Below are positions 1 through 64,000 of a DNA stretch of 64,000 nt, piece after piece. Source of the stretch: Patescibacteria group bacterium (lineage in GTDB: Bacteria; Patescibacteriota; Minisyncoccia; UBA6257; 1-14-0-10-40-38); assembly GCA_038064975.1 (NCBI GenBank), contig JBBTRX010000007.1, positions 59,026-123,025 on the forward strand, given 5' to 3'. Each line of letters opens with the position of its first letter. Positions within the stretch are counted from its first letter, which is position 1. Position numbers and translations under genes: made by a program. Under the pieces are notes generated by a model that was given only the letters and a program-made list of their open reading frames with translations, was not told the DNA's origin and searched no databases.

Positions 1-254
1 AAAAACTTCATTGATGTCTGGAGCTACTTGGGCTGTTAAATTTTCGCGCGGAACAAAAGAAAGGTGTTCCCATCCGCGAAAAAAGAAAAAAGAAAATCCT
101 GCAATAAAAATCGCAAGAAAAAGAAAAAATGGCGCGAGAGGATGATTCTTCTGCATTGCCTTCAGTATATACGCATATTTATATTTGCCTCATATAAAAT
201 TGTTAATAACTTAGTAACTGAATACTATTTCTCGCTTGATTCCTAGTATTTATA

Positions 255-287
255 GAAAACAAAATAAAAACTCCACACAAGGTGGAA
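255..287 (-). terminator. Rho-independent terminator after a tRNA-fragment relic
   Basis: Minus-strand hairpin CCACCUUGUGUGG followed by a U-run (plus-strand A-run 256-270). Confidence 0.5.
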
Positions 288-296
288 TTTTTATTT

Positions 297-350
297 TGCT
301 CCCGAGCCAGGCCTGCCTGCCGGCAGGCAGGCAGGGATCGCCTCTCATTC
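297..350 (-). pseudogene. Degenerate 3' fragment of tRNA-Asn with a 24-nt palindromic insertion
   Basis: Minus strand reads GAGAGGCGA-UCCCUG-[CCUGCCUGCCGGCAGGCAGGCCUG]-GCUCGGGAGCAAAAU. The last 15 nt match the 3' end of the intact tRNA at 871-885. The variable loop and T-arm 5' half are missing. No 5' half is found upstream. Confidence 0.45.
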
Positions 351-829
351 AGTAGAATGACCTACTGGGTCGATCTTCTGACCTCGAAACCTTCAGCTCC
401 TCCTCGGAGCTTGCGGCCCGCGGTTCGATTCCTAACACAGGAAATTTTCAAACCCTGTCTTGTACGGGGTTTTAAAATTTACTCCCTCTGTTGGATACGT
501 TTAGAACTATGCAGTGGATTAAAATAGCTAATGAATTAGAAGTATCTGGTTTTGTATAAAAAAGGAGACCGCCGTCGATACAGAACGGAAGACCACCGTT
601 ATTTTCCGGGACGGCTTGCGAATGTTGCCTTGAGGTTATGACTAGACTCTAACAACTAAAAGAACCCCGACAACGATAGCAGCGACCGCAGAAATTACCT
701 GTGAATACTTAAACGGAAAAAAATGACTGATACCGAAAGCGAGAAAAAACACAACTTCTGCAATGGTAAGTATTGACATCGAATATGATCAATTAAATTT
801 AATGAACGACCTTTTATTCATTCTAACAA

Positions 830-858
830 AGAAAAATAAAACACCCCAGCACGTGGGG
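830..858 (-). terminator. Rho-independent terminator after tRNA-Asn
   Basis: Minus-strand hairpin CCCCACGUGCUGGGG followed by UGUUUUAUUUUU. Confidence 0.6.
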
Positions 859-908
859 TATTCTATTTTGCTCCCGAGCCAGGGATCGAACCTGGGACCG
901 TCGCCTTA

Positions 909-1459
909 CACTTGTCCTACTATTACTAATAGGGGTGGACTATATCATCGCCCATGAAGGGCGCGAGGTACTTCGCCTGCATCAATTAATATTTGATCGG
1001 CTACTCCCTTGCGGGATAGTCTCTACACCTTCTCTGATTACTATCAGAGCTTGGCTCGGGATTGCCCTTGGAAAGGGGTTTCCCCGAATTCACCTCGTTT
1101 GCAACCTAGATTGCTCTAGGAGGCTGCGTTATGCCGGCTTCCACTTCGCGATGACAATTGGCGCATATCAGGATACATTTATCGAGTTCTGATCTCACCC
1201 TCTCCCATGATCTGGTATAACCTTTATCTCCTACGCCGAAATCTTTTTCAGCTGGATTCAGGTGGTGAAAATCAAGAGCTCCTTGATATTTTTCGTATCC
1301 GCATATCTGGCATTGCCCGCCTTTGTAGGCAATAGCCATTGTTTTGATTTTGCGCCGGCGTTTTGCCACTGCACGAATAAGTTCTTCTCGCCGATCGGCA
1401 TATGTCCGCTTGTCAGCCATATATGGTAATTTTACCATTTTATAAGCCAAAGCGTGTTC
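909..1459 (-). mobile_element. Group I intron (551 nt) in the tRNA-Asn anticodon loop, with an HNH homing-endonuclease ORF
   Basis: It lies between U35 and U36 of the tRNA and ends with a 3'-terminal G. About 200 nt of ORF-free sequence at 909-1105 is long enough for a catalytic core. Confidence 0.6.
1106..1450 (-). CDS. HNH homing endonuclease (intron-encoded)
   Basis: Translation has CQICGY...HHLNP...CANCH, an HNH/zinc-finger nuclease motif. The ORF starts 9 nt inside the intron. Confidence 0.7.
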   Translation of the reverse strand: MAYKMVKLPYMADKRTYADRREELIRAVAKRRRKIKTMAIAYKGGQCQICGYEKYQGALDFHHLNPAEKDFGVGDKGYTRSWERVRSELDKCILICANCHREVEAGITQPPRAI

Positions 1460-1559
1460 ACAGGGCGCCGCTCTACCGCTGAGCTACTCGGGAATATTGA
1501 GTTATAGGCTGTTTTGTAAACAGCGTTACTATTATAATGAACTATACTTAAATCGCAAT

Positions 1560-1838
1560 ATGTTCAAACACATTAACGTTTCAATCATCGGGGATGTCCA
1601 GGGAGTATTTTTCCGCCGGACGGTCAAGCACGAGGCGAGCCGGCAAGGCATTAGTGGCTTTATTCGGAACGAGCAGGATGGAACGGTATACATGGAAGCT
1701 GAAGGACCAGAAGAAATCATTGATATTTTTTCGGCGTGGCTCAAGAGCGGAGCTGGCGAAGGAACACACGCGATTAAAACTATTGATATCGTAGATGGAT
1801 CATTCAAGGCATTTGAAGGATTTGAGATTAAAGAATAA
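1560..1838 (+). CDS. acyP: Acylphosphatase
   Basis: VQGVFFRR and GFIRNEQDGTVYMEAEG motifs. Internal Met start is in frame with ORF 1497..1838. Confidence 0.75.
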   Translation: MFKHINVSIIGDVQGVFFRRTVKHEASRQGISGFIRNEQDGTVYMEAEGPEEIIDIFSAWLKSGAGEGTHAIKTIDIVDGSFKAFEGFEIKE

Positions 1839-1874
1839 GAAGCTTCGCCGCAGGCCTGGCTTGGAAGCCAATAC

Positions 1875-2609
1875 ATGAAGAACCCTCTTATCATAATCGC
1901 GATTGTAATCCTCGTTATCGTTGCCTATGATGCGATTCGGATATTTTTTCTATCTCAAAAAACGGCGACTTTAGAGCAATCCCCTTTTAATCGCAAGATC
2001 AGAAACGCCATATTTAGGATCCTGGTGCTGGGCGATAGCACGGCTGTAGGGATAGGAGCCGAGAGGCCCGAGGACTCGACTGCAGGCAGGCTTGCTCAAC
2101 TGTATCCTGGCGCTGAAGTTATAAACCTTGCTATGAGCGGACAGCGCATTTCAGGTCTTGAGGAAATTTTAGCAAAAAGAGAAGATGAGCATTTTGATAT
2201 CGTACTTATACAAATAGGAGCAAATGACATTATACGACTGACCTCGATGGAAGATATTGAGTCGGGAATCGAGAGTATACTTACAAGGAGCAAGAAGTTT
2301 GGTGGCAAGATTATCTTTCTTCATTCTGGCAACGTTGGAGATGCAAAATTTTTTCCTTGGTATGTGCGGCCCATTCTTTCAAAGAGAAGTTTACAGGTCC
2401 GAGATATATATAAAAGAAAAGCTTCCGTGCACGGGGTCCTGTACGTTGACCTCATTGACTCTCAGGTTTCAGAAAAATTCAAAGAGAGTCCTGATCTATA
2501 CTATGCAAGCGATTTATTGCACCTCTCAAGTGAAGGATATGCTCTCTGGTATGAAGAAATAGCAAATAAACTCCAGGCGGACGGTAATGAAAGCGGCCGA
2601 GAGCAATAG
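1875..2609 (+). CDS. SGNH/GDSL-family hydrolase with N-terminal TM anchor
   Basis: VLGDSTAVGIG (GDS block) and C-terminal DLLHLSSEGY (DxxH block). Confidence 0.65.
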   Translation: MKNPLIIIAIVILVIVAYDAIRIFFLSQKTATLEQSPFNRKIRNAIFRILVLGDSTAVGIGAERPEDSTAGRLAQLYPGAEVINLAMSGQRISGLEEILAKREDEHFDIVLIQIGANDIIRLTSMEDIESGIESILTRSKKFGGKIIFLHSGNVGDAKFFPWYVRPILSKRSLQVRDIYKRKASVHGVLYVDLIDSQVSEKFKESPDLYYASDLLHLSSEGYALWYEEIANKLQADGNESGREQ

Positions 2610-2623
2610 CACGAAACTGATAT

Positions 2624-3043
2624 ATGGCAGAATTAAAAACAAAAGCTACAAAAGAAAGTGTTACAAGATTTTTGAATTCTATCGAACCTAAAGAAAAACG
2701 ATCCGACAGCTTTGTCCTCGTTGGACTGTTTCAAAAAATTACAGGCGAAAAGCCAGTTATGTGGGGGTCAAGTATAGTAGGTTTTGGAACGTATCACTAT
2801 CAGTCGGAAAGAAGCACGCAGAAAGGCGACTGGCCTTTGGCAGCATTTTCGCCGCGAAAACAAAGTCTGACGCTGTATGTTATGGAGGGTAATAAAGATA
2901 GTCAAGAATTATTTAAAAAATTAGGGAAATATAAAACAAGTCTTGCTTGTCTATATATTAATAAACTTTCTGATGTAAACCAAAAAGTACTTATAACACT
3001 TATCAAAAAATCATTTCAATATATGCAGAAGGTTCATAAATAA
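2624..3043 (+). CDS. DUF1801 (YdhG-like) domain protein
   Basis: Size and conserved-block pattern resemble DUF1801. The adjacent YdeI-like partner is the commonly seen pairing. Confidence 0.4.
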   Translation: MAELKTKATKESVTRFLNSIEPKEKRSDSFVLVGLFQKITGEKPVMWGSSIVGFGTYHYQSERSTQKGDWPLAAFSPRKQSLTLYVMEGNKDSQELFKKLGKYKTSLACLYINKLSDVNQKVLITLIKKSFQYMQKVHK

Positions 3044-3051
3044 TAATCCTC

Positions 3052-3303
3052 ATGGATCCCAACCCAACCAAAAAAGGCTCGGTCCACAAACTGCCGACGG
3101 ATTTACGAAAGGCTATTACTTCTTCTTCGGCAGCGCGAACACTATGGGAGGATATTACACCACTTGCACGTAATGAATGGATCTGCTGGGTCATCTCCGG
3201 CAAAAAAGCGGAGACGAGAAATATCCGTATAGAGAAAGCACTTTCAAAGCTTAAAGGCGGAATGCGTAGGCCTTGCTGTTGGGCCGGTTGCCCCCATCGT
3301 TAA
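3052..3303 (+). CDS. YdeI/OmpD-associated family protein
   Basis: LPTDLRKAI...WICWVISGKKAETRNIRIEKALSKL matches the YdeI/OmdA pattern. Confidence 0.55.
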   Translation: MDPNPTKKGSVHKLPTDLRKAITSSSAARTLWEDITPLARNEWICWVISGKKAETRNIRIEKALSKLKGGMRRPCCWAGCPHR

Positions 3304-3343
3304 AAATAGAATTGTTGTATGTAGAAAAAACCGACGCGAATTT

Positions 3344-6300
3344 TTAAGGAATAACGTTGTAAAACGAATGAATGCTGTTTTGTGTTTCTGCGTCTACTAT
3401 GCCGGTTTCGGATAATTTATTTTTCTTTTGGAAACGAATCACTGCCTGGCGCGTCAGATTGCCATAGTACCCGCTCACCGTTCCCTCGGGATAGATAATT
3501 TTATTTTGCGCCAAATACAGTTGAAGGAGCATTACGTCCTCACCGGAGGAACCCACTAGTAATACCCGTGAGAATGGCTTATCGGTAAGTCCTCCCCCTT
3601 TGCACCCTAATGTATTCATATACATTCGTGTTGAAGCGCCAAAAATTCCCGTCCCCCCTCCTGCAGGAATACCAACCGGAATAAGGATTTCTGTCGCATG
3701 CGTATTTTGAAGTTCTTTTAAAGCAGCTGCAGTTAGTGAACCGAAGAACGTTGTCTCCTTACCCGACGATCCTGTACCAGAAGAAGCTATGATGAATCCT
3801 TGTGCATTTAAACATTGTTGGAGAACTTTCACATCGTTTCCTGTATCCCCCGTTCGCAAACTACGTGTAAATGTAAACGAACCTCCGGCACTTTTAGTCG
3901 TCGCATCAATGACGTTTGAATATTCAGAATCTCCCGCACTGTTGTATGCGCGAATGCGAAAGTAGTACTTCGTGTTAGCGGTAAGACTTTTCTCGTTCCA
4001 GAAATAATAATGCGGCGGCAAGTCGCGGATTTGCGCGAAGTTCGTTCCATTAGTACTCATTTCAAGCTTATATCCCGTTTGCCCTTCCGAACCGCCTTTC
4101 CAAAACAAGCGAATCTCGTTTTCTGAAATAGCATAAGCAGTCACGTTACTCGGTGACTCCGAAAGAATTGAGTTTACGGGCGGAGGAAGCAAAGCTGTGT
4201 CGCAATTTTGAGTAGGAGTGAACGCCACTATTTCCGAATACGCTTGCGCTGCGGAATAGAGCACGCGCACGGAATACGATTGCCCGCTTACCAATACGAG
4301 CGGCTGGGTTATCACCGTCGGCACGAAGCCCTGAGGCACAATCGCCACGAGCGTCCCTGCCGGAACAAATTTATACCAAAAGCCATTCACCCAATTTCCA
4401 TCAGTATCAATATCAACATAAAATCCTTGCGCGCCAGAGGATCCGTTTTCTAGCCATGAAACTGTTGCTTCCGTTGCGCTTCCGGAACAGAACGTGGACA
4501 CCGTGGGCGGAGAGAGTGGATCTCCCGGTGGCGGAGGTGGTGGAGGTGGTGGTGACGGAGCGCTATCGTTGTCTAATAGAGTAACTGTCCCCGTATTTGA
4601 AGAACTGGTTGTATACCCAGCGCTTGGCACAATCATTACCGTCACGCTTTCCGTATTCTCAACATTCACATCATTAATCGGAATGACATCAACTAAAACA
4701 GATGATTGATTGGCAGCAATCACAGGTGAAGTAATAATTGTCTGATAGTCCACACCATTCGTTGCTGTTCCACTAATGGAAATGACGATAGGCAGAGCGT
4801 TTGCAGTGCTTCCTGTGCGCGAAATAGTGAATAGTCCGGTATCCGAGCCAGCTTCTGATGCAGTCGCGTCTGTTGTAGAGATAGAAACAGCCGGTAAAGA
4901 AACCGCTGTTTCAAATCCAGAGCGAATGTAATTGTTTACGTTTGCTGCAGTATACGCATCATTCCAATTCCCTTTTGATTGTTGGAGAGCTCCAGTAATA
5001 AACGCGCTGTAAGTCCCCACTCCGCCTATGCTTGCGTTATACGTTGCAACGGAACGCATTGGGTCCAAGTAGGTTTGCTTCAACACTCCTGACGTAGTAT
5101 CTCCCACTTGGTTTTTCCAAAAGCCAAGCGTTTGAAGTGTTTGGTTTATCGTCGTCCACTTTGTAGCGCCACTATCGGGAGTACTAGAATAAAAAGTATT
5201 ATTACTACTATTAAATTCGCTAAAGCCACCAGACTGCTGATGGTCAAGATGGGGAGTAGTTAAAGAAGAATGTTGGAAATTGTTTCCGCTCAGGGAAATA
5301 TTAGTGACTCGCGGAGCTACACCATCAATCTGCAGGCCGCCACCCCATTCATAGATCGTATTATTCTGAAGAGCGAGATTATGAATACCAAAATCCAATT
5401 GACCATTCTCGCCTTTATGCATCCCTTGCATCGCGATGGCAACGGGCTGCGTACCTAGTACGTTGTTTGCGATGATATTATCCGCGATAGTTCCGGAACT
5501 CACGTTTGAGATAACCATTCCCCATCCACGCTTCTCTGAGGAGTTAATATTTTTTCCATCCAGAATAACATTATCTTGAATATCAATCATTACCCCATTT
5601 GCCGCTGGACTATTACCTCCACCTGCAACAAATGCAATACTATTTCGAACAAAAAGATTATTTTCTATCACGCCGCCCGAACGCATTTGTGCGCCATGAG
5701 AAGATCCGTCCGCTATAATGTTTCCGCGCAAGATGACGCCCGAGTTGCCGTTATCAATATAAATATTATGGCTAAAGATATCCGCACCGGCACCCGCAAC
5801 CGTTTCGCTCCAGCCATTGTGATAAAAAACATTTTCTTCCATCAACAAACCCTGCACGTCATATGCATACATTCCCTGTGAGCTTCCGTTCACCGAATGC
5901 ACGGTATAAGAATTCAGGATGACCGAGCGCCTCAATGTATAATTTTGAAGACTTCCGCCAAAACCCTGAAAAACAATGCCGGTACGATATCCTTCAATTT
6001 TGAAGTCTTCAAAAAGAATATTAGAACCAGGTTGCAGGAAAGACACTCCAGCCTCATTACCATTTGCTCCATCATAGGTATCGGCTAAAAAATGTAATCC
6101 CGTAAAAGCGACATTAGTAATAGTAGGCGGAGAGCCGCCTCCGTTATTAGTCCACACTGCCCCTCCAGTACCAGTCTTAAGCAAAGGCCGCACTGAACTC
6201 ACGCCATAGGAAGATATGAGCATTGGCTCTGATGCAGATCTTCCGGACATTTTCCATTGCCCGAGCGATTCATTAAAAACATCTCCTCTTTTCAGTAACA

Positions 6301-6586
6301 GCCCATCAGGATAGCCATGTCGCAACAAGGATTTACCTGCGCTGATTGTCTTTTTTGCCGTTCCTTCGCTTAACCCATCATTTGTATCGCTTCCCGTAGA
6401 TGAGCTCACATACACAACTCTTGTGTCCGCGCTCGGAGAAAATTCTGTCCATCCGGAACCGGACGACGAACCTAATTGAGCGAGAAGCACCTCATTGCCA
6501 TTTGGAAAACTAGAAACGTAAGTACTATAGAGAAAGGCCACGACACCGATTATGGCTACGAATGTTAAATTTTTCCGGTTAACCAT
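3344..6586 (-). CDS. Large secreted/surface protein: parallel beta-helix, Calx-beta-like, poly-Pro linker, FN3, two C-terminal peptidoglycan-binding (PG_binding_1) domains
   Basis: N-terminal TM/signal. Beta-helix repeats (NNIIANNV, NNLFVRN, Gly/Asn ladders). Calx-beta-like LFTISRTGSTANALPIVISISGTATNGVDYQ. PPPPPPPPPG linker. FN3 (YAISENEIRLFWKG...YYFRIRAYNSAGDSEYS). Two PG-binding repeats (DVKVLQQCLNAQGF; DVMLLQLYLAQNKI...LTRQAVIRFQ). Confidence 0.65.
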   Translation of the reverse strand: MVNRKNLTFVAIIGVVAFLYSTYVSSFPNGNEVLLAQLGSSSGSGWTEFSPSADTRVVYVSSSTGSDTNDGLSEGTAKKTISAGKSLLRHGYPDGLLLKRGDVFNESLGQWKMSGRSASEPMLISSYGVSSVRPLLKTGTGGAVWTNNGGGSPPTITNVAFTGLHFLADTYDGANGNEAGVSFLQPGSNILFEDFKIEGYRTGIVFQGFGGSLQNYTLRRSVILNSYTVHSVNGSSQGMYAYDVQGLLMEENVFYHNGWSETVAGAGADIFSHNIYIDNGNSGVILRGNIIADGSSHGAQMRSGGVIENNLFVRNSIAFVAGGGNSPAANGVMIDIQDNVILDGKNINSSEKRGWGMVISNVSSGTIADNIIANNVLGTQPVAIAMQGMHKGENGQLDFGIHNLALQNNTIYEWGGGLQIDGVAPRVTNISLSGNNFQHSSLTTPHLDHQQSGGFSEFNSSNNTFYSSTPDSGATKWTTINQTLQTLGFWKNQVGDTTSGVLKQTYLDPMRSVATYNASIGGVGTYSAFITGALQQSKGNWNDAYTAANVNNYIRSGFETAVSLPAVSISTTDATASEAGSDTGLFTISRTGSTANALPIVISISGTATNGVDYQTIITSPVIAANQSSVLVDVIPINDVNVENTESVTVMIVPSAGYTTSSSNTGTVTLLDNDSAPSPPPPPPPPPGDPLSPPTVSTFCSGSATEATVSWLENGSSGAQGFYVDIDTDGNWVNGFWYKFVPAGTLVAIVPQGFVPTVITQPLVLVSGQSYSVRVLYSAAQAYSEIVAFTPTQNCDTALLPPPVNSILSESPSNVTAYAISENEIRLFWKGGSEGQTGYKLEMSTNGTNFAQIRDLPPHYYFWNEKSLTANTKYYFRIRAYNSAGDSEYSNVIDATTKSAGGSFTFTRSLRTGDTGNDVKVLQQCLNAQGFIIASSGTGSSGKETTFFGSLTAAALKELQNTHATEILIPVGIPAGGGTGIFGASTRMYMNTLGCKGGGLTDKPFSRVLLVGSSGEDVMLLQLYLAQNKIIYPEGTVSGYYGNLTRQAVIRFQKKNKLSETGIVDAETQNSIHSFYNVIP

Positions 6587-6749
6587 AAATAGATGTGAGA
6601 GAATTCGAGGACGCTTGTCGTTTCTACCAGCATAACTCTTATCTATCGCTTTCCATATTTTTAATATGCACAGTTATGAATATTCGTTTCACGTCGGAAA
6701 AATATGTATAATAAAACATATGAGTAACCACACTAATCAAGGAGGAAAT

Positions 6750-6896
6750 ATGGTTTATTGTTTAGGGCTTATCGGCGCTCTCATTTATTTTATCGGTCAA
6801 GCAACAACATTTTGGATGGGAGTTATAGGAGCTTTGAAAGCTTTGGTATGGCCTGCATTTTTTGTGTATTATGCGTTGGATTTCTTATTTAAGTAA
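6750..6896 (+). CDS. Small 2-TM membrane protein (hypothetical)
   Basis: AAGGAGG Shine-Dalgarno at 6739-6745, 5 nt before the ATG. Two hydrophobic helices. Confidence 0.5.
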   Translation: MVYCLGLIGALIYFIGQATTFWMGVIGALKALVWPAFFVYYALDFLFK

Positions 6897-6902
6897 CTCT
6901 CC

Positions 6903-7445
6903 CTATCTCATCTGCTTCTCTTTACTATCCACTACGCTAATTATTGTTGATGGTTTTCCGTTCAGTTCTCCCTTATCAATAATGAATGATACATTTGCGC
7001 CAAAGTATTTTTTTGCTTCTTCAATAGTTTTCGCCGGCGGCTCACCCTCCAGGTTTGCGCTTGGAGCAACGATGGGGCCCGTTTCCCGCAGGAATTCAAT
7101 AAGCCATTTTTGTTTAGGTAAACGGAAAGCGATACTTCCGGTTCCCCTATGCAGATATGAAAAAGATTTGCTCTCGCACGGTACAACGATACTTACCGGT
7201 CCAGGCCAATATTTTTTAAAAATTTCTTTGGTTACTGCATCAGGTTTAATATTGAACTTTTCTATATCACTCTCTGTACTGATTAATACAATGAGAGGCT
7301 TACGCGAATCTCTTTTCTTAAGCTGATAGATCCGTTCAACTGCCGAAGGTGAAAACGCAGAACAAACCAGACCGTAGATCGTGTCGGTCGGGATAACTCC
7401 AATTTCTCCATTTTTAATCAGTTCAACCTCTTTGCTGTATTCCAT
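6903..7445 (-). CDS. tsaC: L-threonylcarbamoyladenylate synthase (YrdC/Sua5 family)
   Basis: GVIPTDTIYGL and SANLEGEPP motifs; about 180 aa YrdC-type length. Confidence 0.8.
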   Translation of the reverse strand: MEYSKEVELIKNGEIGVIPTDTIYGLVCSAFSPSAVERIYQLKKRDSRKPLIVLISTESDIEKFNIKPDAVTKEIFKKYWPGPVSIVVPCESKSFSYLHRGTGSIAFRLPKQKWLIEFLRETGPIVAPSANLEGEPPAKTIEEAKKYFGANVSFIIDKGELNGKPSTIISVVDSKEKQMR

Positions 7446-8114
7446 ATATATAGCGATCCTAGCAAAGCAATCTATGTGGCGTCTACTGGGGAGTTCTAAT
7501 TCCGTAAGTATTTGGTGTTAGAATTTTTTAAGCGGATATGATACTTTCAAATTAGTTCCCCCACCACTGTACAACCAGGAGCATAGCGATGTGCGGAAGA
7601 GACAATGATGTAGTCGAGCGTCGCTGTAGCGTTTGCCATCAAACGTATTATGGAAGTTTGGGACACATAGGTTGTCCCGCTCAAAGGAGGAAAAACCCCC
7701 AACAAGCGGCGGAACAAGAGCAAGGACTATCAGTTCTCGAAATCGATGAAGCCCTCGATAAGGCGGTGAGGAGAGTCACTGGACCACCCCATCATCACTA
7801 GTCTTCTCAGTTTTCTCAATGAGCACCTGGCTGACCATGTGCTCTTTTTTTTATCTTCACAGATTTTTTATCTTTCATTGGTAATCTTTAATTCATGAAA
7901 ACAGTTACCACAATTCTCATTGTTGTAATAGTACTCGGTTTCGGATATTGGCTTTTTAGCCGTTATCTCGTCTCCAAACTAGACGGCAGTGGAGTTCGTA
8001 TTGAACAAATACGGACATATGTTTAGTAACTGCCTTCTCTAGGGAAATATATCAAGAAGATAAAATTCACGGCCGATTCACTCGTTAAGAGCTATACATT
8101 GAAGACCTAGGATC

Positions 8115-8984
8115 ATGAACAGGATCTTCCATCATCGGTTATTCTTCCCCATAGCACTTATCGTGCTTGTTGCTGTTTATTCTCTTGTCGTGTGGGGACC
8201 GGCCTTGGGAGAGCAATCAGATCCGCCATCTTTTCCAGCAAATATTGCGGAAAAGCAGGAAGACGACTCAATCACTATTCCATCTACTCCAAAACCAGTA
8301 CTTTTCCGCTACGTAGAAATTATAGATAGCTGTGGGCCCCATTATAATGGAGCCTGCGTTAATATGCGTTCCGGACCCGGAGAAACCTATCCCGTCGTTA
8401 GCAAACTCCGTACTGGCATGGTGCTGAAAGTTAAAGACAGCGTTACCACAGAAGGAGGTAAGACCTGGTACGAACTTCTACCCGATGATCATGTACGCTA
8501 TCCGGAACGGGTAACGTCAGATTGGTATGTCTCCGCTGAGGTCGTGCGCGTATTTTATGATGACGGAAGTCATACGCTTCAACGAGGAGGAACCGGATCA
8601 ACGATCGTAAAAACTATCGTTATCAATCGTTCTCTTCAAGAGCTCTACGCGTATGAAAATGGAACTTTAGTAATGCAAATACCTATTTCCACCGGAAAGG
8701 AATTTACTCCCACTCCTCGCGGCACATTTACGGTATACAAGATGACACCGAGCCGCTACATGCAGGGCCCATTGCCTGGCATCAGCGATCAGTACTACGA
8801 CTTGCCCGGCGTCCCTTGGAATCTGTACTTTACGAACGGCGGCGCAGCTATTCACGGCGCGTATTGGCACGATAATTTTGGGCAACCTTGGTCACACGGA
8901 TGCGTCAATCTTCCGCTTGACAAAGCGAAAGAACTTTACCTTTGGGCTGAAGCTGGCATGTCCGTGACGGTGAAAGATTCATGA
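8115..8984 (+). CDS. L,D-transpeptidase (YkuD domain) with SH3b-like domain
   Basis: Signal/TM. SH3_3-like block (YNGACVNMRSGPGETYPVVSKLRTGMVLKV). C-terminal HGAYWHDNFGQPWSHGCVNL catalytic His/Cys. Confidence 0.7.
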   Translation: MNRIFHHRLFFPIALIVLVAVYSLVVWGPALGEQSDPPSFPANIAEKQEDDSITIPSTPKPVLFRYVEIIDSCGPHYNGACVNMRSGPGETYPVVSKLRTGMVLKVKDSVTTEGGKTWYELLPDDHVRYPERVTSDWYVSAEVVRVFYDDGSHTLQRGGTGSTIVKTIVINRSLQELYAYENGTLVMQIPISTGKEFTPTPRGTFTVYKMTPSRYMQGPLPGISDQYYDLPGVPWNLYFTNGGAAIHGAYWHDNFGQPWSHGCVNLPLDKAKELYLWAEAGMSVTVKDS

Positions 8985-9024
8985 AGAAACTTGCTCATAA
9001 TTTCTACATGTGAAAGCATGATGA

Positions 9025-9768
9025 ATGCTATCATTTATCATCGCAATATTCACACTTTTAGGTACAATATTTCCCACTCCAGTTCCCGCACAAAGTATCC
9101 CCGTTCCTGCAACTCAAACTATAACAACTTCGTCTACTTCTACTCCGACTATCCCCGTCTCTCCATCTCAAAAAATATCAGCTTCCTCCACGACTCCTCC
9201 CGTTTCAACCACACCACAGCCCATTCCAGTAAAAAAGATTACATCGGGAACGCCCTCTACGAGCACTGTTCCTCATGTGCCATTTTATTCCCAATTTAAA
9301 GACATTACTTCCGTAGAATGGAAAAAAGTTGGATGCGGTATTGCGAGCTTAGCGATGGTATTGGATTACTATAAGCCCGCAGTTTCCGTAAATACCCTAC
9401 TCCAACAAGGCATTGATTCAGGAGCATATTTGAAAAATGCCGGCTGGACCTACAAAGGCTTGATTGGCGTAGCAAAAAGACACGGTTTAGATGGCACAAG
9501 TTATGACCTTGGGAAATCAGGCAAAGCGATAGCGTTTGAACAATTCAAAAAACAACTCGCGAATGGTCCCGTTATCGCATCGGTACATTATAAGTTTGAT
9601 CCGCAGAGTACCATTCCCCACCTCGTGGTTATTAATGGTATGAGTGGTGACTCGGTCTACTACAATGATCCGGCTGCAAACGGCGGGGAAAAGATAATTT
9701 CTTCCGATACATTCCTCAAAGCTTGGAAAAAAAGATTTATCGTTATACGGCCGGTAGATAAGGTTTAG
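9025..9768 (+). CDS. Secreted peptidase C39-like (C39_2) domain protein
   Basis: Signal peptide, Ser/Thr/Pro-rich linker, then VGCGIASLAMVLDYY (Cys) ... HLVVINGM (His) ... YYNDP. Confidence 0.6.
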   Translation: MLSFIIAIFTLLGTIFPTPVPAQSIPVPATQTITTSSTSTPTIPVSPSQKISASSTTPPVSTTPQPIPVKKITSGTPSTSTVPHVPFYSQFKDITSVEWKKVGCGIASLAMVLDYYKPAVSVNTLLQQGIDSGAYLKNAGWTYKGLIGVAKRHGLDGTSYDLGKSGKAIAFEQFKKQLANGPVIASVHYKFDPQSTIPHLVVINGMSGDSVYYNDPAANGGEKIISSDTFLKAWKKRFIVIRPVDKV

Positions 9769-9818
9769 TGATTAATCTTCATTAATACTTTAGATACCAA
9801 CATGCTAGTATTTTAGTA

Positions 9819-10679
9819 ATGAAGAACAGTATTGGATTAGCTATATTTTCTGCACTTATCTTTTTTTCTTATACCACCGTATCAGCAATTGATTCGGCTT
9901 CTATTATTATTTCTCCCGTGACGGTTATCCAGGGAGAGCCGATACTGATAGCTGTTTCAAATGCAGATGCGTCTGAAGTACAGAAGATTTCGTTTGATAC
10001 TGTTTCGCTCGGCATTTTTACGTATCAGAATAAGCCCACTGCAATCGTGGGAATAGATCTTTATAAAAAGCCAGGGACGTATCCCGTTTTAGTTACGTTA
10101 GCCGATGGCCAGATTCTTGAAACGAAAGTTATTGTAGGTACACGAGAAAAGATAGAAGCGCCACTTGGCATTCCAGAAAAGCTCGGCGGAAATACTCCTG
10201 CAAGCCAGACTAAGCTCGTCACTTCCCTTGCCGCGGAAAACAAAAGTTTGGTAAAGCTCCGCACCGGAACAAAATCATTTTGGAAGGAAGCGTTCAGATT
10301 TCCACTCAAAGAAATCACGATTACGGACGACTATGGCTACTCCAGAACAACCGGAGCATATTCCATAGCTCACAAAGGCACTGATTTTCGCGCGAAGGAA
10401 GGCACAGCAATCAAGGCTATTAATCGTGGCGTGGTCCGCGTCGCGAAAGAATATCGGAACTACGGCAAGACGGTCGTCGTAGATCATGGACTAGGCCTAA
10501 CTTCCCTCTACATGCATCTTTCTAAAATCAAAGTAAACGTTGGCGAGCTTGTTTTGCCTGGACAAGTTATTGGTCTCAGCGGAAAGACGGGCTATGCCAC
10601 GAGTCCACATCTCCACCTTAGCGTGCGCCTCAACGATATTTCCATTGACCCGCTAAAGTTTTTTGAGCTTTTTAAATAA
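9819..10679 (+). CDS. M23 (LytM-type) peptidoglycan endopeptidase
   Basis: HKGTDFRAKEGTAI ... DHGLGLTSLYMHL ... SPHLHLSV: HxxxD and HxH zinc-ligand blocks. N-terminal signal. Confidence 0.8.
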   Translation: MKNSIGLAIFSALIFFSYTTVSAIDSASIIISPVTVIQGEPILIAVSNADASEVQKISFDTVSLGIFTYQNKPTAIVGIDLYKKPGTYPVLVTLADGQILETKVIVGTREKIEAPLGIPEKLGGNTPASQTKLVTSLAAENKSLVKLRTGTKSFWKEAFRFPLKEITITDDYGYSRTTGAYSIAHKGTDFRAKEGTAIKAINRGVVRVAKEYRNYGKTVVVDHGLGLTSLYMHLSKIKVNVGELVLPGQVIGLSGKTGYATSPHLHLSVRLNDISIDPLKFFELFK

Positions 10680-10823
10680 ATTTCGTATTTTTTTCTTCTT
10701 GCAGGAAACGCGGATACTTTTTTGACGAGCTTTTAAATGTTATCCACTTATTTTGAAATTATTTTTCTAGTACCCATGGTATTCTATTTTTAGTACTCAC
10801 CCAACGTACCGGAGGAGGTATGT

Positions 10824-11099
10824 ATGGCACAACAAGAACCCCTTTCCGTTCCGAGAGAATTGGAACAGGCAATAGAGCAATTGAAATGCCATTCACATAT
10901 TTCCGAAGTTGTTCGCGGGGTCTCTGTAAACTGTCTTCATCATCATAGGTCAGGTACCGTAGTATTTGAAAGAGAAAATCCCTACGGAATACGCGCGAGC
11001 GCGTACACAGAAAACAGAGTCTTGACGCTCTATCTGCACGTAGAACACTCGCATCGAGAAGAGATCAAACGATTCCTTTCGACGCTTACGCACGGATAG
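10824..11099 (+). CDS. Hypothetical His/Cys-rich protein in a GC-rich islet
   Basis: SD GGAGGAGG 5 nt upstream. CHSH/CLHHH/HVEHSH clusters. Followed by a terminator. Confidence 0.45.
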   Translation: MAQQEPLSVPRELEQAIEQLKCHSHISEVVRGVSVNCLHHHRSGTVVFERENPYGIRASAYTENRVLTLYLHVEHSHREEIKRFLSTLTHG

Positions 11100-11106
11100 C
11101 TGTGAG

Positions 11107-11140
11107 CCGCCACGCCCTTCGGGACGGAGGCGGTTTTTTA
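11107..11140 (+). terminator. Rho-independent terminator
   Basis: GCCGCCACGCCCTTCGGGACGGAGGCGG followed by TTTTTTA. Confidence 0.6.
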
Positions 11141-11151
11141 TTGTAGAAATA

Positions 11152-11179
11152 TTGACAATCCATAGTATTCTGCTATAAT
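11152..11179 (+). promoter_or_regulatory. Consensus sigma70-type promoter
   Basis: TTGACA (11152-11157), 16-nt spacer, TATAAT (11174-11179), about 50 nt upstream of the GTG start at 11230. Confidence 0.55.
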
Positions 11180-11229
11180 TTGCAACGGATCATTTTTACC
11201 CCCCAATACTTCAACGAGGAGAACTACAG

Positions 11230-11577
11230 GTGCAAAATCTCGGCGAACTACTCAAGGAAGCCGGCGTTCCAGGAGCCAGAGCAAAAACTGCGAAACCCCT
11301 GGAAAACGTACCTAAAGTGACTAGTCAAGAACTCGCGCAGATGACTGGCGGGAACTTTAATCTCGTGAGTGCGTCTGCGAGTCTTTTCCTGTCCTTTCCT
11401 GTGGACACTCGGGGCCGGTACATAGGTGCCTTTTGCCGAAACACGCCGGACGGGAAAAAGGGCCATGAGTTGTGGCTTGAATTCGAAACTCGCCAGCGTC
11501 GCAGTCCAGTGAAGCCCTATGTCTTCACGAATTTCGGGAGAGAAGTCCTCGCCGACGCAGGCTATCCGGTGGAGTGA
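11230..11577 (+). CDS. Hypothetical protein (GTG start) in a GC-rich islet
   Basis: GAGGAG SD 6 nt upstream of the GTG. Stop overlaps the next start (GTGA). Confidence 0.45.
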   Translation: MQNLGELLKEAGVPGARAKTAKPLENVPKVTSQELAQMTGGNFNLVSASASLFLSFPVDTRGRYIGAFCRNTPDGKKGHELWLEFETRQRRSPVKPYVFTNFGREVLADAGYPVE

Positions 11578-11789
11578 ATTCCTACAGAAAGGCAACCGTG
11601 CTACACAAGCGCACGACGGACTCGACTCAAGCAGCAGCTAACATCGCCGATCGTGAATACGATGTTGCGTGGAGAGATGCCGCATATCAAAAACAGGTAT
11701 ACGGTTTCACCTCCATCGACCCCGATGAAACATGGACGCACGTCTATCACGAAGTTCTGCAAGAACTCGTGGGATACTGCCCTTCCTGA
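11574..11789 (+). CDS. Hypothetical protein, translationally coupled to the upstream ORF
   Basis: GTGA start/stop overlap. Followed by a strong terminator. Confidence 0.4.
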   Translation: MNSYRKATVLHKRTTDSTQAAANIADREYDVAWRDAAYQKQVYGFTSIDPDETWTHVYHEVLQELVGYCPS

Positions 11790-11796
11790 TTCCCTT

Positions 11797-11840
11797 GCGC
11801 CGCCAATCCCTTACCGGATAGGCGGCGCTTCTTTTTTATT
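11797..11840 (+). terminator. Rho-independent terminator
   Basis: GCGCCGCC...GGCGGCGC followed by TTCTTTTTTATTTT. Confidence 0.6.
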
Positions 11841-11933
11841 TTCTAATGTAAATTAAATGTCCATCGCACTTTACTAAGTCACGATGTCTTCGTCGCTCCT
11901 CGCTCCTTGAGAAGTGCGTGGTACACTAGATTT

Positions 11934-12218
11934 ATGGACCAACTTATGAAAGCAGATATTTTCTTTTTTATATCTTCTATAGCAACTGTTGTGCTTACAG
12001 CGCTAGTTTCTATTCTTCTTTTCTATCTTATTAAAGCCGGAAAAAATCTTTCTGAACTTTCAGAGGTACTGAAAGGTAATATAAAAGAATCAAAAGAATT
12101 TATTCAAGATCTTAAGGAACGCTTAGAAGACAATATTGTATTTCGGCTCTTTTTTCCTTCACCACGGAAAAGAAAAGAAACTTCAGCGAAAAATCATAAA
12201 GGAAAGAGCAATACTTAA
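11934..12218 (+). CDS. Small membrane protein (hypothetical)
   Basis: One long hydrophobic helix then a charged coiled-coil-like tail. Start site uncertain (ORF opens at 11907). Confidence 0.4.
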   Translation: MDQLMKADIFFFISSIATVVLTALVSILLFYLIKAGKNLSELSEVLKGNIKESKEFIQDLKERLEDNIVFRLFFPSPRKRKETSAKNHKGKSNT

Positions 12219-12245
12219 CTATTACTCATAATTTTAAAAAAACCT

Positions 12246-12635
12246 ATGCCAAAGAAAACTACAGCAAACGGTGGTGGAAATGTAGCACTCATGGGAGCAA
12301 CGCTCGCGGGAATCGCGGCAACGGCTTATTTCTTCCTCGGGCCGAAGGGAAAGAAACACCAAAAACAAGCAAAGGCTTGGGCGATAAAGATGAAAGGCGA
12401 AGTTGTAGAAAAGCTGGAACGTGCTAGAGAAGTCAGCGAACCGATTTACCACCAAATCATTGATACGGTTGCAGCAAAGTATGGTGAAGAAAAGGATGCT
12501 AACCGTAATGAAATACGCGAATTAACAGAGGATTTAAAAAAACATTGGAAAACCTTAAGCGGCAAAGCGGGTGCCGTAAAGCACAAGGTAGTACGAGGCG
12601 CGAAGAAAGCTACGGCGAAAGTGACAAAAGAATAG
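12246..12635 (+). CDS. YtxH-like (DUF948) protein
   Basis: N-terminal MGATLAGIAATAYFFLGPKGKK followed by charged helices, typical of the YtxH family. Confidence 0.55.
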   Translation: MPKKTTANGGGNVALMGATLAGIAATAYFFLGPKGKKHQKQAKAWAIKMKGEVVEKLERAREVSEPIYHQIIDTVAAKYGEEKDANRNEIRELTEDLKKHWKTLSGKAGAVKHKVVRGAKKATAKVTKE

Positions 12636-13438
12636 GCGTGGAATCGCAATAGAAAAATGCCATCGTATGATGGCATTTTTCTTGCAAGAATCTAGTACAA
12701 CGCTCCGCCACTCTAGTTTTGGCTGCCGCTGTTGCTTCCGCTATTACTGCCGTCGTTGCTTCCGCCTGGCAAGTTCAGATCCACGTTAATATCGTTTGTC
12801 CCGTCATTGGGGGTCGTATCCGCGCGAACCGCAAACCACCAAACTCCGAATCCTACGAGAAGAAGGAGTACGATTACTATAAGGATAGTATTGGTACTGG
12901 ACACATTGTTATTCTCTTCCATGGTAATGTAATGGTTTTTTAATAGATATCGACCACTAATTCAGATATCTGAACGTTTTTCCCTAGCTTTTATAATGCG
13001 CCTAGGCGCATTAAGATGCTGTGAATTTCAAATAATAAAGAATGGACAATGAATAATAAAAATTAGCTGAAGTTAATATTTTTTGTTATGCTTCATTATA
13101 AGTTAATCCTTTTTCTACGATCATAAATATTATGAAATCAAGCTTTACTCCTTCCATCTTGAGCGTCATCCCGTTAGAAATTTTGTCCCACTCGCCATAT
13201 ACTATATCTATGAATCACCATAAATATAAACCAGCCCTACGGGGACTATTTCTAACGAAATGAGCAAACACAATAAAGACCAGTTCAATAATCCTGTTTC
13301 AAAAAAAGATATTGAAATGAAAAATATGCATCGCACGGTAGCCGCACGTTTGAATCCTGACGCGCATAGCTTTAATTTGAAACCCGTACGCAAACCAAAA
13401 GCGAGCGGTAAAAAAGGAAATAGATAACTCCCACTTAA

Positions 13439-13470
13439 AAGACCGCAAGATTCACTCAGCGGTCTTTTTT
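13439..13470. terminator. Bidirectional hairpin terminator
   Basis: AAAAGACCGCAAGATTCACTCAGCGGTCTTTTTTG. Confidence 0.5.
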
Positions 13471-13489
13471 GTATAGCCAGTAGTAATAC

Positions 13490-13518
13490 TTGACATTATT
13501 ACTATTGTATGCTATTAT
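13490..13518 (+). promoter_or_regulatory. Sigma70-type promoter for the 13566 gene
   Basis: TTGACA, 17-nt spacer, TATTAT. AGGAGGTG SD before the GTG at 13566. Confidence 0.5.
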
Positions 13519-13565
13519 TAAAGAGTTAGAAACTCCCCAAAACAAGCCTAGAAAGGAGGTGCGGA

Positions 13566-14147
13566 GTGAGCACTTTAACAATCGCAGGTTGCATCATTGG
13601 CCTTTCGGTCTATGTGCCTCTCTGCATTCAAGTTCTCTCAGGCAGAGCAAAACTCAATTTTGCCACCTGGATACTGTTCGCGATCCTCGATGGCATCACT
13701 GCGGGTGCAATCTACTACGCAGGAGGTAGCTACTTTCTACCAGCAGCCTATACTCTCGGAAGCCTGGTAACGTCGGTATGCGTTCTGAAATCCAAGAATT
13801 TCTCGTGGACGCGGTTCGAGACGATGGTCACGTTTCTCGTAGTCACGTGTCTCGTTGTCTGGATCATCTCTGGTCCGACCGTTGCTACAGTAGCAGGGAC
13901 AACAGCAGTTGCGATCGCCTGCATTCCTCAGTTCATCGATACTTATCGAGAACCGTGGAAGAGTCCCCTTTTGAGCTGGAGCGGATTTATGATCGCGAAT
14001 GCTCTTGTTACTGCAGGCGGCGCGGAATGGTCCATTGAAGAGAGACTTTACCCAGCGGTCTGCACGTTGCTTACGACCGCAGTCGTCCTTCTCACTGTCC
14101 GGCGGTACTGGACGAAAGAGCCTTCCACTATGGAATCAAACATCTAG
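13566..14147 (+). CDS. PQ-loop repeat family membrane protein
   Basis: Six or seven TM helices. Two loop motifs (PLCIQVLSG and CIPQFIDTYR) resemble duplicated PQ-loop signatures. Confidence 0.45.
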   Translation: MSTLTIAGCIIGLSVYVPLCIQVLSGRAKLNFATWILFAILDGITAGAIYYAGGSYFLPAAYTLGSLVTSVCVLKSKNFSWTRFETMVTFLVVTCLVVWIISGPTVATVAGTTAVAIACIPQFIDTYREPWKSPLLSWSGFMIANALVTAGGAEWSIEERLYPAVCTLLTTAVVLLTVRRYWTKEPSTMESNI

Positions 14148-14169
14148 AGTTACTCGCTCTGTACACTGA

Positions 14170-14212
14170 ACGAGCAGGAGCCCACTACTTCGGTCGCGGG
14201 CTCCTTTCTTTT
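14170..14212 (+). terminator. Rho-independent terminator
   Basis: GGAGCCCACTACTTCGGTCGCGGGCTCC followed by TTTCTTTTTTAT. Confidence 0.6.
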
Positions 14213-14253
14213 TTATATATTATTTGACAGTTATCCTCCTAAGCAGTAATTTT

Positions 14254-14904
14254 ATGCCAGATCCTCTCATCTTTCTCCAGTCCTTAACTCAAGGAGTTTC
14301 CGTGGACGCCTATCGCAAAAACGCACTACTCTCCGTTTACGACAAAGAAGGCATCGTAGAATTCGCCTGGGGACTCATTGATTTGGGATGGAATCTGTTT
14401 AGTTCAGGTGGAACTGCCAAAGTTCTCCAAGAAGCCGGTCTCGCCGTCACTGACATCGGTACCATTGTAGGACCGCCTATTCTCGGTCACCGTGTTGTCA
14501 CGCTCTCACGAGAACTCCATGCCGGACTTCTCGCGCGGAACACGCCGGAAGACCTTGCTGAACTTCAGCGGATCGGCGCGCCATACTTTGACCTTGTTTG
14601 CGTGGACCTGTATCCGCTTCAAGCGGAAACGGAACGTGAAGGGGCAACCATGGAAAGCGTGATTGAGAAAACCGACATCGGCGGACCGACTCTTCTTCGT
14701 TCTGGCGCAAAAGGTCGGCGTCTCGTCATTTCAAATCGTGAATCGCGAGAACTTGTCCTTCGACACCTTCAGGAAGGTACCGGCGACGATCCCGACCTTC
14801 GCCATATGTTTGCAATGGAAGCCGAACGGTTGGTCTCACGTTACTGTGATATCTCAGTACGATTTCTCGACTCTCACTTCGAGACCCTTCCTTCGGTTTC
14901 CTGA
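14254..14904 (+). CDS. Stand-alone MGS-like domain protein resembling the IMP-cyclohydrolase half of PurH
   Basis: ALLSVYDKEGIVEFAWGLIDLGWNLFSSGGTAKVLQEAGL...DLVCVDLYP...IEKTDIGGPTLLRSGAKG parallels the PurH N-terminal domain. No AICAR-transformylase half follows. Confidence 0.55.
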   Translation: MPDPLIFLQSLTQGVSVDAYRKNALLSVYDKEGIVEFAWGLIDLGWNLFSSGGTAKVLQEAGLAVTDIGTIVGPPILGHRVVTLSRELHAGLLARNTPEDLAELQRIGAPYFDLVCVDLYPLQAETEREGATMESVIEKTDIGGPTLLRSGAKGRRLVISNRESRELVLRHLQEGTGDDPDLRHMFAMEAERLVSRYCDISVRFLDSHFETLPSVS

Positions 14905-14960
14905 AAGGAAACACGCTCCGCCCCCCCGCACGACCCCTCGGTCGTGCGGCTTTTTTATTC
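14905..14960 (+). terminator. Rho-independent terminator
   Basis: CCGCACGACCCCTCGGTCGTGCGG followed by CTTTTTTATT. Confidence 0.6.
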
Positions 14961-15075
14961 ATCTCATTATTTCTTCATTGTTTAAGAAATACTATGAGCT
15001 TAGCTCCCATTATCTCTTGGGTAGCCATATTCATTTACATACGACAACATTACAACCAACCTGAGGAGTGGCACC

Positions 15076-16032
15076 ATGACAAACGTAGTCTGCTTTGGCG
15101 GAGGCACCGGCCTCCCCGTCCTTCTTTCGGGACTGAAGAAAAATCGTGATCTTGAAATATCTGCGATTGTGACTATGTTTGACAACGGAGGAAGCTCTGG
15201 TGAGCTCCGAAACCAATTTGGCATTCTCCCACCAGGAGATATCCTAAAATGTCTTCTTATGCTCTCTGAAAATGCTAAAGAAGAATCAATCCGAGATTTG
15301 TTTTTGTACCGCATTGAAGACGGCGACCCCCCGAATCACACCCCAGGCAATATGATGCTCGTTGGTCTCCAACAGACCTACGGAATCATGAAAGCCGTAA
15401 AGATATTACAAAAGATCTTTCGGACGAAAGGAAATGTTTATCCTGTTGCGATAGGATCAAGCCACCTGTGTTGCGCATATACAGATGGGGATGTCGTGCA
15501 TGGAGAGACAGAAGTGGATGAAGGGATCCGTAAAGGAAAGACTCCTCAACGCCTCTACCTTATGCCAACAGTACAACATAACGAGGATATTCAAGAAGTT
15601 ATCGGCAGTGCAGATGCTTTTTGTGTCGGTCCGGGGAGTTTGTACACCAGTATTATCCCTAATTTTCTTCCTCATGGAGTGAAGAGGATGCTCATGGATT
15701 CTACGGCACCTATCATATTCGTGAGCAACCTACTCACGGAAGGTAAGGGTATGACGAGTAGCGCTCTCCATCATCAGATAGAGATCGCTGAACAATACAT
15801 CGGCCGCGAAGTGACGGCGATCATCGCAAATACCAAACTTCCTCACGAAATGTCTTCGGAGATTCTGGAAAAGTATGCCAAGGAAAAAAAGTACCCCATT
15901 CTCTGCAATGGAGAACATGATCCGAGGTACGTCAAACGTGCCCTATGGACAGAACCGACGCTCGCACGGCATGATTCCAAGCTCCTCTCTTGTGCCGTTC
16001 ACGACGCGCTCAACCAACTTTGTCCCGCATAA
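15076..16032 (+). CDS. YvcK/CofD-family (UPF0052) gluconeogenesis-factor-like protein
   Basis: VVCFGGGTGLPVLLSGLK ... MFDNGGSSGELR ... ILPPGD: family-defining motifs. Confidence 0.7.
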   Translation: MTNVVCFGGGTGLPVLLSGLKKNRDLEISAIVTMFDNGGSSGELRNQFGILPPGDILKCLLMLSENAKEESIRDLFLYRIEDGDPPNHTPGNMMLVGLQQTYGIMKAVKILQKIFRTKGNVYPVAIGSSHLCCAYTDGDVVHGETEVDEGIRKGKTPQRLYLMPTVQHNEDIQEVIGSADAFCVGPGSLYTSIIPNFLPHGVKRMLMDSTAPIIFVSNLLTEGKGMTSSALHHQIEIAEQYIGREVTAIIANTKLPHEMSSEILEKYAKEKKYPILCNGEHDPRYVKRALWTEPTLARHDSKLLSCAVHDALNQLCPA

Positions 16033-16043
16033 GGACAAATAAC

Positions 16044-16086
16044 GCCGCCAAGGATTTCTCTAGAAATCCGAGGCGGCTCTTTTTTT
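16044..16086. terminator. Bidirectional terminator between convergent genes
   Basis: GCCGCCAAGGATTTCTCTAGAAATCCGAGGCGGC flanked by A- and T-runs. Confidence 0.55.
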
Positions 16087-16101
16087 AAAAAAGGAACTTA
16101 C

Positions 16102-17475
16102 TTAACTAGTATATAAATCAAAAATAGCTTTAAGATCCGCGAGACTCGCGGGCTTTGTAAGGTGGTGATTAAACCCCGCCCGTTGGGCACGCATTTTATC
16201 TTCTTCCTGTCCAAAACCAGTAAGTGCAATAAGAACAACGTCCGAAAGCTGGGGATCTGTCCTTAATTTTGTCGCCACAGCATAGCCATCCAATTCCGGC
16301 ATTCTGATATCCAATAAGACAATGTTCGGCTTCTCACGAAAAACTGCAGTCAAGGCTTCACGCCCCGAATAGACCGCAGAAGCATTGAAGCCGGCGAACC
16401 CTAAGAGCTTTTTCATTGCGTCCGCCGCGTCTTTATTGTCGTCAACGATGAGAATATTTTGCGTCATTAAAATTTTTACCCCCCCTTCGGTACTATTGCC
16501 GTTCATCATAGTACGAACAGGAATGAGTGGCAATTTCACCGTGAATATACTCCCCTTTCCTAATCCCTCGCTCTTCGCTGAAACCGTGCCACCATGGAGC
16601 TCCACAAGTGAGCGTACGAGTGCAAGCCCAATTCCCAATCCTCCTTTGAAATGAGCTGAAGGAGTTTCTTCTTGAGTAAACAAATTAAATATTTGAGAGA
16701 TCATCTGCCTACTAATTCCCCTCCCGGTATCCTGAACTTCTATGATCGTTGATCCATTTTCTAAACGGACACGAAGCCAAATTGTTCCGCCTGATTCGGT
16801 ATATTTTATAGCATTAGAGAGTAGATTTACAATAATTTGCTCAAGCCGTAGAGAATCTGCTATAAGCACCACGGGCTGGTCCGGCAATGAAATCTCGAGC
16901 GTATGCCGGGCTTCTTCAAGAAGCGGATTTATGGAATTGACCGTGTGATCAATCAATTCTTGCAGGCGTATTTCACTTACGTTCAGTTGGAGCTTATTTG
17001 AACTAATACGCGCAACGTCAAGAAGTTCCTTTAAAAGGCGCGTAAGCACTCCGAATTGGTGCTCAATCATAGCGATACTTCCCTTGAGCTCCTCGTCTTC
17101 AATACCGCGAAGTTTTATGTATTCCAAAGAACTCGTAATCGGAGCCATGGGGTTACGAAGCTCATGAGAAAGGATGGCTAAAAATCTGTTTTTAGCCGTA
17201 ATTTCATCCTGCAGATCTTCAAGAATGTTGATAACTGCTTTTTGTGTTTCTGTGTTGCCACTGCGTTCAAGCTCCAGGTCTTCGAAAATATTCATCATCG
17301 CCTGCTGCAAATATTCCGCATCCATGCGTGCGCGCTTCCGCTGCATTCCTAATGATGCCATAAGGCGCATCGTATCCGGAGAAGTATTTGCAGTAAACAA
17401 ATCGGACTGTAATCGAGATATTGATTCAGCCAATCTTTGTTTCGCGGATTGTATTTTTTGTTCTTTAATTTTCAT
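16102..17475 (-). CDS. Hybrid sensor histidine kinase (coiled coil, HisKA, HATPase_c, C-terminal receiver)
   Basis: H-box SHELRNPMAPI. G-box GGLGIGLALV. Receiver ILIVDDNKDAADAM...DIRMPELDGY...LTGFG. Confidence 0.75.
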   Translation of the reverse strand: MKIKEQKIQSAKQRLAESISRLQSDLFTANTSPDTMRLMASLGMQRKRARMDAEYLQQAMMNIFEDLELERSGNTETQKAVINILEDLQDEITAKNRFLAILSHELRNPMAPITSSLEYIKLRGIEDEELKGSIAMIEHQFGVLTRLLKELLDVARISSNKLQLNVSEIRLQELIDHTVNSINPLLEEARHTLEISLPDQPVVLIADSLRLEQIIVNLLSNAIKYTESGGTIWLRVRLENGSTIIEVQDTGRGISRQMISQIFNLFTQEETPSAHFKGGLGIGLALVRSLVELHGGTVSAKSEGLGKGSIFTVKLPLIPVRTMMNGNSTEGGVKILMTQNILIVDDNKDAADAMKKLLGFAGFNASAVYSGREALTAVFREKPNIVLLDIRMPELDGYAVATKLRTDPQLSDVVLIALTGFGQEEDKMRAQRAGFNHHLTKPASLADLKAIFDLYTS

Positions 17476-18809
17476 GCTTCGTGGGATAACTTTCTTAATT
17501 CTTCAATTTCTCTTTTAAGTTCAATCATTTTAAGTTCTCTTCCCACGGTAAGCCGTTGGAACCTTTCCAATTCTACGACCTTTCCTTCAAGGCCTTGCGC
17601 ATATTGCGCGAGCTTTTTTTCTAGCTGTTTACGTTCGGTGATGTCTTGACCCACGCCAATAACACCGATGATGTTGCCTTGCACATCACGGCGAGTCGTA
17701 GCGTTGAGTAGTACGTCACGGCGATCTTTGCGTTTTGTATATAAAGGGAATTCGTAGTTCGCGGTTTCCATACCCGTGAGCGCTTTGTCCAAAACTTCAC
17801 GTACAGCAGTCCTATGCTCTTCGGTGATAAATTCTTCCACGAGATTCCTACCTAACGTCTCTGCCTTCTCATAGCCGGTGATAGCAACAGCGGTGCGGTT
17901 CCACTCCGTTACGCGGCCGTTCTTGTCGATGCCGAAGATTGGAGCATTTACGGTATCAATAAAGTTTGCGAGCTCTTGGGCGATACGAGCAGATTCAACT
18001 TCAGCTTTTTTACGTTCAGTAATGTCTTGACCCACGCCAATAACACCGATGATGTTGCCTTGCACATCACGGCGAGTCGTAGCGTTGAGTAGTACGTCAC
18101 GGCGATCTTTGCGTTTTGTATATAAAGGGAATTCGTAGTTCGCGGTTTCCATACCCGTGAGCGCTTTGTCCAAAACTTCACGTACAGCAGTCCTATGCTC
18201 TTCGGTGATAAATTCTTCCACGAGATTCCTACCTAACGTCTCTGCCTTCTCATAGCCGGTGATAGCAACAGCGGTGCGGTTCCACTCCGTTACGCGGCCG
18301 TTCTTGTCGATGCCGAAGATTGGAGCATTTGCGGTATCAATAAGGTTTGTGAGCTCTTGGGCAATACGAGCAGATTCAACTTCAGCTCTTTTACGTTCAG
18401 TTATATCGCTTAACGCTACAAACGTACCGATGATCTTACCGTTCTCATCTTTTTGAACAGTGGCATTATAGAGGACGTCTGTAAATCTTTTATTGCTTGT
18501 ATGGCGGACGGTAAGCTGGTAATTTGCGATGGACCCGTCTTTGAGCGCCCGGCGATACACGGCCTGGGATTTTGCGGGTTCAGTAAAGTAGTTAGAAAAA
18601 TTAGTATCAATAATTTGCATTCTTGGAACTCCAGTTATTTTTACCGTAGCGTCATTTACGTCAATAACCCTTCCTTCCGAGTTGATAGTAATTAAAGGAT
18701 CAAGGCTCGCCTCAATAAGGCCACGAGCGTATTGCGAGGTATGGGATGAATTGTCTTTTGCGGTTTCGTGATGATGTATTTTTATAAGGGCTTTCTTTAG
18801 CATATACAT
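17472..18809 (-). CDS. Triple-PAS sensor protein; ATGA overlap with the downstream kinase
   Basis: Three PAS-like modules; the second and third are near-identical. C-terminal coiled coil. Its stop overlaps the ATG of the hybrid kinase. Confidence 0.6.
   Translation of the reverse strand: MYMLKKALIKIHHHETAKDNSSHTSQYARGLIEASLDPLITINSEGRVIDVNDATVKITGVPRMQIIDTNFSNYFTEPAKSQAVYRRALKDGSIANYQLTVRHTSNKRFTDVLYNATVQKDENGKIIGTFVALSDITERKRAEVESARIAQELTNLIDTANAPIFGIDKNGRVTEWNRTAVAITGYEKAETLGRNLVEEFITEEHRTAVREVLDKALTGMETANYEFPLYTKRKDRRDVLLNATTRRDVQGNIIGVIGVGQDITERKKAEVESARIAQELANFIDTVNAPIFGIDKNGRVTEWNRTAVAITGYEKAETLGRNLVEEFITEEHRTAVREVLDKALTGMETANYEFPLYTKRKDRRDVLLNATTRRDVQGNIIGVIGVGQDITERKQLEKKLAQYAQGLEGKVVELERFQRLTVGRELKMIELKREIEELRKLSHEA
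17625..18386. repeat. Near-perfect direct tandem duplication, 2 x 381 bp
   Basis: DNA at about 17643-18003 recurs at about 18023-18383 with a handful of mismatches. It encodes two 127-aa PAS repeats (AEVESARIAQEL...DITERK). Confidence 0.8.
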
Positions 18810-18961
18810 TAAGCACTTACACTATAGATATACGACCCGGGATATGCAAGGTCAACGATAATTCCAGGATAATTTTCTCCTTATGAAGCTCAAATGAAGA
18901 TAACCTCATCATTCTCTCTTCATGCATCTCAAACTACAGTAGTACTTTACTAAACTCATAA

Positions 18962-19342
18962 ATGGCACATAAAAAATATTCAATTCTTATCGTGGACGAC
19001 GACAAGAGTGTTGCCCATTTGATGCATACGTTAGTTCGCGGACTTGGACACGAAGCACACTGCGTCTATGACGGCAGTGAGGCGATTTCGGCATTCCGCA
19101 CCCGCAAGCCGAAGGTAATCCTCTTGGATATCGGACTCCCTACCATGGACGGCTACGAGGTCGCTCGGACCATCCGCAATCAGAATCACGAAGATCCGGT
19201 AATCATTGTGGCGGTGACCGGGTACGGTCGGAGAGTTGAAAAAATTAAGTCAGAAGAAGCCGGATTCAACTATCACCTAACCAAGCCCGTCTCCATAGAG
19301 GCGTTGAGGCATATTATTGACCCACCTGATGAAGAATTTTAA
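18962..19342 (+). CDS. Single-domain response regulator (CheY-like receiver)
   Basis: ILIVDDDKSVAHLM...LLDIGLPTMDGYEV...VTGYG. No output domain. Confidence 0.75.
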   Translation: MAHKKYSILIVDDDKSVAHLMHTLVRGLGHEAHCVYDGSEAISAFRTRKPKVILLDIGLPTMDGYEVARTIRNQNHEDPVIIVAVTGYGRRVEKIKSEEAGFNYHLTKPVSIEALRHIIDPPDEEF

Positions 19343-20115
19343 TCAGCAGAAGGAAGCTTCACTACTAAAGACGTACCATGGGTATCTCCGCTTTCAATAG
19401 AAAGCGTTCCGCGATGCCAGTCAATTATCTTTTTTGCAATAACCAGCCCTAAACCGGAACCCCGTTTTAACTCGGAATCTGTGCGAGGAAATTTCTGAAA
19501 GTTTACAAACGTAGCTGCAGGATTTTGAGAAAAGACGGACTCTCCCCCATGCTCTATGCGAAGTTCCGTAGTGCGATTCAATTTTTCAACTTTTATTTTT
19601 ACGGCTCCTCGATTAGGAACCTGCGCGAGCGCGCGTATCAAAATATTTTCAACCATTTCTTCTATATCGCTCGCGCTTCCCACGACGAGTGCTGCCTCTT
19701 TAGCAGAAACGATAATCTCCACACCGGTACCCGCAAACGCCGACTTTATCCGCTCAACGATTTTCCGTACGAGTGCAGCAAGATCTATTTTTGATTTTGA
19801 AACTTGGCGCATATCCTCGTTGAAATAGATCACCCGTAAAAGATCTTTCATGGTTTGTGCCATGAGATCTACTTCTTGATTCATATCCTTAATATAGGCT
19901 TCCAAAAGCTTTGCCGGACCAGCAGGCATACCTTTATGCTCATACAAGAGAACTTCCGAGCCTGATTTAATGATCGCAAGTGAGGAAGAAATTTCGTGCA
20001 GCATATCGCCTATCATTTTCTTCTGATGTTTCATCGCGGCCTGAAATCTCAGAAACAAAACAATATAGGCGATAAGAAGAGTAATTGCTATCCCGAAAAA
20101 AAGTAATGAAGTCAT
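19339..20115 (-). CDS. Sensor histidine kinase (single N-terminal TM)
   Basis: N-terminal TM. H-box region. HATPase G-box GSGLGLVIAKKIIDWHRGTLSIES. Confidence 0.65.
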   Translation of the reverse strand: MTSLLFFGIAITLLIAYIVLFLRFQAAMKHQKKMIGDMLHEISSSLAIIKSGSEVLLYEHKGMPAGPAKLLEAYIKDMNQEVDLMAQTMKDLLRVIYFNEDMRQVSKSKIDLAALVRKIVERIKSAFAGTGVEIIVSAKEAALVVGSASDIEEMVENILIRALAQVPNRGAVKIKVEKLNRTTELRIEHGGESVFSQNPAATFVNFQKFPRTDSELKRGSGLGLVIAKKIIDWHRGTLSIESGDTHGTSLVVKLPSAD

Positions 20116-20164
20116 GCGAGGTTTCTCAATAGAATGTTCCGCTTTCCTTAGAAATTTAAATTTC

Positions 20165-20845
20165 TTATCCTTTCAAACGATACCCCACTCCCTGAATGGT
20201 TTCAATGAAATCGCGATGATCTCCTTTCGCTTTGAGTTTCTTGCGCAAATTTTTAACGTGGACGTCGATAACGTTGCTAAAATTATTTGAATTAAAATCC
20301 CACAACTGGCTATAGATCTGCTCGCGGTTCAGCACCTGATTAGGATGCCGCATAAAATATTCCAACAAACTAAACTCTTTCAAGGTAAGAGAAACTTCTT
20401 CCCTATCCAGGAAAACGCGCCGGCTCGCGGTATCCAGCACTAAATTATCTATAGAAAGTTGAGGAGGTAATACTTGATCCGGCCGCCGTAGGAGCGCCCG
20501 AATGCGGGCGAGTAATTCGTCAATTGAAAAAGGCTTCGTAAGATAATCATCGGCACCCAAATCAAGCGCCTGTACTTTATCTTTCATGGTGTGAAGCGCT
20601 GTAAGAACAATGACGGGAAGTTTAATATTTTTTTCCCGAATCTCTTGCATCACTTCAAAACCAGTTTTCTGAGGAAGCATAAGATCTATAATTGCCAAAT
20701 CATATTCTTCGCGGTGAAGCGCGAGGCGCCGCTCCCCAACATCCCCGTCTAACACATAGTCCACGGTGTGGCCATGCTGTTCCAAACCCTGCTTTAACGA
20801 CCGAACCAATTTTTCTTCGTCCTCTATGATAAGAATCCTCGCCAT
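20165..20845 (-). CDS. OmpR-family response regulator
   Basis: Receiver (ILIIEDEEKL...DLMLPQKTGFEV) plus winged-helix output (LTLKEFSLLEYFMRHPNQVLNREQIYSQLW). Confidence 0.8.
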   Translation of the reverse strand: MARILIIEDEEKLVRSLKQGLEQHGHTVDYVLDGDVGERRLALHREEYDLAIIDLMLPQKTGFEVMQEIREKNIKLPVIVLTALHTMKDKVQALDLGADDYLTKPFSIDELLARIRALLRRPDQVLPPQLSIDNLVLDTASRRVFLDREEVSLTLKEFSLLEYFMRHPNQVLNREQIYSQLWDFNSNNFSNVIDVHVKNLRKKLKAKGDHRDFIETIQGVGYRLKG

Positions 20846-21222
20846 GATTTTTTAATGTCCCCGCTTTGGGAAGAAATATCCTCCCTAGCCATGAGTAATT
20901 TTTAATAATTCACATTATTCCCTGAATTGGGAATGCAGTGATGCTTTTTGAATGATAAAGCCTTGAAAATGAAGGCTTCATGAAGAACGATGAAGATAGA
21001 TTTTATAAGCCATTTTGCTTATCTTTATCGCAAAATGTTTTTTTCAAAAACACCTTTTTTCCCCATGTTCATGATTCACTAACGTTTCACTCGTAAGCCT
21101 CTAAAATGCATAGGTCGCTCGTTGCGTGAAGCATATACCCCACTTCAGATATACGCAATGCGACTGCGCAAGAAAACTAGGCGCACAAAGGTCGACATCA
21201 TAAACCTAACCATATAAACATT

Positions 21223-21435
21223 ATGAATATAACTAATAATAAAGATGACATTAAGCAAGGTGGTCAGGGAGGTTCTCACGAAGGCGGAGGCTCACGAGAA
21301 CGAGGGGGTTCTGATGACAGTGATTCCCGCGAAAAAGGAGGTGGAGGATCACGCGAGAAAGGCGATGATTCTAGCGAACGAGGGAGTGGCTCACGGGAAC
21401 GGGGAGGTTCGGATCGCGGAGGAAGTTCTCGGTAA
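21223..21435 (+). CDS. Gly/Ser/Arg/Glu-rich low-complexity small protein, KGG-repeat-like
   Basis: Repeats of GGS(R/H)E(K/R)GG. DNA is a degenerate period of about 45 nt. Frame choice uncertain (alternative ORF 21245..21475). No clear SD. Confidence 0.3.
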   Translation: MNITNNKDDIKQGGQGGSHEGGGSRERGGSDDSDSREKGGGGSREKGDDSSERGSGSRERGGSDRGGSSR

Positions 21436-21697
21436 CATCTATTACTCTCTCCCCGAGGCAACAACCCGCGACTAAAACTGACCACGGCCTGGTATGTGGC
21501 ATGTGGAAAAGAGGAAAAAAGGATATCTAAAATAGCAGAATGGCCATAAGACGCGATAAAAAACTATTATCGCGCCGCCCCCGACATCCTCATGATTGCC
21601 ATAACCACATACTGAGAGATTCACGGCAACCCATAGTACAAACAATATCCGCCCATATGGGCGGATATTGTTTGTAAAGAATTGTACAACCCTACGA

Positions 21698-23332
21698 TTA
21701 GAGAGAAAGAACTTTGTAATCCGTAACTTCAACATCCATAAAATCAGTGCGAATTCCGAGACCGTGACTTCCGGTAACCGGCGTACCGCCTGTTGCGCCC
21801 GTATCAAGAGCTTGAGCAATAAGCGTCCACGTTCCTGTTTTGCCCTGATCCATATAGAGTTTAATGTCTACGCCAGCTGGTGTATCTTTCACTATAGTTT
21901 TTATGCCTAGCCACTGGTTATGCGGAAGAAGATTAGGATTGGTCGTTGCGTTGTACGTGCCGGGAAAGACCGTTGCAAACGCAAGCGAAGTATATGTCCC
22001 ATTTCTTTTTTTCTTGATTACTGCCTTGCCGTCAACGCGAAGGCCGGCGTAATAGAGATTTTGCCCATCTTGATAACGATTAAAGAGTAGAAGCGCATTA
22101 TGTTCAGCTTGATTCGGACTGTTGCTTAGATTATCGGCAACGATATTAAAATATGCTGACTGCTCGTAATTCTGCCAAAACTTCTTTGTAACGAGCCGAA
22201 AGATATTTTGGGGATAGAAACCGTTGTCGGTATCTATAGGATTGTTCGCAGCGTAGAGTAATTTCCAGGGATCATTCGCGGGAAGACTCCCGATAATCGT
22301 GCGGCCTACGCCGTTTGCAATATTAAAGTAAGCTCCAGAATTTACCCACCACTCCGCATCAGCGCTCTGAGAAGGAGACGAAGCTTCTATAACGGTCCGG
22401 TTAGTAGAAAGCCCATAGAGAGAACCATCACCTCCACCGTTGCCTCCACTACCACTACTGCCGGATGCGGGCCCTCCTACCAAACGATAGGTGTCCATTT
22501 CTATATCCATGAAGTCACTTCGGATGGCAGGCTTTCCTTCCGCGGTAATGGGAGCGCCATATTTTGAACCGTCATCAAGCGCTTCCGCGACAAGTTTCCA
22601 CGTGCCAGTATTGCCTTGGTCAAGATAGAGTTTCACGCGAACCGCGCCCGAGGTTTCGGTTAATGTTTCTGTCCTCAAACCCATCCAGGTATTTATAGGA
22701 ATAAGGTTCGGCGTCGTTGCCGCATTATACGTACCCGGGAAAACTTTTGAAGAAGCCATCGTGTAGTACGTATTGCCTAATTTCTTTTTAATCACAACTC
22801 CTCCATCCATCCGGATACCTGCGTAGTAGAAAATTTCGTTATTTTGGTAACGCGAAATAAGAGAGATGCCATGATAGGGCTTACGATTTGTGGCATTATC
22901 AAGATTATCGCCTTTGATTCGTGCATAGATTGACTGATCAATATTTTGCCATTTGGTTCGAAAGAAGACTTGAAAGAGATTCTGAGGATGAAAGCCATTA
23001 TCGCTTGCTTGCGGCTGGGAAGCTGCATATATCGCCTTCCACGGATCATTCGCGGGAAGATCTCCTGAAATAGTTTTGCCTACGCCGCCGCTTAATATGA
23101 AGCGGCCACCGGAGGGAAGCCACCAATAAGGACTAGTACTTTGATTCTCTGTATTTGTCTGAACAAGAGTGCCGTTTATATTAAAATTATATGTAAACGG
23201 CGATGTTACTGTTGCCGCCTCACTCGCTTGCACTTCCGTTGTAAGAGTTCGGGAAGGGAACAGGGTTACAGTCGCGATTGCCACAACTAAAGCAATCTTT
23301 CCGAAAAACGCTGCAGAATTTCTAATAATCAT
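21698..23332 (-). CDS. Secreted protein with two tandem jelly-roll (DUF1080/ConA-like lectin-glucanase-like) modules
   Basis: Signal peptide. Internal duplication (WW.NSG...LP.NDPW...NGF.PQN.F...RYQ...YYAG.R.DG..VIKKK...NL.P.N.W.G...G.GIR.DFMD.E) joined by a Gly/Ser linker. Confidence 0.5.
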   Translation of the reverse strand: MIIRNSAAFFGKIALVVAIATVTLFPSRTLTTEVQASEAATVTSPFTYNFNINGTLVQTNTENQSTSPYWWLPSGGRFILSGGVGKTISGDLPANDPWKAIYAASQPQASDNGFHPQNLFQVFFRTKWQNIDQSIYARIKGDNLDNATNRKPYHGISLISRYQNNEIFYYAGIRMDGGVVIKKKLGNTYYTMASSKVFPGTYNAATTPNLIPINTWMGLRTETLTETSGAVRVKLYLDQGNTGTWKLVAEALDDGSKYGAPITAEGKPAIRSDFMDIEMDTYRLVGGPASGSSGSGGNGGGDGSLYGLSTNRTVIEASSPSQSADAEWWVNSGAYFNIANGVGRTIIGSLPANDPWKLLYAANNPIDTDNGFYPQNIFRLVTKKFWQNYEQSAYFNIVADNLSNSPNQAEHNALLLFNRYQDGQNLYYAGLRVDGKAVIKKKRNGTYTSLAFATVFPGTYNATTNPNLLPHNQWLGIKTIVKDTPAGVDIKLYMDQGKTGTWTLIAQALDTGATGGTPVTGSHGLGIRTDFMDVEVTDYKVLSL

Positions 23333-23574
23333 ACGAATAAACTCGGCTCTTTGATAAAAACCTAGAGAAACTCTTTGTTAGAGAGTACTAATCCCGGTAG
23401 AAAGAGAAGTCCGATACTACAGAATTAATTTGTTTTTATTATTAATGCGCGCGTGCTGTCCTCCAAAGGTTTGCGACAATTATTCCTAGGGGAACCTAAG
23501 TACCCTAGCAAGAAGAAATGAAGTGCAAGCCATGATATGTGGATAACTTATGAAGGATTTTTTAGAATATCAAA

Positions 23575-23603
23575 AAACCCCTATTGTATAGGGGTTTTTT
23601 GGT
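23575..23603 (-). terminator. Hairpin terminator between the CBM-CE4 gene and the two-lectin gene
   Basis: AAAAAACCCCTATTGTATAGGGGTTTTTTGG; symmetric. Confidence 0.55.
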
Positions 23604-23627
23604 CTACTTCAATGATCTATTTCTTCA

Positions 23628-24887
23628 TTAACGCTTCATAATTTTAGTGCCTTCCGCAACAGTAACGACCGGAACGTTATTTGCTTTTATGTAGTCGGTA
23701 ATTTCCTGAAGCATCGCCGGAGTGGTGCTATAAGGGCCACCGGTAGTATCAATATTATGGAATACTAAGATCTGCCAGCGTTTATTCTTAACAGCATCGT
23801 CTATCCATCCTTTGACCTGCGTCATTGTTACACCAGTCTGGACAGCTCTCCGCTCCAAAAGAAGCGGATCCTCGTTTTTATCCGTCACTCCTCCGTTTGA
23901 GGTTCGTGTTCCTTCGTAAATTTGTTTTACTAAAGCGTTTGTCACCCTATTATAGGCACCGAAAGGATACACAAACGTTGTAACGGAGCGAACCCCAATC
24001 GCGAGAAGATCTTCGCGAGAACCCGCAATTTCTGAATGCAGTTCAGATTGCGAAAGCGTTGTCAGATCTTTATGCGTTCGTGAGTGCGATCCGATTTCAT
24101 GTCCGGCTGCCTGCATGTTGAGCACTTCCTGTTGATTCACATATCCGGGAAATCCAAAGTTTTTGGTGATAATATAGAAGCTCGCTTTGAGTCCCGCATC
24201 GGTTATGATCGGAAATCCATAGTCATATGCGTTTCTATGTCCATCGTCAAAATTCAACGAAATCATGCCGGTCGGAAATTTTGACGGATCAGCGTCAGCT
24301 GTTTCGGCAAAACTATAATTATCAACTGTGAGAGATCCGACGCTTTTGATTACGTGGAAAACGCTGATACTTGTAACATCCGCTGGCATCGTGAAGACTT
24401 TTACAAACTGTTGCCAGTCCGCCGAAGCTTCTGGCTTTCCGATATCCATATATTGGAATGTGCCGTTCGTCTTCGTTAAACGCACCGTTAGGTAACTCTG
24501 AACGTTAGAGTTATAGTAGTTGGAGAATTTATAAACCTTGCCCGAGACTACCGGTACGTCCGTGAAATACCATTTTGCATCACCGGTCGTATAATTCGTA
24601 ATTTCAACTTTTGCTGCTTTCTCACTGTTATATCCGGGACTCACGGGATAGGTAAATACTCTCGTATTGCTTCCCCATCCGCCCTTCGCCCAGTTAGCAG
24701 GATTGCCGTTGGCGGCAGCTGTTTCAAACGAAGGATTCTGGATAAGATTAGCCGCATCCTCTGCTGCATCAGCGCTCATGGGATGCAAGCTCACGGAAGA
24801 AATTATTGCTACTACGAAAGCACTGGCGATCGCGCGCCATGCCGCGGTTTTAAGAAATCTGGTGAGTGGTGTATATATACTTCTCAT
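23628..24887 (-). CDS. Secreted CBM-like domain plus polysaccharide deacetylase (CE4/NodB homology)
   Basis: Signal peptide. N-terminal beta-sandwich CBM4/9-like block (NLIQNPSFE...NYSF). C-terminal NodB motifs ISLNFDDGH...HEIGSHSRTHKDL. Confidence 0.65.
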   Translation of the reverse strand: MRSIYTPLTRFLKTAAWRAIASAFVVAIISSVSLHPMSADAAEDAANLIQNPSFETAAANGNPANWAKGGWGSNTRVFTYPVSPGYNSEKAAKVEITNYTTGDAKWYFTDVPVVSGKVYKFSNYYNSNVQSYLTVRLTKTNGTFQYMDIGKPEASADWQQFVKVFTMPADVTSISVFHVIKSVGSLTVDNYSFAETADADPSKFPTGMISLNFDDGHRNAYDYGFPIITDAGLKASFYIITKNFGFPGYVNQQEVLNMQAAGHEIGSHSRTHKDLTTLSQSELHSEIAGSREDLLAIGVRSVTTFVYPFGAYNRVTNALVKQIYEGTRTSNGGVTDKNEDPLLLERRAVQTGVTMTQVKGWIDDAVKNKRWQILVFHNIDTTGGPYSTTPAMLQEITDYIKANNVPVVTVAEGTKIMKR

Positions 24888-24972
24888 AGTGGTAATGGAA
24901 TGTGATTAGTTATCTTGGATTATGAAACTCATTATTTTCTTAAGCATAGTGATAAGAAAATCGTAAACGAAG

Positions 24973-25977
24973 CTACCCTCCAGGGTCGCTAAAGACCATC
25001 TGCCTAAATTCTAGATCCATAAAATCAGATCGGATTCCCGCGTGACCCGATTCCAAAATTGGAGAGCCCGTATCTGACTTCTCGCTGTCCTCAATGGTAA
25101 GTACTTGGACCCACTCTCCCTTATTCTCCTTATCTAATGAAAGCGTGATACGGACAGTGCCATTATCTGTATCCTCCACTCTACTCATGATTCCTATCCA
25201 GCTGTTTTGTGGAAGAAGATTCTCTCCCGTTCCGCTCCACTCCGGTTTGTACGCGAGTGTGTAATATTTCCCGTTTAATTTTTTCTTGATAACGGCAGCG
25301 CCATCAACACGAATACCAGCCAGATATAATGTAGCTTCGCTCTGGTAACGCCCCAATAGGAATATTCCATTTGAATCGTTTCTATTCGGACTTGGCGTTT
25401 CGTTGTAGGAAAGGATCCTCACGTACATCTTTTCTTCAACGTTTTTCCACGTATCCCGTGTAAGTAGGCGGAATAAATTTTGCGGACGATAACCCTGATC
25501 AGTATCAATAGGATTTGTAGACGAATATGCCCTCCTCCATGGAGATGCTTCGGGTAATGTGCCGGTATTTGTTCTCACGATGTCGCCGTCAATTTCAAAA
25601 AGAGCTCCTGAATTTAACCACCACATCGAATTTACACTTTTCTCTTCAATTTCTGTTTCTTCTATGACGTTCGCTCTAAGTATTGGTACTACAGAAACAG
25701 TGGAAGCTGCCTCAGGTTGCTTAGCCACCGGAACTTGCTGGATTGGAATTTGTTGATTGGTAATTTTTGCTAGTGCGGTTTTTTTGATTTGAGACTCCTC
25801 AGCAGTAGAAACTTGTGATTTAACTCCTTCTTCAACTGGCTTATTTGAAGGTGCAGCACTATGACTAACCGAATTACTGCGCGGTGCTTTAAAAAACATA
25901 CCGGCCGCCGTAAGCAGGAAAAAGAATATGAGGAGTGGAAGAATTACAACAAATGATCTGGTTCTTTTCATATGCAT
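24973..25977 (-). CDS. Secreted jelly-roll lectin-like (DUF1080-like) protein, paralog of the 21698..23332 modules
   Basis: TM/signal, Ser/Pro/Gln-rich linker, then MWWLNSG...LPEASPW...PQNLFRL...GRYQ...YLAGIRVDGAAVIKKK...GIRSDFMDLEF. Confidence 0.5.
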   Translation of the reverse strand: MHMKRTRSFVVILPLLIFFFLLTAAGMFFKAPRSNSVSHSAAPSNKPVEEGVKSQVSTAEESQIKKTALAKITNQQIPIQQVPVAKQPEAASTVSVVPILRANVIEETEIEEKSVNSMWWLNSGALFEIDGDIVRTNTGTLPEASPWRRAYSSTNPIDTDQGYRPQNLFRLLTRDTWKNVEEKMYVRILSYNETPSPNRNDSNGIFLLGRYQSEATLYLAGIRVDGAAVIKKKLNGKYYTLAYKPEWSGTGENLLPQNSWIGIMSRVEDTDNGTVRITLSLDKENKGEWVQVLTIEDSEKSDTGSPILESGHAGIRSDFMDLEFRQMVFSDPGG

Positions 25978-25985
25978 AGATGAAA

Positions 25986-27608
25986 TTAAAGTAATTCTTG
26001 GACGCTCACATCACGGATGATGAGCTCGCTATTATTAAACTCAGCGTCCCACGTTTTAAACCCTATGCCGCCTTCGCTCAGGCTCTCGTCCAAAAATTCC
26101 GTTGCCACGAGAACTTCGCCGTTCAGCAAACATTCAATAGTCCGACCATGTGCGCGCATGCCAATTTCAAACCCTTCTTCGGGGAATATATTATCGTGAG
26201 TTTCTCCGCGAATAACTTTCACCTTGCCGCCTCCTACAACCTGTTCAACATGAACGAGAGACTTTCCAAAATTGCATGCCGCATAATTGCCACTGTCTTG
26301 CACGCGACCCCAGAGATAAATATTGCTGCCTTTTGGCCACACGACGTCAGCTTTAACTTCGTAATTTTTCCAGAGACGCGATCCGTCCAAAATTGCCACG
26401 CTCCCCGACCCTTCAGAGCGCGCGGCGAGCCGCAATCGCGAAGGGAAAAATTCCACAACCCCCCAGTTCGTGCTTGCCCAGCCACGATCAGTAGAAAAAT
26501 TATCATGATGAGGAAGAGGTTTTGCAGCGCCCGTTTCTAGAACGTGGAGCAATTTCTCTCCTGTCCAATTTGCGTCCACGCCGATACGTTTTACTAATGT
26601 CCCCTCATCGCTCCCGCCGACGCTTCCTCCAGTATAAATTTGGCTGTAAAAATAGTTCTGGCTGTAAATTTTCCCCGTTGCAAATTGGAAAAATAAAATA
26701 GAATATATCTGCCGCGCCCGTTCAATCACGATACCGGCAACTTCCGGAAAATTAACGGTTCGTTCTCCAAAGTCACCAAATGGAAACGCAAAGCTTATAA
26801 TCGGTTTATCCAATAAGTTTTCCAGACGCTTACGGGAATCAATTAAATCTTTAGTTATGCGCGCAGTAAATTCATCGCTCTCCTCCAGGCGCCCACCGCT
26901 TATAAGCTCTGGCTGCGAAAGCCAACGGAGATTGCTAAAAAACGGAGCGCTCTCGCCCTGGTTATCAATCTCAATACTTCCATGGCCATTCACGCTATGT
27001 GATCCAATTGTCCATCTGCCGCTCCTTTCCATTTGTTCAATTTCTCTTGAACTAAGATAATAACTGCTTTTTTTGAGGTCTAACGTGTTCGTAATAATGA
27101 AGATCGTTGCTTCATAGTTCAGCGCTTTTAAAATGGGATCCACAGGGTAATAACTGTCTTTTCTGCCATCATCAAATGTAAGGAGAAATGATTTGGTTGG
27201 CAGATTTTTATTCCCTTTCAAAAAATCATAAAAATCTTCCAAGCTCACCGTTTCATAGCCTGCGCTTTTCAGCGTGAACATGTGTTCCCTGAATCTGCTG
27301 ATATTAATATTTTCATCGTCAGCTTCTTCCATTACACCGTGATACAGAAGGACGGGAACGGAAAGCGTTGGAGAAAAATGGTACGTAACGTTATACGAAG
27401 GGAATAAGCTTTTGGGATCTCCAAAAATACCTGAAGCTAAAGCATAGTCATAGGTCGGCAAATATACTTCCGTAAGATATGAAAGGCGCAAATTTGAAAA
27501 CCAATGTTCGCGCACATAAAACCCGTATACTAACGCTCCTTGGATCGCCAGCATACAAATAAAAATAGCTAGGTTTTTGTATTTAAGTCGTAATCTCGTG
27601 GTATTCAT
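25986..27608 (-). CDS. Membrane-anchored polysaccharide deacetylase (CE4, PgaB/IcaB-like) with C-terminal DUF1080-like lectin domain
   Basis: N-terminal TM. VPVLLYHGV...FLLTFDDGRKDSY...GSHSVNGH NodB blocks. C-terminal jelly-roll (...GGIGFKTWDAEF...IIRDVSV). Start taken at the Met 6 nt after the GT2 stop; the longer ORF to 27704 would overlap GT2 by 90 nt. Confidence 0.6.
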   Translation of the reverse strand: MNTTRLRLKYKNLAIFICMLAIQGALVYGFYVREHWFSNLRLSYLTEVYLPTYDYALASGIFGDPKSLFPSYNVTYHFSPTLSVPVLLYHGVMEEADDENINISRFREHMFTLKSAGYETVSLEDFYDFLKGNKNLPTKSFLLTFDDGRKDSYYPVDPILKALNYEATIFIITNTLDLKKSSYYLSSREIEQMERSGRWTIGSHSVNGHGSIEIDNQGESAPFFSNLRWLSQPELISGGRLEESDEFTARITKDLIDSRKRLENLLDKPIISFAFPFGDFGERTVNFPEVAGIVIERARQIYSILFFQFATGKIYSQNYFYSQIYTGGSVGGSDEGTLVKRIGVDANWTGEKLLHVLETGAAKPLPHHDNFSTDRGWASTNWGVVEFFPSRLRLAARSEGSGSVAILDGSRLWKNYEVKADVVWPKGSNIYLWGRVQDSGNYAACNFGKSLVHVEQVVGGGKVKVIRGETHDNIFPEEGFEIGMRAHGRTIECLLNGEVLVATEFLDESLSEGGIGFKTWDAEFNNSELIIRDVSVQELL

Positions 27609-27613
27609 ACTTT

Positions 27614-28981
27614 TTAGCGTGTTCCCCATCGCGGATCCTTTAACGTCATCATTGCCCACGGCAGCTGCCACATAAGAGCAAGTGTGTAGATAATTGCGAA
27701 GCAAACTCCATATATCCAGTATTTATCCCTGGTGTAGACGTAATAATAAATTCCGTAACACAATGCCATTAAGAAAAGTCCGATAATATAAAACCAGGGA
27801 GCATTACCTGTCAGGAACGGCTGCCAGATAAGGGCGCGCAACGCAACAATAGGTGAAACTAAAGGCAAAATGGCGCCCAAATAAAACGAGATACTCATAA
27901 TCGGATTGCGCTTCCAAATGAAAAGCCCGGCTTTGAGCGTTTCTTTAGTCCACGATTTCTTCCACCGCAACTGCTGGCGCATGAACTGACGAAATGTATC
28001 CGGTACGATGGTGTAAATTTTCGCCTTTGGAGCATAAAGCGTGATATAGCCGTCTCGAAGCAAAAAATTAGTGAGACTCCTATCGTCACCATACGTGCAC
28101 TGTTGACCTAAAAATTTCTGATACCGCCACTCATCAAGAACTTTCATCATGTACGTACGCCTATACGCAGAGCCGCAGCCCGAGCAACACGTCACTGTTC
28201 CAAACAGAGACTCCGCTGCTTTGTACGCCTTGAATGCCACAAAATACCGAACATCCTGCATTTTGGTAAGAGCATTTGTATCGGCATTCGCGACAAAACC
28301 GTGGCCAGCCACCGCCCCCACTCTTGGATCAATAAAATATTTCACCAGTTCTCGGAGTGTATCTTCGACAACAAAACTATCTGAATCAATAAATACGACG
28401 AGCTCGTTTTTTGAACGCAAGGTACATTCCGCCATACCCTCGCGTTTACCGCGATTTTCCTCCCAATGAACAACCTCTACTTCTACGCCGATACGTTTCG
28501 CAAGTTTTTTAGCTTCGAGCATCTCCGCTAATGTAGCGTCAGTTGAGCCATCATTTACCGCTACGATATCAAATTTGTGCTTTGGATAATCGCTCTCCGC
28601 GATTTTCATGATTGTTTCCCGTATATTTGCGCCTTCGTTTTTTGAAGGCACAGCAAACGTGACAGTCGGCTCATAACCTTCACTATTTCCTGTGGGCACA
28701 GGATCATAAAGATATGCCAGAGCAAATCGACTCAAGATATAGAGAGAAACTAATATGCTGTAAGCCCCAAAAAGAATACCGTCATCTAATTCCCGTATCG
28801 TGACGAACTTAAGCACGAGAATAATGTAGACGATAAAATAAAATATGGCCCACGCATTGATATGATGCGATTTCCAGTATTCCACAACCGCGTTCAACCA
28901 TTTCTTCCATCCGGAAGAAATGGTTGAAGAAAGTGGTTTCTTTTTAGCGAATTGTAGCGAGTTTGGAATTATATCTTTCAT
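27614..28981 (-). CDS. Processive family-2 glycosyltransferase (PgaC/IcaA/NodC-like polysaccharide synthase)
   Basis: Multiple TM helices flank a cytoplasmic GT2 domain with VAVNDGSTD, DSDS (DxD) and QQLRW (QxxRW) motifs. Confidence 0.7.
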   Translation of the reverse strand: MKDIIPNSLQFAKKKPLSSTISSGWKKWLNAVVEYWKSHHINAWAIFYFIVYIILVLKFVTIRELDDGILFGAYSILVSLYILSRFALAYLYDPVPTGNSEGYEPTVTFAVPSKNEGANIRETIMKIAESDYPKHKFDIVAVNDGSTDATLAEMLEAKKLAKRIGVEVEVVHWEENRGKREGMAECTLRSKNELVVFIDSDSFVVEDTLRELVKYFIDPRVGAVAGHGFVANADTNALTKMQDVRYFVAFKAYKAAESLFGTVTCCSGCGSAYRRTYMMKVLDEWRYQKFLGQQCTYGDDRSLTNFLLRDGYITLYAPKAKIYTIVPDTFRQFMRQQLRWKKSWTKETLKAGLFIWKRNPIMSISFYLGAILPLVSPIVALRALIWQPFLTGNAPWFYIIGLFLMALCYGIYYYVYTRDKYWIYGVCFAIIYTLALMWQLPWAMMTLKDPRWGTR

Positions 28982-29022
28982 GAGAGAATCCTTATCTATT
29001 TTTTACTGCGATACCGCCTACA

Positions 29023-29883
29023 TTATTTACGCACCTTAGATTGACTGTTTGTGATCCGAACAGATTCCCGTTCCCGAGCAGGCATTGAAAGTTTAACTTC
29101 GCTCTTTTCACTTTTGCCATTCTTTTCGTATAAGTGATTCCGGCTTTTTACGAACTCACAAATTTCATCTTCAAGAAGTTCGCAATTAGGAATCACACAG
29201 TGACCGCCTATCACTCCTTCCATAGGCAAGAGATTCGTTCTGTTAAAACGATACTCGCCGATGGTTGCATAGCCATGGTTATAAATCGTATTCCACTGGG
29301 TATAAATCTCATGGAACGGAACATTGAATTCCTGCGCGATCCGCACCATTTCCTTCATTTTGACGAGATCAAGAGCGTACTGGATGGAAGTGCAACAAAT
29401 TTTTGCCACCTCCGAAGACTCGGGGGATGAAAAAATTTGAACGCTTAAACCAGCCTCAGTTAAGAACTGATATGCCTGATATACCTTATAGGCATTCATA
29501 CCTGCCACAACTTTGCTGAATGCCCGGATGTGCGGCACTAAATCTGGATGGCGGCCGTTCACTGGCGAATGTACCGCAAGCTTTCCAATCGCCCGTGTCG
29601 TGCCGGGTTTCACGGTTGAATGAACGATGACAAGCTTCGGTTGATACTGCTTGATATAATTTTTCGTAATATCAACAAACTGCTCCGAGTAGGGATAACA
29701 AATATTCAGTACATCAAACTGTCCTGAGATAGAAGAGACAACATCTCTAATATGGACTTCATAGGTATCATTCAAAATCTCTGCCATTGATCTGCCGATT
29801 TCTCCGTTCCCGATGACTAATGTTTTCTTTTTTGATTTGCCGGTATTTACCACATCGATCTCCGCGGTAATTTTTTGTCTCAT
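29023..29883 (-). CDS. NAD(P)-binding Rossmann-fold dehydrogenase (possibly sugar-nucleotide dehydrogenase-like)
   Basis: VIGNGEIGRSMAEIL glycine-rich loop. HSTVKPGTT and GGHCVIP blocks resemble UDP-sugar dehydrogenases, but the protein is short (286 aa). Family assignment is tentative. Confidence 0.35.
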   Translation of the reverse strand: MRQKITAEIDVVNTGKSKKKTLVIGNGEIGRSMAEILNDTYEVHIRDVVSSISGQFDVLNICYPYSEQFVDITKNYIKQYQPKLVIVHSTVKPGTTRAIGKLAVHSPVNGRHPDLVPHIRAFSKVVAGMNAYKVYQAYQFLTEAGLSVQIFSSPESSEVAKICCTSIQYALDLVKMKEMVRIAQEFNVPFHEIYTQWNTIYNHGYATIGEYRFNRTNLLPMEGVIGGHCVIPNCELLEDEICEFVKSRNHLYEKNGKSEKSEVKLSMPARERESVRITNSQSKVRK

Positions 29884-30184
29884 GATTGAGGATTTTTATG
29901 TTAGGGGTGAATAAAAAATGCGACGCTATAACCATTACGAGAAGCTTCGACCTTTACTCCCGATTCTTCTCTCGCAGAAAAGAGATCGGGTGTTTCTAAA
30001 CTTTTTTTATAGAATATAGAGATAGTTGTGTAGTTTCTATGAATAGAAACGTTGAATACTTTCATCCCCACCTCATGTACTCATACCTAAAATTCATCTG
30101 TACTTCAGTATTTTTAATCCCTATGAGAAGTGCCACAAAAAATTCTCCGCCCTGTTGGCGGAGAATTTTTATCTGCTACGCACA

Positions 30185-30433
30185 CTACTTACTCACCATT
30201 CTTACAATACCGATCAAGAGGACTGATCCTAGAAGTGCCACGAGAAGACTATAGAGGTTAAAACCAGTTACACCACCTTCGCCAAAAAAGCTCATGACCC
30301 AGCCTCCAAGTATTGCGCCTACGATACCAACAACAACATTTAAGATTACTCCCTGTTGGGCGTTTGTGCCCATGATCATGGAAGCAATCCATCCCACCAA
30401 CGCTCCAAAAAGAATCCAAATAAGGATGTTCAT
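30185..30433 (-). CDS. GlsB/YeaQ/YmgE-family transglycosylase-associated membrane protein
   Basis: MNILIWILFGALVGWIASMIMG...GIVGAILGGWV is the classic family signature; 82 aa. Confidence 0.8.
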   Translation of the reverse strand: MNILIWILFGALVGWIASMIMGTNAQQGVILNVVVGIVGAILGGWVMSFFGEGGVTGFNLYSLLVALLGSVLLIGIVRMVSK

Positions 30434-30454
30434 AATTAAGTAATAAATGATTTG

Positions 30455-30811
30455 TTATTTATCTTCTTGGTCCAATTTCGCCGCGGCTTCCGGCGTGGAC
30501 ACTGATTTACTCATGACGAAAACTTTAATAATTGCGAGTGCGATGAGCCAATAGACGAGCATCGCAAGGAGCGTCGTCCATTCAAAGATACTACCTTCCA
30601 CTTTTGAGATCCGGAATACGTTCAGAAACGGAGCAACGAAGGGATACGTTACTCCATACATGAAGCTAGTAAATCCGGCTGCGGGGTTAGCGCCAAGCAG
30701 TTTCAGAACGAACCGAAACGCCATGAGCGCCTCCAAAACCCCAATGATATACCAAACAACTTGAGTGCCTCGGTATAACGGCTTAGTTGTGGGGGAACTG
30801 TATGAGTCCAT
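30455..30811 (-). CDS. YggT/YlmG-like integral membrane protein
   Basis: TM pattern with FRFVLKLLG ... YPFVAPFLNVFR ... resembles the YggT family. Confidence 0.45.
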   Translation of the reverse strand: MDSYSSPTTKPLYRGTQVVWYIIGVLEALMAFRFVLKLLGANPAAGFTSFMYGVTYPFVAPFLNVFRISKVEGSIFEWTTLLAMLVYWLIALAIIKVFVMSKSVSTPEAAAKLDQEDK

Positions 30812-31162
30812 ATGTTATGTGCTTCTTACTCAACGTAGAAGCTTCGACCTTTTAAATCACTAGGCCTCTAAAAAATAGCTATATTCTGACTTCCTTATGA
30901 TGGCTATTTGATTATGTGAATTCTATGAATGGGAATAGACTTTTTTGAAAAAATAATCATTTGGAAAACAATGGAGCTATGCATACGTCTGCAAACGAAA
31001 GGTTCGTCGCATTTTAATAAACTGCGACATCTTCGTTGCTTTTTACTCCTCGAAATATCCCCAAGTGTGTCTTGATTTTTTTATACCTCCTTGCTATTCT
31101 TATAGATAGCACCGAGCGCATTCGCGCTTGGCATCATCGGTCCTTTCTAGGAGATGTTTCCC

Positions 31163-31252
31163 ATGGATCACGACAGCTACGTCCGACCCGTCACCAACGC
31201 TCCCAACGAAGCCGCCAACCACTTCCAGGAGGCCGACGTCCAGATCACCTAG
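31163..31252 (+). CDS. Candidate 29-aa acidic small peptide (MDHDSYVRPVTNAPNEAANHFQEADVQIT)
   Basis: AGGAG SD 9 nt upstream of the ATG. GC-rich. Followed 30 nt later by a strong terminator. Not in the ORF track (under 60 aa). Confidence 0.3.
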   Translation: MDHDSYVRPVTNAPNEAANHFQEADVQIT

Positions 31253-31284
31253 AGCGAGCAAGCTCTCCGAGTGACTTGGACAAA

Positions 31285-31333
31285 GCTCCACCGCAACGAC
31301 CAATCTCGGTCCCTGCGGTGGAGCACTTTTTTA
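31285..31333 (+). terminator. Rho-independent terminator
   Basis: GCTCCACCGCA...TGCGGTGGAGC followed by ACTTTTTTATTT. Confidence 0.6.
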
Positions 31334-31367
31334 TTTCCCTATCAGAGGGTTATTAAATAGCTACCTT

Positions 31368-31934
31368 TTATAAAAACTTCGCCATAAATACGAGATCATC
31401 AAAACCATTTTCTGTAACTACGGCATTCTTTCGAGTTCCTTCCACGGCGTATCCGAATTTTTTATACAGTTTAATTGCCCGTTCATTTTCACCGAATACC
31501 TCTAACTCCATACGACGCACATTGCGCGAGCGGCCAAAATCTTCTGCTGCGGAAAGCAGTTTACTCCCGATACCCTTTCCGCGATGAGAGGCTTTTACTG
31601 ACATAGAAAGGTACGCATTGCCTTTCAGGCGCGCGAACTTGGGGAAAAGAAGAGTGAGATACCCAACGAATGTTCCGTTCTCACGGGCAATGAGGGTTTG
31701 TATGCGATTTCTGGTAATCAGGGTTTTTGCGAGCACATGGGCGATGGTCTCTTTGCGTTCTCCGGATTTTGCTACGAGATGTTCTGCGGTAGACTCAATT
31801 TCATTCCGTAGGCGGATAAAAAGAGATGTTTCCCAAAGCCGTAAGGGTTGAATAGCTATATCGGGCTGTCCAATATTAGTCAGGAGCTGCGGAGAATACA
31901 CTTCTCTAAGATTCTCTTGTATCTTTTTCACCAT
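31368..31934 (-). CDS. GNAT-family N-acetyltransferase
   Basis: HRGKGIGSKLLSAAEDF ... RMELEVFGENERAIKLYKKFGY: acetyl-CoA-binding motifs A and B. Confidence 0.75.
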   Translation of the reverse strand: MVKKIQENLREVYSPQLLTNIGQPDIAIQPLRLWETSLFIRLRNEIESTAEHLVAKSGERKETIAHVLAKTLITRNRIQTLIARENGTFVGYLTLLFPKFARLKGNAYLSMSVKASHRGKGIGSKLLSAAEDFGRSRNVRRMELEVFGENERAIKLYKKFGYAVEGTRKNAVVTENGFDDLVFMAKFL

Positions 31935-31998
31935 AAAGGCAAGTATAAACGATTTTGGCGTTAAGGTGTACCGCTATGCTAGGATAAGCCGAACACGC

Positions 31999-32961
31999 AT
32001 GCTTATTGATGATATTTCCATTTCAGTTTCAGCTGGAAAAGGCGGCAAAGGGGCCGTTTCTTTTAGCGATATCAAAATGTCCCTGGGACCAACGGGGGGA
32101 GGTGGAGGAAGAGGTGGTAGCGTCTATTTAGAGGCCGTCGCCGATCTTGGAGCACTCCGGCAGTTCCGCTCGCATAAAAGATTCCCTGCAGAAGACGGGA
32201 GGGATGGGCGCTCCGCGTTTCGGGATGGGCATAACGGCAAAGATCTGATCCTCAAGGTTCCGCGCGGAACTGCAGCAACGAAAATATCAACCGGAGAAAC
32301 GTATGAACTTACTAAATTAGGTGAGGTTATTATGGTAGCTCGAGGCGGAAGAGGAGGAAAAGGAAATTTCCTTTACCGCTCCGCACATAATACTTCTCCC
32401 CGTGAGTTTCAACCGGGACTCCCTGGAGAATCAATTGATCTCCGACTAGAGTTAAAACTCATCGCAGACATCGGACTCATCGGACTCCCCAATATCGGAA
32501 AATCAAGTTTCTTGAACGAAGTCACAAACGCCGAGAGCCGCGTCGCGAATTATGCGTTTACAACGCTTGATCCGCACCTTGGCACGTATCACAACCTTAT
32601 CCTCGCTGATATTCCAGGTCTCATAGAAGGGGCGTCTTCAGGCAAGGGGCTCGGCATTAAATTTTTACGCCACGTGGAACGCACTACGACACTTTTCCAT
32701 TTCGTAAGCGCGGAAAGTACGACTCCAATCGCCGATTACAAGACGGTACGTAAAGAACTTAAGGCATATAATCCAAAACTCTTAAAGAAAAAGGAATATG
32801 TCATCATTTCAAAAACGGATACCATAGATAAGAAACAATTAAAGGTAATGATCGCAAAGTTTAAACCGCACAGTAAAAATGTGATTCCGATTTCCATCTA
32901 TGACCCTGAGGCTATAGAGCATATCCGCACCGTATTAAACAAGATGAGTTCGCAAATTTAA
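31999..32961 (+). CDS. obg: GTPase Obg
   Basis: Obg fold glycine-rich N-terminus (AGKGGKGAVSF, GPTGGGGGRGG). G-domain GLPNIGKSSF, DIPGLIEGAS. Start placed at the internal Met typical of Obg. Confidence 0.8.
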   Translation: MLIDDISISVSAGKGGKGAVSFSDIKMSLGPTGGGGGRGGSVYLEAVADLGALRQFRSHKRFPAEDGRDGRSAFRDGHNGKDLILKVPRGTAATKISTGETYELTKLGEVIMVARGGRGGKGNFLYRSAHNTSPREFQPGLPGESIDLRLELKLIADIGLIGLPNIGKSSFLNEVTNAESRVANYAFTTLDPHLGTYHNLILADIPGLIEGASSGKGLGIKFLRHVERTTTLFHFVSAESTTPIADYKTVRKELKAYNPKLLKKKEYVIISKTDTIDKKQLKVMIAKFKPHSKNVIPISIYDPEAIEHIRTVLNKMSSQI

Positions 32962-33171
32962 TAAAAAAGAATCTAGAATCTAGTATTTAGAAATTAGTAT
33001 ATTGAATAAGAATTTTTAATTCACAAAAAGGAAGTGGGTAGAATATTTAAAAAGGCCATTCTTATAACTTTTCACGTCAAAGCGAGTCTTATTGTTTGAA
33101 AGGGTCATTCTGATAGCATTTCAAACAATAAGGCGAGAGGTATTTTATCCATTGTTTATTATTCATTCTTG

Positions 33172-34353
33172 CTACACAATTTTTGCTTCCTGCTCAATCG
33201 CGCGTAGGCGGTTATATTTCGCTATTCGTTCCGGAGCCCGGGGGACTCCAAGCTTAAGCCCGTAAGCCCCCACCCCATAGGCAAAATCGGCGATAAAATC
33301 GTCTAGCGTTTCTCCGCTCCGATGAGAAGCGACAATATGCCATCCCCACTCTTTTGCCTGTCGCACAGCTGCGATAGTTTCCGTTACTGTGCCGATCTGA
33401 TTCGGCTTTATTACTATTCCCGTAATAGCCCCTTCACTATGTGCACGCTTCATGCGCTTTATATTTGTTACCGTAAGGTCGTCTCCAAGAATACGCTTAG
33501 TACCAAGCTTTTTCTGTAACGCACGGAACGAAACGAAGTCTTCTTCAAAAAAAGGATCTTCAATATAAGAGAGGTGCTGCCGATAGGCAAAATCTTCATA
33601 CAACGACAATAATTTTTCTTTTCTTATGTGTACATTACTTGCAGCTGCATCCAATCCGTAGTCCATCCGATCCGCTAGCCCGATATTTTCTGCCGCGGCA
33701 TGAAGAATCTGAAACGGTTCTTCGTTATTACTAAAGTTCGGTGCAAATCCCCCTTCGTCACCCATAGGAAGAGCATGATTGCCATGCCGATGCTCAAGTA
33801 AAAATTTAGTTTCTAAATATATTTTTTGAGCGGCATCAATTGAAGAGCCGAGCGTTTGCGCACGCGGGATAACAATATATTCCTGGAAGTCCAGATTATT
33901 ATTCGCGTGCAATCCGCCGTGGATCACGTTTACAAAAAGACGCGGGAATGAAAACTCCGATACGACACATCCGCTTAGATTTCTAATATGCTTCCAGAGC
34001 GGAATGTTCCGTTCGTGAGCAGCAAGCCGCGCGACGGCAATAGAAACCGCAAGGATAGCATTCCCGCCCAGGCGCGATTTCTCATGAGTGCCATCAAGTT
34101 CGCACATTTTTTCATCAATGCGTTCCTGATCATTCGGACTCATCCCTATAATCGCAGGAGCGATGATATCCCGAATATTCCAAACCGCGATCTCTGGCTT
34201 CTCTACAAACGCTTCATAGGCCCCCACACTCTTCCCCTGGGGAACGGACGCCGAAACACGCATCCCATTTGAGGATACAATTTCAAGAGCGACCGTTGGG
34301 AGTCCGCGAGAATCGTTAATTACACTACCTTTAAGTGATACGATTTTATTCAT
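33172..34353 (-). CDS. eno: Enolase
   Basis: SRGLPTVALEI ... IKPNQIGTVTETIAAV ... SHRSGETLDDFIADFA: enolase signatures. Confidence 0.85.
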   Translation of the reverse strand: MNKIVSLKGSVINDSRGLPTVALEIVSSNGMRVSASVPQGKSVGAYEAFVEKPEIAVWNIRDIIAPAIIGMSPNDQERIDEKMCELDGTHEKSRLGGNAILAVSIAVARLAAHERNIPLWKHIRNLSGCVVSEFSFPRLFVNVIHGGLHANNNLDFQEYIVIPRAQTLGSSIDAAQKIYLETKFLLEHRHGNHALPMGDEGGFAPNFSNNEEPFQILHAAAENIGLADRMDYGLDAAASNVHIRKEKLLSLYEDFAYRQHLSYIEDPFFEEDFVSFRALQKKLGTKRILGDDLTVTNIKRMKRAHSEGAITGIVIKPNQIGTVTETIAAVRQAKEWGWHIVASHRSGETLDDFIADFAYGVGAYGLKLGVPRAPERIAKYNRLRAIEQEAKIV

Positions 34354-35371
34354 GCTGCTCTACGATGTTTTTGGGCGTACCGGCAATAAATCCAGCAACA
34401 TCGTGAAGCGTAGTATTTAAAATCCTTTGACGAGCTTCTTTAGTATTGAATGCGTTATGCGGAGTAACGACAACGTTCGGAAGATCAACGAGAATATGAT
34501 TCTCAAGCGCTATTTTTAAATTTTCTGCGTTCGGATGCCCGTGCACGAGAAATCCTAACTCATCTTTTACGATTCCTTCTTCCTCCAGCACGTCTAAACC
34601 TGCTCCGCCTAATATTCCGCTCTGAAGTGCCCGCACCATTGCATCTGTATCTACTACCGCCCCTCTACTCGTATTAATGAGATACGCGCCTTTTTTTACT
34701 TTTCCAAATGCAGCTTCATTCAAGAGATGATGCGTTGCTTTCATATATGGAATATGGATGGTCAGCACATCGCTCTTTGCTAAAAGCTCATCAAGGGAAA
34801 CATAGGTAAAGCCAAGCGATCCAGCAAGTTCTTGATTCGGATATGGATCGTATCCCACGACCTCCATACCAAATCCTTTTCCCATCTTAATTGCGTGGCG
34901 GCCGATTCTTCCGGTACCGAGAACTCCCAGAGTTTTTCCTGCAAGATCAAATCCTTCCAATCCTTGTTGACTAAAACTTCCTGTTTCACGGATGCGGTCA
35001 TATGCCAAATGTACTTTGCGCGAAAGTGTTAAGAGTAACGCGAAAGCATATTCCGCGACGGTATTCTCTCCGTAAGAAGGGACATTAGATACGACAATAT
35101 TGCGCTCGCGGGCCGCGGCAAGATCAATATGGTCAAAACCAGTAGATCGCGTAACAATGCATTTTAAGTTTGGCATTCCTTGTATCGTTTCCCGATTTAC
35201 TACCGAATCAACGAACACTGATAATATTTCTGCATCAGAAGCAGGGGGAATAACACCTGCTTTAAGTGCTTCAGGCAAAAATATTGCATCAATCGTAATA
35301 TTCAATTCCTTTATTTTATTCTCAAGATATTCTTTTTCTTCTCCCGCGGAACCGTAAAATAATATTTTCAT
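34346..35371 (-). CDS. D-isomer-specific 2-hydroxyacid dehydrogenase (D-lactate/phosphoglycerate dehydrogenase family)
   Basis: GVLGTGRIGRHAIKMGKGFGMEVVGYD NAD-binding motif. Catalytic His/Glu region. Start placed at internal MKILFYG. Confidence 0.7.
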   Translation of the reverse strand: MKILFYGSAGEEKEYLENKIKELNITIDAIFLPEALKAGVIPPASDAEILSVFVDSVVNRETIQGMPNLKCIVTRSTGFDHIDLAAARERNIVVSNVPSYGENTVAEYAFALLLTLSRKVHLAYDRIRETGSFSQQGLEGFDLAGKTLGVLGTGRIGRHAIKMGKGFGMEVVGYDPYPNQELAGSLGFTYVSLDELLAKSDVLTIHIPYMKATHHLLNEAAFGKVKKGAYLINTSRGAVVDTDAMVRALQSGILGGAGLDVLEEEGIVKDELGFLVHGHPNAENLKIALENHILVDLPNVVVTPHNAFNTKEARQRILNTTLHDVAGFIAGTPKNIVEQHE

Positions 35372-35463
35372 GTGTATCCTAATTATGAAGCAAATCTTTG
35401 AATATACAACTGGTGCGAATCCCCTCATCTTAAGCCCTACAAGCTCTATTCAAATTAAAAAAG

Positions 35464-36231
35464 ATGATGTACTATATCCCTATTATGGAAAACATAGAAA
35501 ACGAACAAAAGCCGACGAGCCGCGAAAAATGGGAAGTTCGTCAGCAAAAGAAACTTGAGGAACGGACATCACAATCCCAAACTCGCCTTATGAAGAAAAT
35601 AGGGTTCTTTACTGCAGTTGTGATAGGCGTAGCAGGGCTCGGATTCTTAGTAACAATTGCCCTTCGTGCAATTCCGCCAGCCGGACAGACGGCCTCACTT
35701 GCGGATATCGTAACCACATCAGATTGGCAAAAAGGAAATCCGAACGCACCGGTTACTATTGTTGAATACAGCGACTTCCAATGCCCTGCGTGCGCATATT
35801 ATTACCCGATCATTAAAGAAACGTTAGAAAAAACAGGTGAGTCTGTCCGTTTTGTATATCGGCATTTCCCTCTTACGTCCGTCCATCCTAAAGCAGAACC
35901 TGCTGCGCTCGCTGCGGAAGCTGCAGGCATGCAAGGCAAATTCTGGGAAATGCATGACCTTCTTTTTGAAAATCAAAAAGCATGGTCTGAACAGCGGAAT
36001 GCTAAAGAATTTTTTATGAATTATGCAGCCACACTCGGTCTTGATGTTGATGCATTCGAAGAAGATCTGGATGCCCGAGCATCTAAACAAAAGATTGAAA
36101 GCCATGTTGCGGGAGCATTCGCTTCTGGCGTTCAGGGAACTCCTACGTTTTTCATTAATGGAACGCCGATACAAAATCCGCAATCCGTAGAAGAATTTGA
36201 GATCCTTATTGCCGCAGCACTTACGGAGTAG
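35464..36231 (+). CDS. DsbA-like thioredoxin-fold thiol:disulfide oxidoreductase, membrane-anchored
   Basis: TM anchor, then VTIVEYSDFQCPACAYYYP (CxxC) and cis-Pro region. Confidence 0.7.
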   Translation: MMYYIPIMENIENEQKPTSREKWEVRQQKKLEERTSQSQTRLMKKIGFFTAVVIGVAGLGFLVTIALRAIPPAGQTASLADIVTTSDWQKGNPNAPVTIVEYSDFQCPACAYYYPIIKETLEKTGESVRFVYRHFPLTSVHPKAEPAALAAEAAGMQGKFWEMHDLLFENQKAWSEQRNAKEFFMNYAATLGLDVDAFEEDLDARASKQKIESHVAGAFASGVQGTPTFFINGTPIQNPQSVEEFEILIAAALTE

Positions 36232-36257
36232 CACTTAAAAACGTTTTATACAAAAAA

Positions 36258-36285
36258 AGGACTGTCAGTCCTTTTTTTGTTTCTC
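36258..36285 (+). terminator. Rho-independent terminator
   Basis: AAAAAAAGGACTGTCAGTCCTTTTTTTG. Confidence 0.6.
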
Positions 36286-36303
36286 TTCATGTATACTAAA
36301 GAT

Positions 36304-36516
36304 ATGCTAAATACATTTTTTGAAAACAATACATTCCTTATCCTCGTACTCATAGTGCTTTGGACTTTGCCGTGGAAGGGCATCGCCCTTTGGCATGCAG
36401 CACGCCGCAAAGAACGCAACTGGTTTATCGCGCTTCTTATCATTAATACATTCGCACTTTTAGAAATTTTCTATCTCGCATTTTGGATTAAACGGCATCC
36501 GAAACAGGAAAATTAA
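36304..36516 (+). CDS. Small 2-TM membrane protein (hypothetical)
   Basis: Two hydrophobic helices separated by WHAARRKERNW. Confidence 0.4.
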   Translation: MLNTFFENNTFLILVLIVLWTLPWKGIALWHAARRKERNWFIALLIINTFALLEIFYLAFWIKRHPKQEN

Positions 36517-36545
36517 CTCGCAGTAGAGACGCGTCATTTGAAAAC

Positions 36546-37850
36546 ATGCAATTCTTCTCTAGAAATAGCAGAGTCTCCCCGGAGGAGTTTGAAACTATTG
36601 AACAAGCGATTACTCCTTATGGAGAGCATCTTAAAACCGTTGTAGAGAAGGGCGGATACAGTAAGACAGAAAGCTCACTCTGCCTTCCCAGCGATGAAAA
36701 ACTCTTACGCCTTTCAGAAGAGGCCGTGAATGTAAAATCATCCCCTGCGCTCCGTTATATATTTGTCGTGGGTATTGGAGGATCAGACTTAGGAACAAAA
36801 GCTGTCTACGACGCTATATTTGGATACTATGATGGAATAGAACCGCATCGATTCCCTAAAATAATTTTCCTTGAAACTGCGGATGCAACGCATCTCCACC
36901 GCATGCAGGGCGGCCTTTCGCTTTCTGAACTTAACCCCAAGGAATTTGTCGTCGTTATTGTAAGCAAATCAGGAACAACGACAGAGACAATCGCAAACAG
37001 CGAAGTGCTTATTCATTTTTTAAAAGGGCGAGAATCTGAACTTCTCCATCGTATCGTTGTTATTACGGAACTTGATTCAATATTATGGAAAGCAGCTGAA
37101 GCTCAAGGGATTACAACGCTCCCCATTCCTAAAACCGTTGGAGGAAGGTATTCCGTTTTCTCTCCAGTAGGAGTGTTTCCTCTCATGATGTGCGGCATTG
37201 ATGTGCACGATCTTTTGGAAGGAGCACGCGATATGAGAGAGCAGTGCTTGAAACCACAACATAAGGAAAATCCCGCTCTCGCGTCAGCTGCCGTATTGTT
37301 CACCTACTATGAGCAAGGACTTGTAGTGCACGACAGTTTTTTCTTCCATCCTGCATTAGAGTCTCTTGGAAAATGGTATCGCCAACTTGTCGGCGAAAGT
37401 TTGGGTAAAGAAAATATAAAAAAATCTCCCGTTGGCATTCTCCCTACAGTTTCTCTCGGATCAACAGATTTACATTCCGTGGGCCAACTCTATTTTGGCG
37501 GACCCAAGCGATCCGTCACTACTTTTATTTCTGTAATCAATGAACCGGCAACCGCAATTCCCACTTCCCGCTTGTTCCCCGAATTGGAACCCCGGCTTGC
37601 GAACAAGCGGATGAACGATGTTCTACTCGCTACCTTAAAAGGCACAAAGCTCGCATATCAAAATCATGGCTTGCCGTTTCTTGAAACAGAACTCTCTGCC
37701 GTTAACGCACGCGAACTTGGCAAATATTTAATGTGGAAGATGATGGAAGTCATGTTTCTTGCACAATTATTGGAGGTAAATGCATTTGATCAACCAAATG
37801 TTGAAGCATATAAGAAAGAAACGCGCGCTATCTTGGACTTTCACGAATAA
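36546..37850 (+). CDS. pgi: Glucose-6-phosphate isomerase (short bacterial/archaeal-type)
   Basis: VVGIGGSDLGTKAV, VVIVSKSGTTTETI, SIS-domain pattern; about 434 aa. Confidence 0.8.
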   Translation: MQFFSRNSRVSPEEFETIEQAITPYGEHLKTVVEKGGYSKTESSLCLPSDEKLLRLSEEAVNVKSSPALRYIFVVGIGGSDLGTKAVYDAIFGYYDGIEPHRFPKIIFLETADATHLHRMQGGLSLSELNPKEFVVVIVSKSGTTTETIANSEVLIHFLKGRESELLHRIVVITELDSILWKAAEAQGITTLPIPKTVGGRYSVFSPVGVFPLMMCGIDVHDLLEGARDMREQCLKPQHKENPALASAAVLFTYYEQGLVVHDSFFFHPALESLGKWYRQLVGESLGKENIKKSPVGILPTVSLGSTDLHSVGQLYFGGPKRSVTTFISVINEPATAIPTSRLFPELEPRLANKRMNDVLLATLKGTKLAYQNHGLPFLETELSAVNARELGKYLMWKMMEVMFLAQLLEVNAFDQPNVEAYKKETRAILDFHE

Positions 37851-37962
37851 CCGGCTGTGCATGAAGATGAAGACAATATCCGTTATAATGAAGATATTGA
37901 AAAAAGGTCGATTACTAAGCCATTAAAAGAATACGGATACTATGAAAGGAAAAGGATTACAC

Positions 37963-38172
37963 ATGATAGCGTTCTTGCTCGTCATTGTTGGCGGCTTGAA
38001 TTGGCTTTTACTCGCTGTTTTCGGTACCGACATTGGCACATGGATCGGCGGAATGGAATCAATTCAGGCGAAAGTTGTTTATGTTCTTGTGGGCCTTTCA
38101 GCAATTTATTTGCTCGTCGGCCATAAGAAGAATTGCAAGATGTGCTCTATGGGAAATGGCATGGGCCAATAA
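37963..38172 (+). CDS. DUF378-family small membrane protein
   Basis: MIAFLLVIVGGLNWLLLAVFG ... VYVLVGLSAIYLL is typical of DUF378. Confidence 0.6.
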   Translation: MIAFLLVIVGGLNWLLLAVFGTDIGTWIGGMESIQAKVVYVLVGLSAIYLLVGHKKNCKMCSMGNGMGQ

Positions 38173-38537
38173 GCAATTTAGTTTCTTTTAATAAAAACGA
38201 TCTGTGTGAGGCAGATCGTTTTTATTTTGCGCGTAAAAATATTGAGTGATAAAAAAATCATTTTATTTTCATAATTAATAATACAAAATAATATTAATTG
38301 CGTGCGTAAAAAAGTTTTTGCACGAAAAAATACAAAAAATATTTTTCTGTGGATAAATTCCCTAGGTTATTTTGTAGAAAGTGCATATACTTTATGTGAG
38401 GGGAGAATTTTTGAAAAAAATTCACATATCCAATTGGATACATTTGCAATCTCGTGCGCAACTCTTCTCTTCTCACGTCGCACGAAACGCACAAAGGTCG
38501 ATCCCAATCATTAGTACTACGTTATACAATTAATTTT

Positions 38538-38642
38538 ATGGCAGCACGCAAACGAAAAAAGACAGCGAAGAAACGGACAGTAAAACGAACTACTCGCCGC
38601 AAGACATCAAAGAAAAAGACTTCTCGCCGCAAGCGGAAGTAA
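38538..38642 (+). CDS. Very basic 34-aa peptide (MAARKRKKTAKKRTVKRTTRRKTSKKKTSRRKRK)
   Basis: Terminator immediately downstream (38661-38692). No recognisable ribosomal-protein match. Weak SD. Confidence 0.3.
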   Translation: MAARKRKKTAKKRTVKRTTRRKTSKKKTSRRKRK

Positions 38643-38660
38643 GATTCTTAGATACTAATC

Positions 38661-38692
38661 CAATAAAACCCCTTACGTTAAGGGGTTTTATT
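38661..38692 (+). terminator. Rho-independent terminator
   Basis: AAAACCCCTTACGTTAAGGGGTTTTATTG. Confidence 0.6.
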
Positions 38693-38727
38693 GCGCTTCA
38701 CAAGGAACCACATATACACTAGAGAAT

Positions 38728-39354
38728 ATGGATACTACGCAACTGAAGAAAAAGGCGCTTACTATTAATAGAGAGCTGAAACGCTTGCATCCAGATGCTG
38801 TAATCGCATTACAGTTTAAAAACCATTGGGAACTGCTCGTCTCGGTCATTCTCTCCGCGCAATGCACGGATAAAAAAGTAAACGAAGTTACGGCAAAACT
38901 TTTTAAGAAATATAAAACACTCCAGAGTTACGTCACCGCGAACCCCAAGGAATTTGAACAGGATATCTATCAGACCGGATTCTATCGCGCAAAGACGCGC
39001 AACATTCTGCGTGCCGCAAAAATGATTAAAGAAAAATTTGGAGGTAAAATCCCGAATACTATGCGTGAAATATTGGAATTACCCGGCGTCGCGCGTAAAA
39101 CAGCCAACGTTGTATTAGGTAATGCCCATAATGTCGTTGAAGGGATTGCTGTGGACACTCACGTAAAACGCCTTACACGTCTTTTCGGCCTGACGCGGCA
39201 TCACGATCCGGTAAAAATAGAGCAGGATCTTATGGCACTACTCCCTCAAAAAGAATGGTTCGGATTCACATATCGCATTATTGATTACGGACGTGCGCAT
39301 TGCACGGCACGATGCAAACATGTATCATGTCCATTACACAAGTACATCGCTTAA
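38728..39354 (+). CDS. nth: Endonuclease III
   Basis: HhH-GPD block (LPGVARKTANVVL). Catalytic Lys/Asp region. C-terminal four-Cys [4Fe-4S] cluster (C..RC...C.L..Y). Confidence 0.8.
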   Translation: MDTTQLKKKALTINRELKRLHPDAVIALQFKNHWELLVSVILSAQCTDKKVNEVTAKLFKKYKTLQSYVTANPKEFEQDIYQTGFYRAKTRNILRAAKMIKEKFGGKIPNTMREILELPGVARKTANVVLGNAHNVVEGIAVDTHVKRLTRLFGLTRHHDPVKIEQDLMALLPQKEWFGFTYRIIDYGRAHCTARCKHVSCPLHKYIA

Positions 39355-39532
39355 TATCATGAACAAAAAAAGAAAGGCCGCTCAGAAAAAGCGCCGCAAA
39401 CGGACAGGAAAGCAAATTTCCTTGCGGCATCGATAGATAGTTTCAAACACTATCGTCTGTGAGTGGACTCTGGGACACGCCTTCTCCGGGGTTTTTCTCT
39501 ATACTACTACTCCATATTAGGGGTCATATACT

Positions 39533-40675
39533 ATGTTTTCATTCACGATAGGAAAAAAATCAAAAAAAAGTTTTGCCCGCCTCGGAACAATCACGACGCC
39601 TCATGGAGTAATCCAAACACCTGCGTTTATTCCTGTTGCAACGCTAGGGGTCGTAAAGGGTGGATTGGACATGGAGGAAACCGAGCGATCCGGAATCCAA
39701 TGCCAAATCACCAACACATTTCATTTCCTTGATTTAAATGCAGTTGATCTTGTCAAAAAAGCAGGAGGATTACACAAGTTTTTTCAATTTTCAAAACCAA
39801 TATTTACCGATTCCGGCGGATTCCAGGTTTTTAGTTTGGGCAAAGGAACGGAATATGGATTCGGTAAGATCGTTTCATTTTTCCCCGAGAAACAGGATCT
39901 ACAAAAACGCAAAGAAGGATTTGTTAAAATCACAGAAGACGGCGTTACCTTTCGCTCTCCACGCGACGGACGAACTATCATACTTCGACCAGAGGATTCC
40001 GCTGCTACACAAAAATCACTTGGAGCAGACTTTATATATTTATTGGATATTTGCGGAACGGTGCTTGATGATAAAGCAGAAACAAAACGAGATCTTGAAC
40101 GGACGAACCGGTGGTTCAAGCGTTTCTTGGATACAAAAATTTCACCCACGCAAGCCACGTTTGGCATTATCCAAGGCGGAACGTTTCGGGATTTGCGAAA
40201 GGAATCAGCAAAAGCAGTGAGTAATCTTCCGGTCTTCGGTATTGCAATCGGCGGAGCGCTCGGGAAAAGCAAGGCGGACGTAAAGCGCGTGCTTTCATGG
40301 GTAAATGAATATATTGATTGGGAAAAGCCGCACCATATGTTGGGTATTGGAGACTTAGAATCAATCCCCGAAATGATAAAAGGTGGTATCGATCTTTTTG
40401 ATTGCGCGCTCCCCACTCGCATAGCACGGCATGGTACTGCACTTACCACGCGAGGATACCTCCAACTCAAAAAGGCTGAGTTTAGAAATGATATGAAGCC
40501 GATTATTCCTTCATGTATATGTTTTACTTGTTTAAACTATTCGCGCGCACATCTCCACTTTTTGCTTAAAGGATACGAACTATTGCCGTTAAAACTCCTG
40601 ACCATACATAATCTAGGCCTTATGGAGCAGTATGTTGCTAACATTCGAGAGAAAATTGCAGCGGGGAAAATATAA
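39533..40675 (+). CDS. tgt: Queuine tRNA-ribosyltransferase
   Basis: TPAFIPVAT, FTDSGGFQVFSL, and zinc site CICFTC...H. Confidence 0.85.
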   Translation: MFSFTIGKKSKKSFARLGTITTPHGVIQTPAFIPVATLGVVKGGLDMEETERSGIQCQITNTFHFLDLNAVDLVKKAGGLHKFFQFSKPIFTDSGGFQVFSLGKGTEYGFGKIVSFFPEKQDLQKRKEGFVKITEDGVTFRSPRDGRTIILRPEDSAATQKSLGADFIYLLDICGTVLDDKAETKRDLERTNRWFKRFLDTKISPTQATFGIIQGGTFRDLRKESAKAVSNLPVFGIAIGGALGKSKADVKRVLSWVNEYIDWEKPHHMLGIGDLESIPEMIKGGIDLFDCALPTRIARHGTALTTRGYLQLKKAEFRNDMKPIIPSCICFTCLNYSRAHLHFLLKGYELLPLKLLTIHNLGLMEQYVANIREKIAAGKI

Positions 40676-40697
40676 TAAATAATGATATACTAAATCC

Positions 40698-41729
40698 ATG
40701 CCACTGAAGGATTCTCATCGTTTTCTCGTTGCCGTTCTTCTCTTCTTTTTTGCGTTGTTCGTTTTTGTTCTCAGCGGGTTTTTAGCCCCTGTGGTGTTAG
40801 GTTTTTTACTCGCAGCACTTAGTTTTCCACTCTATCACTTTCTTGCGAAGCGCATTCATGCCAATCTCGCCGCCCTTGTAGTAACTATTCTTGTTGTTCT
40901 TATTATTATCATCCCTGTGAGTGCCGCCCTTTTTGCGCTTACCAGTGAAGCGGTAAGTTTTGCGAATATCGCCCGAACCCAAGGTGTGAATGAAGGAACG
41001 GTCTTTGATGTCATAGAAAAAATCGCCTTAAAGTTTGGGATTTCTGCGATCGATCAGATTGAACAGAATATTTCTCTTGCACTCCGCAATATCGGCACCT
41101 TTCTTACTCAAGAGATCGGAACGGCTCTCTCCAATGCGTTTCGATTTGGCATCAATTTCTTTGTCATGCTTATTACCCTTTTCTATGTCCTTCGCGACGG
41201 GAAGGCATTTGGATCGTTCGTTATGTTTTTCAGTCCGCTTAAATCCCAGGATGAACTTCTTATTTATCGGACATTCCGTGAAACTGGAAAGGCAGTAGTT
41301 ACGAGCACATTCGCGGGAGCACTTCTCCAAGGAGTATTGGGTGGATTAGCATTCACTTTTGCTGGGCTTGCCTCCCCTGTTTTTTGGGGATCGCTTATGG
41401 CTTTTTTGGGTCTTATCCCATTTTTAGGGCCTTTTATTGTGTTTGTTCCTGCGGCCCTTTATCTTTTCTTTATTGGCAAAACCGGTATTGCCATACTCTT
41501 TTTGCTTTTTAATATTCTTATTGTTTCCTCGGTTGATAACCTCATCAAGCCATTTATTATGGGAGGGCAAGCGCATATCCATCCACTTCTTAGCCTACTC
41601 GCTATCCTCGGAGGAATTACCGCATTTGGTATTATAGGAATTGTCTATGGTCCGCTTATCTTTGCAATTTTCCTTGCATTGCTTAAAGTATATGAAGAGT
41701 CGTCAAAATCATCTCATACCCATTCATGA
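40698..41729 (+). CDS. AI-2E family (UPF0118/PF01594) transporter
   Basis: Eight predicted TM helices with AI-2E topology; about 340 aa. Confidence 0.55.
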   Translation: MPLKDSHRFLVAVLLFFFALFVFVLSGFLAPVVLGFLLAALSFPLYHFLAKRIHANLAALVVTILVVLIIIIPVSAALFALTSEAVSFANIARTQGVNEGTVFDVIEKIALKFGISAIDQIEQNISLALRNIGTFLTQEIGTALSNAFRFGINFFVMLITLFYVLRDGKAFGSFVMFFSPLKSQDELLIYRTFRETGKAVVTSTFAGALLQGVLGGLAFTFAGLASPVFWGSLMAFLGLIPFLGPFIVFVPAALYLFFIGKTGIAILFLLFNILIVSSVDNLIKPFIMGGQAHIHPLLSLLAILGGITAFGIIGIVYGPLIFAIFLALLKVYEESSKSSHTHS

Positions 41730-41897
41730 AAAAATTTAAAAACATATTAGTTATTGTCGTTATCAGCCTCATTATTATTGCGTTCATCGCTCCTCTCTTC
41801 CTGGGATACGGATTCTAAGCCGGATTCTTTGTGTGTAGAGGCGAAATTTGATAGAATAGAGTAAGGAAACGTCGTAATCATCATTTACTTTAATAGT

Positions 41898-42059
41898 ATG
41901 GAACAAAATAAGAACTGCGAGCATTGCAAAAAAGAAGATTGTAAGACGTGTGTAACGGATTCAGGTAAAACGTTTTGCTGCCAAAACTGCTGCGACGAAT
42001 ATAAGGAGAAATCCCACGAAGAGAAAAAAGAACCCGCAAACGTTTGTAAATTTTGCTAG
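41898..42059 (+). CDS. Cysteine-rich 53-aa protein (metal-binding, metallothionein/TRASH-like)
   Basis: MEQNKNCEHCKKEDCKTCVTDSGKTFCCQNCCDEYKEKSHEEKKEPANVCKFC has 11 Cys in CxxC/CC pairs. It ends 12 nt upstream of the P-type ATPase. Confidence 0.45.
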   Translation: MEQNKNCEHCKKEDCKTCVTDSGKTFCCQNCCDEYKEKSHEEKKEPANVCKFC

Positions 42060-42071
42060 GTAATTGCCGTT

Positions 42072-44657
42072 ATGCCAAAAATTGATTGGCATTCCCAAAC
42101 ATTCCCCGAGACCATCACTTCGCTCAAAACCAATCCTAACGGATTGGATGAGACCGAAGTAAAAAGGCGTCTCGGGGAATTTGGTTTGAATAAGCTCGCC
42201 GAAGAAAAGAAATTAGGGTGGCTTCGCCTGCTTCTTAGGCAATTTCAAAGCCCGCTCGTATACCTCTTATTTATTGCTGGTGGGGTAACTATTTGGCTCC
42301 ACGAAACAACGGATACTATCGTCATTCTTCTCTCTGTTGCCGTAAATACGGGCATAGGATTCTATCAAGAATTCCATTCTGGAAACGTTTTTGACTCCCT
42401 CAAGAAAACGGTAAAAACGACCGGAATCGTAATGCGAAACAATGAACCGAGAGAGATTCTTGCGGATCAAATTGTTCCTGGAGATATTATTCTGCTTAAA
42501 ACCGGCCTCAAAATTCCTGCTGACGCGCGCCTCATTTCCGAACGGGATCTAAATATTGACGAATCTTTGCTTACCGGAGAGTCAAAGCCCGTTTCTAAAA
42601 CGACTGATCCGCTCTCTCCTCAAACTCCTCTCGCAGATCGCTCAAATATGGTTTTTATGGGAACAGTAACAGAACGTGGAGAAGGCGTTGCTGTTGTAGT
42701 AACTACGGGATCGCAGACTGAAATTGGAGCAATAGCAGAACTGACACGTAAAGTTGAAGACGAATCAACGCCCCTTCAGGAGCGTATTAGCCGACTCGGG
42801 CAAACCCTTATCGCTATATCCGTATCTGCAATTCTTCTCATCTTTGCACTTGGGATTCTGGAAGGACGGGGCTTTGCGGAAATGCTTACGACGTCCGTCG
42901 CCATAGCTGTTGCAGCAATACCCGAAGGCTTGCCCGCCGCAATTGCCGTCGTACTTGCCGTTGGCGCACAGCGCGTCTACCGCAAAAAAGGACTTATTAG
43001 GAGACTTGTCGCCGCAGAGACCTTGGGATCAGTTTCGGTAATTTGCACCGATAAAACAGGGACGCTCACCGAAGGGAAAATGAAGCTTGAGAAACTACTT
43101 CTAGGGGACGCAAACGAATCTGATAAACAAATCGCCATGTATGCTCTTGGACTTTCTAATGAAGCCCTTCTTGAAACACAGGACGGCAAAAGTACAATCA
43201 ACGGAGATTCAACCGATCAGGCGAAAATGGTGTATTTTCTAGGAGCGGGGAATCGGCTCCAGACCGTACTTACCGAGCTACCTCGCATCACTCTTCTTTC
43301 ATTTAGTTCTGAAACAAAATACCTCGCGTCATTCCATAATGATAAAGGTAAAACAAAAATCTTTATTACCGGAGCTCCCGAAGTACTGCTTAAAATTGCA
43401 GATGGCGCGGACAGCGGGTATTGGTTGAGTCAAAACAATGAACTTGCAAGCCAAGGATTTCGGATTATCGGAATTGCTGAAAAAACGTTAGACAATCTTA
43501 TTCCCGCAAACGCTGATCAGGTTAATTTACAAGATCAAATTCACGGCATCCGTTTCCTCGGTATTGCAGCAATCAGAGATCCGATTAGACCCGATGTCAA
43601 AGAAACGATCCAAAAAACACGGGGAGCCGGCGTTACGGTCGTTATGATCACCGGAGACAATCGCCTTACCGCTCGAGCGATTGGAAAAGAGCTTGGCTTT
43701 CTAGATAACTCTGAATCAATTATTGATGGCGAGGAATTGGATCGTTTAAGTGAGGATGAGTTTATAAAACGCATCAGATCCCTTGCTATCTATGCTCGTG
43801 TTTCGCCGGCGCATAAAATGCGCATTGTACAAGCATGGCAAAAGATCGGAGAAACGGTTGCGATGACGGGAGACGGAGTAAACGACGCACCCTCGCTCAA
43901 GGCCGCAGATATCGGTATCGGAGTGGGAGGTGGCACTGATGTCGCCAAAGACGCGAGCGATCTTATCCTTATTGATAACAGTCTTACTACGATAACCGCC
44001 GCTATTGAACAGGGACGTATTGCTTTTGATAATATCAGGAAGGTTGTTGTTTTCCTTTTAAATGGGACGTTTACGGAAGTTTTGATTATTTTGGGCGCCC
44101 TTCTTTTTAAACTTCCATTACCACTTACTGCAGTACAAATCTTATGGGTAAATCTTATAGAAGATGGCTTACCGAATTTCGCGCTCGCATTTGAACCCGG
44201 AGAACCGGATGTTATGAACCGTCCTCCGCTCCCCCGCAAAGCTCCGATTATTAATAAAGAAAGTGCCTGGATTATTTTCTTTGCTGGTATCGTGAGCGAT
44301 GTTCTTCTTGTTGGACTTTTTATCCAATTGGATTTACATAGCATCTTTTCTCTCGCCGAAGTGCAAACTATCTTTTTTGCGGCCGTCGGATCTGATGCCT
44401 TGTTTAATATTTTTGCCCTTAAATCATTAAAACAACCGCTCTATCGCACTAAATTCGGCAATAATCCTTATCTTCTTTTTGCCGTCGGTATTGGAGCCGT
44501 TATTATGATTCTTTCCATCTATACTCCCTTTTTAAATGCATTCCTTCATACTGCTCCACTTGGTCTTGCAGGTATCAGTATCGTTCTTGGGTATCTTGTC
44601 TTCCGAACAATACTCATTGAGCTTATTAAGTGGAAGTTCCGGTCTTCCCATGAGTAA
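42072..44657 (+). CDS. P2-type cation-transporting P-type ATPase (Ca2+/Mg2+ class)
   Basis: DKTGTLT phosphorylation motif, TGDN, GDGVNDAPSL, and PEGLPA in TM4 (P2-type). No CPC heavy-metal motif. Confidence 0.85.
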   Translation: MPKIDWHSQTFPETITSLKTNPNGLDETEVKRRLGEFGLNKLAEEKKLGWLRLLLRQFQSPLVYLLFIAGGVTIWLHETTDTIVILLSVAVNTGIGFYQEFHSGNVFDSLKKTVKTTGIVMRNNEPREILADQIVPGDIILLKTGLKIPADARLISERDLNIDESLLTGESKPVSKTTDPLSPQTPLADRSNMVFMGTVTERGEGVAVVVTTGSQTEIGAIAELTRKVEDESTPLQERISRLGQTLIAISVSAILLIFALGILEGRGFAEMLTTSVAIAVAAIPEGLPAAIAVVLAVGAQRVYRKKGLIRRLVAAETLGSVSVICTDKTGTLTEGKMKLEKLLLGDANESDKQIAMYALGLSNEALLETQDGKSTINGDSTDQAKMVYFLGAGNRLQTVLTELPRITLLSFSSETKYLASFHNDKGKTKIFITGAPEVLLKIADGADSGYWLSQNNELASQGFRIIGIAEKTLDNLIPANADQVNLQDQIHGIRFLGIAAIRDPIRPDVKETIQKTRGAGVTVVMITGDNRLTARAIGKELGFLDNSESIIDGEELDRLSEDEFIKRIRSLAIYARVSPAHKMRIVQAWQKIGETVAMTGDGVNDAPSLKAADIGIGVGGGTDVAKDASDLILIDNSLTTITAAIEQGRIAFDNIRKVVVFLLNGTFTEVLIILGALLFKLPLPLTAVQILWVNLIEDGLPNFALAFEPGEPDVMNRPPLPRKAPIINKESAWIIFFAGIVSDVLLVGLFIQLDLHSIFSLAEVQTIFFAAVGSDALFNIFALKSLKQPLYRTKFGNNPYLLFAVGIGAVIMILSIYTPFLNAFLHTAPLGLAGISIVLGYLVFRTILIELIKWKFRSSHE

Positions 44658-44680
44658 GGGGTGATATACTTAAAAGCACT

Positions 44681-45688
44681 ATGCCGTTTGCGCAAAAAAA
44701 AGAGGAGTACGCAGATTTACCAGCTCATGCTGCCGGAAGATTGATGGCGCAAAATATTCCGATTATCCGCCCGGATGACACCATTGCGAGCGCGGAAAGA
44801 TTCCTTATGGAACATGCGAGAGATCTCGCAACCATTAATTATCTCTATGTTGCAGATAAGGAAAGACTAGTTGGAGTACTTTCTATTAAAGAGGTTTTTC
44901 GCTCGCTTAAAACAACTCCGGTTGCTGATTTAATGAGACGGGAACTTATAACGGCCCGCCCTCATACTGAAGCAGGCAGAATCGCGCTTCTTGCAATTGA
45001 ACATAATTTAAAAGAAATCCCTATTGTAAACGGGGAAGGAAAACTTTTGGGCTCGGTCGGATCCGATATGGTTCTCCATATTCTTCACGAAAAACATGTA
45101 ACAGAAATGCTCTCGGTGGCCGGAGTTCATGGGTTTCAGGATTCACAAAAGCTTGCCTCTGCGTCTATTGGTTTATTACTCAAAAAACGCCTTCCCTGGC
45201 TTCTTCTGGGGCTCGGCGGAAGTATTATTGCCGCAGCCATTATTGGATCGTTCCATACAGAAATTCAAGCAACAATTCTTCTTGCTGCTTTCATTCCAGC
45301 AGTAACATATATCTCGGGAGCGGTAGGGGCACAGGGCAATTCTATTTTTGTAAGAACACTTGCTCTGGATAGAAATTTTAAGTTCGGAGCCTATATCCGT
45401 CGGGAGATTCAGATTTCTTTCAGTATTGCCATCCTTCTTGCTATCACGATGGGATTTGTTTCTTTTCTCGTCTGGCAGAACCAAGTCTTGAGCATCATTC
45501 TTGCCTCATCCTTTCTTATCTCCATACTCGCTTCTTCCGTGATTTCAATATTTTTGCCTTGGATTTTTTTGAAATATAAAGTTGACCCTGCACTAGTGAG
45601 CGCTCCTTTTGATACCATTCTTTCCGATATTGTAAGTATTACTATTTATTTTGCCCTTGCCTCATTCATTCTGCGTATCTCCGCATAA
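44681..45688 (+). CDS. mgtE: MgtE-type magnesium transporter (CBS pair plus MgtE TM domain)
   Basis: Two CBS motifs, then a five-TM domain with GAVGAQGNSIFVRTLALD. Confidence 0.65.
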   Translation: MPFAQKKEEYADLPAHAAGRLMAQNIPIIRPDDTIASAERFLMEHARDLATINYLYVADKERLVGVLSIKEVFRSLKTTPVADLMRRELITARPHTEAGRIALLAIEHNLKEIPIVNGEGKLLGSVGSDMVLHILHEKHVTEMLSVAGVHGFQDSQKLASASIGLLLKKRLPWLLLGLGGSIIAAAIIGSFHTEIQATILLAAFIPAVTYISGAVGAQGNSIFVRTLALDRNFKFGAYIRREIQISFSIAILLAITMGFVSFLVWQNQVLSIILASSFLISILASSVISIFLPWIFLKYKVDPALVSAPFDTILSDIVSITIYFALASFILRISA

Positions 45689-45690
45689 AT

Positions 45691-45756
45691 CCCGTTAGAA
45701 ACATCCTGCTTCTAACGGGATAAATAAAATCCCCGCCGAACGCGGGGATTTTATAA
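45691..45756. terminator. Two hairpin terminators between convergent mgtE and ftsZ
   Basis: CCCGTTAGAAACATCCTGCTTCTAACGGG, and CCCCGCCGAACGCGGGG flanked by A- and T-runs. Confidence 0.6.
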
Positions 45757-45766
45757 TTTCCTAGCG

Positions 45767-46930
45767 TTATTTCTTTCGTTTTCTCAAGAATGCTGGGATA
45801 TCCCAAATGTCTTCCTCAGCTTTTTTGGCAGCTTCCTTTATAGACGGTTCTTCTACTTTCGGCTCTTCTCGATGAAACGCCTTAGGTGGCTCATCTACCG
45901 TAAAGAGCGTTGGAGATGGTGCAATATCCATACTGCGGGAAAAATTCGCATTAAATCCGGTCGCGATAAGGGTAATCTTAATCTGTCCGGGTTTTAACTT
46001 CCTATCATGATAAGCACCGAAGATGATTCTCGCGCTCGCGTCTACCGATGCCGCTATCGTTTTTGCCACGTCATTAATTTCAGTCATCCTCAAATCCTTA
46101 CTTCCAGCTATTCCAAAAAGAACTCCTCGTGCGCCTTCTATGGAAACTTCCAAGAGCGGAGAATTCACCACTTGGCTTACAGCATTCACCGCGCGATCAG
46201 GGCCGCTCCCAATACCAATGCCGACGAGCGCTGAGCCTGCATCTTGCATGATAGCTCGAACGTCCGCGAAGTCCACGTTGATAATACCCGGCATCGCGAT
46301 AAGTTCAGAGATGCCTTGTACCGCGGATCTGAGTACATCATCAATATATTCAAATGCCTTAAGAAGCGGGGTATCCTTGCGGATGATACTAAAGATCCTG
46401 TCGTTTGGGACAACAATCAGCGTATCTACTTTTTCTTTAAGCCGCATAAGGGCACTTTCTGCAATCTTCATGCGCTGAGACCCTTCAAACCCAAAAGGCT
46501 TTGTTACTACACCAACAGTGAGCGCTCCTGCCTCTCTGGCCGCTTCAGCGACAAGCGGACTTACACCAGAGCCCGTTCCTCCGCCAAGCCCTGCGGTAAT
46601 AAAAACAAGATCTGCGCCTTTCAAGGCTTCAACAATTTCTGATTTATTTTCTTCCGCCGCCTGCCTACCAATCTCCGGATTCATACCGGTACCCAAGCCA
46701 CGCGTTAAATTTCTTCCGATATAAATTTTCTTTCTCGCCTCGCAATAATCCAAATCCTGCGCATCAGTATTAATGGCGATAAACTCAAGGCCTCGAATAT
46801 TGATACTTTGAACCATCCGCGATACGGCATTTCCGCCTCCACCGCCAACTCCCACTACTTTGATTTTTGGGGTATAAATCTGCGAAGTAGTAGTTAATTC
46901 TCGTTTAGTTTTTTTCATATGAGAACCCAT
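45767..46930 (-). CDS. ftsZ: Cell division protein FtsZ
   Basis: GGGTGSG tubulin signature. VVTKPFGFEG. Confidence 0.9.
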   Translation of the reverse strand: MGSHMKKTKRELTTTSQIYTPKIKVVGVGGGGGNAVSRMVQSINIRGLEFIAINTDAQDLDYCEARKKIYIGRNLTRGLGTGMNPEIGRQAAEENKSEIVEALKGADLVFITAGLGGGTGSGVSPLVAEAAREAGALTVGVVTKPFGFEGSQRMKIAESALMRLKEKVDTLIVVPNDRIFSIIRKDTPLLKAFEYIDDVLRSAVQGISELIAMPGIINVDFADVRAIMQDAGSALVGIGIGSGPDRAVNAVSQVVNSPLLEVSIEGARGVLFGIAGSKDLRMTEINDVAKTIAASVDASARIIFGAYHDRKLKPGQIKITLIATGFNANFSRSMDIAPSPTLFTVDEPPKAFHREEPKVEEPSIKEAAKKAEEDIWDIPAFLRKRKK

Positions 46931-47200
46931 CTTAACAATCCCGCTCTATCGCGTTGCAACTCGTTTTTTGACGAGCGCAAGGCGCGACGAGAAGAGTGGA
47001 GTTTACGCTCCCTCGACGAGAAGCAACGAAGCGATTCGACAAAAACGAGCGCAACCCTTCGGGATAGGGCCAATATACCCACCCCCTGCGTCGCTCCGCC
47101 TCGGAGTAGTTTTTCACTACACCTTCGTTGTCGCTCCTTGTGATGTACCTATATTGGCTCATATCGCGTTAAGTGGGGTTGTTAAGATGAGTTCTACTAG
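46921..47200. repeat. GC-rich ftsA-ftsZ intergenic element bounded by about 29-bp imperfect inverted repeats
   Basis: Left arm CATCTTAACAATCCCGCTCTATCGCG versus the reverse complement of the right arm CATCTTAACAACCCCACTTAACGCG (24/29 identical). Internal short repeats ACGAGCGCAA x2, GTCGCTCC x2. Confidence 0.4.
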
Positions 47201-48435
47201 GGAGCAAAGTATTTCCAGGCTTTTTTGAGCAATGATGTTGCTCCCCCTAAAGGAATATTGAATTTCTTTGATTCCCCTATACTATCATATCCCATAAGCA
47301 ACAAGCCAAGACCCGCGGTAAGCTCCGGATCATCCAGCATTGTAGCGTCTTCAGAGTTCCTAATATCATATGAAGCAAGGTCCGGATTCGCTATTTGAGC
47401 CGCAAGGTGCAGTTCTTGTTTTGCGAGTTCTATAATTGAAGGGATTTTAGCTCCCCCTCCAGTAAGCACTACTCCACCCGGGAGTTGTCCTGCTTTTTTA
47501 AGATAGCCAAGTTCGTTGTTTACAAACTTAAAAATTTCCGCGAGGCGCGCTTCGATAATTTCAGCGATGTACCGTTTAGTAATATGCCCCTTTGCTCCGG
47601 GATCAATTTTTGAAAGCTCAATGTTTTCCCGCGCAGGAATCTCTTTCGCTATAGCAGATCCGTACGAAAGTTTCACCCGCTCCGCGAAATGCACCGGGAT
47701 TTTGAGCCCGATCGCAAGATCGTTAGTAATATTAGACGCTCCCACGGGAAAAACGGCGGCATGGACAATTTTACCCTCTTCATAAACACACATGCTCGTT
47801 TTTCCATAACCGATATCCACGAGCACTACACCGAGCTCGCGCTGACTTTTTGTGAGTATTGCACGAGCATCTGCGAGCGGCTGGAGAATAAGTTTTCTAA
47901 CTTCTCCCCCTAACATCTCAACGCACTTCATTAAATTTTTTATATTGGGAGCAAACGCATCAATGATTAAACTATTCACCTCCAAGCGATTGCCAACCAT
48001 CTCAACGGGGTCGCGAATATCACGAACGCCGTCAACGATATATTCTCTAACTATGGAATGGAGCACGAGGCGGTTTGCCGGAATATTAATTGCCTGGGCA
48101 CTCTGCATGGCCCGTTTAACGTCGTCTTCATTGATCTCATAATCTGCACGGGAAACAGCGACGATACCGATAGAAGATTGGACTTTAATATCGCTTGATC
48201 CGATACCGAGAAAAATCTCGGCAAGAGCGTCTTTGCTGAACTTTTTTACCTCAGCGAGTACGGGAGAAAGGGACTGCGTAAGCTCTGCGATATCATGCAC
48301 GACGCCCTTTCTAATACCCTGCGAGGGATGTTTCATAACACGAAGGACGGTGATGCCACCGTCTCGCCTTATTTCTCCAATAACTGTTTTAATAGTGGAC
48401 GATCCAACGTCCAATCCTACAATAAACCGAGGCAT
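47197..48435 (-). CDS. ftsA: Cell division protein FtsA
   Basis: Actin-like ATPase. LDVGSSTIKTVIGE phosphate-1 motif. Followed by ftsZ. Confidence 0.85.
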   Translation of the reverse strand: MPRFIVGLDVGSSTIKTVIGEIRRDGGITVLRVMKHPSQGIRKGVVHDIAELTQSLSPVLAEVKKFSKDALAEIFLGIGSSDIKVQSSIGIVAVSRADYEINEDDVKRAMQSAQAINIPANRLVLHSIVREYIVDGVRDIRDPVEMVGNRLEVNSLIIDAFAPNIKNLMKCVEMLGGEVRKLILQPLADARAILTKSQRELGVVLVDIGYGKTSMCVYEEGKIVHAAVFPVGASNITNDLAIGLKIPVHFAERVKLSYGSAIAKEIPARENIELSKIDPGAKGHITKRYIAEIIEARLAEIFKFVNNELGYLKKAGQLPGGVVLTGGGAKIPSIIELAKQELHLAAQIANPDLASYDIRNSEDATMLDDPELTAGLGLLLMGYDSIGESKKFNIPLGGATSLLKKAWKYFAP

Positions 48436-48447
48436 AGTTTTATAGTA

Positions 48448-48852
48448 TTACAAATTCTGAAACTGAGATTCTTTGAGACGCTCTTCAAAGATCTTTTCTT
48501 TTTGCTCCATCACTATTCTATCATGGGTACGCACATGGTCATATCCTAGGAGATGCAAAAAACCGTGGATAACCATAGTGAGAAGACTCTCTCCCGCCCG
48601 TTTGATATAAAATGGATTTATATACACCTCTCCCAAAAATTCGCCTGGCATATCAGGACGAGGAGTGCCTTTGGTGTGAGGGAAGGAGAGAACGTTTTTA
48701 TTCATGAATTTGCTTCCCACAAGATATATAAAAAAAGAACCCTCCCGTTTTCCGGAGAGCACAAGTAAGCGTTCAGCTGCCGCTTGCACCGCTTTTGCGT
48801 ATTGTGCGGCACGCTTATCCCCTACAACCACTACAACGCGAGATTGCTTCAT
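48448..48852 (-). CDS. ybeY: rRNA maturation endoribonuclease YbeY
   Basis: HGFLHLLGYDH zinc-binding motif. Confidence 0.85.
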   Translation of the reverse strand: MKQSRVVVVVGDKRAAQYAKAVQAAAERLLVLSGKREGSFFIYLVGSKFMNKNVLSFPHTKGTPRPDMPGEFLGEVYINPFYIKRAGESLLTMVIHGFLHLLGYDHVRTHDRIVMEQKEKIFEERLKESQFQNL

Positions 48853-49295
48853 TACTCGTTAAAAGCACGCTTTATGGCATCGCTTATAATCCTACCGTCA
48901 GCCTTACCCTTCAATTCTGCCATCACCGCTTTCATTGCGGTTACAAAATCCTTTGCGCCTGATACGCTTACAATCTTTGAGACTTGGCGTTCAACCTCCT
49001 CATCGCTCATCTGTGCGGGAAGATATTGTTTTAGTATTTTTAATTCTTCTTTCTCCTTATCAGCAAGATCTGTTCTTCCGCCATCCGTAAACATGCGGAT
49101 AGAATCTTCCCGTTTTTTCGCTTCGGAGTTTATGATTGCTATTACTTTATCGTCAGGAAGATTATCGGATATTTTTTCTGCTATAGCCTTATTCTTTATC
49201 ACCGACAAAACCATGCGAAGAACGAGCAACGTCCTTTCGTCGTGCGCCCTAAGGGCGGTTTTTAAATCTTGATCAATGCGTTCTCGTAAGGTCAT
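48852..49295 (-). CDS. GatB/YqeY domain protein
   Basis: About 147 aa all-helical. LVLRMVLSVIKNKAIAEK matches the YqeY family. Confidence 0.65.
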   Translation of the reverse strand: MTLRERIDQDLKTALRAHDERTLLVLRMVLSVIKNKAIAEKISDNLPDDKVIAIINSEAKKREDSIRMFTDGGRTDLADKEKEELKILKQYLPAQMSDEEVERQVSKIVSVSGAKDFVTAMKAVMAELKGKADGRIISDAIKRAFNE

Positions 49296-49482
49296 GGAAT
49301 ATCAACAATAAACAATAAGAAATGGATAATGAAGAAGCTAAAATCTAGAAAATAGTAAGTAGAATTTGGAAATGCAATAGAAGTTACAATGTATTGTAAA
49401 TTCCCTTTCCTTATTTTTGAGATTTGATTTTTGAGATTTTAATTGTTCTAGCCCCTATTCCCTAACCTCTATACCCTAATTT

Positions 49483-49701
49483 CTACGCCGAACCCATCTT
49501 TTTTGCGCGCTCAAATTCTTTCTTCTTCGCATCCCGATGAATCGCGGAGAGTCGGCGTTTAATACGGCTCTTCGGACGGGAACGAAAACGACGCTTGCGC
49601 GCCTCTCGCAAAACTCCACTCTGTTTTGTCCGCTTCGTAAAGCGGAAGATAAGAGCATTAGGAGATTCGCCTTCGCGTTTTTTTACTTGTATTCTGCTCA
49701 T
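49483..49701 (-). CDS. rpsU: 30S ribosomal protein S21
   Basis: Basic 72-aa protein. VKKREGESPNALIFRFTKRTKQSGVLREARKRRF parallels S21. Confidence 0.7.
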   Translation of the reverse strand: MSRIQVKKREGESPNALIFRFTKRTKQSGVLREARKRRFRSRPKSRIKRRLSAIHRDAKKKEFERAKKMGSA

Positions 49702-49704
49702 AAA

Positions 49705-50106
49705 TTATCGTAATTCTTTAGCTAAATTTTTGATCGACTTCTCTGGAGGATTATTAACAACGGAATGCAGCGAACCTCCTCCATCGTTCGCATACCGTGG
49801 AATAACATGCACGTGGACATGATCAACCGCCTGCCCCGCAACTTTGCCATGGTTAATGCCTATAGTAAATCCATGTGGATGTAAGCGGCGATCCAATATC
49901 TCTGTGACATTCTTTACTGCAAGAAAGAGCGGCTTAATAGCTTCGTCCCCAAGGTCTATAATATTTTCTGCATGAACCTTAGGGATAATAACGCTATGCC
50001 CAAGCGACCGCGGATGGATATCTAAAAAAGCAACTACCGCATCATTTTCATAGAAAATCTCTGCGGGAATGGCTTTTTGAGCTATATTGCAGAATAAACA
50101 ATTCAT
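49705..50106 (-). CDS. HIT-family (histidine triad) protein
   Basis: HVHVHVIP triad motif. Confidence 0.85.
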   Translation of the reverse strand: MNCLFCNIAQKAIPAEIFYENDAVVAFLDIHPRSLGHSVIIPKVHAENIIDLGDEAIKPLFLAVKNVTEILDRRLHPHGFTIGINHGKVAGQAVDHVHVHVIPRYANDGGGSLHSVVNNPPEKSIKNLAKELR

Positions 50107-50115
50107 CGCCTTTTT

Positions 50116-51417
50116 TCAAGCGTCTACCTCTTTCAGCTTCTTTTTCACGCTTTCGGCGAGTTTTGCGAGAGGAATTGTTTCCTGAGCTCCCGTCTTCAGA
50201 TCCCGAATAATAATACTCTCCTCAAATGCCTCTTTTTGCCCGAAAATTAAGGCGAGCGGAGAACCAAGTTTGTCCGCAACCCTCAGTTGGGCGTTTAATG
50301 ACTCCTTTCCTAAAGATTCGGCAACATCAATATGATTTCTCCTCATTTCCTCAATGAGCAGTAAACTTCTCTTTTTTGCTAAATCACCGATGTAAATCAA
50401 GAATATTTTTGGTTTTTCCCGAAGGCCAAGATTGATTTCCTGCAATCGAATCACATCAATAATACGCTCCATGCCTGCCGCAAAGCCGACTGCAGGAACA
50501 TTCTTTCCTCCTAGGAGTTCAACGAGATAATCATACCGACCACCGCCTCCCAAAGCTTGTCCGTACCCCTCCACGACAATTTCAAAAACAGTACGGGAAT
50601 AATAATCTAATCCTCGTACGAGACGATGATCAAGAGCATACGGCAATTTTAATTCCTCCAAGTAATCCAATACAGATTTAAAGTGATTTCTACACGACGT
50701 ACAAAGCTCATCAACGATAATCGGAGCATCGGCTTTGAGCGGAGCACATTGTTCTTCTTTGCAATCTAGGAGGCGAAGTGGATTCGTTTCTAGTCGGCGG
50801 AGACAATCTTTGCAGAGCTGACTTTTTTTCTGCTTGTAGTATGTCTGCAGTTTTCTGCGATATCCAGGACGGCAATTTTTGCATCCGATACTGTTTACCT
50901 TAATAGTAATATTTTTTATTTTAAGCGATTCAAGAAGACGCGTGAAAACGAGCATGAGTTGGGCGTCATAAATCGGATCTGATTCATTGCTCAAAATTTC
51001 AAAATTCAGCTGGTGAAACTCGCGGTACCGCCCTGCTTGCGGCTGTTCATACCGAAACATCGGACCTTCCAAATAAAGTTTAAGAGGGCTTCCTAGCTGA
51101 CTCATGCCATTTTCAATGAACGCGCGAGCGATGCCCGCTGTAGCTTCCGGACGGAGCGCAAGCTTTTCATTACCTTTTGCAACAATCGTGAACATTTGTT
51201 TCTCAATTACATCCGTCCCTTCTCCTACGGATCGCTCAAAGAGCTCCATGCGTTCCAGGAGTGGAATTTCAATGGGGCTGAAATTATAAAACTCCGCGAT
51301 ATCTCGTGCGTTCTTTTTAATCTTCTCCCAGATTGGCTGTTCGTGCGGAAGAATATCATGCATCCCCTTTGGGCGCTGAACAGGCTGTATTTTTTGAGTT
51401 TTTGGTTTTGTAGGCAT
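50116..51417 (-). CDS. hisS: Histidine--tRNA ligase
   Basis: Class II motifs: GPMFRYEQPQAGRYREFHQ (motif 2) and GGGRYD (motif 3). Confidence 0.85.
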   Translation of the reverse strand: MPTKPKTQKIQPVQRPKGMHDILPHEQPIWEKIKKNARDIAEFYNFSPIEIPLLERMELFERSVGEGTDVIEKQMFTIVAKGNEKLALRPEATAGIARAFIENGMSQLGSPLKLYLEGPMFRYEQPQAGRYREFHQLNFEILSNESDPIYDAQLMLVFTRLLESLKIKNITIKVNSIGCKNCRPGYRRKLQTYYKQKKSQLCKDCLRRLETNPLRLLDCKEEQCAPLKADAPIIVDELCTSCRNHFKSVLDYLEELKLPYALDHRLVRGLDYYSRTVFEIVVEGYGQALGGGGRYDYLVELLGGKNVPAVGFAAGMERIIDVIRLQEINLGLREKPKIFLIYIGDLAKKRSLLLIEEMRRNHIDVAESLGKESLNAQLRVADKLGSPLALIFGQKEAFEESIIIRDLKTGAQETIPLAKLAESVKKKLKEVDA

Positions 51418-51978
51418 TTACTTAACGGGATACGACGGAGCTTCAAAAACATCAAACTGGCTAAAGGGGAAGATTCTAATTCTTGCGATACCGATAATAT
51501 CTTCACGATCTACAGCTCCCCAATTCCGAGAGTCAAAACTATGGGCACGATTGTCCCCCATAGCAAAATACTGATTTGCGTGAAGCGTAATATCAAAATT
51601 GCCGTTTTCGGAGTCATCGCTGGGCAGATACGGCTCGTTAAGCGTGATCGTTTGATTATCACTTATGATCTGGATTGAACCGTTGCGAGAAACAACGCGC
51701 TCTCCGGGAATGCCAATGATGCGTTTAATAAAAAAGACTTCCTTATCAAGAGGATAGCGAAACACGATTATTTCACCCCGTTTCGGCTCACGAAGATGAT
51801 ACGTTATTTCATCCACTAGCAAATAATTCCCGTTTGAAAAATTGGGCTCCATAGACGCTCCAGATACCAAAAAGGGCTGTACTAAGAACGTTCTAATAAC
51901 AAAGACTGTTATGCTTGCCACAAAAATGACCTCAAGCACCTCCCATGCGGATAGGACAATTTGTTTCAGCTTTTTCAT
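51418..51978 (-). CDS. lepB: Signal peptidase I
   Basis: SGASMEPNF (catalytic Ser), GDNRAHSFDSR box. Confidence 0.85.
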   Translation of the reverse strand: MKKLKQIVLSAWEVLEVIFVASITVFVIRTFLVQPFLVSGASMEPNFSNGNYLLVDEITYHLREPKRGEIIVFRYPLDKEVFFIKRIIGIPGERVVSRNGSIQIISDNQTITLNEPYLPSDDSENGNFDITLHANQYFAMGDNRAHSFDSRNWGAVDREDIIGIARIRIFPFSQFDVFEAPSYPVK

Positions 51979-52042
51979 GGTATGGTAAAAGGAATAAAAC
52001 TACAGATTAGGAGTATTCTACTATAATAAAGAGCATAAAGCA

Positions 52043-52573
52043 ATGGGAATTAAACTCATAATAAGCATTGGAAATCCGGGAAAAGAGTACGAACGGTCGT
52101 ATCATAACGCGGGCCACATTGCACTCCGCATTTTGAAAGAAAAAGTCGGTTCAACGGTCCCCCTCCTTGCCTCTTCAGAATTTATGAACCGATCTGGGTC
52201 TTTTGTAGGGCGAGAAGCGCGGCAGAAGGGTGTAAAAGCACAACAAATTCTCATCCTCCACGACGATAGCGACCTTCCCCTAGGAACCGCAAAGCTTGAT
52301 TTTAATCGGGGTGCCGGAGGGCATAATGGAGTCGCAGATATTATTGCGACGCTTCAAACCCAAGAATTTTATCGCCTTCGCATCGGAGTACGCAAAAAAA
52401 CATGGTTCTGGTCCAGACGCAAAAAAGCGGGAGAATTTGTTCTAAAACAGATGCCAAAGAAAGACGAGGAGATGTTGCGAGATAGTATTGAATCCAATAT
52501 AGAAAAAATCACTCGTCTTCTTTCGCAGTCAAACTCACCCCAAACGAATACGTTCCATCAGGATTCGCTTTAA
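52043..52573 (+). CDS. pth: Peptidyl-tRNA hydrolase
   Basis: LIISIGNPGKEYERSYHNAGH N-terminal signature. Confidence 0.85.
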   Translation: MGIKLIISIGNPGKEYERSYHNAGHIALRILKEKVGSTVPLLASSEFMNRSGSFVGREARQKGVKAQQILILHDDSDLPLGTAKLDFNRGAGGHNGVADIIATLQTQEFYRLRIGVRKKTWFWSRRKKAGEFVLKQMPKKDEEMLRDSIESNIEKITRLLSQSNSPQTNTFHQDSL

Positions 52574-54017
52574 TATTAGCTAAAGGAAGAAGAACCTCGC
52601 TGAAAATACCGCTTTTCTCCAATCGTTCTTTGAACGCAATAACCTCTGGTTCGCTTTTTGTAAATCCGTTTATGAGTAAATCTTTTCCCTCCACGGAAAC
52701 TCTAATCAAGGCCACTCCCTGACTAAGAGTAAGAATATTATTCAAAGACTCCGAAACAGATACCGCTTCATTATTTGCATTTTCAATTCGCGAAGCAAAA
52801 GAATTAAATTCTTTTGCTTCTGCTTGAAGTCGTACTATTTCAGCTTTATCCGCAGGATTTCCATCTAGTATATTTTTTTTAACATCGTTTAATTTTTGAA
52901 TAATAAAAGCATCCCCAATGCCAAAAAATAATGTGAGGATCGCAAATGTAGCAACAGCAACGCTTCTCCATGCGTGAATAAATGCAATAACACGCGTTTC
53001 TTCATAACGCTCACGGACAGAGTGATCAGCAAGACTAAGGAAGGAATCCTCATTGCGAGGCATAGTGCCTCGCAAAGCAGACCCCAAGAGAGGAAGCCAT
53101 GCATGAGGAATGCCCTGAAACGCTGGGAGTGTAAGGGCTTCTACAGGAACACCAAACGTATCTTTGAGTCCATCAATTATTTTCCCCGTCATCTCATCAG
53201 CGGCAACGAAGAGGGAATCTACGGGTTTACCCCATCTGCTTTGATAGAAATTCAAAACCTTTTGAGCTTCGCTTGCAATGAACGCTTGAAAATCGTTTTG
53301 AGAAAGATCTTTTCCTCCATACTCTTCGCGGAGCGTGAGCCAACTATGGGATTGGCTAAAATAGAGATTTCCCTTTTGAGCAATGAGAAACAGTACCCCT
53401 TCTCCCGAAACATGAATAATACATAATGATTGCCGAGGGTCGTCTTTAGGAAGCCCTTCACTTATTGAGCGAGCAAGAGCAAGACCGGGAAACTCAACTG
53501 CCGTCGCAATAAACCCTGCTTCTTCCGCGGTTTTTGTATATGCATCAACAAATTCTCGTTCTGCGACCGCTCCTAAAAGATCTACTTGTGCGGTTCCTAA
53601 AAATCGCTCACCTATCTTCTGCCAACCGGAATATACGTGAGAGAAATCTGTCGGAGAGAGCATTTGCAGATTCAGTAGCGCCGACTCTTCCATCTTTGAT
53701 TCTTCTAAAAACGGCATGGAGAATGGCTGAGTGTATACAATTTCTTCCGGAAGGAGAAGAATAATATTTTGCATTGCACGTCCGCCTCCAATTTGGCTAC
53801 GGAATTTTTTTAATGCCGCGACAAGCTTAGCAGAATCCTTAACCTTCCCCTTCTCAATAATCCCTGGAGGCAAGCGGAGTGCGGAAGTAGTCGGTTTTTT
53901 AACGCCCGGTTGCATTAAGAGAAACCGAATGCCTGCATCAGAAAAAGCCAATCCTCCGATTTCCGGGGCTGGGTTAATCATTTTTTGTACTCTAGAAAGA
54001 AATAGATTACCTCTCAT
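52509..54017 (-). CDS. Type IV pilus assembly protein, fused PilM-like (actin-fold) and PilN-like (TM plus coiled coil) modules
   Basis: Cytoplasmic actin-like region, single TM around residues 335-360, periplasmic coiled coil. First gene of the pilus operon. Confidence 0.5.
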   Translation of the reverse strand: MRGNLFLSRVQKMINPAPEIGGLAFSDAGIRFLLMQPGVKKPTTSALRLPPGIIEKGKVKDSAKLVAALKKFRSQIGGGRAMQNIILLLPEEIVYTQPFSMPFLEESKMEESALLNLQMLSPTDFSHVYSGWQKIGERFLGTAQVDLLGAVAEREFVDAYTKTAEEAGFIATAVEFPGLALARSISEGLPKDDPRQSLCIIHVSGEGVLFLIAQKGNLYFSQSHSWLTLREEYGGKDLSQNDFQAFIASEAQKVLNFYQSRWGKPVDSLFVAADEMTGKIIDGLKDTFGVPVEALTLPAFQGIPHAWLPLLGSALRGTMPRNEDSFLSLADHSVRERYEETRVIAFIHAWRSVAVATFAILTLFFGIGDAFIIQKLNDVKKNILDGNPADKAEIVRLQAEAKEFNSFASRIENANNEAVSVSESLNNILTLSQGVALIRVSVEGKDLLINGFTKSEPEVIAFKERLEKSGIFSEVLLPLANIKANPDGTYSFGVSLTAKEDE

Positions 54018-54496
54018 AGCGATATTTCATAAATTGCAACCGGCCGAACTTCTCCCGTATGAGGGTCAACATCAAGCGTAGCACGCAAACGACGGCGTTT
54101 TGTAAGCGCTTGCCCATCAGAAACTATTTCTCTTTTACCAACGCTGATAGCGCACGATGGAGATCCATTGCATATTACCGTGTTATTGCATGAGGCATCA
54201 CTATCATCACAAATTTCAATCGTCGCCCCAGAAGGAATAGTATAAGGGTCATCGTCGCTATATTGATTACGAATGACTCGTAATATCGCATCCTGAATAC
54301 CAGACTCTGCATCCGCGTATGCCTGTGCTGAAAGCCGAAAACCATAATTTGTATTATTCGCAATGAATACAATAAACATGCCCACAAGCGCGATATCAAC
54401 AATGATCGCCCCAATAAGAAGGATTGCGCTCAACGACGCAACTCCCTGCTTGTCAGATTTGAGATTTAATATTTGATTTTTGATATTGAAACTCAT
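54014..54496 (-). CDS. Pilus-associated membrane-anchored protein (PilO/minor-pilin-like, hypothetical)
   Basis: Single N-terminal TM. Translationally coupled (4-nt overlaps) to both neighbours. Four Cys in the exodomain. Confidence 0.35.
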   Translation of the reverse strand: MSFNIKNQILNLKSDKQGVASLSAILLIGAIIVDIALVGMFIVFIANNTNYGFRLSAQAYADAESGIQDAILRVIRNQYSDDDPYTIPSGATIEICDDSDASCNNTVICNGSPSCAISVGKREIVSDGQALTKRRRLRATLDVDPHTGEVRPVAIYEISL

Positions 54497-55551
54497 TTAC
54501 TCCAATTAATAATAACATCTTCCACTATAGGACCTGCGGAGGGAGTGCAGGTTGGAATATTACATGGCGTGAAATTAAGCCGATATTTGAAATAACGAAT
54601 ATTAGAATGAGCAATAAGACTGGTTGTTGCATAAGGAGCGATAGCTCCCAAACCAATAGACTGAAAAGCCCATCCAAGCGTAGTACAATTCGGTGGTACA
54701 TCTCCCACATCAGCACAATCCGTTGCTATCTGAGCAGTAATTTGAGCAGGAGCGCTTGGTAATGCTCCGTGCCATACAAATGTATTTAGTTGTGATCCGC
54801 ATAATACGCCCGGCGCAAGATTGGGGCACGTATCAAAAACACTTGATTCTAAAATCGCTGTGGGCAGTGTAGGAGGAATAGGAGACCATGTCGTTTTTAC
54901 TTTATAGTCTACCGTCGCACAAGTATCTATTGGATTAGAACAATTAAAACTAATCCAACCTACAATATCGTTCCATGCCCAGCCACTAAACTCCCCTTCT
55001 GCTGGAGAAGAACTATCAACATTAATAACTACTTGATATGTTGGCGATACCGGACAATTCCACGACAACGTTCCGGGATTCCAAACCGACCCCCCGCTCG
55101 CATTCCCGCAAAAACTAATCCAGCCAATACTATCGTTCCATGCCCAACCTGCAAGATTTGAAATTCCTGTTATTGCATAGTTCGTAAAATCGTTTGAAAC
55201 GAAAAAATTTGATGTCCCACAGATATTTATAGTATTCGGATTTGCATTATCACAATTCAAAGCAATGAATCCAACCGAAGAGCTCGCATATCCACGAAGT
55301 TCAATGTCAGTCACTTCAACATTCGAATTATCTGTATATACAAAATCAATCCATCCAATCACATCATTCCACGCCCAATGATTTGGTTCTGCAATATCGA
55401 TGTTTGGAGTCGTCGGACCGATTCCAGCCATTACTTGTAAAGTAAAAAATCCTGTTATAAAAACAACAGCAAAGAACAAACCTACTATAATATTGATTCG
55501 TAATTTCATGTTATGGCTCAAGAATCTGTACCGCTCCTGGAGTCGTTTCAT
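54493..55551 (-). CDS. Secreted Cys-rich repeat protein with three W-A-W-N-D...GWI.F motifs (candidate pilus tip adhesin)
   Basis: N-terminal TM/signal. Repeats NHWAWNDVIGWIDF, AGWAWNDSIGWISF, SGWAWNDIVGWISF. 19 Cys. Confidence 0.4.
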   Translation of the reverse strand: MKRLQERYRFLSHNMKLRINIIVGLFFAVVFITGFFTLQVMAGIGPTTPNIDIAEPNHWAWNDVIGWIDFVYTDNSNVEVTDIELRGYASSSVGFIALNCDNANPNTINICGTSNFFVSNDFTNYAITGISNLAGWAWNDSIGWISFCGNASGGSVWNPGTLSWNCPVSPTYQVVINVDSSSPAEGEFSGWAWNDIVGWISFNCSNPIDTCATVDYKVKTTWSPIPPTLPTAILESSVFDTCPNLAPGVLCGSQLNTFVWHGALPSAPAQITAQIATDCADVGDVPPNCTTLGWAFQSIGLGAIAPYATTSLIAHSNIRYFKYRLNFTPCNIPTCTPSAGPIVEDVIINWSK

Positions 55552-56206
55552 GATCTATCTCATCCGACTCCGCCATATCATAAACTGAGATAGAGCTCGT
55601 TGCGGAATACGACACACTCACTCCATTCCCCCCACTCCAATCTGTCTGGCGCATCACCACATTATTATGCCTTGTGAGATATTTACTAAACTGCACCTGC
55701 CCTCCATCCGGCCATGAAACAGTTACGATAACGCGCTGTGTTGAAGGATCTTCGTTGAGAGAGTTGAACGTCGTCTCGATATTGTCCTGAGGGTCTCTTG
55801 ATACATTTTGTTTCTGAAAAAAACGCGTATATACAATACCATCGCTACCTGTTACCGATTCTGTCCCTGATCTCCATATAAATGGAGCCGTGGGGGCTGT
55901 TTTCCTCAAATAATAATCCTCATCTTCAGTTAGATTATAAAGACCCTGATTTAAGCCAGTCCCTTCACAAGGAGCGCTTACACAATACCACTTGGTTTGA
56001 GCATAGATCGTAAGACCCTCTAAAAGTTCCTGACCTAGAAATGTCGCGCTTTGGAGATATTTATTTTGCTGGCTAATACGAAGCGTTACGGTAAGCACAA
56101 GCACTGCGGACCCAATAATAATAATGCCAACCGTAATACCAATTAAGATCTCTATTAAAGATTGGCCTTTTCTGCTATTGAGCAAGCGTAATTGTTCCAT
56201 TAGCAC
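55511..56206 (-). CDS. Type IV minor pilin/pseudopilin
   Basis: Prepilin leader ...RKGQSLIEILIGITVG (Gly then Gln-Ser-Leu-Ile-Glu, Glu at +5). Confidence 0.65.
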   Translation of the reverse strand: MLMEQLRLLNSRKGQSLIEILIGITVGIIIIGSAVLVLTVTLRISQQNKYLQSATFLGQELLEGLTIYAQTKWYCVSAPCEGTGLNQGLYNLTEDEDYYLRKTAPTAPFIWRSGTESVTGSDGIVYTRFFQKQNVSRDPQDNIETTFNSLNEDPSTQRVIVTVSWPDGGQVQFSKYLTRHNNVVMRQTDWSGGNGVSVSYSATSSISVYDMAESDEIDHETTPGAVQILEP

Positions 56207-56687
56207 TTATAGTTATAGTTTTTGTTTCCGCTCCGGAAATGATACCAAGCACAACACTCTGGGGAGTACCACCAGGAGAACCTTTTAAGGTAGAAAATGC
56301 TATATCCTGAATACTTCTATCGACTAACCCTACCCAATAAATATCATTCTTTAATTTATATACTTCTCGAACCAGAGCAGCAGGAGCAGCAGATCCAGGA
56401 GGAGGATATATAGTGCTCGTAAGCGTAGAGCTTGAGGCATATACAAGCTTCATTATGTCGCCAGTTACGAGTTTCTCAAGACGCACACCCCACATACTAC
56501 CGTTTTCTTGAGTGATAGAACGTTGCTGTGCGTCACGGAGAAACGACTCAACTCGTTTTGCATCAGAATCAAGATTCTGAACTACTCTCTGACGAATTAC
56601 ACCGAATGTGGTAAATCCAAAAATAACACTACCAATTGCAATCGTTATCATAAGTTCTATGAGCGTAAATCCTCGGTTATTCTTCAT
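56175..56687 (-). CDS. Type IV pilin-like protein
   Basis: MKNNRGFTLIELMITIAIG: canonical class III signal / N-methylation motif. Confidence 0.75.
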   Translation of the reverse strand: MKNNRGFTLIELMITIAIGSVIFGFTTFGVIRQRVVQNLDSDAKRVESFLRDAQQRSITQENGSMWGVRLEKLVTGDIMKLVYASSSTLTSTIYPPPGSAAPAALVREVYKLKNDIYWVGLVDRSIQDIAFSTLKGSPGGTPQSVVLGIISGAETKTITISANGTITLAQ

Positions 56688-56816
56688 AGTAGAAAGAAGT
56701 AAGTATAAAGCATAAAGTGAACAGAAAAAATCATTAATGAATTAAAGTCTATTGTTTTTTTAATTTTGCATTGTCACTTTCATCTTTGAGATTTTATTTT
56801 TGAGATTTGATTTTCT

Positions 56817-58013
56817 TTAGAACTGCCCTACAAGCTGATAAATAGGGACGATAATAGAGAGCGCGATCATCGCAACGACAAGACCGATAACTATAAGAAG
56901 TGCTGGCTCAATAAAAGCCACGAGAGTCTTCACTGATTCGTCAATTTCTTTTTCATAGAAATCGCTCAACGTTTGCAAAATATCATCAAGATGCCCCGCT
57001 TTCTCTGAAATGGCGATGAGGTTAGTCACAATAAGTGGGAGTGTCGTTTCTTTCTTAAACGCCTCTCCCAGAGTAATACCACGAGATACTCCTTCGCGAG
57101 CAACGCGCTGGAGGGACTTCTCTAACCGATCATCGCCCACTGCACTCGCCGTTGTTTCTAGCGCCTCAAGAATGGGGAGTCCTGATTTCAAGAGCGCAGA
57201 AAGTGTGCCTGCAAATCGCTGAAGAGCCAGCTTTTGAGTAACATTTTTAACAAGAGGGGTTTTACGCAGAAACATTCGAAAAACCCGTTTCCCTGTATTT
57301 GTTCTAAAAAAGAAAAATCCGATAGTGATCAACGCCACGCCAGATCCTAGAAAAATCCAAACATATTTCCCAACAAAAAGACCGACTCCAAAAACGATGC
57401 GCGAGAAGATAGGCGGTTCTACACCCCCACCAGAAAAGACATCCGCAATTTTTGGCAACGCAAATGTAACTAAAAAAGTAAGAATGCCGATTGCCATAAC
57501 AACAAGTATGACGGGGTAAATAAAAGCGGCTTTCAGTTTACCCTGCAACTCACCCTCTTTTTCCAGAGATTTATTTAAATCATCCAGAGTTCTATCAAGA
57601 CCGCCGGAGGATTCTCCCGCCTTCAAGAGACTTACGAATACCGGAGAGAAATACTGCGGATATTGTGCGAAGGTTGCATGGAACGGTTTTCCCCGTTCAA
57701 GACCGCTCCTGATTTCAAGCAAGAGATTTTTAACTCCGGGCTTATTAAAATCTTCAATCAAAATATCAATTGCTTTAAAAAGATCAGTACCTACTCGCAA
57801 CATCAATCCAAGATACTTAGTAAGAAATATTTTGTCCGTGAGAGTTATTTTTCCACCACTCTTCTTGTTACCTATCGCCTCAAACGTATGAACCGAAATA
57901 GGACGAAGACCTTTACTCCCTAGAAATTGAAGCACCTGACTTTGATTGTCGGCGTCAATACTTCCTTCCACTATTTTTCCGTCCGGTTGATATGCACTGT
58001 AGCGAAATCGCAT
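56817..58013 (-). CDS. pilC: Type IV pilus platform protein PilC (GspF family)
   Basis: Two T2SSF repeats, three TM helices; about 400 aa. Confidence 0.8.
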   Translation of the reverse strand: MRFRYSAYQPDGKIVEGSIDADNQSQVLQFLGSKGLRPISVHTFEAIGNKKSGGKITLTDKIFLTKYLGLMLRVGTDLFKAIDILIEDFNKPGVKNLLLEIRSGLERGKPFHATFAQYPQYFSPVFVSLLKAGESSGGLDRTLDDLNKSLEKEGELQGKLKAAFIYPVILVVMAIGILTFLVTFALPKIADVFSGGGVEPPIFSRIVFGVGLFVGKYVWIFLGSGVALITIGFFFFRTNTGKRVFRMFLRKTPLVKNVTQKLALQRFAGTLSALLKSGLPILEALETTASAVGDDRLEKSLQRVAREGVSRGITLGEAFKKETTLPLIVTNLIAISEKAGHLDDILQTLSDFYEKEIDESVKTLVAFIEPALLIVIGLVVAMIALSIIVPIYQLVGQF

Positions 58014-58066
58014 GCATTAATTAACTATAAACAATGGATAATGGACAATAAACGATGATGGATAAT

Positions 58067-58429
58067 CTACAGACTCTTTGCTCTTTTTTTTAATCCTCCC
58101 ATCTGCCTTGAGACGCTGTTCAGTTGTTCTACTATTCCAGCAAATTCCTGTTCGGTTATAAGTTTATTATAACGGAAAATATCAACTCCAGCTAATGTTT
58201 CATAGAGAGACCCTTGAGCTATATCAATAAAACGACAAAATTCTTTATGTGAGCTTCTACCGCTTCCTTCGGCAATATTTAATGTTATGGAAAAAGCAGA
58301 TCTAATTAGTTGATTGCCAAGTATAAAACGATATTCTTGGGGCAATTCTTTTACTATTCGCAATATTACAAGAGATAATTCTCGCGATTCTTGATATACC
58401 GGCCATTTAAGAAAGCCGAACTTCTCCAT
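58067..58429 (-). CDS. Four-helix-bundle protein (TIGR02436, '23S rRNA intervening-sequence protein' family)
   Basis: LGNQLIRSAFSITLNIAEGSGRSSHKEFCRFIDIAQGSLYETL matches the family core (NIAEG.GR.S..EF..F..IA.GSL.E). Confidence 0.75.
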   Translation of the reverse strand: MEKFGFLKWPVYQESRELSLVILRIVKELPQEYRFILGNQLIRSAFSITLNIAEGSGRSSHKEFCRFIDIAQGSLYETLAGVDIFRYNKLITEQEFAGIVEQLNSVSRQMGGLKKRAKSL

Positions 58430-58464
58430 TGTTCATTATTTATTATCTATTGTTTATTATTTTT

Positions 58465-60183
58465 CTATTCTCGAATAACTCGAAGCACTTCTTCCAGAGT
58501 CGTCATGCCGCGCTCTGCTTTTTTTAGTCCGTCTTCAAACATTGAAATATATCCTGATGCTCGGGCAATTTCTTTCATCTTATCAAGGGTAAATTGCGTT
58601 CCAACGATGTATTTACGCACATCTTCAGTAACATTCAGAATTTCATGAATACCCATACGGCCGCGGTATCCGGAATGATTACATGAATTACATCCTTGCC
58701 CTCTAAACATTGTTTTTGGAATGATATAGGACACATCAAGCTTTAATTCCTTTAACTGCCTCTTTAATGATTCTTCAATATCGGGCGATATTTTATAGGA
58801 CGTAATGCACGACATGCAAATTCTGCGTACAAGACGCTGTGCCATGATCATATTCAAAACTGCCGCAACCAAAAACGGAGCGATGTGTAAGTCAATTAAA
58901 CGCGGGATGGTCGTCGGAGCGTCGTTTGTGTGGAGCGTTGAAAGCACTAAGTGTCCGGTAAGCGCCGAGTGTACGGAGATTTCTGCTGTTTCTTCATCTC
59001 TAATTTCTCCCACCATGATGACGTTTGGATCTTGGCGAAGAATTGCGCGAAGTCCATTAGCAAAAGTAATACCTGCTTGCACATTAACTTGAGTCTGATT
59101 TACATATTTCATGTAATATTCAACCGGGTCTTCAACAGTAACAATATTTACCTCAGGTCGGTTCAGTGCATTTAAAATAGAATAAAGCGTAGTCGTTTTT
59201 CCTGAGCCTGTCGGGCCGGTTACCAAAATCATGCCGAAGGTTTTTTTCGCATTGTCTCGAATGAGTGCAATATTTTCTTGCGAAATACCAAGCTCTTCAA
59301 AAGACATTGGGCGTTCGCTTGCCGATAGCAAGCGCATTTCTACCTTTTCCCCATAAAATGTCGGCATTACAGAAACACGAAGGTCGATCATGTCGTGTCC
59401 CACCCGATGGCGAAACCGGCCGTCCTGCGGCTTATAGTGTTCGTCTAATTTCATTCCAGAGAGTAATTTAAAACGTGCTGCGATAGCCGCGTGCACTTCC
59501 CGGGGCATGCGCATGACTTCACGCAAGATGCCGTCAATACGAAAACGAACAAGAATATCGTTTTCTAAAACCTCCAAATGCACGTCAGAGGCTCGAACCG
59601 CCATGGCGTATGAAACCAGATTGTCTGTAAGCTGAACAACAGGAAGGTCGGTAGCCGCTTCTTGTGCCTCCTTCTCACCAATACGCGCGCGCATTGATGC
59701 CTGAATGTTATCGTCAATTGTTTTTCTAAAATTCTCTGTAATCGTTTCCGCGTAAAATGTCAGTCCTCGGTTAAAATCGTCTTGTGTAGCAAGAAATGGT
59801 TTTATTTTTGATTTGAAGCGATTCGTTAAAAATTCAATCGCCACCAAATCATTCGGATCCAGCATCGCGACTTGAAGCGCACCATCCTGTTCCCTTCCGA
59901 AAAGAATTATTCCTTTTTGGCGAGCAACATCTTCAGGGAGTAATTTTAAAACATTATCATCAATTTTCCTTCCTTTTTCAAAGTTTGCAAGTTCAATACC
60001 ATAAAACCGAGCCGCAATGCCATAGTAATACTCTTCGGTAATTGCGTTCTGTTCCAAGAGAATAGAAGCAACTCCACGATTCATACGGCGAGAATCTTGT
60101 AATGCAACCTGAAATTTCTCTTCCGTAACAAGATTGTCTTGTAAAAGCAGTTTTTTAAATTCTTGTTCAGGAATCTGTAACAT
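58465..60183 (-). CDS. pilB: Type IV pilus assembly ATPase PilB (GspE family)
   Basis: N-terminal GSPII_E_N domain. Walker A GPTGSGKTTTLYS. Asp box, Walker B. Tetracysteine CMSC...CNSC. Confidence 0.9.
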   Translation of the reverse strand: MLQIPEQEFKKLLLQDNLVTEEKFQVALQDSRRMNRGVASILLEQNAITEEYYYGIAARFYGIELANFEKGRKIDDNVLKLLPEDVARQKGIILFGREQDGALQVAMLDPNDLVAIEFLTNRFKSKIKPFLATQDDFNRGLTFYAETITENFRKTIDDNIQASMRARIGEKEAQEAATDLPVVQLTDNLVSYAMAVRASDVHLEVLENDILVRFRIDGILREVMRMPREVHAAIAARFKLLSGMKLDEHYKPQDGRFRHRVGHDMIDLRVSVMPTFYGEKVEMRLLSASERPMSFEELGISQENIALIRDNAKKTFGMILVTGPTGSGKTTTLYSILNALNRPEVNIVTVEDPVEYYMKYVNQTQVNVQAGITFANGLRAILRQDPNVIMVGEIRDEETAEISVHSALTGHLVLSTLHTNDAPTTIPRLIDLHIAPFLVAAVLNMIMAQRLVRRICMSCITSYKISPDIEESLKRQLKELKLDVSYIIPKTMFRGQGCNSCNHSGYRGRMGIHEILNVTEDVRKYIVGTQFTLDKMKEIARASGYISMFEDGLKKAERGMTTLEEVLRVIRE

Positions 60184-60207
60184 ATCTTAAATATCAAATC
60201 TAATATC

Positions 60208-60576
60208 TCAAATCTTCCCTTTCCCTCTCATAGTTATGATACTTGATGCTAAAATTTTTGCTATCTCTACGGTTTCCTTTAATAATTCTTCCGACTCCTT
60301 ATTATCGCATTTTTGAGCGTCTTTTATAAGATGAATCCAGAATTCTGACTCATTAGCTGATTTTAAAGCATGATTATAAAAATTGATGTAATCTTTCTTA
60401 GAACTGGCTGACTTAGCTTCAAAAATATTCGCCGCCACTGAAGTACCACTACGCAATAATTGATTAGTGAGTACTCCTGATGAGGAATCTTTTCTTATTT
60501 TTTCAACGAATATAACGATATTGAGAGCATATGTATACAATCTTTTATAAAAATCATCTTTACTAAATTCTGACAT
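60208..60576 (-). CDS. Four-helix-bundle protein (TIGR02436 family), second copy
   Basis: LTNQLLRSGTSVAANIFEAKSASSKKDYINFYNHALKSANESEFWI has the same family core. Divergent paralog of 58067..58429. Confidence 0.7.
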   Translation of the reverse strand: MSEFSKDDFYKRLYTYALNIVIFVEKIRKDSSSGVLTNQLLRSGTSVAANIFEAKSASSKKDYINFYNHALKSANESEFWIHLIKDAQKCDNKESEELLKETVEIAKILASSIITMRGKGKI

Positions 60577-60634
60577 AAAAGATCATATTTTGAATTAAGC
60601 TGTAGATTTGAGATTTAAGATCCGAGATTTGCTA

Positions 60635-61234
60635 TTAGAACCTAAAACTCGCCCACCATCCTTGATTGCCCGCCCATAAAGCAACTAAAAGAGTAGTGAT
60701 TATCGCAGAAGGCATCCAGAAGTAGTAGAGCGGTAATCGTTCGTTCTTTTTTACAAGAAGCGCAGAACTAATAGCGGCAAGGAGAAGAACTAAAACTATA
60801 TAGAAAAGAAAAGCAGGATATCCGGTTATGAGAATACCAAGCGCAATAATATAAAGCTCGTCGTGTTCAAAATGGACTTGTCCGCGCTTTTTATCTAAAT
60901 ACGCCGAAACCCAAAAGAGAAGCAATGCAACGATGAATGAGACGAGGTACGTATTCCAAAAATGGAATCGGGCGTAGCTGAAAAAGTACTTCAAACCATC
61001 CACCGTACCGATCGTATATGAGAGTGGACCGCTTTGAAATGCCTGATATTGGAAATAAGATAGTATTCCTGCATAGCTAAAAAGAAGTAGAGCAGTTAAC
61101 CAAAAAATTGGTTTAATAGTTTTAAGTAAAAGCTCACGTTTTTGAAACTGTAAGAAAAAAACAATGCTCGGTATTACAATAGTGGAAACAGGAATAATAT
61201 AAGGCATCACATTCATATAGTTAAATAATATCAC
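60635..61234 (-). CDS. Polytopic membrane protein in the pilus operon (function unknown)
   Basis: Six or seven TM helices. No recognisable A24 prepilin-peptidase Asp motifs. Confidence 0.35.
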   Translation of the reverse strand: MILFNYMNVMPYIIPVSTIVIPSIVFFLQFQKRELLLKTIKPIFWLTALLLFSYAGILSYFQYQAFQSGPLSYTIGTVDGLKYFFSYARFHFWNTYLVSFIVALLLFWVSAYLDKKRGQVHFEHDELYIIALGILITGYPAFLFYIVLVLLLAAISSALLVKKNERLPLYYFWMPSAIITTLLVALWAGNQGWWASFRF

Positions 61235-61303
61235 ATTTCATAAGTGAAGGAACAAAAAAACAACCCAGCAAAGCCGGATTGTTTTTTTGTTAGAAATCAA
61301 CGA

Positions 61304-61873
61304 TTAGAGATTTAAACCTGGATCGGTTCCAATTTCATACCAGCAGGTTGCATCAACGAATGTACCAGTGCAAGTATTGTCATCTCCTCCATCGTTTTGC
61401 ATTAAGGCACGGTGTTTTTCAGATTCAAGACGAGCATTCAATTCAAACGTTTTTGCCGAATTATTACCAGCATAGGCAAAGTAATAGTTACCAGTATTTG
61501 TTGGATCAATAGGAAGTGTGGAAAGAGTAGATCCTCCAGATGTTCCGTTAAGATCTACAGCAAGCCATCCTGATCCACCAACCGTTCGTAAAACGTTAGC
61601 TAGTGGTGTTGTGCATGCACCGCCGCTAAATCCACTCACAATACCCAGGGTACAAAAAGGACCTGGTGTAAAAGTAACTGTTGTTGAAGCAGTTGCGAGT
61701 AAAAGCCCAACCGCTGACTGCACCGAACCTAAATCAGAGATTCTTTGCGTATCTCGAGATTCTTGCAAAATTTGCGCTGGGTTCAAAACCAAAACGACAG
61801 TTGTCGCGAGAATTGCAAGAATACCAATAACGATAAGAAGCTCAATAAGAGTAAAACCTTTCTTTGCTATCAT
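61304..61873 (-). CDS. Type IV major pilin (PilA-like)
   Basis: MIAKKGFTLIELLIVIGILAILA prepilin motif. Gly/Thr-rich globular domain with two Cys pairs. Confidence 0.8.
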   Translation of the reverse strand: MIAKKGFTLIELLIVIGILAILATTVVLVLNPAQILQESRDTQRISDLGSVQSAVGLLLATASTTVTFTPGPFCTLGIVSGFSGGACTTPLANVLRTVGGSGWLAVDLNGTSGGSTLSTLPIDPTNTGNYYFAYAGNNSAKTFELNARLESEKHRALMQNDGGDDNTCTGTFVDATCWYEIGTDPGLNL

Positions 61874-62161
61874 TTTTTTAATTATGTATTAAATATATTC
61901 GACTGAATAATCACTTATTTTTCATTGTATCGACCAGCTGGTTGTCTCTAACGCTACCTTACTAGTATACAGAATTCTGGCTGTTTCGGTAGTAAAAGAG
62001 CTGTGGATAATATATCGCTCGCATTCTTTTCAAAAAGTTATAAGAGCTGCTCGTACACTCTTAAAAGAGCTATAAGAATGACCTTTTTAAAGAGTGTACT
62101 CGCTTAGATTACGATTAGTTTTGAAAAAAGAATACTCGCTTCTAGTGACGTAAGTTGTTAG

Positions 62162-62539
62162 TTATTTTTTAATGTAACTCCCCACCTTATTAGCAAGATC
62201 GTCTATGGAAATACGGGCTTTTACAAAATAATCAACAACTCCCAATTCTCTCCCTCGTTCCATATCGCTTTCTTGGCCTAAATTGGAAATGACAACGACA
62301 GGAATATTTACTTTATTTTGGAGTTGCGGATCTGCTTTTAATTCTTCCAATACTTCAAAACCTGATTTTCCGGGAAGAATAAGGTCTAACAAAATGATAT
62401 CCGGAGTATTATTTCGCAACGCTTCAATTGCTTCATTGCCGTCATGCGCAACTATAATTTCATATCCGTCTTTTTCAAGACGGTTTTTCAGCAATGATGA
62501 AAGAAATTTGTCGTCCTCTACAAGAAGTACTTTAGCCAT
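62162..62539 (-). CDS. Single-domain response regulator (CheY/PilH-like) heading the pilus operon
   Basis: KVLLVEDDKFL...LLDLILPGKSGFEV...VISNLG. Confidence 0.75.
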   Translation of the reverse strand: MAKVLLVEDDKFLSSLLKNRLEKDGYEIIVAHDGNEAIEALRNNTPDIILLDLILPGKSGFEVLEELKADPQLQNKVNIPVVVISNLGQESDMERGRELGVVDYFVKARISIDDLANKVGSYIKK

Positions 62540-62649
62540 ATGTATTTATAATACCATAATGTGTTGTGCTCAATTATTGTTGCATGTTGAAAATTTGTAT
62601 ATGAACTCGTATTCTTAGTATTAGCACGTTCTCGCGAAGGAGGCACGAC

Positions 62650-62841
62650 GTGACGAAACGTAAGAAAGTCATCGCAAACCGACAAAACAGTCCCAAGAAG
62701 AAACGAGATCGTTCTCGAAGAACTCGCAAAGAAATTGAAGCATTTTGGAAGGGAGTTGTTGATAAATTATGCGAAGGCATTGACGAGAGTACTCGCCTTA
62801 CTGCAAAAGATTACAACATCACCATCAATTATCGGGAGTAG
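62650..62841 (+). CDS. Small basic hypothetical protein (GTG start)
   Basis: AAGGAGG SD 7 nt upstream of the GTG. Bidirectional terminator directly after the stop. Confidence 0.45.
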   Translation: MTKRKKVIANRQNSPKKKRDRSRRTRKEIEAFWKGVVDKLCEGIDESTRLTAKDYNITINYRE

Positions 62842-62844
62842 AAA

Positions 62845-62880
62845 ACCAAAGAAGACCCTTGCGGGGGTCTCTTTTTATTA
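62845..62880. terminator. Bidirectional hairpin terminator
   Basis: GAAGACCCTTGCGGGGGTCTC flanked by A/T runs. Serves the plus-strand small gene and the minus-strand 16S. Confidence 0.55.
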
Positions 62881-63165
62881 TTACCTAACTATGAGTGCTT
62901 GCCTTACAGTTGCCCCAATCTTACGCGGTCCGACAAATGCCGAACTGACGCATCGTGACTTTAAGGCTCCACGACGAACACCTTCAAATGAAAATGAATC
63001 GACACCGACTATTCTCTTTAAAAAAGAAGAATAATCAAAGTTTAATTGATCCACGAGCAGCTTCCGCTACCCGTGCCTTGTTACGACTTAGCCCTTGTCA
63101 CCGAACCTACCCTAATCCAGCAAGCTGAACTTTAGGTATTCCCGGCTTCCTTGACTTGACGGGCG

Positions 63166-63700
63166 AATATTTTCTCAAAAACTGAGAATGAATGTTCCCA
63201 CTGCACAGACGGATTTCCCGTATGCAGCGAGCTCAATGCATCGTTTGCTTTAATGTGAGCAAGCTTTGTAAGCCTGAGTCGGTAAGATGTTCCCCTTCTT
63301 TGATTGCATCCATAATTTCGCAGAAAACTTTGAAATCATGCCTCTTAGATGGAAAACGTAACGGATATTTCTTGAAAAACGGAATAATAATGTTTTCCAA
63401 GTCTTTCCGATTAGCGACTTCAAACCGGTAGCAATGCTGGTGATTTTTTCTACTATCTTTCTGGAAATATACATTTCCACACTGGAAAAAATCTTTTACA
63501 GCATCAAGGACTGTCTTGTCTTTTTCTACCAGCTTGATATAGAACCGTGGTTCTATTCTTGCTCGCCTGATTCGTTCCGTAGATTCATTGATATTGCGAA
63601 CATACGCAGTAAAGCTTCCTTCGCCATCAACTAATCCAACGATATAATCAGGATTAAACATTGTATTGAGTGAGGGCCTTCTTCCGACCTTATATCGGAA
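63166..63700 (-). mobile_element. Intron-like insertion (probable group I intron) in 16S near E. coli position ~1395; 5' boundary uncertain
   Basis: Canonical 16S sequence resumes at CGCCCGUCA (plus 63165 downward). The insertion contains a complete LAGLIDADG ORF. Confidence 0.5.
63233..63661 (-). CDS. LAGLIDADG homing endonuclease (single-motif, I-CreI-like size)
   Basis: N-terminal YIVGLVDGEGSF LAGLIDADG motif; 142 aa. Confidence 0.75.
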   Translation of the reverse strand: MFNPDYIVGLVDGEGSFTAYVRNINESTERIRRARIEPRFYIKLVEKDKTVLDAVKDFFQCGNVYFQKDSRKNHQHCYRFEVANRKDLENIIIPFFKKYPLRFPSKRHDFKVFCEIMDAIKEGEHLTDSGLQSLLTLKQTMH

Positions 63701-64000
63701 TACTATGCCTCAGCTGACTTCTGACGCTGCGTTAGTTTTTATGATACCACGGCATCTTGCCATGGACAGCCATCAGATCTCCACAGGTCACGTAATATAC
63801 TATTCCAAACATCCGAGACGAACCTTTTCCCGTGATCTTCCTTATCCTCACCGCCCACTGATAAGTCGATCGATTCTCCGCGTGTTGCGGATACGTCTTG
63901 GCTGTTTTTTGCCGACAGATCCTCCATCTCGCCCCTTCACAGAGGCGGACTATCTTTGGCTACGCTCCGACTAGACTTCATCGGAGGAGTGGATTCAAAC

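What the first reader, a model, noticed from the sequence alone, without database searches (positions are those of the whole stretch)
46921..47200. Structured GC-rich spacer with about 29-bp terminal inverted repeats between ftsA and ftsZ
ftsA-ftsZ spacers are normally short. Here 267 nt of GC-rich, internally repetitive sequence is bracketed by imperfect inverted repeats (CATCTTAACAA(T/C)CCC...CGCG, 24/29), with the left arm overlapping the ftsZ start. It may be a MITE-like insertion, or a structured 5'-UTR or regulatory RNA controlling ftsZ translation.
Basis: seen in the sequence. Interest (0 to 1): 0.5.

Follow-up and report, generated by a model that had tools for sequence, protein, structure and literature searches.

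The report
Self-folding insertion between ftsA and ftsZ
In one groundwater ultra-small bacterium, a 272-base non-coding insert that folds back on itself sits exactly in the 6-base gap that normally separates the cell-division genes ftsA and ftsZ. It is real and unusual for this lineage, but it is a one-off with no relatives, so a role beyond being tolerated is unproven.

Summary
ftsA (47197-48435) and ftsZ (45767-46918/46930), both on the minus strand, are separated by 266-278 nt. This spacer has the highest GC (0.52 against 0.43) and the strongest predicted fold (z about -5 to -6) of the 20 spacers folded in the window. It is closed by a 23-position inverted repeat (47195-47173 / 46922-46944), the best in the window.

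It is a lineage-specific insertion. The closest relatives keep the same gene order, and five loci (four distinct relatives) have a 6-nt spacer. Removing 46923-47194 from the window also leaves 6 nt (TA|TCAT).

It is an orphan:
- No second copy in about 82 kb of the same genome.
- No Rfam family.
- No related sequence among relatives, phages, plasmids, viral or metagenome contigs.
- No protein match in any reading frame.

MITE membership is therefore unproven, and a conserved regulatory RNA is not supported.

The arm buries only a spurious upstream in-frame AUG (46930). The likely true start (46918) lies 3-4 nt outside the helix foot, and the ftsA stop lies 1-2 nt from the other foot. This genome also lacks the anti-Shine-Dalgarno sequence.

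My best reading, which is inferred, is a tolerated insert looped out at the RNA level, which keeps stop and start close together. Interest is modest.

The parts
47197..48435 (-). ftsA (412 aa). Stop UAG at 47199-47197, followed in frame by a second UAG.
   Evidence: ORF list. Pfam SHS2_FTSA/FtsA on the called gene. The C-terminal codons TTT GCT CCC TAG match relative L092.
47173..47195 (-). 5' arm of the closing helix, equal to the left terminal inverted repeat (AGAACUCAUCUUAACAACCCCAC). It begins 1-2 nt after the ftsA stop.
   Evidence: the repeat finder pair I1. Core pattern unique to the two arms. Pair probabilities 0.9-1.0.
46945..47172 (-). GC-rich interior: a multi-branched set of local hairpins plus long-range helices. 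It is not a simple palindrome.
   Evidence: MFE and centroid structures. Without the arms the interior still gives z -2.9 on the sense strand. The sense fold is better defined than the antisense fold (-79.2 vs -71.5 kcal/mol; centroid -64 vs -26). The MFE has 10 G.U pairs in sense against 7 in antisense.
46922..46944 (-). 3' arm of the closing helix, equal to the right terminal inverted repeat (GCGGGAUUGUUAAGAUGGGUUCU). It ends 3-4 nt before ATG 46918.
46928..46930 (-). Upstream in-frame AUG (start of the 387-aa ORF). It is buried in the 16-bp perfect part of the helix and is probably not used.
   Evidence: Unpaired probability 0.00, the lowest of 44 start codons tested. Relatives and the NCBI 383-aa protein start at the next AUG.
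46916..46918 (-). Likely true ftsZ start codon (MKKTKRE...), followed by an A-rich unstructured stretch.
   Evidence: N-termini of relatives are MKKSK/MKKKK. P0001 is 383 aa. Unpaired probability is 0.8-0.96 in local contexts, but the codon pairs with ftsA codons 47367-47374 in contexts longer than 600 nt.
46929..46937 (-). TGTTAAGAT, an extended -10-like motif inside the right arm. It faces outward and ends 10 nt before ATG 46918. A mirror copy in the left arm faces ftsA.
   Evidence: Consensus match only. Three other genes in the window carry -10-like hexamers ending 10 nt before the ATG. It is not reported by the sigma-70 scan, which requires a -35 element.
45767..46918 (-). ftsZ (383 aa from ATG 46918)
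   Evidence: Pfam Tubulin/FtsZ_C. Homologues found.

Best explanation
What it is (well supported): a single-copy, non-coding insertion of about 272 bp (46923-47194). It is bounded by 22-23-bp imperfect terminal inverted repeats. It landed precisely in the 6-nt junction between the ftsA stop and the ftsZ start of one groundwater Paceibacteria/Patescibacteria lineage. Its origin is most simply a small repeat-bounded (MITE-like) mobile or recombinational insertion that is now an orphan.

How it works (inferred):
1. It is transcribed as part of the yqeY-ybeY-ftsA-ftsZ message.
2. It folds on itself. A helix of 16 uninterrupted plus about 6 further base pairs closes a GC-rich multi-branched domain.
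3. The 272 nt are thereby looped out. The ftsA UAG then sits 1-2 nt from the 5' foot of the helix and the real ftsZ AUG (46918) sits 3-4 nt from the 3' foot.
4. This organism lacks the anti-Shine-Dalgarno sequence, and its relatives join the two genes by 6 T-rich nucleotides. The fold would therefore preserve the stop-start proximity, and the exposed A-rich start region, on which ftsZ translation depends (coupled re-initiation or hand-over). It would also hide the spurious AUG 46930 created by the right arm.

On this reading the element is a tolerated, structurally neutralised insert rather than a dedicated conserved regulator.
For: Insertion:
- Five loci from four distinct nearest relatives (FtsZ 71-77% identical, same synteny) have a 6-nt spacer.
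- The 15 next closest relatives have -4 to 71 nt.
- Removing the repeat-bounded block leaves TAG-TA|TCAT-ATG, which is also 6 nt.

Non-coding and orphan:
- No gene is called there in the source assembly.
- No Pfam or homologue match for the 76-aa sense ORF or for any other frame.
- No Rfam hit.

Structure:
- z is -5.2.
- It is the most structured of the 20 spacers folded and has the highest GC of 29 gaps.
- The helix probability is about 1.0 in four sequence contexts.
- The interior is independently structured, and the sense strand folds better and more definitely.

Geometry and translation context:
- AUG 46930 is fully paired, and AUG 46918 is open in local contexts.
- The 16S 3' end reads GGAUCAAUUAAACUUU, without CCUCC, and about 40 of 43 genes lack a Shine-Dalgarno motif.

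Parallel case: relative L099/L100 carries an unrelated 80-nt hairpin closed by inverted repeats. It starts 1 nt after the ftsA stop and ends 13 nt before the ftsZ ATG. Self-folding inserts therefore recur at this junction.
Against: - There is one sequence only, so no covariation, no conservation and no expression data. All structure is predicted.
- An insertion into a 6-nt gap must abut both codons whatever its function, so the geometry is not independent evidence.
- The accessibility of AUG 46918 depends on context. In contexts longer than 600 nt it pairs with ftsA codons 47367-47374.
- A ribosome stopping at the ftsA UAG would have to melt a few pairs at the helix foot.
- Re-initiation across a looped-out domain is not an established bacterial mechanism, to my knowledge.
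- The right arm carries an extended -10-like motif that could instead give ftsZ its own promoter.
- A MITE-type origin lacks its defining support, because no other copy and no clean target duplication were found.
Confidence: 0.4

Rival explanations
1. An ordinary multi-copy MITE, that is a non-autonomous transposon mobilised in trans. It happens to sit here and has no role, and its other copies lie in the unseen part of the genome.
For: It is 272 bp, has 22-23-bp imperfect terminal inverted repeats, is non-coding and intergenic, is absent from relatives, and has clean boundaries at the repeat ends. Both arms carry outward-facing -10-like motifs, as many IS and MITE ends do.
Against: No second copy or second arm was found in the 64-kb window or in 18 kb of further flanks. 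None was found in 100 related loci, in the viral or metagenome pattern scans, or among ORFs called anywhere. The flanks are TA...TC, not a clean duplication. No transposase with these ends lies in the window. The interior is GC-rich and independently structured rather than IS-derived filler.
Confidence: 0.25
2. The right arm supplies an outward-facing promoter (extended -10, TGTTAAGAT). This would give ftsZ its own, nearly leaderless transcript, uncoupling it from ftsA and raising the FtsZ:FtsA ratio.
For: The motif ends 10 nt before ATG 46918. Three other genes in the window have -10-like hexamers ending 10 nt before the start (two with a TG extension), and 14 of 43 have one ending 6-11 nt before it. 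The genome lacks the anti-Shine-Dalgarno sequence, which fits leaderless initiation. Distant relatives with long spacers do have a terminator plus a promoter upstream of ftsZ.
Against: The hexamer TAAGAT matches only 4 of 6 positions. The only -35-like hexamer, TTGCAA, is 19 nt upstream. The sigma-70 scan reports nothing on this strand. There is no terminator after ftsA. The motif may simply be part of an arbitrary repeat sequence.
Confidence: 0.15
3. The closing helix is an RNase III processing site, like the stems that flank rRNAs and rRNA intervening sequences. Cleavage would separate the ftsA and ftsZ mRNAs, release the interior, and leave ftsZ with a very short leader.
For: The helix has 16 contiguous plus 6 further base pairs, about two helical turns, with probability about 1.0. 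The same genome carries several rRNA-associated insertions: a group I intron, a group II domain match, a LAGLIDADG ORF next to the 16S 3' end, and two 23S-IVS-protein genes.
Against: No cleavage data exist. I did not check for an rnc gene. A long helix alone does not show that RNase III acts on it.
Confidence: 0.12
4. A stand-alone or cis-acting functional RNA of a new class (riboswitch, sRNA, or an antisense RNA like E. coli StfZ) that senses a signal and gates ftsZ.
For: It has the strongest fold of the 20 spacers folded and the highest GC of 29 gaps in the window. That is the signature used to find new structured RNAs in AT-rich genomes. Its position in front of a gene that needs tight control fits. 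There is one sigma-70-like hit on the plus strand, 47128-47155.
Against: No relative carries it, even the closest ones. Rfam gave nothing at E<=10. The promoter count is at the chance level (1 found against 1.3 expected). A regulator of an essential gene would be expected to be conserved at least among sister lineages.
Confidence: 0.05
5. A small protein gene: the 76-aa sense-strand ORF at 46932-47162, whose stop overlaps the ftsZ start region.
For: An ATG-initiated ORF on the sense strand fills most of the spacer and ends 1 nt before ATG 46930.
Against: No Pfam match and no homologue among 5.8 billion proteins. The assembly's gene caller did not call it. The other strand has open frames of similar length (74 and 86 aa), as expected for GC-rich sequence.
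Confidence: 0.02

Closest known systems
Bacterial MITEs and intergenic repeat elements (Neisseria Correia elements, enterobacterial ERIC, pneumococcal RUP); comparison from general knowledge
   Same: They are 100-300 bp and non-coding, with terminal inverted repeats. They insert between genes of an operon, are co-transcribed and fold into long hairpins. Their ends can carry outward promoters or RNase III sites.
   Different: Only one copy was found here. There is no clean target duplication and no sequence similarity to anything. The interior is not a simple foldback but an independently structured, GC-enriched domain.
rRNA intervening sequences and rRNA processing stems cut by RNase III (general knowledge)
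   Same: An extra structured block closed by a long helix inside a transcript. Such inserts are frequent in Patescibacteria rRNA genes, and related insertions are seen in this window.
   Different: This block lies in an mRNA between two ORFs. There is no evidence of excision.
Structure-mediated translational coupling and shunting (MS2 coat-replicase long-range pairing; the CaMV 35S leader shunt, where a short ORF ends just before the base of a large stem and ribosomes resume just after it); general knowledge
   Same: The geometry matches. An upstream ORF stops 1-2 nt before the foot of a strong helix, and the next start lies 3-4 nt after it.
   Different: Shunting is a eukaryotic mechanism and has not been demonstrated in bacteria. 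Nothing here was tested functionally.
StfZ antisense RNA and DicF sRNA of E. coli, which act on the ftsA-ftsZ junction and the ftsZ translation-initiation region (PMC9628754, PMC5069750; titles and abstracts only)
   Same: RNA-level control acting at the ftsA-ftsZ junction.
   Different: Those are antisense or trans-acting RNAs in gamma-proteobacteria. There is no homology, and an antisense promoter here is not supported above chance.

Membership tests
MITE (miniature inverted-repeat transposable element) | Terminal inverted repeats at both ends | tested here: met
   Arms of 23 positions, 20 of them complementary. This is the best inverted repeat in the window.
MITE | Small size (about 50-500 bp) with no coding capacity | tested here: met
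   272 bp. No called gene, and no Pfam or homologue match in any frame.
MITE | Multiple copies in the genome | tested here: inconclusive
   No other copy in the 64-kb window plus 18 kb of flanks, and none in public collections by pattern or protein proxy. The rest of the genome could not be read.
MITE | Direct target-site duplication flanking the repeats | tested here: not met
   The flanks are TA and TC. Excision without any duplication restores the clade's 6-nt spacer. A degenerate TA duplication cannot be excluded.
MITE | A parent IS or transposase with matching ends | tested here: inconclusive
   The arm motif occurs nowhere else in the window. The whole genome was not available.
Any Rfam family (riboswitches, cis-regulatory leaders, sRNAs, ribozymes, 6S, RNase P, tmRNA) | A match to the family covariance model | tested here: not met
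   No hit at gathering thresholds. At E<=10 over 46700-47400 the only hit is a noise match to RybB outside the element. ARAGORN found nothing.
Conserved cis-regulatory 5'-UTR of ftsZ | Presence in orthologous spacers with covarying base pairs | tested here: not met
   The closest relatives have 6-nt spacers. Longer spacers elsewhere are unrelated in sequence.
RNase III processing stem or IVS-like insert | A double-stranded helix of about two turns closing the insert | tested here: met
   16 uninterrupted plus 6 further pairs, with probability about 1.0.
RNase III processing stem or IVS-like insert | Actual cleavage, and an RNase III gene in the genome | not tested
   No transcript data are available, and I did not look for rnc.

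The most novel reading that the evidence does not exclude
In a bacterium that has lost the anti-Shine-Dalgarno sequence, ribosomes finishing ftsA are handed across the foot of a 22-bp helix to the ftsZ start codon. They would bypass a looped-out 272-nt domain, in a prokaryotic analogue of termination-dependent ribosome shunting. If so, self-folding is the condition that allows insertions to survive at tightly coupled gene junctions. An independent hairpin insert at the same junction in relative L099/L100 fits this idea.
Probability: 0.1. Interest if true: 0.7.

Novelty: new variant of a known kind. Interest (0 to 1): 0.3.

Why it matters
ftsA and ftsZ must be made in a controlled ratio, and in this clade they are joined by only 6 nt with no ribosome-binding site. 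A 272-nt structured block dropped into that junction, yet compatible with life, is a natural experiment on how translation passes between genes without Shine-Dalgarno pairing. If the loop-out and hand-over idea is right, it would show a new way for operons to absorb insertions. It would also give a testable case of structure-mediated re-initiation in Patescibacteria, for which there is almost no molecular biology. If it is simply a relic mobile element, it is a minor curiosity.

Tried and rejected
- Rfam at gathering thresholds on the whole window, and at E<=10 on 46700-47400, found nothing in the spacer. ARAGORN found no tRNA or tmRNA.
- blastn of the spacer against the window found only itself and its own arms.
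- nhmmer and blastn against 80 genome loci of relatives and against extra flanks of the same genome found nothing.
- The pattern of both arms plus a gap, scanned in viral contigs, gave 0 hits.
- The same pattern in JGI metagenomes gave 4 hits. All are AT-rich (18-25% GC) foldback elements in ORF-poor contigs that look eukaryotic. They share only the designed arm core plus a few bases, so I rejected them as relatives.
- blastn in distant mode against phages and plasmids gave only noise at E of 0.3 to 1.
- Protein proxies for hidden copies also failed. The 76-aa sense ORF and a concatenation of all long open frames found no protein at E<=10. Pfam gave nothing.
- The promoter and terminator scan was at the chance level.
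- Tandem Repeats Finder found nothing.
- Strand assignment from the whole-element MFE was indecisive (-115 against -111 kcal/mol). Only the interior favours the sense strand.
- One script for dinucleotide-shuffled z-scores of all spacers timed out. I repeated it with mononucleotide shuffles.
- I did not build a covariance model. With a single sequence and no homologues it would add little.
- Literature searches found no paper linking MITEs or anti-Shine-Dalgarno loss to Patescibacteria.

Full report
**What is there.** Both genes lie on the minus strand. ftsA is 47197-48435 with stop UAG at 47199-47197. ftsZ is 45767-46930 as the longest ORF. Upstream in the same direction are ybeY and yqeY. 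The spacer 46931-47196 is 266 nt.

The ftsZ N-termini of relatives are MKKSK and MKKKK, and the NCBI version of this same protein is 383 aa. Both point to ATG 46918 as the real start, which makes the spacer 278 nt. Spacer GC is 0.515 against 0.433 for the window, the highest of 29 intergenic gaps.

**The inverted repeat is real.** The arms 47195-47173 and 46922-46944 pair at 21 of 23 positions: 20 Watson-Crick, one G.U and two mismatches. Sixteen of these pairs are uninterrupted.
- The 15-nt core occurs only at these two places in 64 kb, against 0.26 expected.
- An ungapped repeat score of 15 exceeds that of all 201 other 315-nt tiles of the window, whose maximum is 13.
- With dinucleotide shuffles the region folds with z = -5.2 on the sense strand and -5.5 on the antisense strand.
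- It is the most structured of the 20 intergenic regions folded.
- The closing helix keeps a pair probability of about 1.0 in four sequence contexts from 400 to 900 nt.
- Without the arms the interior is still structured. It folds better and much more definitely on the sense strand: -79.2 against -71.5 kcal/mol, centroid -64 against -26, and 10 against 7 G.U pairs.

'Internally repetitive' is only weakly true. There are two exact 10-nt two-copy repeats (P about 0.005) and no tandem repeat.

**It is a lineage-specific insertion.** The source is a Hainich groundwater Patescibacteria (Paceibacteria-like) genome. No FtsZ between 77% and 100% identity exists among 5.8 billion proteins.
- Five loci from four distinct nearest relatives (FtsZ 71-77% identical: L092, L093/L094, L095, L097) keep the same synteny and have a 6-nt T-rich spacer, for example TAG ATTTTT ATG. 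L096 has 3 nt between ftsZ and an upstream ORF that I did not identify.
- The next 15 relatives have -4 to 71 nt.
- Deleting 46923-47194 from the window leaves TAG-TA|TCAT-ATG, which is again 6 nt.

The block bounded by the repeats is therefore the inserted unit. It has no clean target duplication; the flanks are TA and TC.

**It is an orphan and non-coding.** All of the following searches were negative:
- Rfam, even at E<=10.
- tRNA and tmRNA detection.
- A second copy or a second arm in the window, or in 18 kb of further flanks of the same genome.
- Similarity to 100 loci of relatives.
- Phages and plasmids.
- Viral contigs, by the arm pattern.

The metagenome pattern scan returned four AT-rich foldback elements in ORF-poor contigs that look eukaryotic. 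They are unrelated inside, so I rejected them.

The 76-aa sense ORF and all other open frames have no Pfam match and no homologue. The assembly's gene caller called nothing in the spacer.

**Context that bears on mechanism.**
- The 16S rRNA 3' end in the window reads GGAUCAAUUAAACUUU, with no CCUCC anti-Shine-Dalgarno sequence.
- About 40 of 43 genes have no Shine-Dalgarno motif.
- -10-like hexamers end 6-11 nt before the ATG in 14 of 43 genes, which suggests short or absent leaders.
- In the folded spacer, AUG 46930 is completely paired, the least accessible of 44 starts tested.
- AUG 46918 lies 3-4 nt beyond the helix foot and is open in local contexts, followed by an A-rich stretch.
- In contexts longer than 600 nt, AUG 46918 can pair with ftsA codons 47367-47374. 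This pairing is context-dependent, and ribosomes translating ftsA would remove it.
- The ftsA stop lies 1-2 nt before the other foot of the helix.

**Best explanation (confidence about 0.4).** The element is a tolerated, self-folding insert. It is transcribed within the ftsA-ftsZ message, and its closing helix loops out the 272 nt. This recreates the stop-start proximity and the open start region that relatives achieve with 6 nt, and it hides the spurious AUG supplied by the right arm.

What is shown is the insertion, the repeat, the predicted fold, the geometry and the Shine-Dalgarno-less context. What is inferred is co-transcription, folding in vivo, and coupled or hand-over initiation.

One caveat matters. 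Any insert into a 6-nt gap must abut both codons, so the geometry is not independent evidence.

A parallel case supports the idea that self-folding inserts survive at this junction. L099/L100 carry an unrelated 80-nt hairpin closed by inverted repeats, starting 1 nt after the ftsA stop and ending 13 nt before the ftsZ ATG.

**Rivals.**
- An ordinary multi-copy MITE whose other copies lie in unseen parts of the genome (0.25).
- An outward-facing extended -10 motif, TGTTAAGAT, in the right arm that gives ftsZ its own near-leaderless transcript (0.15, but nothing from the sigma-70 scan).
- An RNase III processing stem, like those of rRNA intervening sequences (0.12).
- A new functional RNA class (0.05). 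This is disfavoured because not even the closest relatives have it.
- A small protein (0.02).

**Comparison with known systems.** It works most like bacterial MITEs and intergenic repeat hairpins such as Correia, ERIC and RUP, or like intervening sequences closed by a helix. It cannot be filed as a MITE, because multi-copy status is unproven and no clean target duplication is present. It matches no Rfam family. It is not a conserved ftsZ leader. E. coli StfZ and DicF also act at this junction but are unrelated antisense or trans-acting RNAs. The stop-helix-start geometry resembles termination-dependent shunting on the CaMV leader, but that is only an analogy.

**Verdict.** This is a real and locally exceptional feature, correctly spotted. 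It is best described as an orphan, repeat-bounded, structured insertion at a normally 6-nt gene junction. It is a new variant of a known kind and of modest interest (0.3), because it is a singleton with no conservation or expression evidence. The most novel reading not excluded is ribosome hand-over across a looped-out domain in a Shine-Dalgarno-less bacterium. I give that about 10% probability, and it would be interesting if true.

Noticed in passing
window 63035-63166 (- strand): The 16S rRNA 3' end reads ...GGAAGCUGCUCGUGGAUCAAUUAAACUUU. The usual CCUCC anti-Shine-Dalgarno tail is absent and is found nowhere nearby. About 40 of 43 genes in the window lack a Shine-Dalgarno motif, and 14 of 43 have a -10-like hexamer ending 6-11 nt before the ATG, which suggests leaderless or short-leader mRNAs.
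   Followed up: partly
window 63052-63751 (- strand): Only 115 nt of SSU rRNA match at the gathering threshold. Next to them lie a LAGLIDADG endonuclease ORF (63233-63661) and a group II intron D1-D4 match (63675-63751). The 16S gene appears to be interrupted by insertions.
   Followed up: no
window 916-1184 (- strand): A complete group I intron match (59 bits, E = 1.7e-12) at the start of the window. I did not determine the host gene.
   Followed up: no
window 58067-58429 and 60208-60576 (- strand): Two PF05635 genes ('23S rRNA intervening sequence protein', a four-helix-bundle family) flank the pilB-like T2SSE ATPase gene inside a type IV pilus cluster.
   Followed up: no
L099 and L100, 1407-1500: A relative (FtsZ 70% identical) carries an unrelated 80-nt hairpin closed by inverted repeats (CATCAGCGAATAACGAAT...ATTCGTAATTCGTTGATG). 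It starts 1 nt after the ftsA stop and ends 13 nt before the ftsZ ATG. This is an independent self-folding insert at the same junction.
   Followed up: partly
L098 1381-1500; L001 563-633; L002 2972-3003: These relatives have spacers of 120, 71 and 32 nt that share an AAGGACTA(CCATA) motif. The ftsA-ftsZ junction in this clade varies from 6 nt to 278 nt.
   Followed up: no
L079 about 2640-2820; also L080 and L046 spacers: A Yanofskybacteria ftsA-ftsZ spacer holds its own GC-rich block of about 170 nt closed by an 18-nt perfect inverted repeat, also single-copy in the data held. TTATCCACA, which looks like a DnaA box, occurs in the ftsA-ftsZ spacers of L079, L080 and L046.
   Followed up: partly
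L083 11196-11457; L084 58-329; L085 773-1044; L086 8593-8856: The metagenome hits to the arm pattern are AT-rich foldback elements of about 265-270 nt in ORF-poor contigs that look eukaryotic. L083 and L084 share with the window element a few bases beyond the pattern (CATCTTAACAACC..ACTTAA). This is probably chance.
   Followed up: partly
window 11578-11906, 14905-15075, 32962-33171: Three other intergenic stretches fold better than shuffles (z -3.7, -4.5 and -4.5 with mononucleotide shuffles). The first also has GC 0.50. They have no Rfam hit at gathering thresholds.
   Followed up: no
window 1-64000: ARAGORN finds no tRNA gene anywhere in the 64 kb.
   Followed up: no
window 46914-46921 and 47367-47374: The ftsZ start region CAUAUGAA is complementary over 8 bp to codons inside ftsA, about 170 nt before its stop. 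In long folding contexts this pairing masks AUG 46918.
   Followed up: partly

Follow-up and report, generated by a model that had tools for sequence, protein, structure and literature searches.

The window, as the whole 64,000-nucleotide stretch analysed here is called, most probably carries a lineage-typical CPR (Paceibacteria-type) type IV pilus (T4P) operon that houses two selfish TIGR02436 cassettes of the intervening-sequence (IVS) type, whose four-helix-bundle (4HB) genes are not parts of the pilus. The host is an ultra-small groundwater bacterium of the Patescibacteria (CPR). The sequence belongs to a Hainich groundwater contig of 381,697 bp, and its nearest relatives are Patescibacteria/Paceibacteria MAGs. 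The operon runs on the minus strand from 62539 to 52509 and encodes REC, the major pilin, TMx, a first 4HB protein (fhbA), PilB, a second 4HB protein (fhbB), and PilC, followed by two minor pilins, a W-repeat protein, a small anchored protein, and a PilM-PilN fusion, an order and a set of coordinates that an earlier, sequence-only reading of the window had given correctly. The genes and cassette arms are as follows.

62162..62539, minus strand: REC, CheY-like receiver protein, first gene of the cluster (PF00072, E=1.9e-22)
61304..61873, minus strand: major type IV pilin (N_methyl E=6.2e-07, passing the cut-off; class III signal MIAKKG/FTLIELL in the translation)
60635..61234, minus strand: TMx, conserved polytopic membrane protein (public gene call from the ATG at 61207, 190 aa)
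60604..60631, minus strand: 5' (upstream) arm of the fhbA cassette, whose heptamer array starts 3 nt past the TMx stop (inverted repeats I2, I4, and I6; TRF period 7, 4.0 copies)
60208..60576, minus strand: fhbA, 4HB protein, 122 aa, pI 8.9 (TIGR02436 E=1.7e-25; PF05635 E=1.4e-21)
60184..60215, minus strand: downstream (3') arm of the fhbA cassette (I2 and I6; TRF period 7, 4.6 copies)
58465..60183, minus strand: PilB assembly ATPase with an MshEN N-terminal domain (T2SSE E=5.5e-122)
58427..58462, minus strand: heptamer array forming the upstream arm of the fhbB cassette, which starts 2 nt past the pilB stop and includes the fhbB ATG (I1; TRF period 7, 4.0 copies)
58067..58429, minus strand: fhbB, 4HB protein, 120 aa, pI 9.4 (TIGR02436 E=8.4e-28; PF05635 E=1.6e-27)
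58027..58057, minus strand: downstream arm of the fhbB cassette, separated by 13 nt from the pilC ATG (I1; TRF period 7)
56817..58013, minus strand: PilC platform protein (T2SSF E=4.9e-53; GspF/PilC NCBIfam models also match)
56175..56687, minus strand: minor pilin 1, MKNNRG/FTLIELM (N_methyl E=1.6e-09, passing the cut-off; TIGR02532 match)
55511..56206, minus strand: minor pilin 2, ...SRKG/QSLIEIL (N_methyl E=0.0027, 17.7 bits against a cut-off of 21.2)
54493..55551, minus strand: W-repeat protein, anchored at its N terminus (W-A-W-N-D-x-[IV]-G-W-I-[SD]-F present three times in the translation)
54014..54496, minus strand: small anchored protein with a pilin-like N terminus lacking Glu5
52509..54017, minus strand: PilM-PilN fusion of GspL-like architecture, 502 aa (PilM_2 E=2e-08, residues 48-241; PilN E=8e-07, residues 431-496)

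The type IV pilus core is present in the form of PilB, PilC, class III prepilins (G/FTLIEL motifs), and PilM plus PilN. Profile searches upheld the T2SSE, T2SSF, PilM_2/PilN, REC, and TIGR02436 assignments of the sequence-only reading; its N_methyl assignments stood for the major pilin and minor pilin 1 and failed to reach the cut-off for minor pilin 2, the gene of which is kept in relatives and encodes a PilV-like N terminus (E=9e-4). PilB matches TIGR02538 with an E value of 5e-154 and 514 bits, under the model cut-off of 675.65 bits. The proposed PilMN fusion is borne out by PilM_2 and PilN domains on a single protein and is kept in relatives, with open frames of 500 to 525 codons in the six that have the complete gene. 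The small anchored protein is also kept in relatives, the position of the W-repeat gene is kept in seven of eight (L010 has no match), and Pfam searches with these two proteins gave no match. REC sits 5' of the pilin gene in loci L004, L005, L008, and L012 as well. Translational coupling, likewise proposed from the sequence, shows in two 4-nt overlaps: pilMN shares 54014-54017 with the small gene, which in turn shares 54493-54496 with the W-repeat gene. Longer overlaps occur at 55511-55551 and 56175-56206.

The co-localization of PilB, PilC, PilM/PilN, and pilins, the absence of the PilQ secretin, and the Gram-positive-like envelope agree with CPR T4P loci described previously (PMC6744442), including those of Saccharibacteria (PMC12206443). 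PilD and PilT have been reported to be widespread in CPR (PMC6744442). Neither PilD (Peptidase_A24) nor PilT, nor a second T2SSE ATPase or a secretin, was found among the window ORFs scanned; the sequence-only reading had noted the lack of a recognizable prepilin peptidase, of pilT, and of a secretin. The locus also differs from other CPR T4P loci in the fusion of PilM with PilN and in the lineage-specific polytopic TMx, which stands where the canonical PilD often does. TMx was compared with the GxGD peptidases of the Peptidase A24 family (FlaK, PDB 3S0X); it has neither the GxGD motif nor the conserved Asp pair, and it matches no Pfam family. No Asp is conserved in the TMx family, and E116 and E117 are its only near-invariant acidic positions; the family of 83 members gave no Pfam A24 match at E<=1 among the 25 of 66 families listed, and hhalign against Escherichia coli GspO gave a probability of 0.2%. 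As a separate observation, TMx has a putative FlaK-like helical fold without GxGD, and a Foldseek search returned no match.

Both 4HB genes belong to the TIGR02436/PF05635 family. fhbB and fhbA score 96.8 and 89.3 bits with TIGR02436 (cut-off, 24) and 96.3 and 77.2 bits with PF05635 (cut-off, 33.8), covering model positions 1-108 and 2-107 of 109, respectively. They are divergent, as first read, with about 40% identity over 43 residues, and both contain the RxxxSxxxNxxE core (fhbB, IRSAFSITLNIAE; fhbA, LRSGTSVAANIFE). The leading Gly of the longer motif GxxRxxxSxxxNxxE (Zhang et al. 2013) lies five residues before the Arg in fhbB rather than three, and fhbA has Thr at that position. fhbB matches PDB 2GSC (E=3.2e-10) and 2RLD (E=5e-05), and a profile of the fhbA clade (alignment A1) matches 2RLD with an E value of 1.7e-23; these solved 4HB relatives have five chains per entry, and XCC0516 is a homopentameric toroid (PMC4990558). 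fhbA has 1718 homologues at E<1e-5, and the 120 of them listed show 57 to 70% identity and come from sources including several CPR phyla and one Woesearchaeota archaeon.

The 4HB proteins share a homologous four-helix-bundle fold and basic charge with bAvd, the accessory variability determinant of diversity-generating retroelements (DGRs). fhbB weakly matches bAvd PF22296 (E=0.0024) and DGR Avd NF033474 (E=0.001), and PF05635 is the commonest family near DGR reverse transcriptases (PMC10053308), which raises the possibility that the two genes encode Avd-type accessory proteins of a DGR that diversifies a pilus or adhesin gene of the operon. This is highly improbable and is effectively refuted for the window: the Avd scores of fhbB are far under the cut-offs (18.8 versus 40 bits for PF22296 and 19.3 versus 80 bits for NF033474), no reverse transcriptase occurs among the window ORFs scanned, and a direct-repeat scan of 57900-60800 revealed no template/variable repeat pair.

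Each 4HB ORF lies in a cassette (436 and 448 nt) that ends in terminal inverted repeats of 27 to 31 nt made of tandem heptamers, all four arms being period-7 tandem arrays by TRF. The fhbB inverted repeat (I1) joins 58027-58057 with 58427-58457 (31 nt, 81% complementary), and that of fhbA joins 60189-60215 with 60604-60630 (27 nt, 81%) around a core (I6) of 19 nt and 95%. The fhbA downstream arm overlaps the fhbA stop codon, and its last base directly precedes the pilB ATG. These are the top-ranked inverted repeats of the region, they exactly bracket each 4HB ORF, and they rank second and fourth of 34 in the whole window; the sequence-only reading had missed them. The terminal arms are paired in the MFE and centroid folds of both cassettes; the energies of the whole-cassette stems are not significant (z of -0.95 and -1.35), and an Rfam scan of 57900-60700 gave no match. 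Enclosing terminal inverted repeats recur in 15 of 17 related cassettes. The flank duplex reaches z<-2 in 13 of the 17 cassettes of the fhbB set, and two of the other four have inverted repeats of 37 to 42 nt lying farther out. In the fhbA-clade sample of 74 genes, in which both window genes are counted, z<-2 was obtained for 29, versus 5 of 86 neighbouring control genes. Arms pair far more stably with their cognate partner (median, -40.4 kcal/mol) than with non-cognate ones (-22.8 kcal/mol; p=6e-6), and in 8 of 15 cases no arm pairs better than the cognate one. The stems are about equally stable for the sense and antisense strands, so these data accommodate an RNA-level as well as a DNA-level role of the arms.

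The inverted repeats could instead be the DNA ends of a MITE-like transposon with a passenger ORF, the transposase being encoded elsewhere and RNA structure being irrelevant. The similar duplex energies of the two strands agree with this explanation, as does the conservation of the arms across many fhbA-clade loci (upstream arm AAAATCAAAAATCAAA-ATG; downstream arm ...TTGTCATTTTGATTTTTGATATTTACATTTTGAAT), a sequence pattern that may also fit a protein recognizing DNA ends. Moreover, IS200-like Y1 transposases lie beside 2 of 60 cassettes, and the older literature weighed a transposition origin for IVSs (PMC4990558). However, no target-site duplication was found at the window cassettes or in the comparison of filled with empty sites, and the arms differ widely between subclades, yet each matches its own partner. 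The same architecture acts as an RNA stem in rRNA IVSs, and the strong co-orientation of the cassettes with their neighbours (69 of 74, see below) is not expected of cut-and-paste DNA transposition in the absence of selection against the other orientation. A MITE-like origin is therefore considered unlikely. Mobility of the IVS-type cassettes is deduced from comparative patterns only, since no transposase, integrase, or target-site duplication came to light and no single population was seen to vary in the presence of a cassette.

These patterns are clearest in the related pilus loci. Eight relatives found via PilB, which constitute an unbiased sample (PilB identity of 57 to 71%), have operons that are gene-for-gene syntenic with that of the window. 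A 4HB gene occupies the pilB/pilC junction in two of the eight, L004 and L010, both fhbB homologues, and none of the six relatives in which the TMx/pilB junction is visible has a 4HB gene (fhbA) there; the uniform presence that the sequence-only reading had named as the mark of a conserved component is thus not seen. The empty pilB/pilC sites of L005 to L009 leave 3 to 23 nt from the PilB stop to the start of the PilC match, and filled and empty loci are interleaved in a neighbor-joining tree of PilB. The TMx/pilB junction of L003 holds a GxxExxY/PDDEXK_3 gene (TIGR04256/PF13366) within a 57-nt inverted repeat, and L012 carries a TIGR04256/PF13366 gene after pilC with a 43-nt inverted repeat. 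Hairpins without an ORF occupy the TMx/pilB junction in L010 (z=-5.0) and L005; inspection of the alignment by eye shows that the L005 hairpin arm agrees with the downstream arm of the fhbA clade at 18 of 21 positions.

The contexts of homologues elsewhere are very diverse. Among 80 metagenomic loci with fhbA relatives, 69 of 74 upstream neighbours (median gap, 32 nt) and 52 of 60 downstream neighbours (median gap, 60 nt) point in the same direction as the 4HB gene. On either side the neighbours represent more than 60 Pfam families, with S7/EF-G, PrgI, SecDF, enolase, and RuvB among them. The statement that the family is usually found inside 23S rRNA IVSs derives from the family name and does not describe this lineage, in which nearly all 4HB copies lie between protein genes; an rRNA gene adjoined the 4HB gene in none of the 16 loci checked.

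The sequence-only reading had left a choice between insertion and recruitment. In the latter case, the 4HB proteins, at least those of the fhbB type, would be accessory factors of the secretion-ATPase machinery that might regulate or chaperone PilB or PilC and would owe their retention in the operon to this role. fhbB homologues occur at the same site in L004, L010, L012, L099, L101, and L104, and the fhbB subclade occupies pilB/pilC in 7 of the 13 contexts sampled, in lineages with PilB identity as low as 55%; three further contexts belong to other T4P or T4SS operons, with members beside a PilT-like ATPase and within two T4SS operons. A 4HB gene pair also brackets PrgI in L016, and the ORFs are full-length, without disruption, and retain the RxxxSxxxNxxE core. 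Against this stand the six of eight unbiased relatives that lack a 4HB gene at pilB/pilC in an operon of otherwise identical gene order, the spread of the fhbA clade over more than 60 unrelated contexts, and the inverted-repeat/heptamer termini, which are features of elements rather than of operon genes. Members of the fhbB subclade also lie between Mur ligase and archease and between GAPDH and RpiB, nested among the pilus-sited copies on the 4HB tree, and the count of 7 in 13 partly reflects one old, vertically inherited insertion. Recruitment is accordingly improbable. Judged from sequence comparisons, the TIGR02436 genes are insertions, namely ORFs of IVS-type cassettes, and not pilus-machine parts, because inverted repeats flank them, other cargo occupies the same junction in L003, and homologues occur in very diverse contexts. 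The persistence of fhbB at pilB/pilC could reflect host benefit or target preference rather than pure selfishness, and the intact, strongly conserved ORFs indicate that the 4HB protein does something.

The nearest known counterparts of the cassettes are the 23S IVSs with S23p/4HB ORFs of Coxiella burnetii, Leptospira, and Xanthomonas type (PMC4990558). The Coxiella IVS measures 428 to 444 nt. Its terminal stem of 28 bp closes a loop that contains an S23p ORF, tandem heptamers precede this ORF, and RNase III excises the insert (PMC4990558). The window cassettes resemble it in size, in a stem of about 28 bp, in a PF05635 ORF forming the loop, in heptamers directly upstream, and in a start-codon region within or next to the stem. 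They differ in lying in spacers of a protein operon instead of helix 25 or 45 of 23S rRNA and in having intact, conserved ORFs, whereas the Coxiella ORF is decaying. 23S_rRNA_IVP genes have also been reported wedged among cas genes (Zhang et al. 2013, PMC3936711), one of them between cmr3 and cmr2. The same protein family, the RxxxSxxxNxxE core, and co-directionality within an operon are common to both cases. The part of that report dealing with these genes presents them as possible functional partners of Cas nucleases and does not describe flanking inverted repeats or empty sites; in the window, the flanks, empty sites, and alternative cargo point instead to an element.

The cassettes fill the TMx/pilB and pilB/pilC junctions in the orientation of the host genes. 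In the proposed mechanism, the polycistronic mRNA would include the cassette transcript. Pairing of the arms would extrude the insert as a stem-loop and bring the upstream stop beside the downstream start, which would limit the harm to the operon. By analogy with rRNA IVSs, for which RNase III excision has been demonstrated, RNase III probably cleaves the stem. The basic, Avd-related 4HB protein may serve the element, not PilB, and might do so as a nucleic acid-binding protein at the heptamer arms. The operon suggests that IVS-like hairpin-flanked cassettes colonize not only ribosomal RNA genes but also ordinary protein operons.

The window lies on a 381,697-bp contig from a 0.1-µm-filtered Hainich groundwater metagenome, and its relatives are Patescibacteria/Paceibacteria MAGs. 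The gene order proposed for its pilus operon by the sequence-only reading was confirmed by ORF listing and HMM scans.

Genes of the pilus operon in transcriptional order (REC, major pilin, PilB and PilC assigned by ORF listing and HMM scans)
62162-62539, minus strand, REC gene
61304-61873, minus strand, major pilin
60635-61234, minus strand, TMx, a polytopic membrane protein that could not be annotated
60208-60576, minus strand, fhbA, a four-helix-bundle (4HB) gene (TIGR02436 and PF05635)
58465-60183, minus strand, PilB
58067-58429, minus strand, fhbB, the second 4HB gene (TIGR02436 and PF05635)
56817-58013, minus strand, PilC
after PilC, minus strand, in this order: two minor pilins, W-repeat protein, small anchored protein
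52509-54017, minus strand, PilM-PilN fusion, the final gene of the operon

Both 4HB genes score above the curated TIGR02436 and PF05635 cut-offs over the full model length, which upholds the family assignment, and they share about 40% identity across 43 residues only. The translational coupling that had been claimed is seen as 4-nt overlaps linking the final three genes of the operon. As had also been claimed, the window ORFs scanned include no second T2SSE ATPase, A24 peptidase, or secretin, and no reverse transcriptase was found among them. For CPR bacteria, the pilus operon as such is unremarkable. What is notable is the presence of complete cassettes of the intervening sequence (IVS) type, with two alternative cargo genes, in mRNA operons instead of rRNA. 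Elsewhere in the operon, the W-repeat protein (54493-55551) carries the motif W-A-W-N-D-x-[IV]-G-W-I-[SD]-F three times, has numerous cysteines and no Pfam match, and keeps its position in 7 of the 8 relatives found through PilB; it is a candidate surface or adhesin component associated with the pilus.

Each 4HB gene is bracketed exactly by an inverted repeat. The fhbB repeat (58027-58057/58427-58457) has 31-nt arms with 81% complementarity, and the fhbA repeat (60189-60215/60604-60630) has 27-nt arms with 81% complementarity and a 19-nt core at 95%. No longer inverted repeats occur in the region, and these two rank 2 and 4 among 34 in a window-wide scan with arms up to 900 nt apart. All four arms are made up of period-7 tandem arrays. 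With edges 2 to 3 nt past the upstream stop codon and 0 to 13 nt short of the next start codon, the cassettes (436 and 448 nt) occupy the entire spacer. In RNA folds of both cassettes, the terminal arms are paired in the minimum-free-energy and centroid structures; whole-cassette folding energy is not significant against shuffles, which leaves the terminal stems as the one distinctive structure. Stem stability is about the same on the sense and antisense strands, with no clear asymmetry, so the arms could act at the DNA level. A candidate outward promoter in the fhbA downstream arm (9/12 consensus match at 60211-60184, abutting the pilB ATG) was dropped; promoter-like matches in the region numbered 23, compared with 26.5 in shuffles, showing no excess. 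The cassettes share their plan with the Coxiella burnetii 23S rRNA IVS (PMC4990558). [quoted passage not shown]

A PilB scan of species-representative genomes yielded eight related loci (L003 to L010) with 57 to 71% PilB identity. Gene order is the same in all of them, namely REC, pilin, TMx, pilB, pilC, minor pilin 1, minor pilin 2, W-repeat, small protein, and pilMN, followed, where the contigs reach, by pth, lepB, hisS, and HIT. An fhbB homolog occupies the pilB-pilC junction in only two of them (L004 and L010), and none has an fhbA counterpart between TMx and pilB. In five loci (L005 to L009), 3 to 23 nt separate the PilB stop from the start of the PilC match, and empty loci interleave with filled ones in the PilB neighbor-joining tree. 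Uniform presence of 4HB genes in the pilus operons, which would have marked them as conserved components, is thus not what the relatives show. An apparent strain-level presence/absence of the second 4HB gene, between a Wolfebacteria locus (L012) and three others (L013 to L015), was rejected as a gene-calling difference, as tblastn recovers the gene in L012.

The junctions of relatives also hold other inserts. A close relative (L003, 71% PilB identity) lacks any 4HB gene and has, between TMx and pilB, a 139-aa GxxExxY/PD-(D/E)XK gene (660-1079; PF13366, E = 5e-17; TIGR04256) flanked by a 57-nt inverted repeat. A GxxExxY/PD-(D/E)XK gene in the Wolfebacteria locus (6678-7073; TIGR04256, PF13366) lies 3' of pilC within 43-nt arms. 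These genes are a second cargo family of the same cassette architecture at pilus-operon junctions of relatives. In L010, the TMx-pilB junction holds a hairpin without an ORF (z = -5.0). A remnant in L005, also lacking an ORF, has a 3' half that agrees with the downstream arm of the fhbA clade in 18 of 21 positions, as counted by eye on an alignment. In the window, the ftsA-ftsZ spacer (46906-47211) is filled by the longest inverted repeat of all, with 40-nt arms that are 75% complementary and 226 nt apart. It encloses no ORF, and either an ORF-less insert of broadly similar type or a regulatory structure could account for it.

Similar arms flank many related cassettes. In all pilB-pilC cassettes examined (L004, L010, L012, L099, L101, and L104), they lie tightly against the stop of PilB and the start of PilC, and their heptamer units vary by locus (ACAAT, ACTTACA, AACCAAC, and GACCTAT types). 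In the fhbB set, flank-duplex z is below -2 in 13 of 17 cassettes, and two of the remaining four have 37- to 42-nt inverted repeats farther out from the ORF. Cognate arms in this set pair with a median of -40.4 kcal/mol, against -22.8 kcal/mol for non-cognate arms (p = 6e-6); in 8 of 15, the best pairing is the cognate one. In the fhbA-clade sample, z is below -2 in 29 of 74 genes (both window genes counted), versus 5 of 86 neighboring control genes. Arm sequences are themselves conserved within the fhbA clade. The cognate pairing ranks first there in 8 of 74, versus 2.8 expected, a weak effect explained by the homology of arms between loci; the test is informative solely in the more diverse fhbB set.

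The fhbA clade comprises 1718 matches at E < 1e-5, of which the best 120 show 57 to 70% identity; their source names include one Woesearchaeota archaeon besides several CPR phyla. Across 80 metagenomic loci retrieved with an fhbA-clade alignment, the upstream neighbor is co-directional in 69 of 74 (median gap, 32 nt) and the downstream neighbor in 52 of 60 (median gap, 60 nt), and the neighbors represent more than 60 Pfam families per side. Recurrent neighbors include S7 upstream (6 loci), EF-G-type proteins downstream (4 to 5), PrgI (5), and SecDF, and enolase, RuvB, and CTP synthase are among the singleton contexts. The S7-EF-G junction of the str operon is an apparent recurring site (6 S7 and 4 to 5 EF-G in about 74 loci). 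A T4SS-like operon in another locus (L016, 5001-6337) has a gene of the PrgI family flanked by two divergent 4HB cassettes, with 25-nt arms of 88% complementarity in each, mirroring the pair around pilB. The rRNA setting for which the family is usually noted was not seen in the 16 related loci checked, where no rRNA adjoins the 4HB gene. A viral-contig scan returned only 11 distant homologs (29 to 45% identity), with no sign of phages carrying this clade.

The fhbB clade is smaller and keeps more to one site, with 7 of its 13 contexts at pilB-pilC. The main rival explanation, that the fhbB type was recruited to partner secretion ATPases, draws on this site bias and retains a slight probability because of it; we regard it as quite improbable. 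The remaining contexts are REC-PilT-like ATPase (1), T4SS operons (2), Mur ligase-archease (2), and GAPDH-RpiB (1), and copies outside pilus operons nest among pilus-sited ones in the 4HB tree. Together, these contexts and the tree indicate that the clade has stayed at one junction across speciation and also turns up at new sites.

Selfish, IVS-type cassettes living inside operons fit these observations, and pilus accessory genes as the identity of the 4HB pair do not. The mobile-insertion reading proposed from sequence alone is supported and sharpened by the relatives, the arms, and the contexts. Neither a transposase nor a target-site duplication was found, nor any within-population polymorphism. 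In the proposed mechanism, the arms would pair within the polycistronic transcript, so that the stop codon upstream and the start codon downstream would come to lie side by side, and the stem would present an RNase III site. The 4HB proteins are basic (pI 8.9 for fhbA and 9.4 for fhbB) and may work for the element; the solved relatives 2GSC and 2RLD have five chains per entry. A wider proposal is that IVS cassettes with a 4HB or GxxExxY ORF form a general transcript-embedded class in any well-transcribed CPR operon, as RNase III-excised "operon introns" without ligation, whose heptamer-repeat arms extrude as stem-loops and which are excised from polycistronic mRNA as from rRNA; we consider it rather unlikely. 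Strict co-orientation and an Avd-related protein would fit RNA-mediated spread, with a reverse transcriptase acting in trans to copy the excised RNA. A DGR/Avd identity for the 4HB proteins was rejected, as the Avd model scores are far under cut-off and the window ORFs scanned yielded no reverse transcriptase.

Since the pilins carry canonical G|F/QxxxE cleavage sites, a prepilin peptidase is needed. PilD is reported to be widespread in CPR bacteria (PMC6744442) and may be located elsewhere on the contig; a regex search (G.GD.[KR]) of all fetched loci recovered no canonical A24 peptidase for building a profile. TMx has no Foldseek match and no Pfam or PDB sequence match, and its hhalign probability against E. 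coli GspO is 0.2%. Its family conserves N105, E116/E117, R157, W164, and P166, with no Asp pair and no GxGD motif. On these results, TMx counts as a conserved pilus-operon membrane protein and not as a demonstrated peptidase; its fold is possibly FlaK-like.

The sole rRNA of the window is a 16S rRNA 3' end (63052-63166, minus strand; model positions 1390-1520) directly upstream of the pilus operon; Rfam is blank around the cassettes, and an rRNA context for them was rejected. A terminator-like hairpin (62871-62852) separates the 16S rRNA from the REC gene. On the 5' side of the 16S 3' end is an insertion with a LAGLIDADG_1 ORF (63233-63661) and a match to group II intron D1-D4 (63675-63751), both on the minus strand, and the Wolfebacteria locus repeats the order LAGLIDADG ORF, REC, pilins. 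At the other end of the window, an ORF (1106-1450) whose HNH match is weak and below cut-off partly coincides with a group I intron (916-1184, minus strand, 59 bits). tRNA T-arm-like sequences lie beside this intron (414-442 and 872-900), and ARAGORN finds no tRNA in the window; positions 414-1450 may be an intron-split tRNA gene. A perfect, spacer-free 40-nt palindrome (two 20-nt arms, 100% complementary) is found at 21637-21676.

Questions about where bacterial rRNA IVSs come from, how they move, and what they do have stood since about 1990, with only a handful of rRNA sites for comparison. A search of the available library returned no description of this cassette architecture outside rRNA; the nearest precedent is 23S_rRNA_IVP genes between cas genes (PMC3936711). 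If such cassettes routinely sit between protein genes of CPR bacteria, they would offer many independent filled, empty, and decayed sites, two cargo families (4HB and GxxExxY/PD-(D/E)XK), and clear RNA-processing predictions, so that the mobility mechanism and the roles of the proteins would become testable. For annotation, operon-internal "four helix bundle protein" genes should not be taken for operon components. For pilus biology, the core operon consists of the conserved genes minus the 4HB genes and includes the widespread, uncharacterized TMx.

Follow-up and report, generated by a model that had tools for sequence, protein, structure and literature searches.

A Trp-hairpin protein of the Patescibacteria type IV pilus operon is a candidate pilus-tip subunit

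Introduction

Nearly all Patescibacteria have type IV pili, which are believed to drive the attachment of these bacteria to host cells. To our knowledge, the pilus proteins that make this contact have not been described outside Saccharibacteria. What, then, is the role of an exported, tryptophan-rich protein whose gene lies among the minor pilin genes of a patescibacterial pilus operon? The gene is found on the minus strand of a 64-kb stretch of DNA (the window), and its product is here called the W protein. A sequence-only reading of this locus had proposed a pilus-associated adhesin or tip protein of an undescribed repeat family, possibly binding carbohydrate through stacked Trp residues. 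From gene order, gene fusions, family alignments and structure prediction, it now appears rather probable that the W protein is a Sec-exported, non-pilin tip subunit of the Paceibacteria/Parcubacteria-type type IV pilus, partnering a PilV-like pilin.

The W gene in the pilus operon

A complete type IV pilus operon, which includes the W gene, lies on the minus strand of the window. At its upstream end lie a candidate major pilin of 189 aa (61304..61873, Pfam/NCBIfam; prepilin signal G/FTLIE, where a slash marks the cleavage site) and a 199-aa membrane protein (60635..61234). These are followed by the extension ATPase PilB (58465..60183, Pfam T2SSE and MshEN domains) and the platform protein PilC (56817..58013, Pfam T2SSF). 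Two minor pilins come next, a GspH/FimU-like protein of 170 aa (56175..56687, Pfam/NCBIfam, again G/FTLIE) and a PilV-like protein of 231 aa (55511..56206) with the class III signal G/QSLIE and the string QTDWSGG near its C-terminus. The W open reading frame (54493..55551, 352 aa, stop codon at 54493-54495) occupies the following position. Downstream of it are a 160-aa protein in the PilX/GspK-like position (54014..54496), which has a pilin-like hydrophobic N-terminus without Glu5, and a PilM-PilN fusion of 502 aa (52509..54017, Pfam). All of these genes are on the minus strand.

The coupling of the W gene to pilin-like genes noticed in the sequence-only reading is real. Counted from its first ATG, at 55551, the gene shares 41 nt with the upstream PilV-like gene; a second possible start, at 55509 (M15), lies 1 nt past the PilV-like stop and gives a protein of 338 aa. 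The shorter form is identical to the NCBI MAG protein P0001 (‘Patescibacteria group bacterium’), for which NCBI used the ATG at 55509. At the other end, the W gene and the 160-aa gene overlap by 4 nt.

The order PilB, PilC, GspH-like, PilV-like, W, PilX-like, PilMN is found both in the window and in related loci. The window proteins were compared by tblastn with 80 species-level loci, and only loci with enough flank were counted for each gene. A PilV-like gene lies directly upstream of the W gene, on the same strand, in 63 of 71 loci, so that the co-occurrence with type IV pilins proposed as a check on the pilus association is indeed found. PilC is upstream in 54 of 59 loci and PilB in 41 of 49, while PilMN is downstream in 51 of 60 and the 160-aa PilX-like gene is kept downstream in relatives. 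Among the 47 loci with long flanks on both sides, two (L073 and L075) show no detectable pilus gene, and in L075 the W gene is found among other secreted-protein genes. One further locus (L006) was uninformative, its genes being fragmented.

Genes for bAvd-like four-helix-bundle proteins also neighbour the W gene and take varying positions in related operons. A link to a diversity-generating retroelement was considered on account of these neighbours and set aside: the C-terminal end of the W protein is conserved, not hypervariable, and the positions of the bAvd-like genes vary.

An exported, acidic protein without a pilin signal

The N-terminal region (55426..55551, minus strand; residues 1-42) consists of a hydrophobic helix and a predicted signal-peptidase-I site (...LQVMA/GIG). 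In the alignment of homologues, the family N-termini end in the consensus AxA/ATNI, a Sec-type signal, and the model of the W protein has a helix followed, at the predicted cleavage site, by its sole stretch with pLDDT below 50. Neither N_methyl PF07963 nor TIGR02532 matched the W protein in Pfam and NCBIfam scans at E up to 1, and its N-terminus, MKLRINIIVGLFFAVVFITGFFTLQVMA/G, lacks the G-x-x-x-x-E of a class III signal. Within the family, the class III prepilin signal is confined to fused relatives (see below). Of the N-terminal anchor or signal first suspected, the hydrophobic segment therefore stands, and it looks like a cleavable Sec signal peptide, not a pilin-type signal. The operon slot had also suggested a degenerate PilW-type pilin. 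This candidate was set aside in view of the family-wide AxA signal-peptidase-I site and of the fusions in which the W N-terminus is dropped.

The mature W protein, of about 310 aa, is acidic, with a pI of 4.05 and 7 Lys+Arg against 24 Asp+Glu; across the family the median pI is 4.5 and the maximum 5.1. The full protein has 15 tryptophans and 12 cysteines, not the 19 cysteines counted previously.

A four-unit Trp-hairpin module

The Trp-rich part of the protein is a predicted all-beta module (54880..55404, minus strand; residues 50-224). It holds three near-identical 13-residue motifs of the form xWAWNDxxGWIxF, all read from the minus strand: HWAWNDVIGWIDF (motif 1, 55342..55380, residues 58-70), GWAWNDSIGWISF (motif 2, 55111..55149, residues 135-147) and GWAWNDIVGWISF (motif 3, 54946..54984, residues 190-202). 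The spacing measures 77 and 55 residues, and not the roughly 55-65 residues given in the sequence-only reading, which was right that the three motifs exist. They are the sole such motifs in all frames of the window, and none of 200 shuffled versions of the protein gave even one extra copy of the 13-mer (at 9/13 identity or better), against the two extra copies observed.

Between motifs 1 and 2 lies a degenerate fourth copy, GYASSSVGFIALNC (55252..55293, minus strand; residues 87-100), which the family conserves. Its predicted structure is the same type of beta-hairpin, and the module is therefore taken to have four units. Each unit runs from a hairpin through a variable loop to a return strand. 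A Cys pair closes the loop in units 2-4, the unit-1 loop having none: C100-C111 is conserved in 96-100% of the family, C148-C166 in 73-79% and C204-C211 in 97-99%. These conserved pairs are consistent with disulfides. The remaining six cysteines are found in the C-terminal domain, in three closely spaced pairs, and are mostly specific to the W protein of the window.

The central Trp and the GW show no variation, in any motif, among 70 aligned homologues. More generally, the Trp and Gly residues of the motifs vary little or not at all and are placed by alignment and models in the predicted beta-strands of the hairpins, which points to a structural role for the motif tryptophans. The number of canonical motifs per family member is 3, 6 or 9.

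Predicted structure

Structure prediction with AlphaFold2, run on the 70-sequence alignment, gave confident models, with a mean pLDDT of 85.8 and a pTM of 0.72 for the 338-aa form and a pLDDT of 91.0 and a pTM of 0.88 for the hairpin module alone (residues 44-224). Both models are essentially all-beta, with the exception of the signal-peptide helix. The hairpin module has 11-13 predicted strands, which may be arranged as an 8-stranded barrel with excursions or as a 12-strand meander.

The module is followed by a C-terminal jelly-roll-like beta-sandwich (54496..54879, minus strand; residues 225-352) ending in RYF.Y...P.V.DVIINWS(P/K). This conserved domain, with its signature RYFRYK...SPRVDDVIINWSP, closes almost all family members. 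Its model resembles the jelly-rolls of CBM32, discoidin, Eph-LBD and PirA at 7-12% identity, and the W protein has no profile match to CBM32 or discoidin (F5/8 type C; PF00754 or related, E up to 1). As modelled, the lectin-like fold of the W protein is the C-terminal jelly-roll, not the repeat.

The hairpin module, in turn, resembles small 8-stranded barrels (NspA/OmpA/PagL, YceI, hemophilin, TbpB/HpuA/fHbp and designed barrels), to which about 100 of its 181 residues align at an identity of 4-14%. These barrels have neither the repeat nor the Trp motif, whereas the W module is acidic, has a Sec-type export signal and is predicted to be stabilised by disulfides. The hydrophobic outer surface of a membrane-embedded, OmpA-like barrel was looked for in the W module and not found. 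The host of the W protein is not known to have an outer membrane. Judged from the models, the likeness is topological, with no evidence of homology. A Foldseek search of the models against the PDB returned nothing at E up to 1e-3, and the predicted module has no solved structural relative closer than these generic barrels.

A large and unannotated family

Does the repeat belong to a known domain? Pfam and NCBIfam scans of the W protein at E up to 1 gave nothing above noise and no known annotated domain coinciding with the repeat; CW_binding_1, ChW and similar aromatic repeats of cell-wall- or carbohydrate-binding proteins gave no profile match in the same scans. A profile built from 70 homologues found chance matches only among PDB sequences (E of 0.097 or higher), and a full-text literature search with the motif strings retrieved no relevant paper. 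With the Foldseek search of the PDB equally empty, the suggestion of an undescribed repeat family is supported.

The family is nevertheless large. A word-indexed search (E up to 1e-3) returned 781 clusters at 90% identity, and an exhaustive search returned 1433 clusters at 50% identity, 401 of them with E below 1e-10. Members occur in at least 524 species-representative genomes. By record labels, nearly all of these genomes are Patescibacteria, the named groups being Paceibacterota, Parcubacteria, Wolfe-, Lipton-, Colwell- and Harrisonbacteria and Minisyncoccia; many of the MAGs carry the submitter label ‘uncultured Candidatus Saccharibacteria bacterium’. One 8.6-kb MAG contig labelled ‘Spirochaetia’ has a W gene with the same pilus synteny and is probably mis-binned.

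Identity within the family is 40-65% across many candidate phyla. Such conservation would be unusual for a host-specific adhesin, and a structural or priming role appears to fit at least as well. We rate the family as a new, widespread and unannotated domain family with, by analogy, a putative tip-protein role in Paceibacteria-type pili.

Fusion to minor pilins and to binding domains

The exhaustive search also returned W homologues that are themselves pilins: a prepilin signal opens 31 of 125 representative clusters (25%). In 15 fused proteins compared by BLASTP, the N-terminal half corresponds to the PilV-like protein of the window (E of 1e-13 to 1e-32). The C-terminal part corresponds to the W protein from about residue 20-58 on, without its signal peptide, and a short Gly/Ser/Thr-rich linker joins the two. 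This combination of PilV-like pilin and mature W protein is seen in P0123, P0126, P0137, P0138, P0141, P0163 and others. The modular-pilin arrangement, in which a non-pilin domain is carried C-terminally on a pilin, is thus found in W homologues and not in the window gene. With the synteny over the 80 species-level loci, these frequent fusions lend strong support to the pilus association first suggested. The available sequences make it well supported that the W protein acts in the pilus and in concert with the PilV-like subunit; its constant operon position and its recurrent fusion to one particular minor pilin are the strongest evidence.

The fusions are also informative about the two domains. 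Three fused relatives (P0062, P0071 and P0077) end after the hairpin module, and the jelly-roll is therefore not indispensable. Conversely, the hairpin module is kept in fused proteins, where docking is unneeded, so that being a carrier or dock cannot be its only role.

Other relatives are enlarged. Larger members with a Sec signal have DUF2341, FN3, F5/8 type C or other domains before a constant hairpin-plus-jelly-roll unit. In the pilin-fused P0203, about 720 aa (DUF2341 and three LamG domains) are inserted inside the hairpin module, just past the first disulfide loop. A Pfam scan of 122 representatives found N_methyl in 10, Laminin_G_3 in 5 and DUF2341 in 3, with TIG, F5/8 type C, FN3, InlB B-repeat and the sialidase N-terminal lectin domain as further partners. 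N_methyl apart, these partners are classed as extracellular binding domains. The enlarged proteins keep company with the pilus as well: P0122 (DUF2341, FN3, W and jelly-roll) holds the same operon slot as the W gene of the window, and P0070 is also within a pilus operon. Minor pilin genes neighbouring P0122 carry acquired Kelch-type propellers.

Comparison with known tip proteins

Published models for minor pilins, PilY1 and modular pilins put proteins of this kind in a priming complex, which comes to lie at the tip of the filament. PilY1, a tip adhesin that is not itself a pilin, docks on minor pilins, whereas in modular pilins the extra modules are grafted onto the pilin (PMC8179133, PMC9934059). 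In Saccharibacteria, lectin-like minor pilins have unannotated C-terminal domains and no PilD signal (PMC11623550).

Like PilY1/PilC of Pseudomonas, Neisseria and Myxococcus, the W protein is a non-pilin, Sec-exported protein encoded among minor pilin genes. Minor pilins present PilY1 at the tip; in common with the W family, PilY1 has a conserved C-terminal unit, variable extra modules in relatives and modules that are also grafted on pilins (PMC8179133). However, the W protein has no sequence match to PilY1/PilC in Pfam, and a check for the IPR008707 beta-propeller was negative. The predicted W fold combines the Trp-hairpin beta module with a jelly-roll, whereas PilY1 is a beta-propeller. The W protein (352 aa) is also much smaller than PilY1, and the whole W protein is often fused to a pilin.

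The second comparison is with modular minor pilins. PilB (vWA) and PilC (ConA-like lectin) of S. sanguinis, and PilX1 (jelly-roll) and PilX2 (beta-propeller) of TM7x, each carry a module on a tip minor pilin, and the fused W relatives P0126 and P0137 are built in exactly this way. The C-terminal domain of TM7x PilX1 is unannotated and jelly-roll-like, as that of the W protein is predicted to be, and neither PilX1 nor PilX2 has a PilD signal (PMC8179133, PMC9934059, PMC11623550). Unlike these pilins, the W protein of the window is encoded by a separate gene with its own Sec signal, and its Trp-hairpin module has no counterpart in the modular pilins of S. sanguinis and TM7x (TM7x PilX1 being compared by description). 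The W protein thus resembles PilY1/PilC and modular-pilin heads in working principle and is a member of neither family.

A possible role at the pilus tip

How could the W protein reach the tip? Signal peptidase I would first cleave the N-terminal signal, as the sequence suggests. The protein would then fold outside the membrane, where local disulfides between the conserved Cys pairs would close the loops after three of the four hairpins. Judging from the gene fusions, it may enter the minor-pilin priming complex via the PilV-like pilin. PilB and PilC would polymerise the major pilin beneath this complex and so leave the W protein at the distal tip, by analogy to PilY1 and the modular pilins. 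There it could be the head that touches the target surface, most likely via the jelly-roll and the variable loops. These loops would lie at one end of the module, and the LamG, discoidin and other domains of relatives would be inserted there or added upstream of the module.

The tip is the most likely location of the W protein because its gene is in the pilus operon and it is often fused to the neighbouring minor pilin. An adhesin or tip protein is plausible by analogy to the known systems and given the LamG, discoidin, FN3 and TIG partners. Glycan binding would likewise be plausible. A ligand-facing head would be consistent with the binding domains of relatives, the CBM-like C-terminal fold and the insertion-tolerant loops. 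Does a protein in this position need an external ligand at all? It could instead be a purely structural cap or priming factor in the PilW/GspJ slot, required for assembly only. This would agree with the constant position of the gene between its PilV-like and PilX-like neighbours, a place expected to hold a fourth minor pilin, with the very high sequence conservation and with the presence in at least 524 species genomes. However, the repeated gain of adhesion-type domains in relatives suggests an exposed, ligand-facing position, and the predicted jelly-roll/CBM-like fold of the C-terminal domain also speaks for a binding function; we regard a cap with no ligand as unlikely. The two roles are not exclusive, since PilY1 has both cap/priming and adhesion functions. 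It is distinctly unlikely, on the other hand, that the repeat itself is the adhesin, with the three WAWNDxxGWIxF motifs as sugar sites whose exposed Trp residues stack on pyranose rings. The module is aromatic-rich, repeated and extracellular, and lectin-like minor pilins are known in Saccharibacteria and S. sanguinis (PMC11623550, PMC9934059). However, the Trp residues are near-invariant family-wide and lie in predicted hairpin strands, where they look structural, and carbohydrate binding through stacked Trp finds no support.

Two further explanations were weighed. Its Sec signal, its position beside the machinery genes and the resemblance of the hairpin module to small beta-barrels, OmpA-like ones included, would suit a protein outside the filament, either an exoprotein that the pilus machinery helps to secrete (a T2SS-like substrate) or an envelope conduit for the pilus. 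Neither is easy to reconcile with the 31 of the 125 clusters in which the W protein is joined to a pilin whose class III signal is intact. The acidity of the protein (pI ~4), the Cys pairs consistent with disulfides and the barrel identity of just 4-14% weigh in the same direction, and this explanation is very improbable. Patescibacteria depend on imported nucleotides, and the last role considered was that of a DNA receptor at the pilus tip, serving natural competence in the way suggested for ComZ of Thermus. In many bacteria, type IV pili serve in DNA uptake too (PMC8179133), and ComZ is cited in that paper as a tip module with a DNA-binding role. However, a protein with a pI of 4.05 and 7 Lys+Arg against 24 Asp+Glu, from a family whose pI has a median of 4.5 and does not exceed 5.1, would be an odd ligand for DNA, and structure comparisons revealed no similarity to DNA-binding pilins. 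A DNA receptor is extremely improbable and was rejected on charge.

Implications for the patescibacterial pilus

The non-pilin tip subunit partnering the PilV-like pilin remains the preferred reading. A broader proposal, which we advance tentatively and hold to be conceivable though short of probable, is that the Trp-hairpin and jelly-roll together form an unrecognised, class-wide tip subunit of Paceibacteria. It would represent a solution independent of PilY1, with a beta fold that lacks any solved relative, in which a constant head is combined with the variable host-recognition domains of these episymbionts. If this were true, the W protein would be a prime candidate for host contact or pilus priming in one of the largest uncultured bacterial groups.

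The W family, being large, unannotated, locked into an operon and fused to one minor pilin, provides the tip complex of Paceibacteria-type pili with a concrete candidate that can be tested. Its domain could enter the family databases, which would make thousands of ‘hypothetical proteins’ and modular pilins recognisable. The hairpin module, tolerant of large insertions, may also be a natural display scaffold.

The pilus operon and its neighbourhood

In the window, PilM and PilN are fused into one 502-aa protein (52509..54017, minus strand), with PilM_2 at residues 48-241 and PilN at residues 431-496; related loci also carry the fusion, at a length of about 484-507 aa. In the window, a 199-aa polytopic membrane protein with no Pfam match (60635..61234, minus strand) separates the candidate major pilin from PilB, and many related loci conserve it at this place. 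A recognisable prepilin peptidase was not found in the window pilus operon, and the 199-aa protein could therefore be a divergent one. The W gene is followed, about 2.5 kb downstream, by a putative signal peptidase I gene (51418..51978, minus strand; 186 aa by ORF length), assigned via its syntenic counterpart in the locus L005, where Peptidase_S26 was found; the neighbourhood common to both comprises Pth, HisRS, HIT, S21, YqeY, YbeY and FtsA.

The window also has two small genes for four-helix bundles of the 23S_rRNA_IVP / bAvd-like family (PF05635), which lie between pilus genes (58067..58429 and 60208..60576, both minus strand). Genes of this type are also present in the related loci L007 (854..1165, 5278..5670, 6459..7019 and 7997..8380), L003 (9203..9538) and L088 (9561..9917). 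The intergenic position of PF05635-type and PDDEXK_3 genes varies among related pilus operons, with at most four per operon, and the PF05635-type genes behave like small mobile genes. In gene predictions they are at times joined to pilus proteins, as in the proteins P0062 and P0054.

The W module and the putative pilus-tip complex

In the C-terminal part of the PilV-like minor pilin (window 55511..56206, minus strand; 7310..7981 in the related locus L001), a QTDWSGG motif is conserved, and a tail rich in Ser and Thr comes after it. In relatives where pilin and W module are fused, the linker to the module comes directly after the QTDWSGG region, which may thus be a region of contact with the W module. 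One pilin-fused relative, P0203 (1533 aa), carries an insert of about 720 aa (residues about 624-1340) within its hairpin module, made up of DUF2341 and three LamG domains. The insertion point falls between the parts matching residues 122 and 129 of the window W protein; the hairpin module is thus shown to accommodate very large insertions at that loop.

In L088, the operon encoding the enlarged relative P0122, the genes at the minor-pilin position (3118..4644 and 5190..6800) encode proteins of 508 and 536 aa, both with Kelch-type beta-propeller repeats. Their presence beside P0122 suggests that the entire tip complex has been elaborated in some lineages. At L075, a locus without a detectable pilus gene, a 441-aa secreted protein unrelated to the W family (3859..5184, minus strand) ends in FFWRARMTPGTTTQRSPVIDRILLEYNVKFL, the same kind of signature as that of the W-family jelly-roll domain. 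Beyond the W family, the jelly-roll may occur more widely as a C-terminal module in surface proteins of Patescibacteria.
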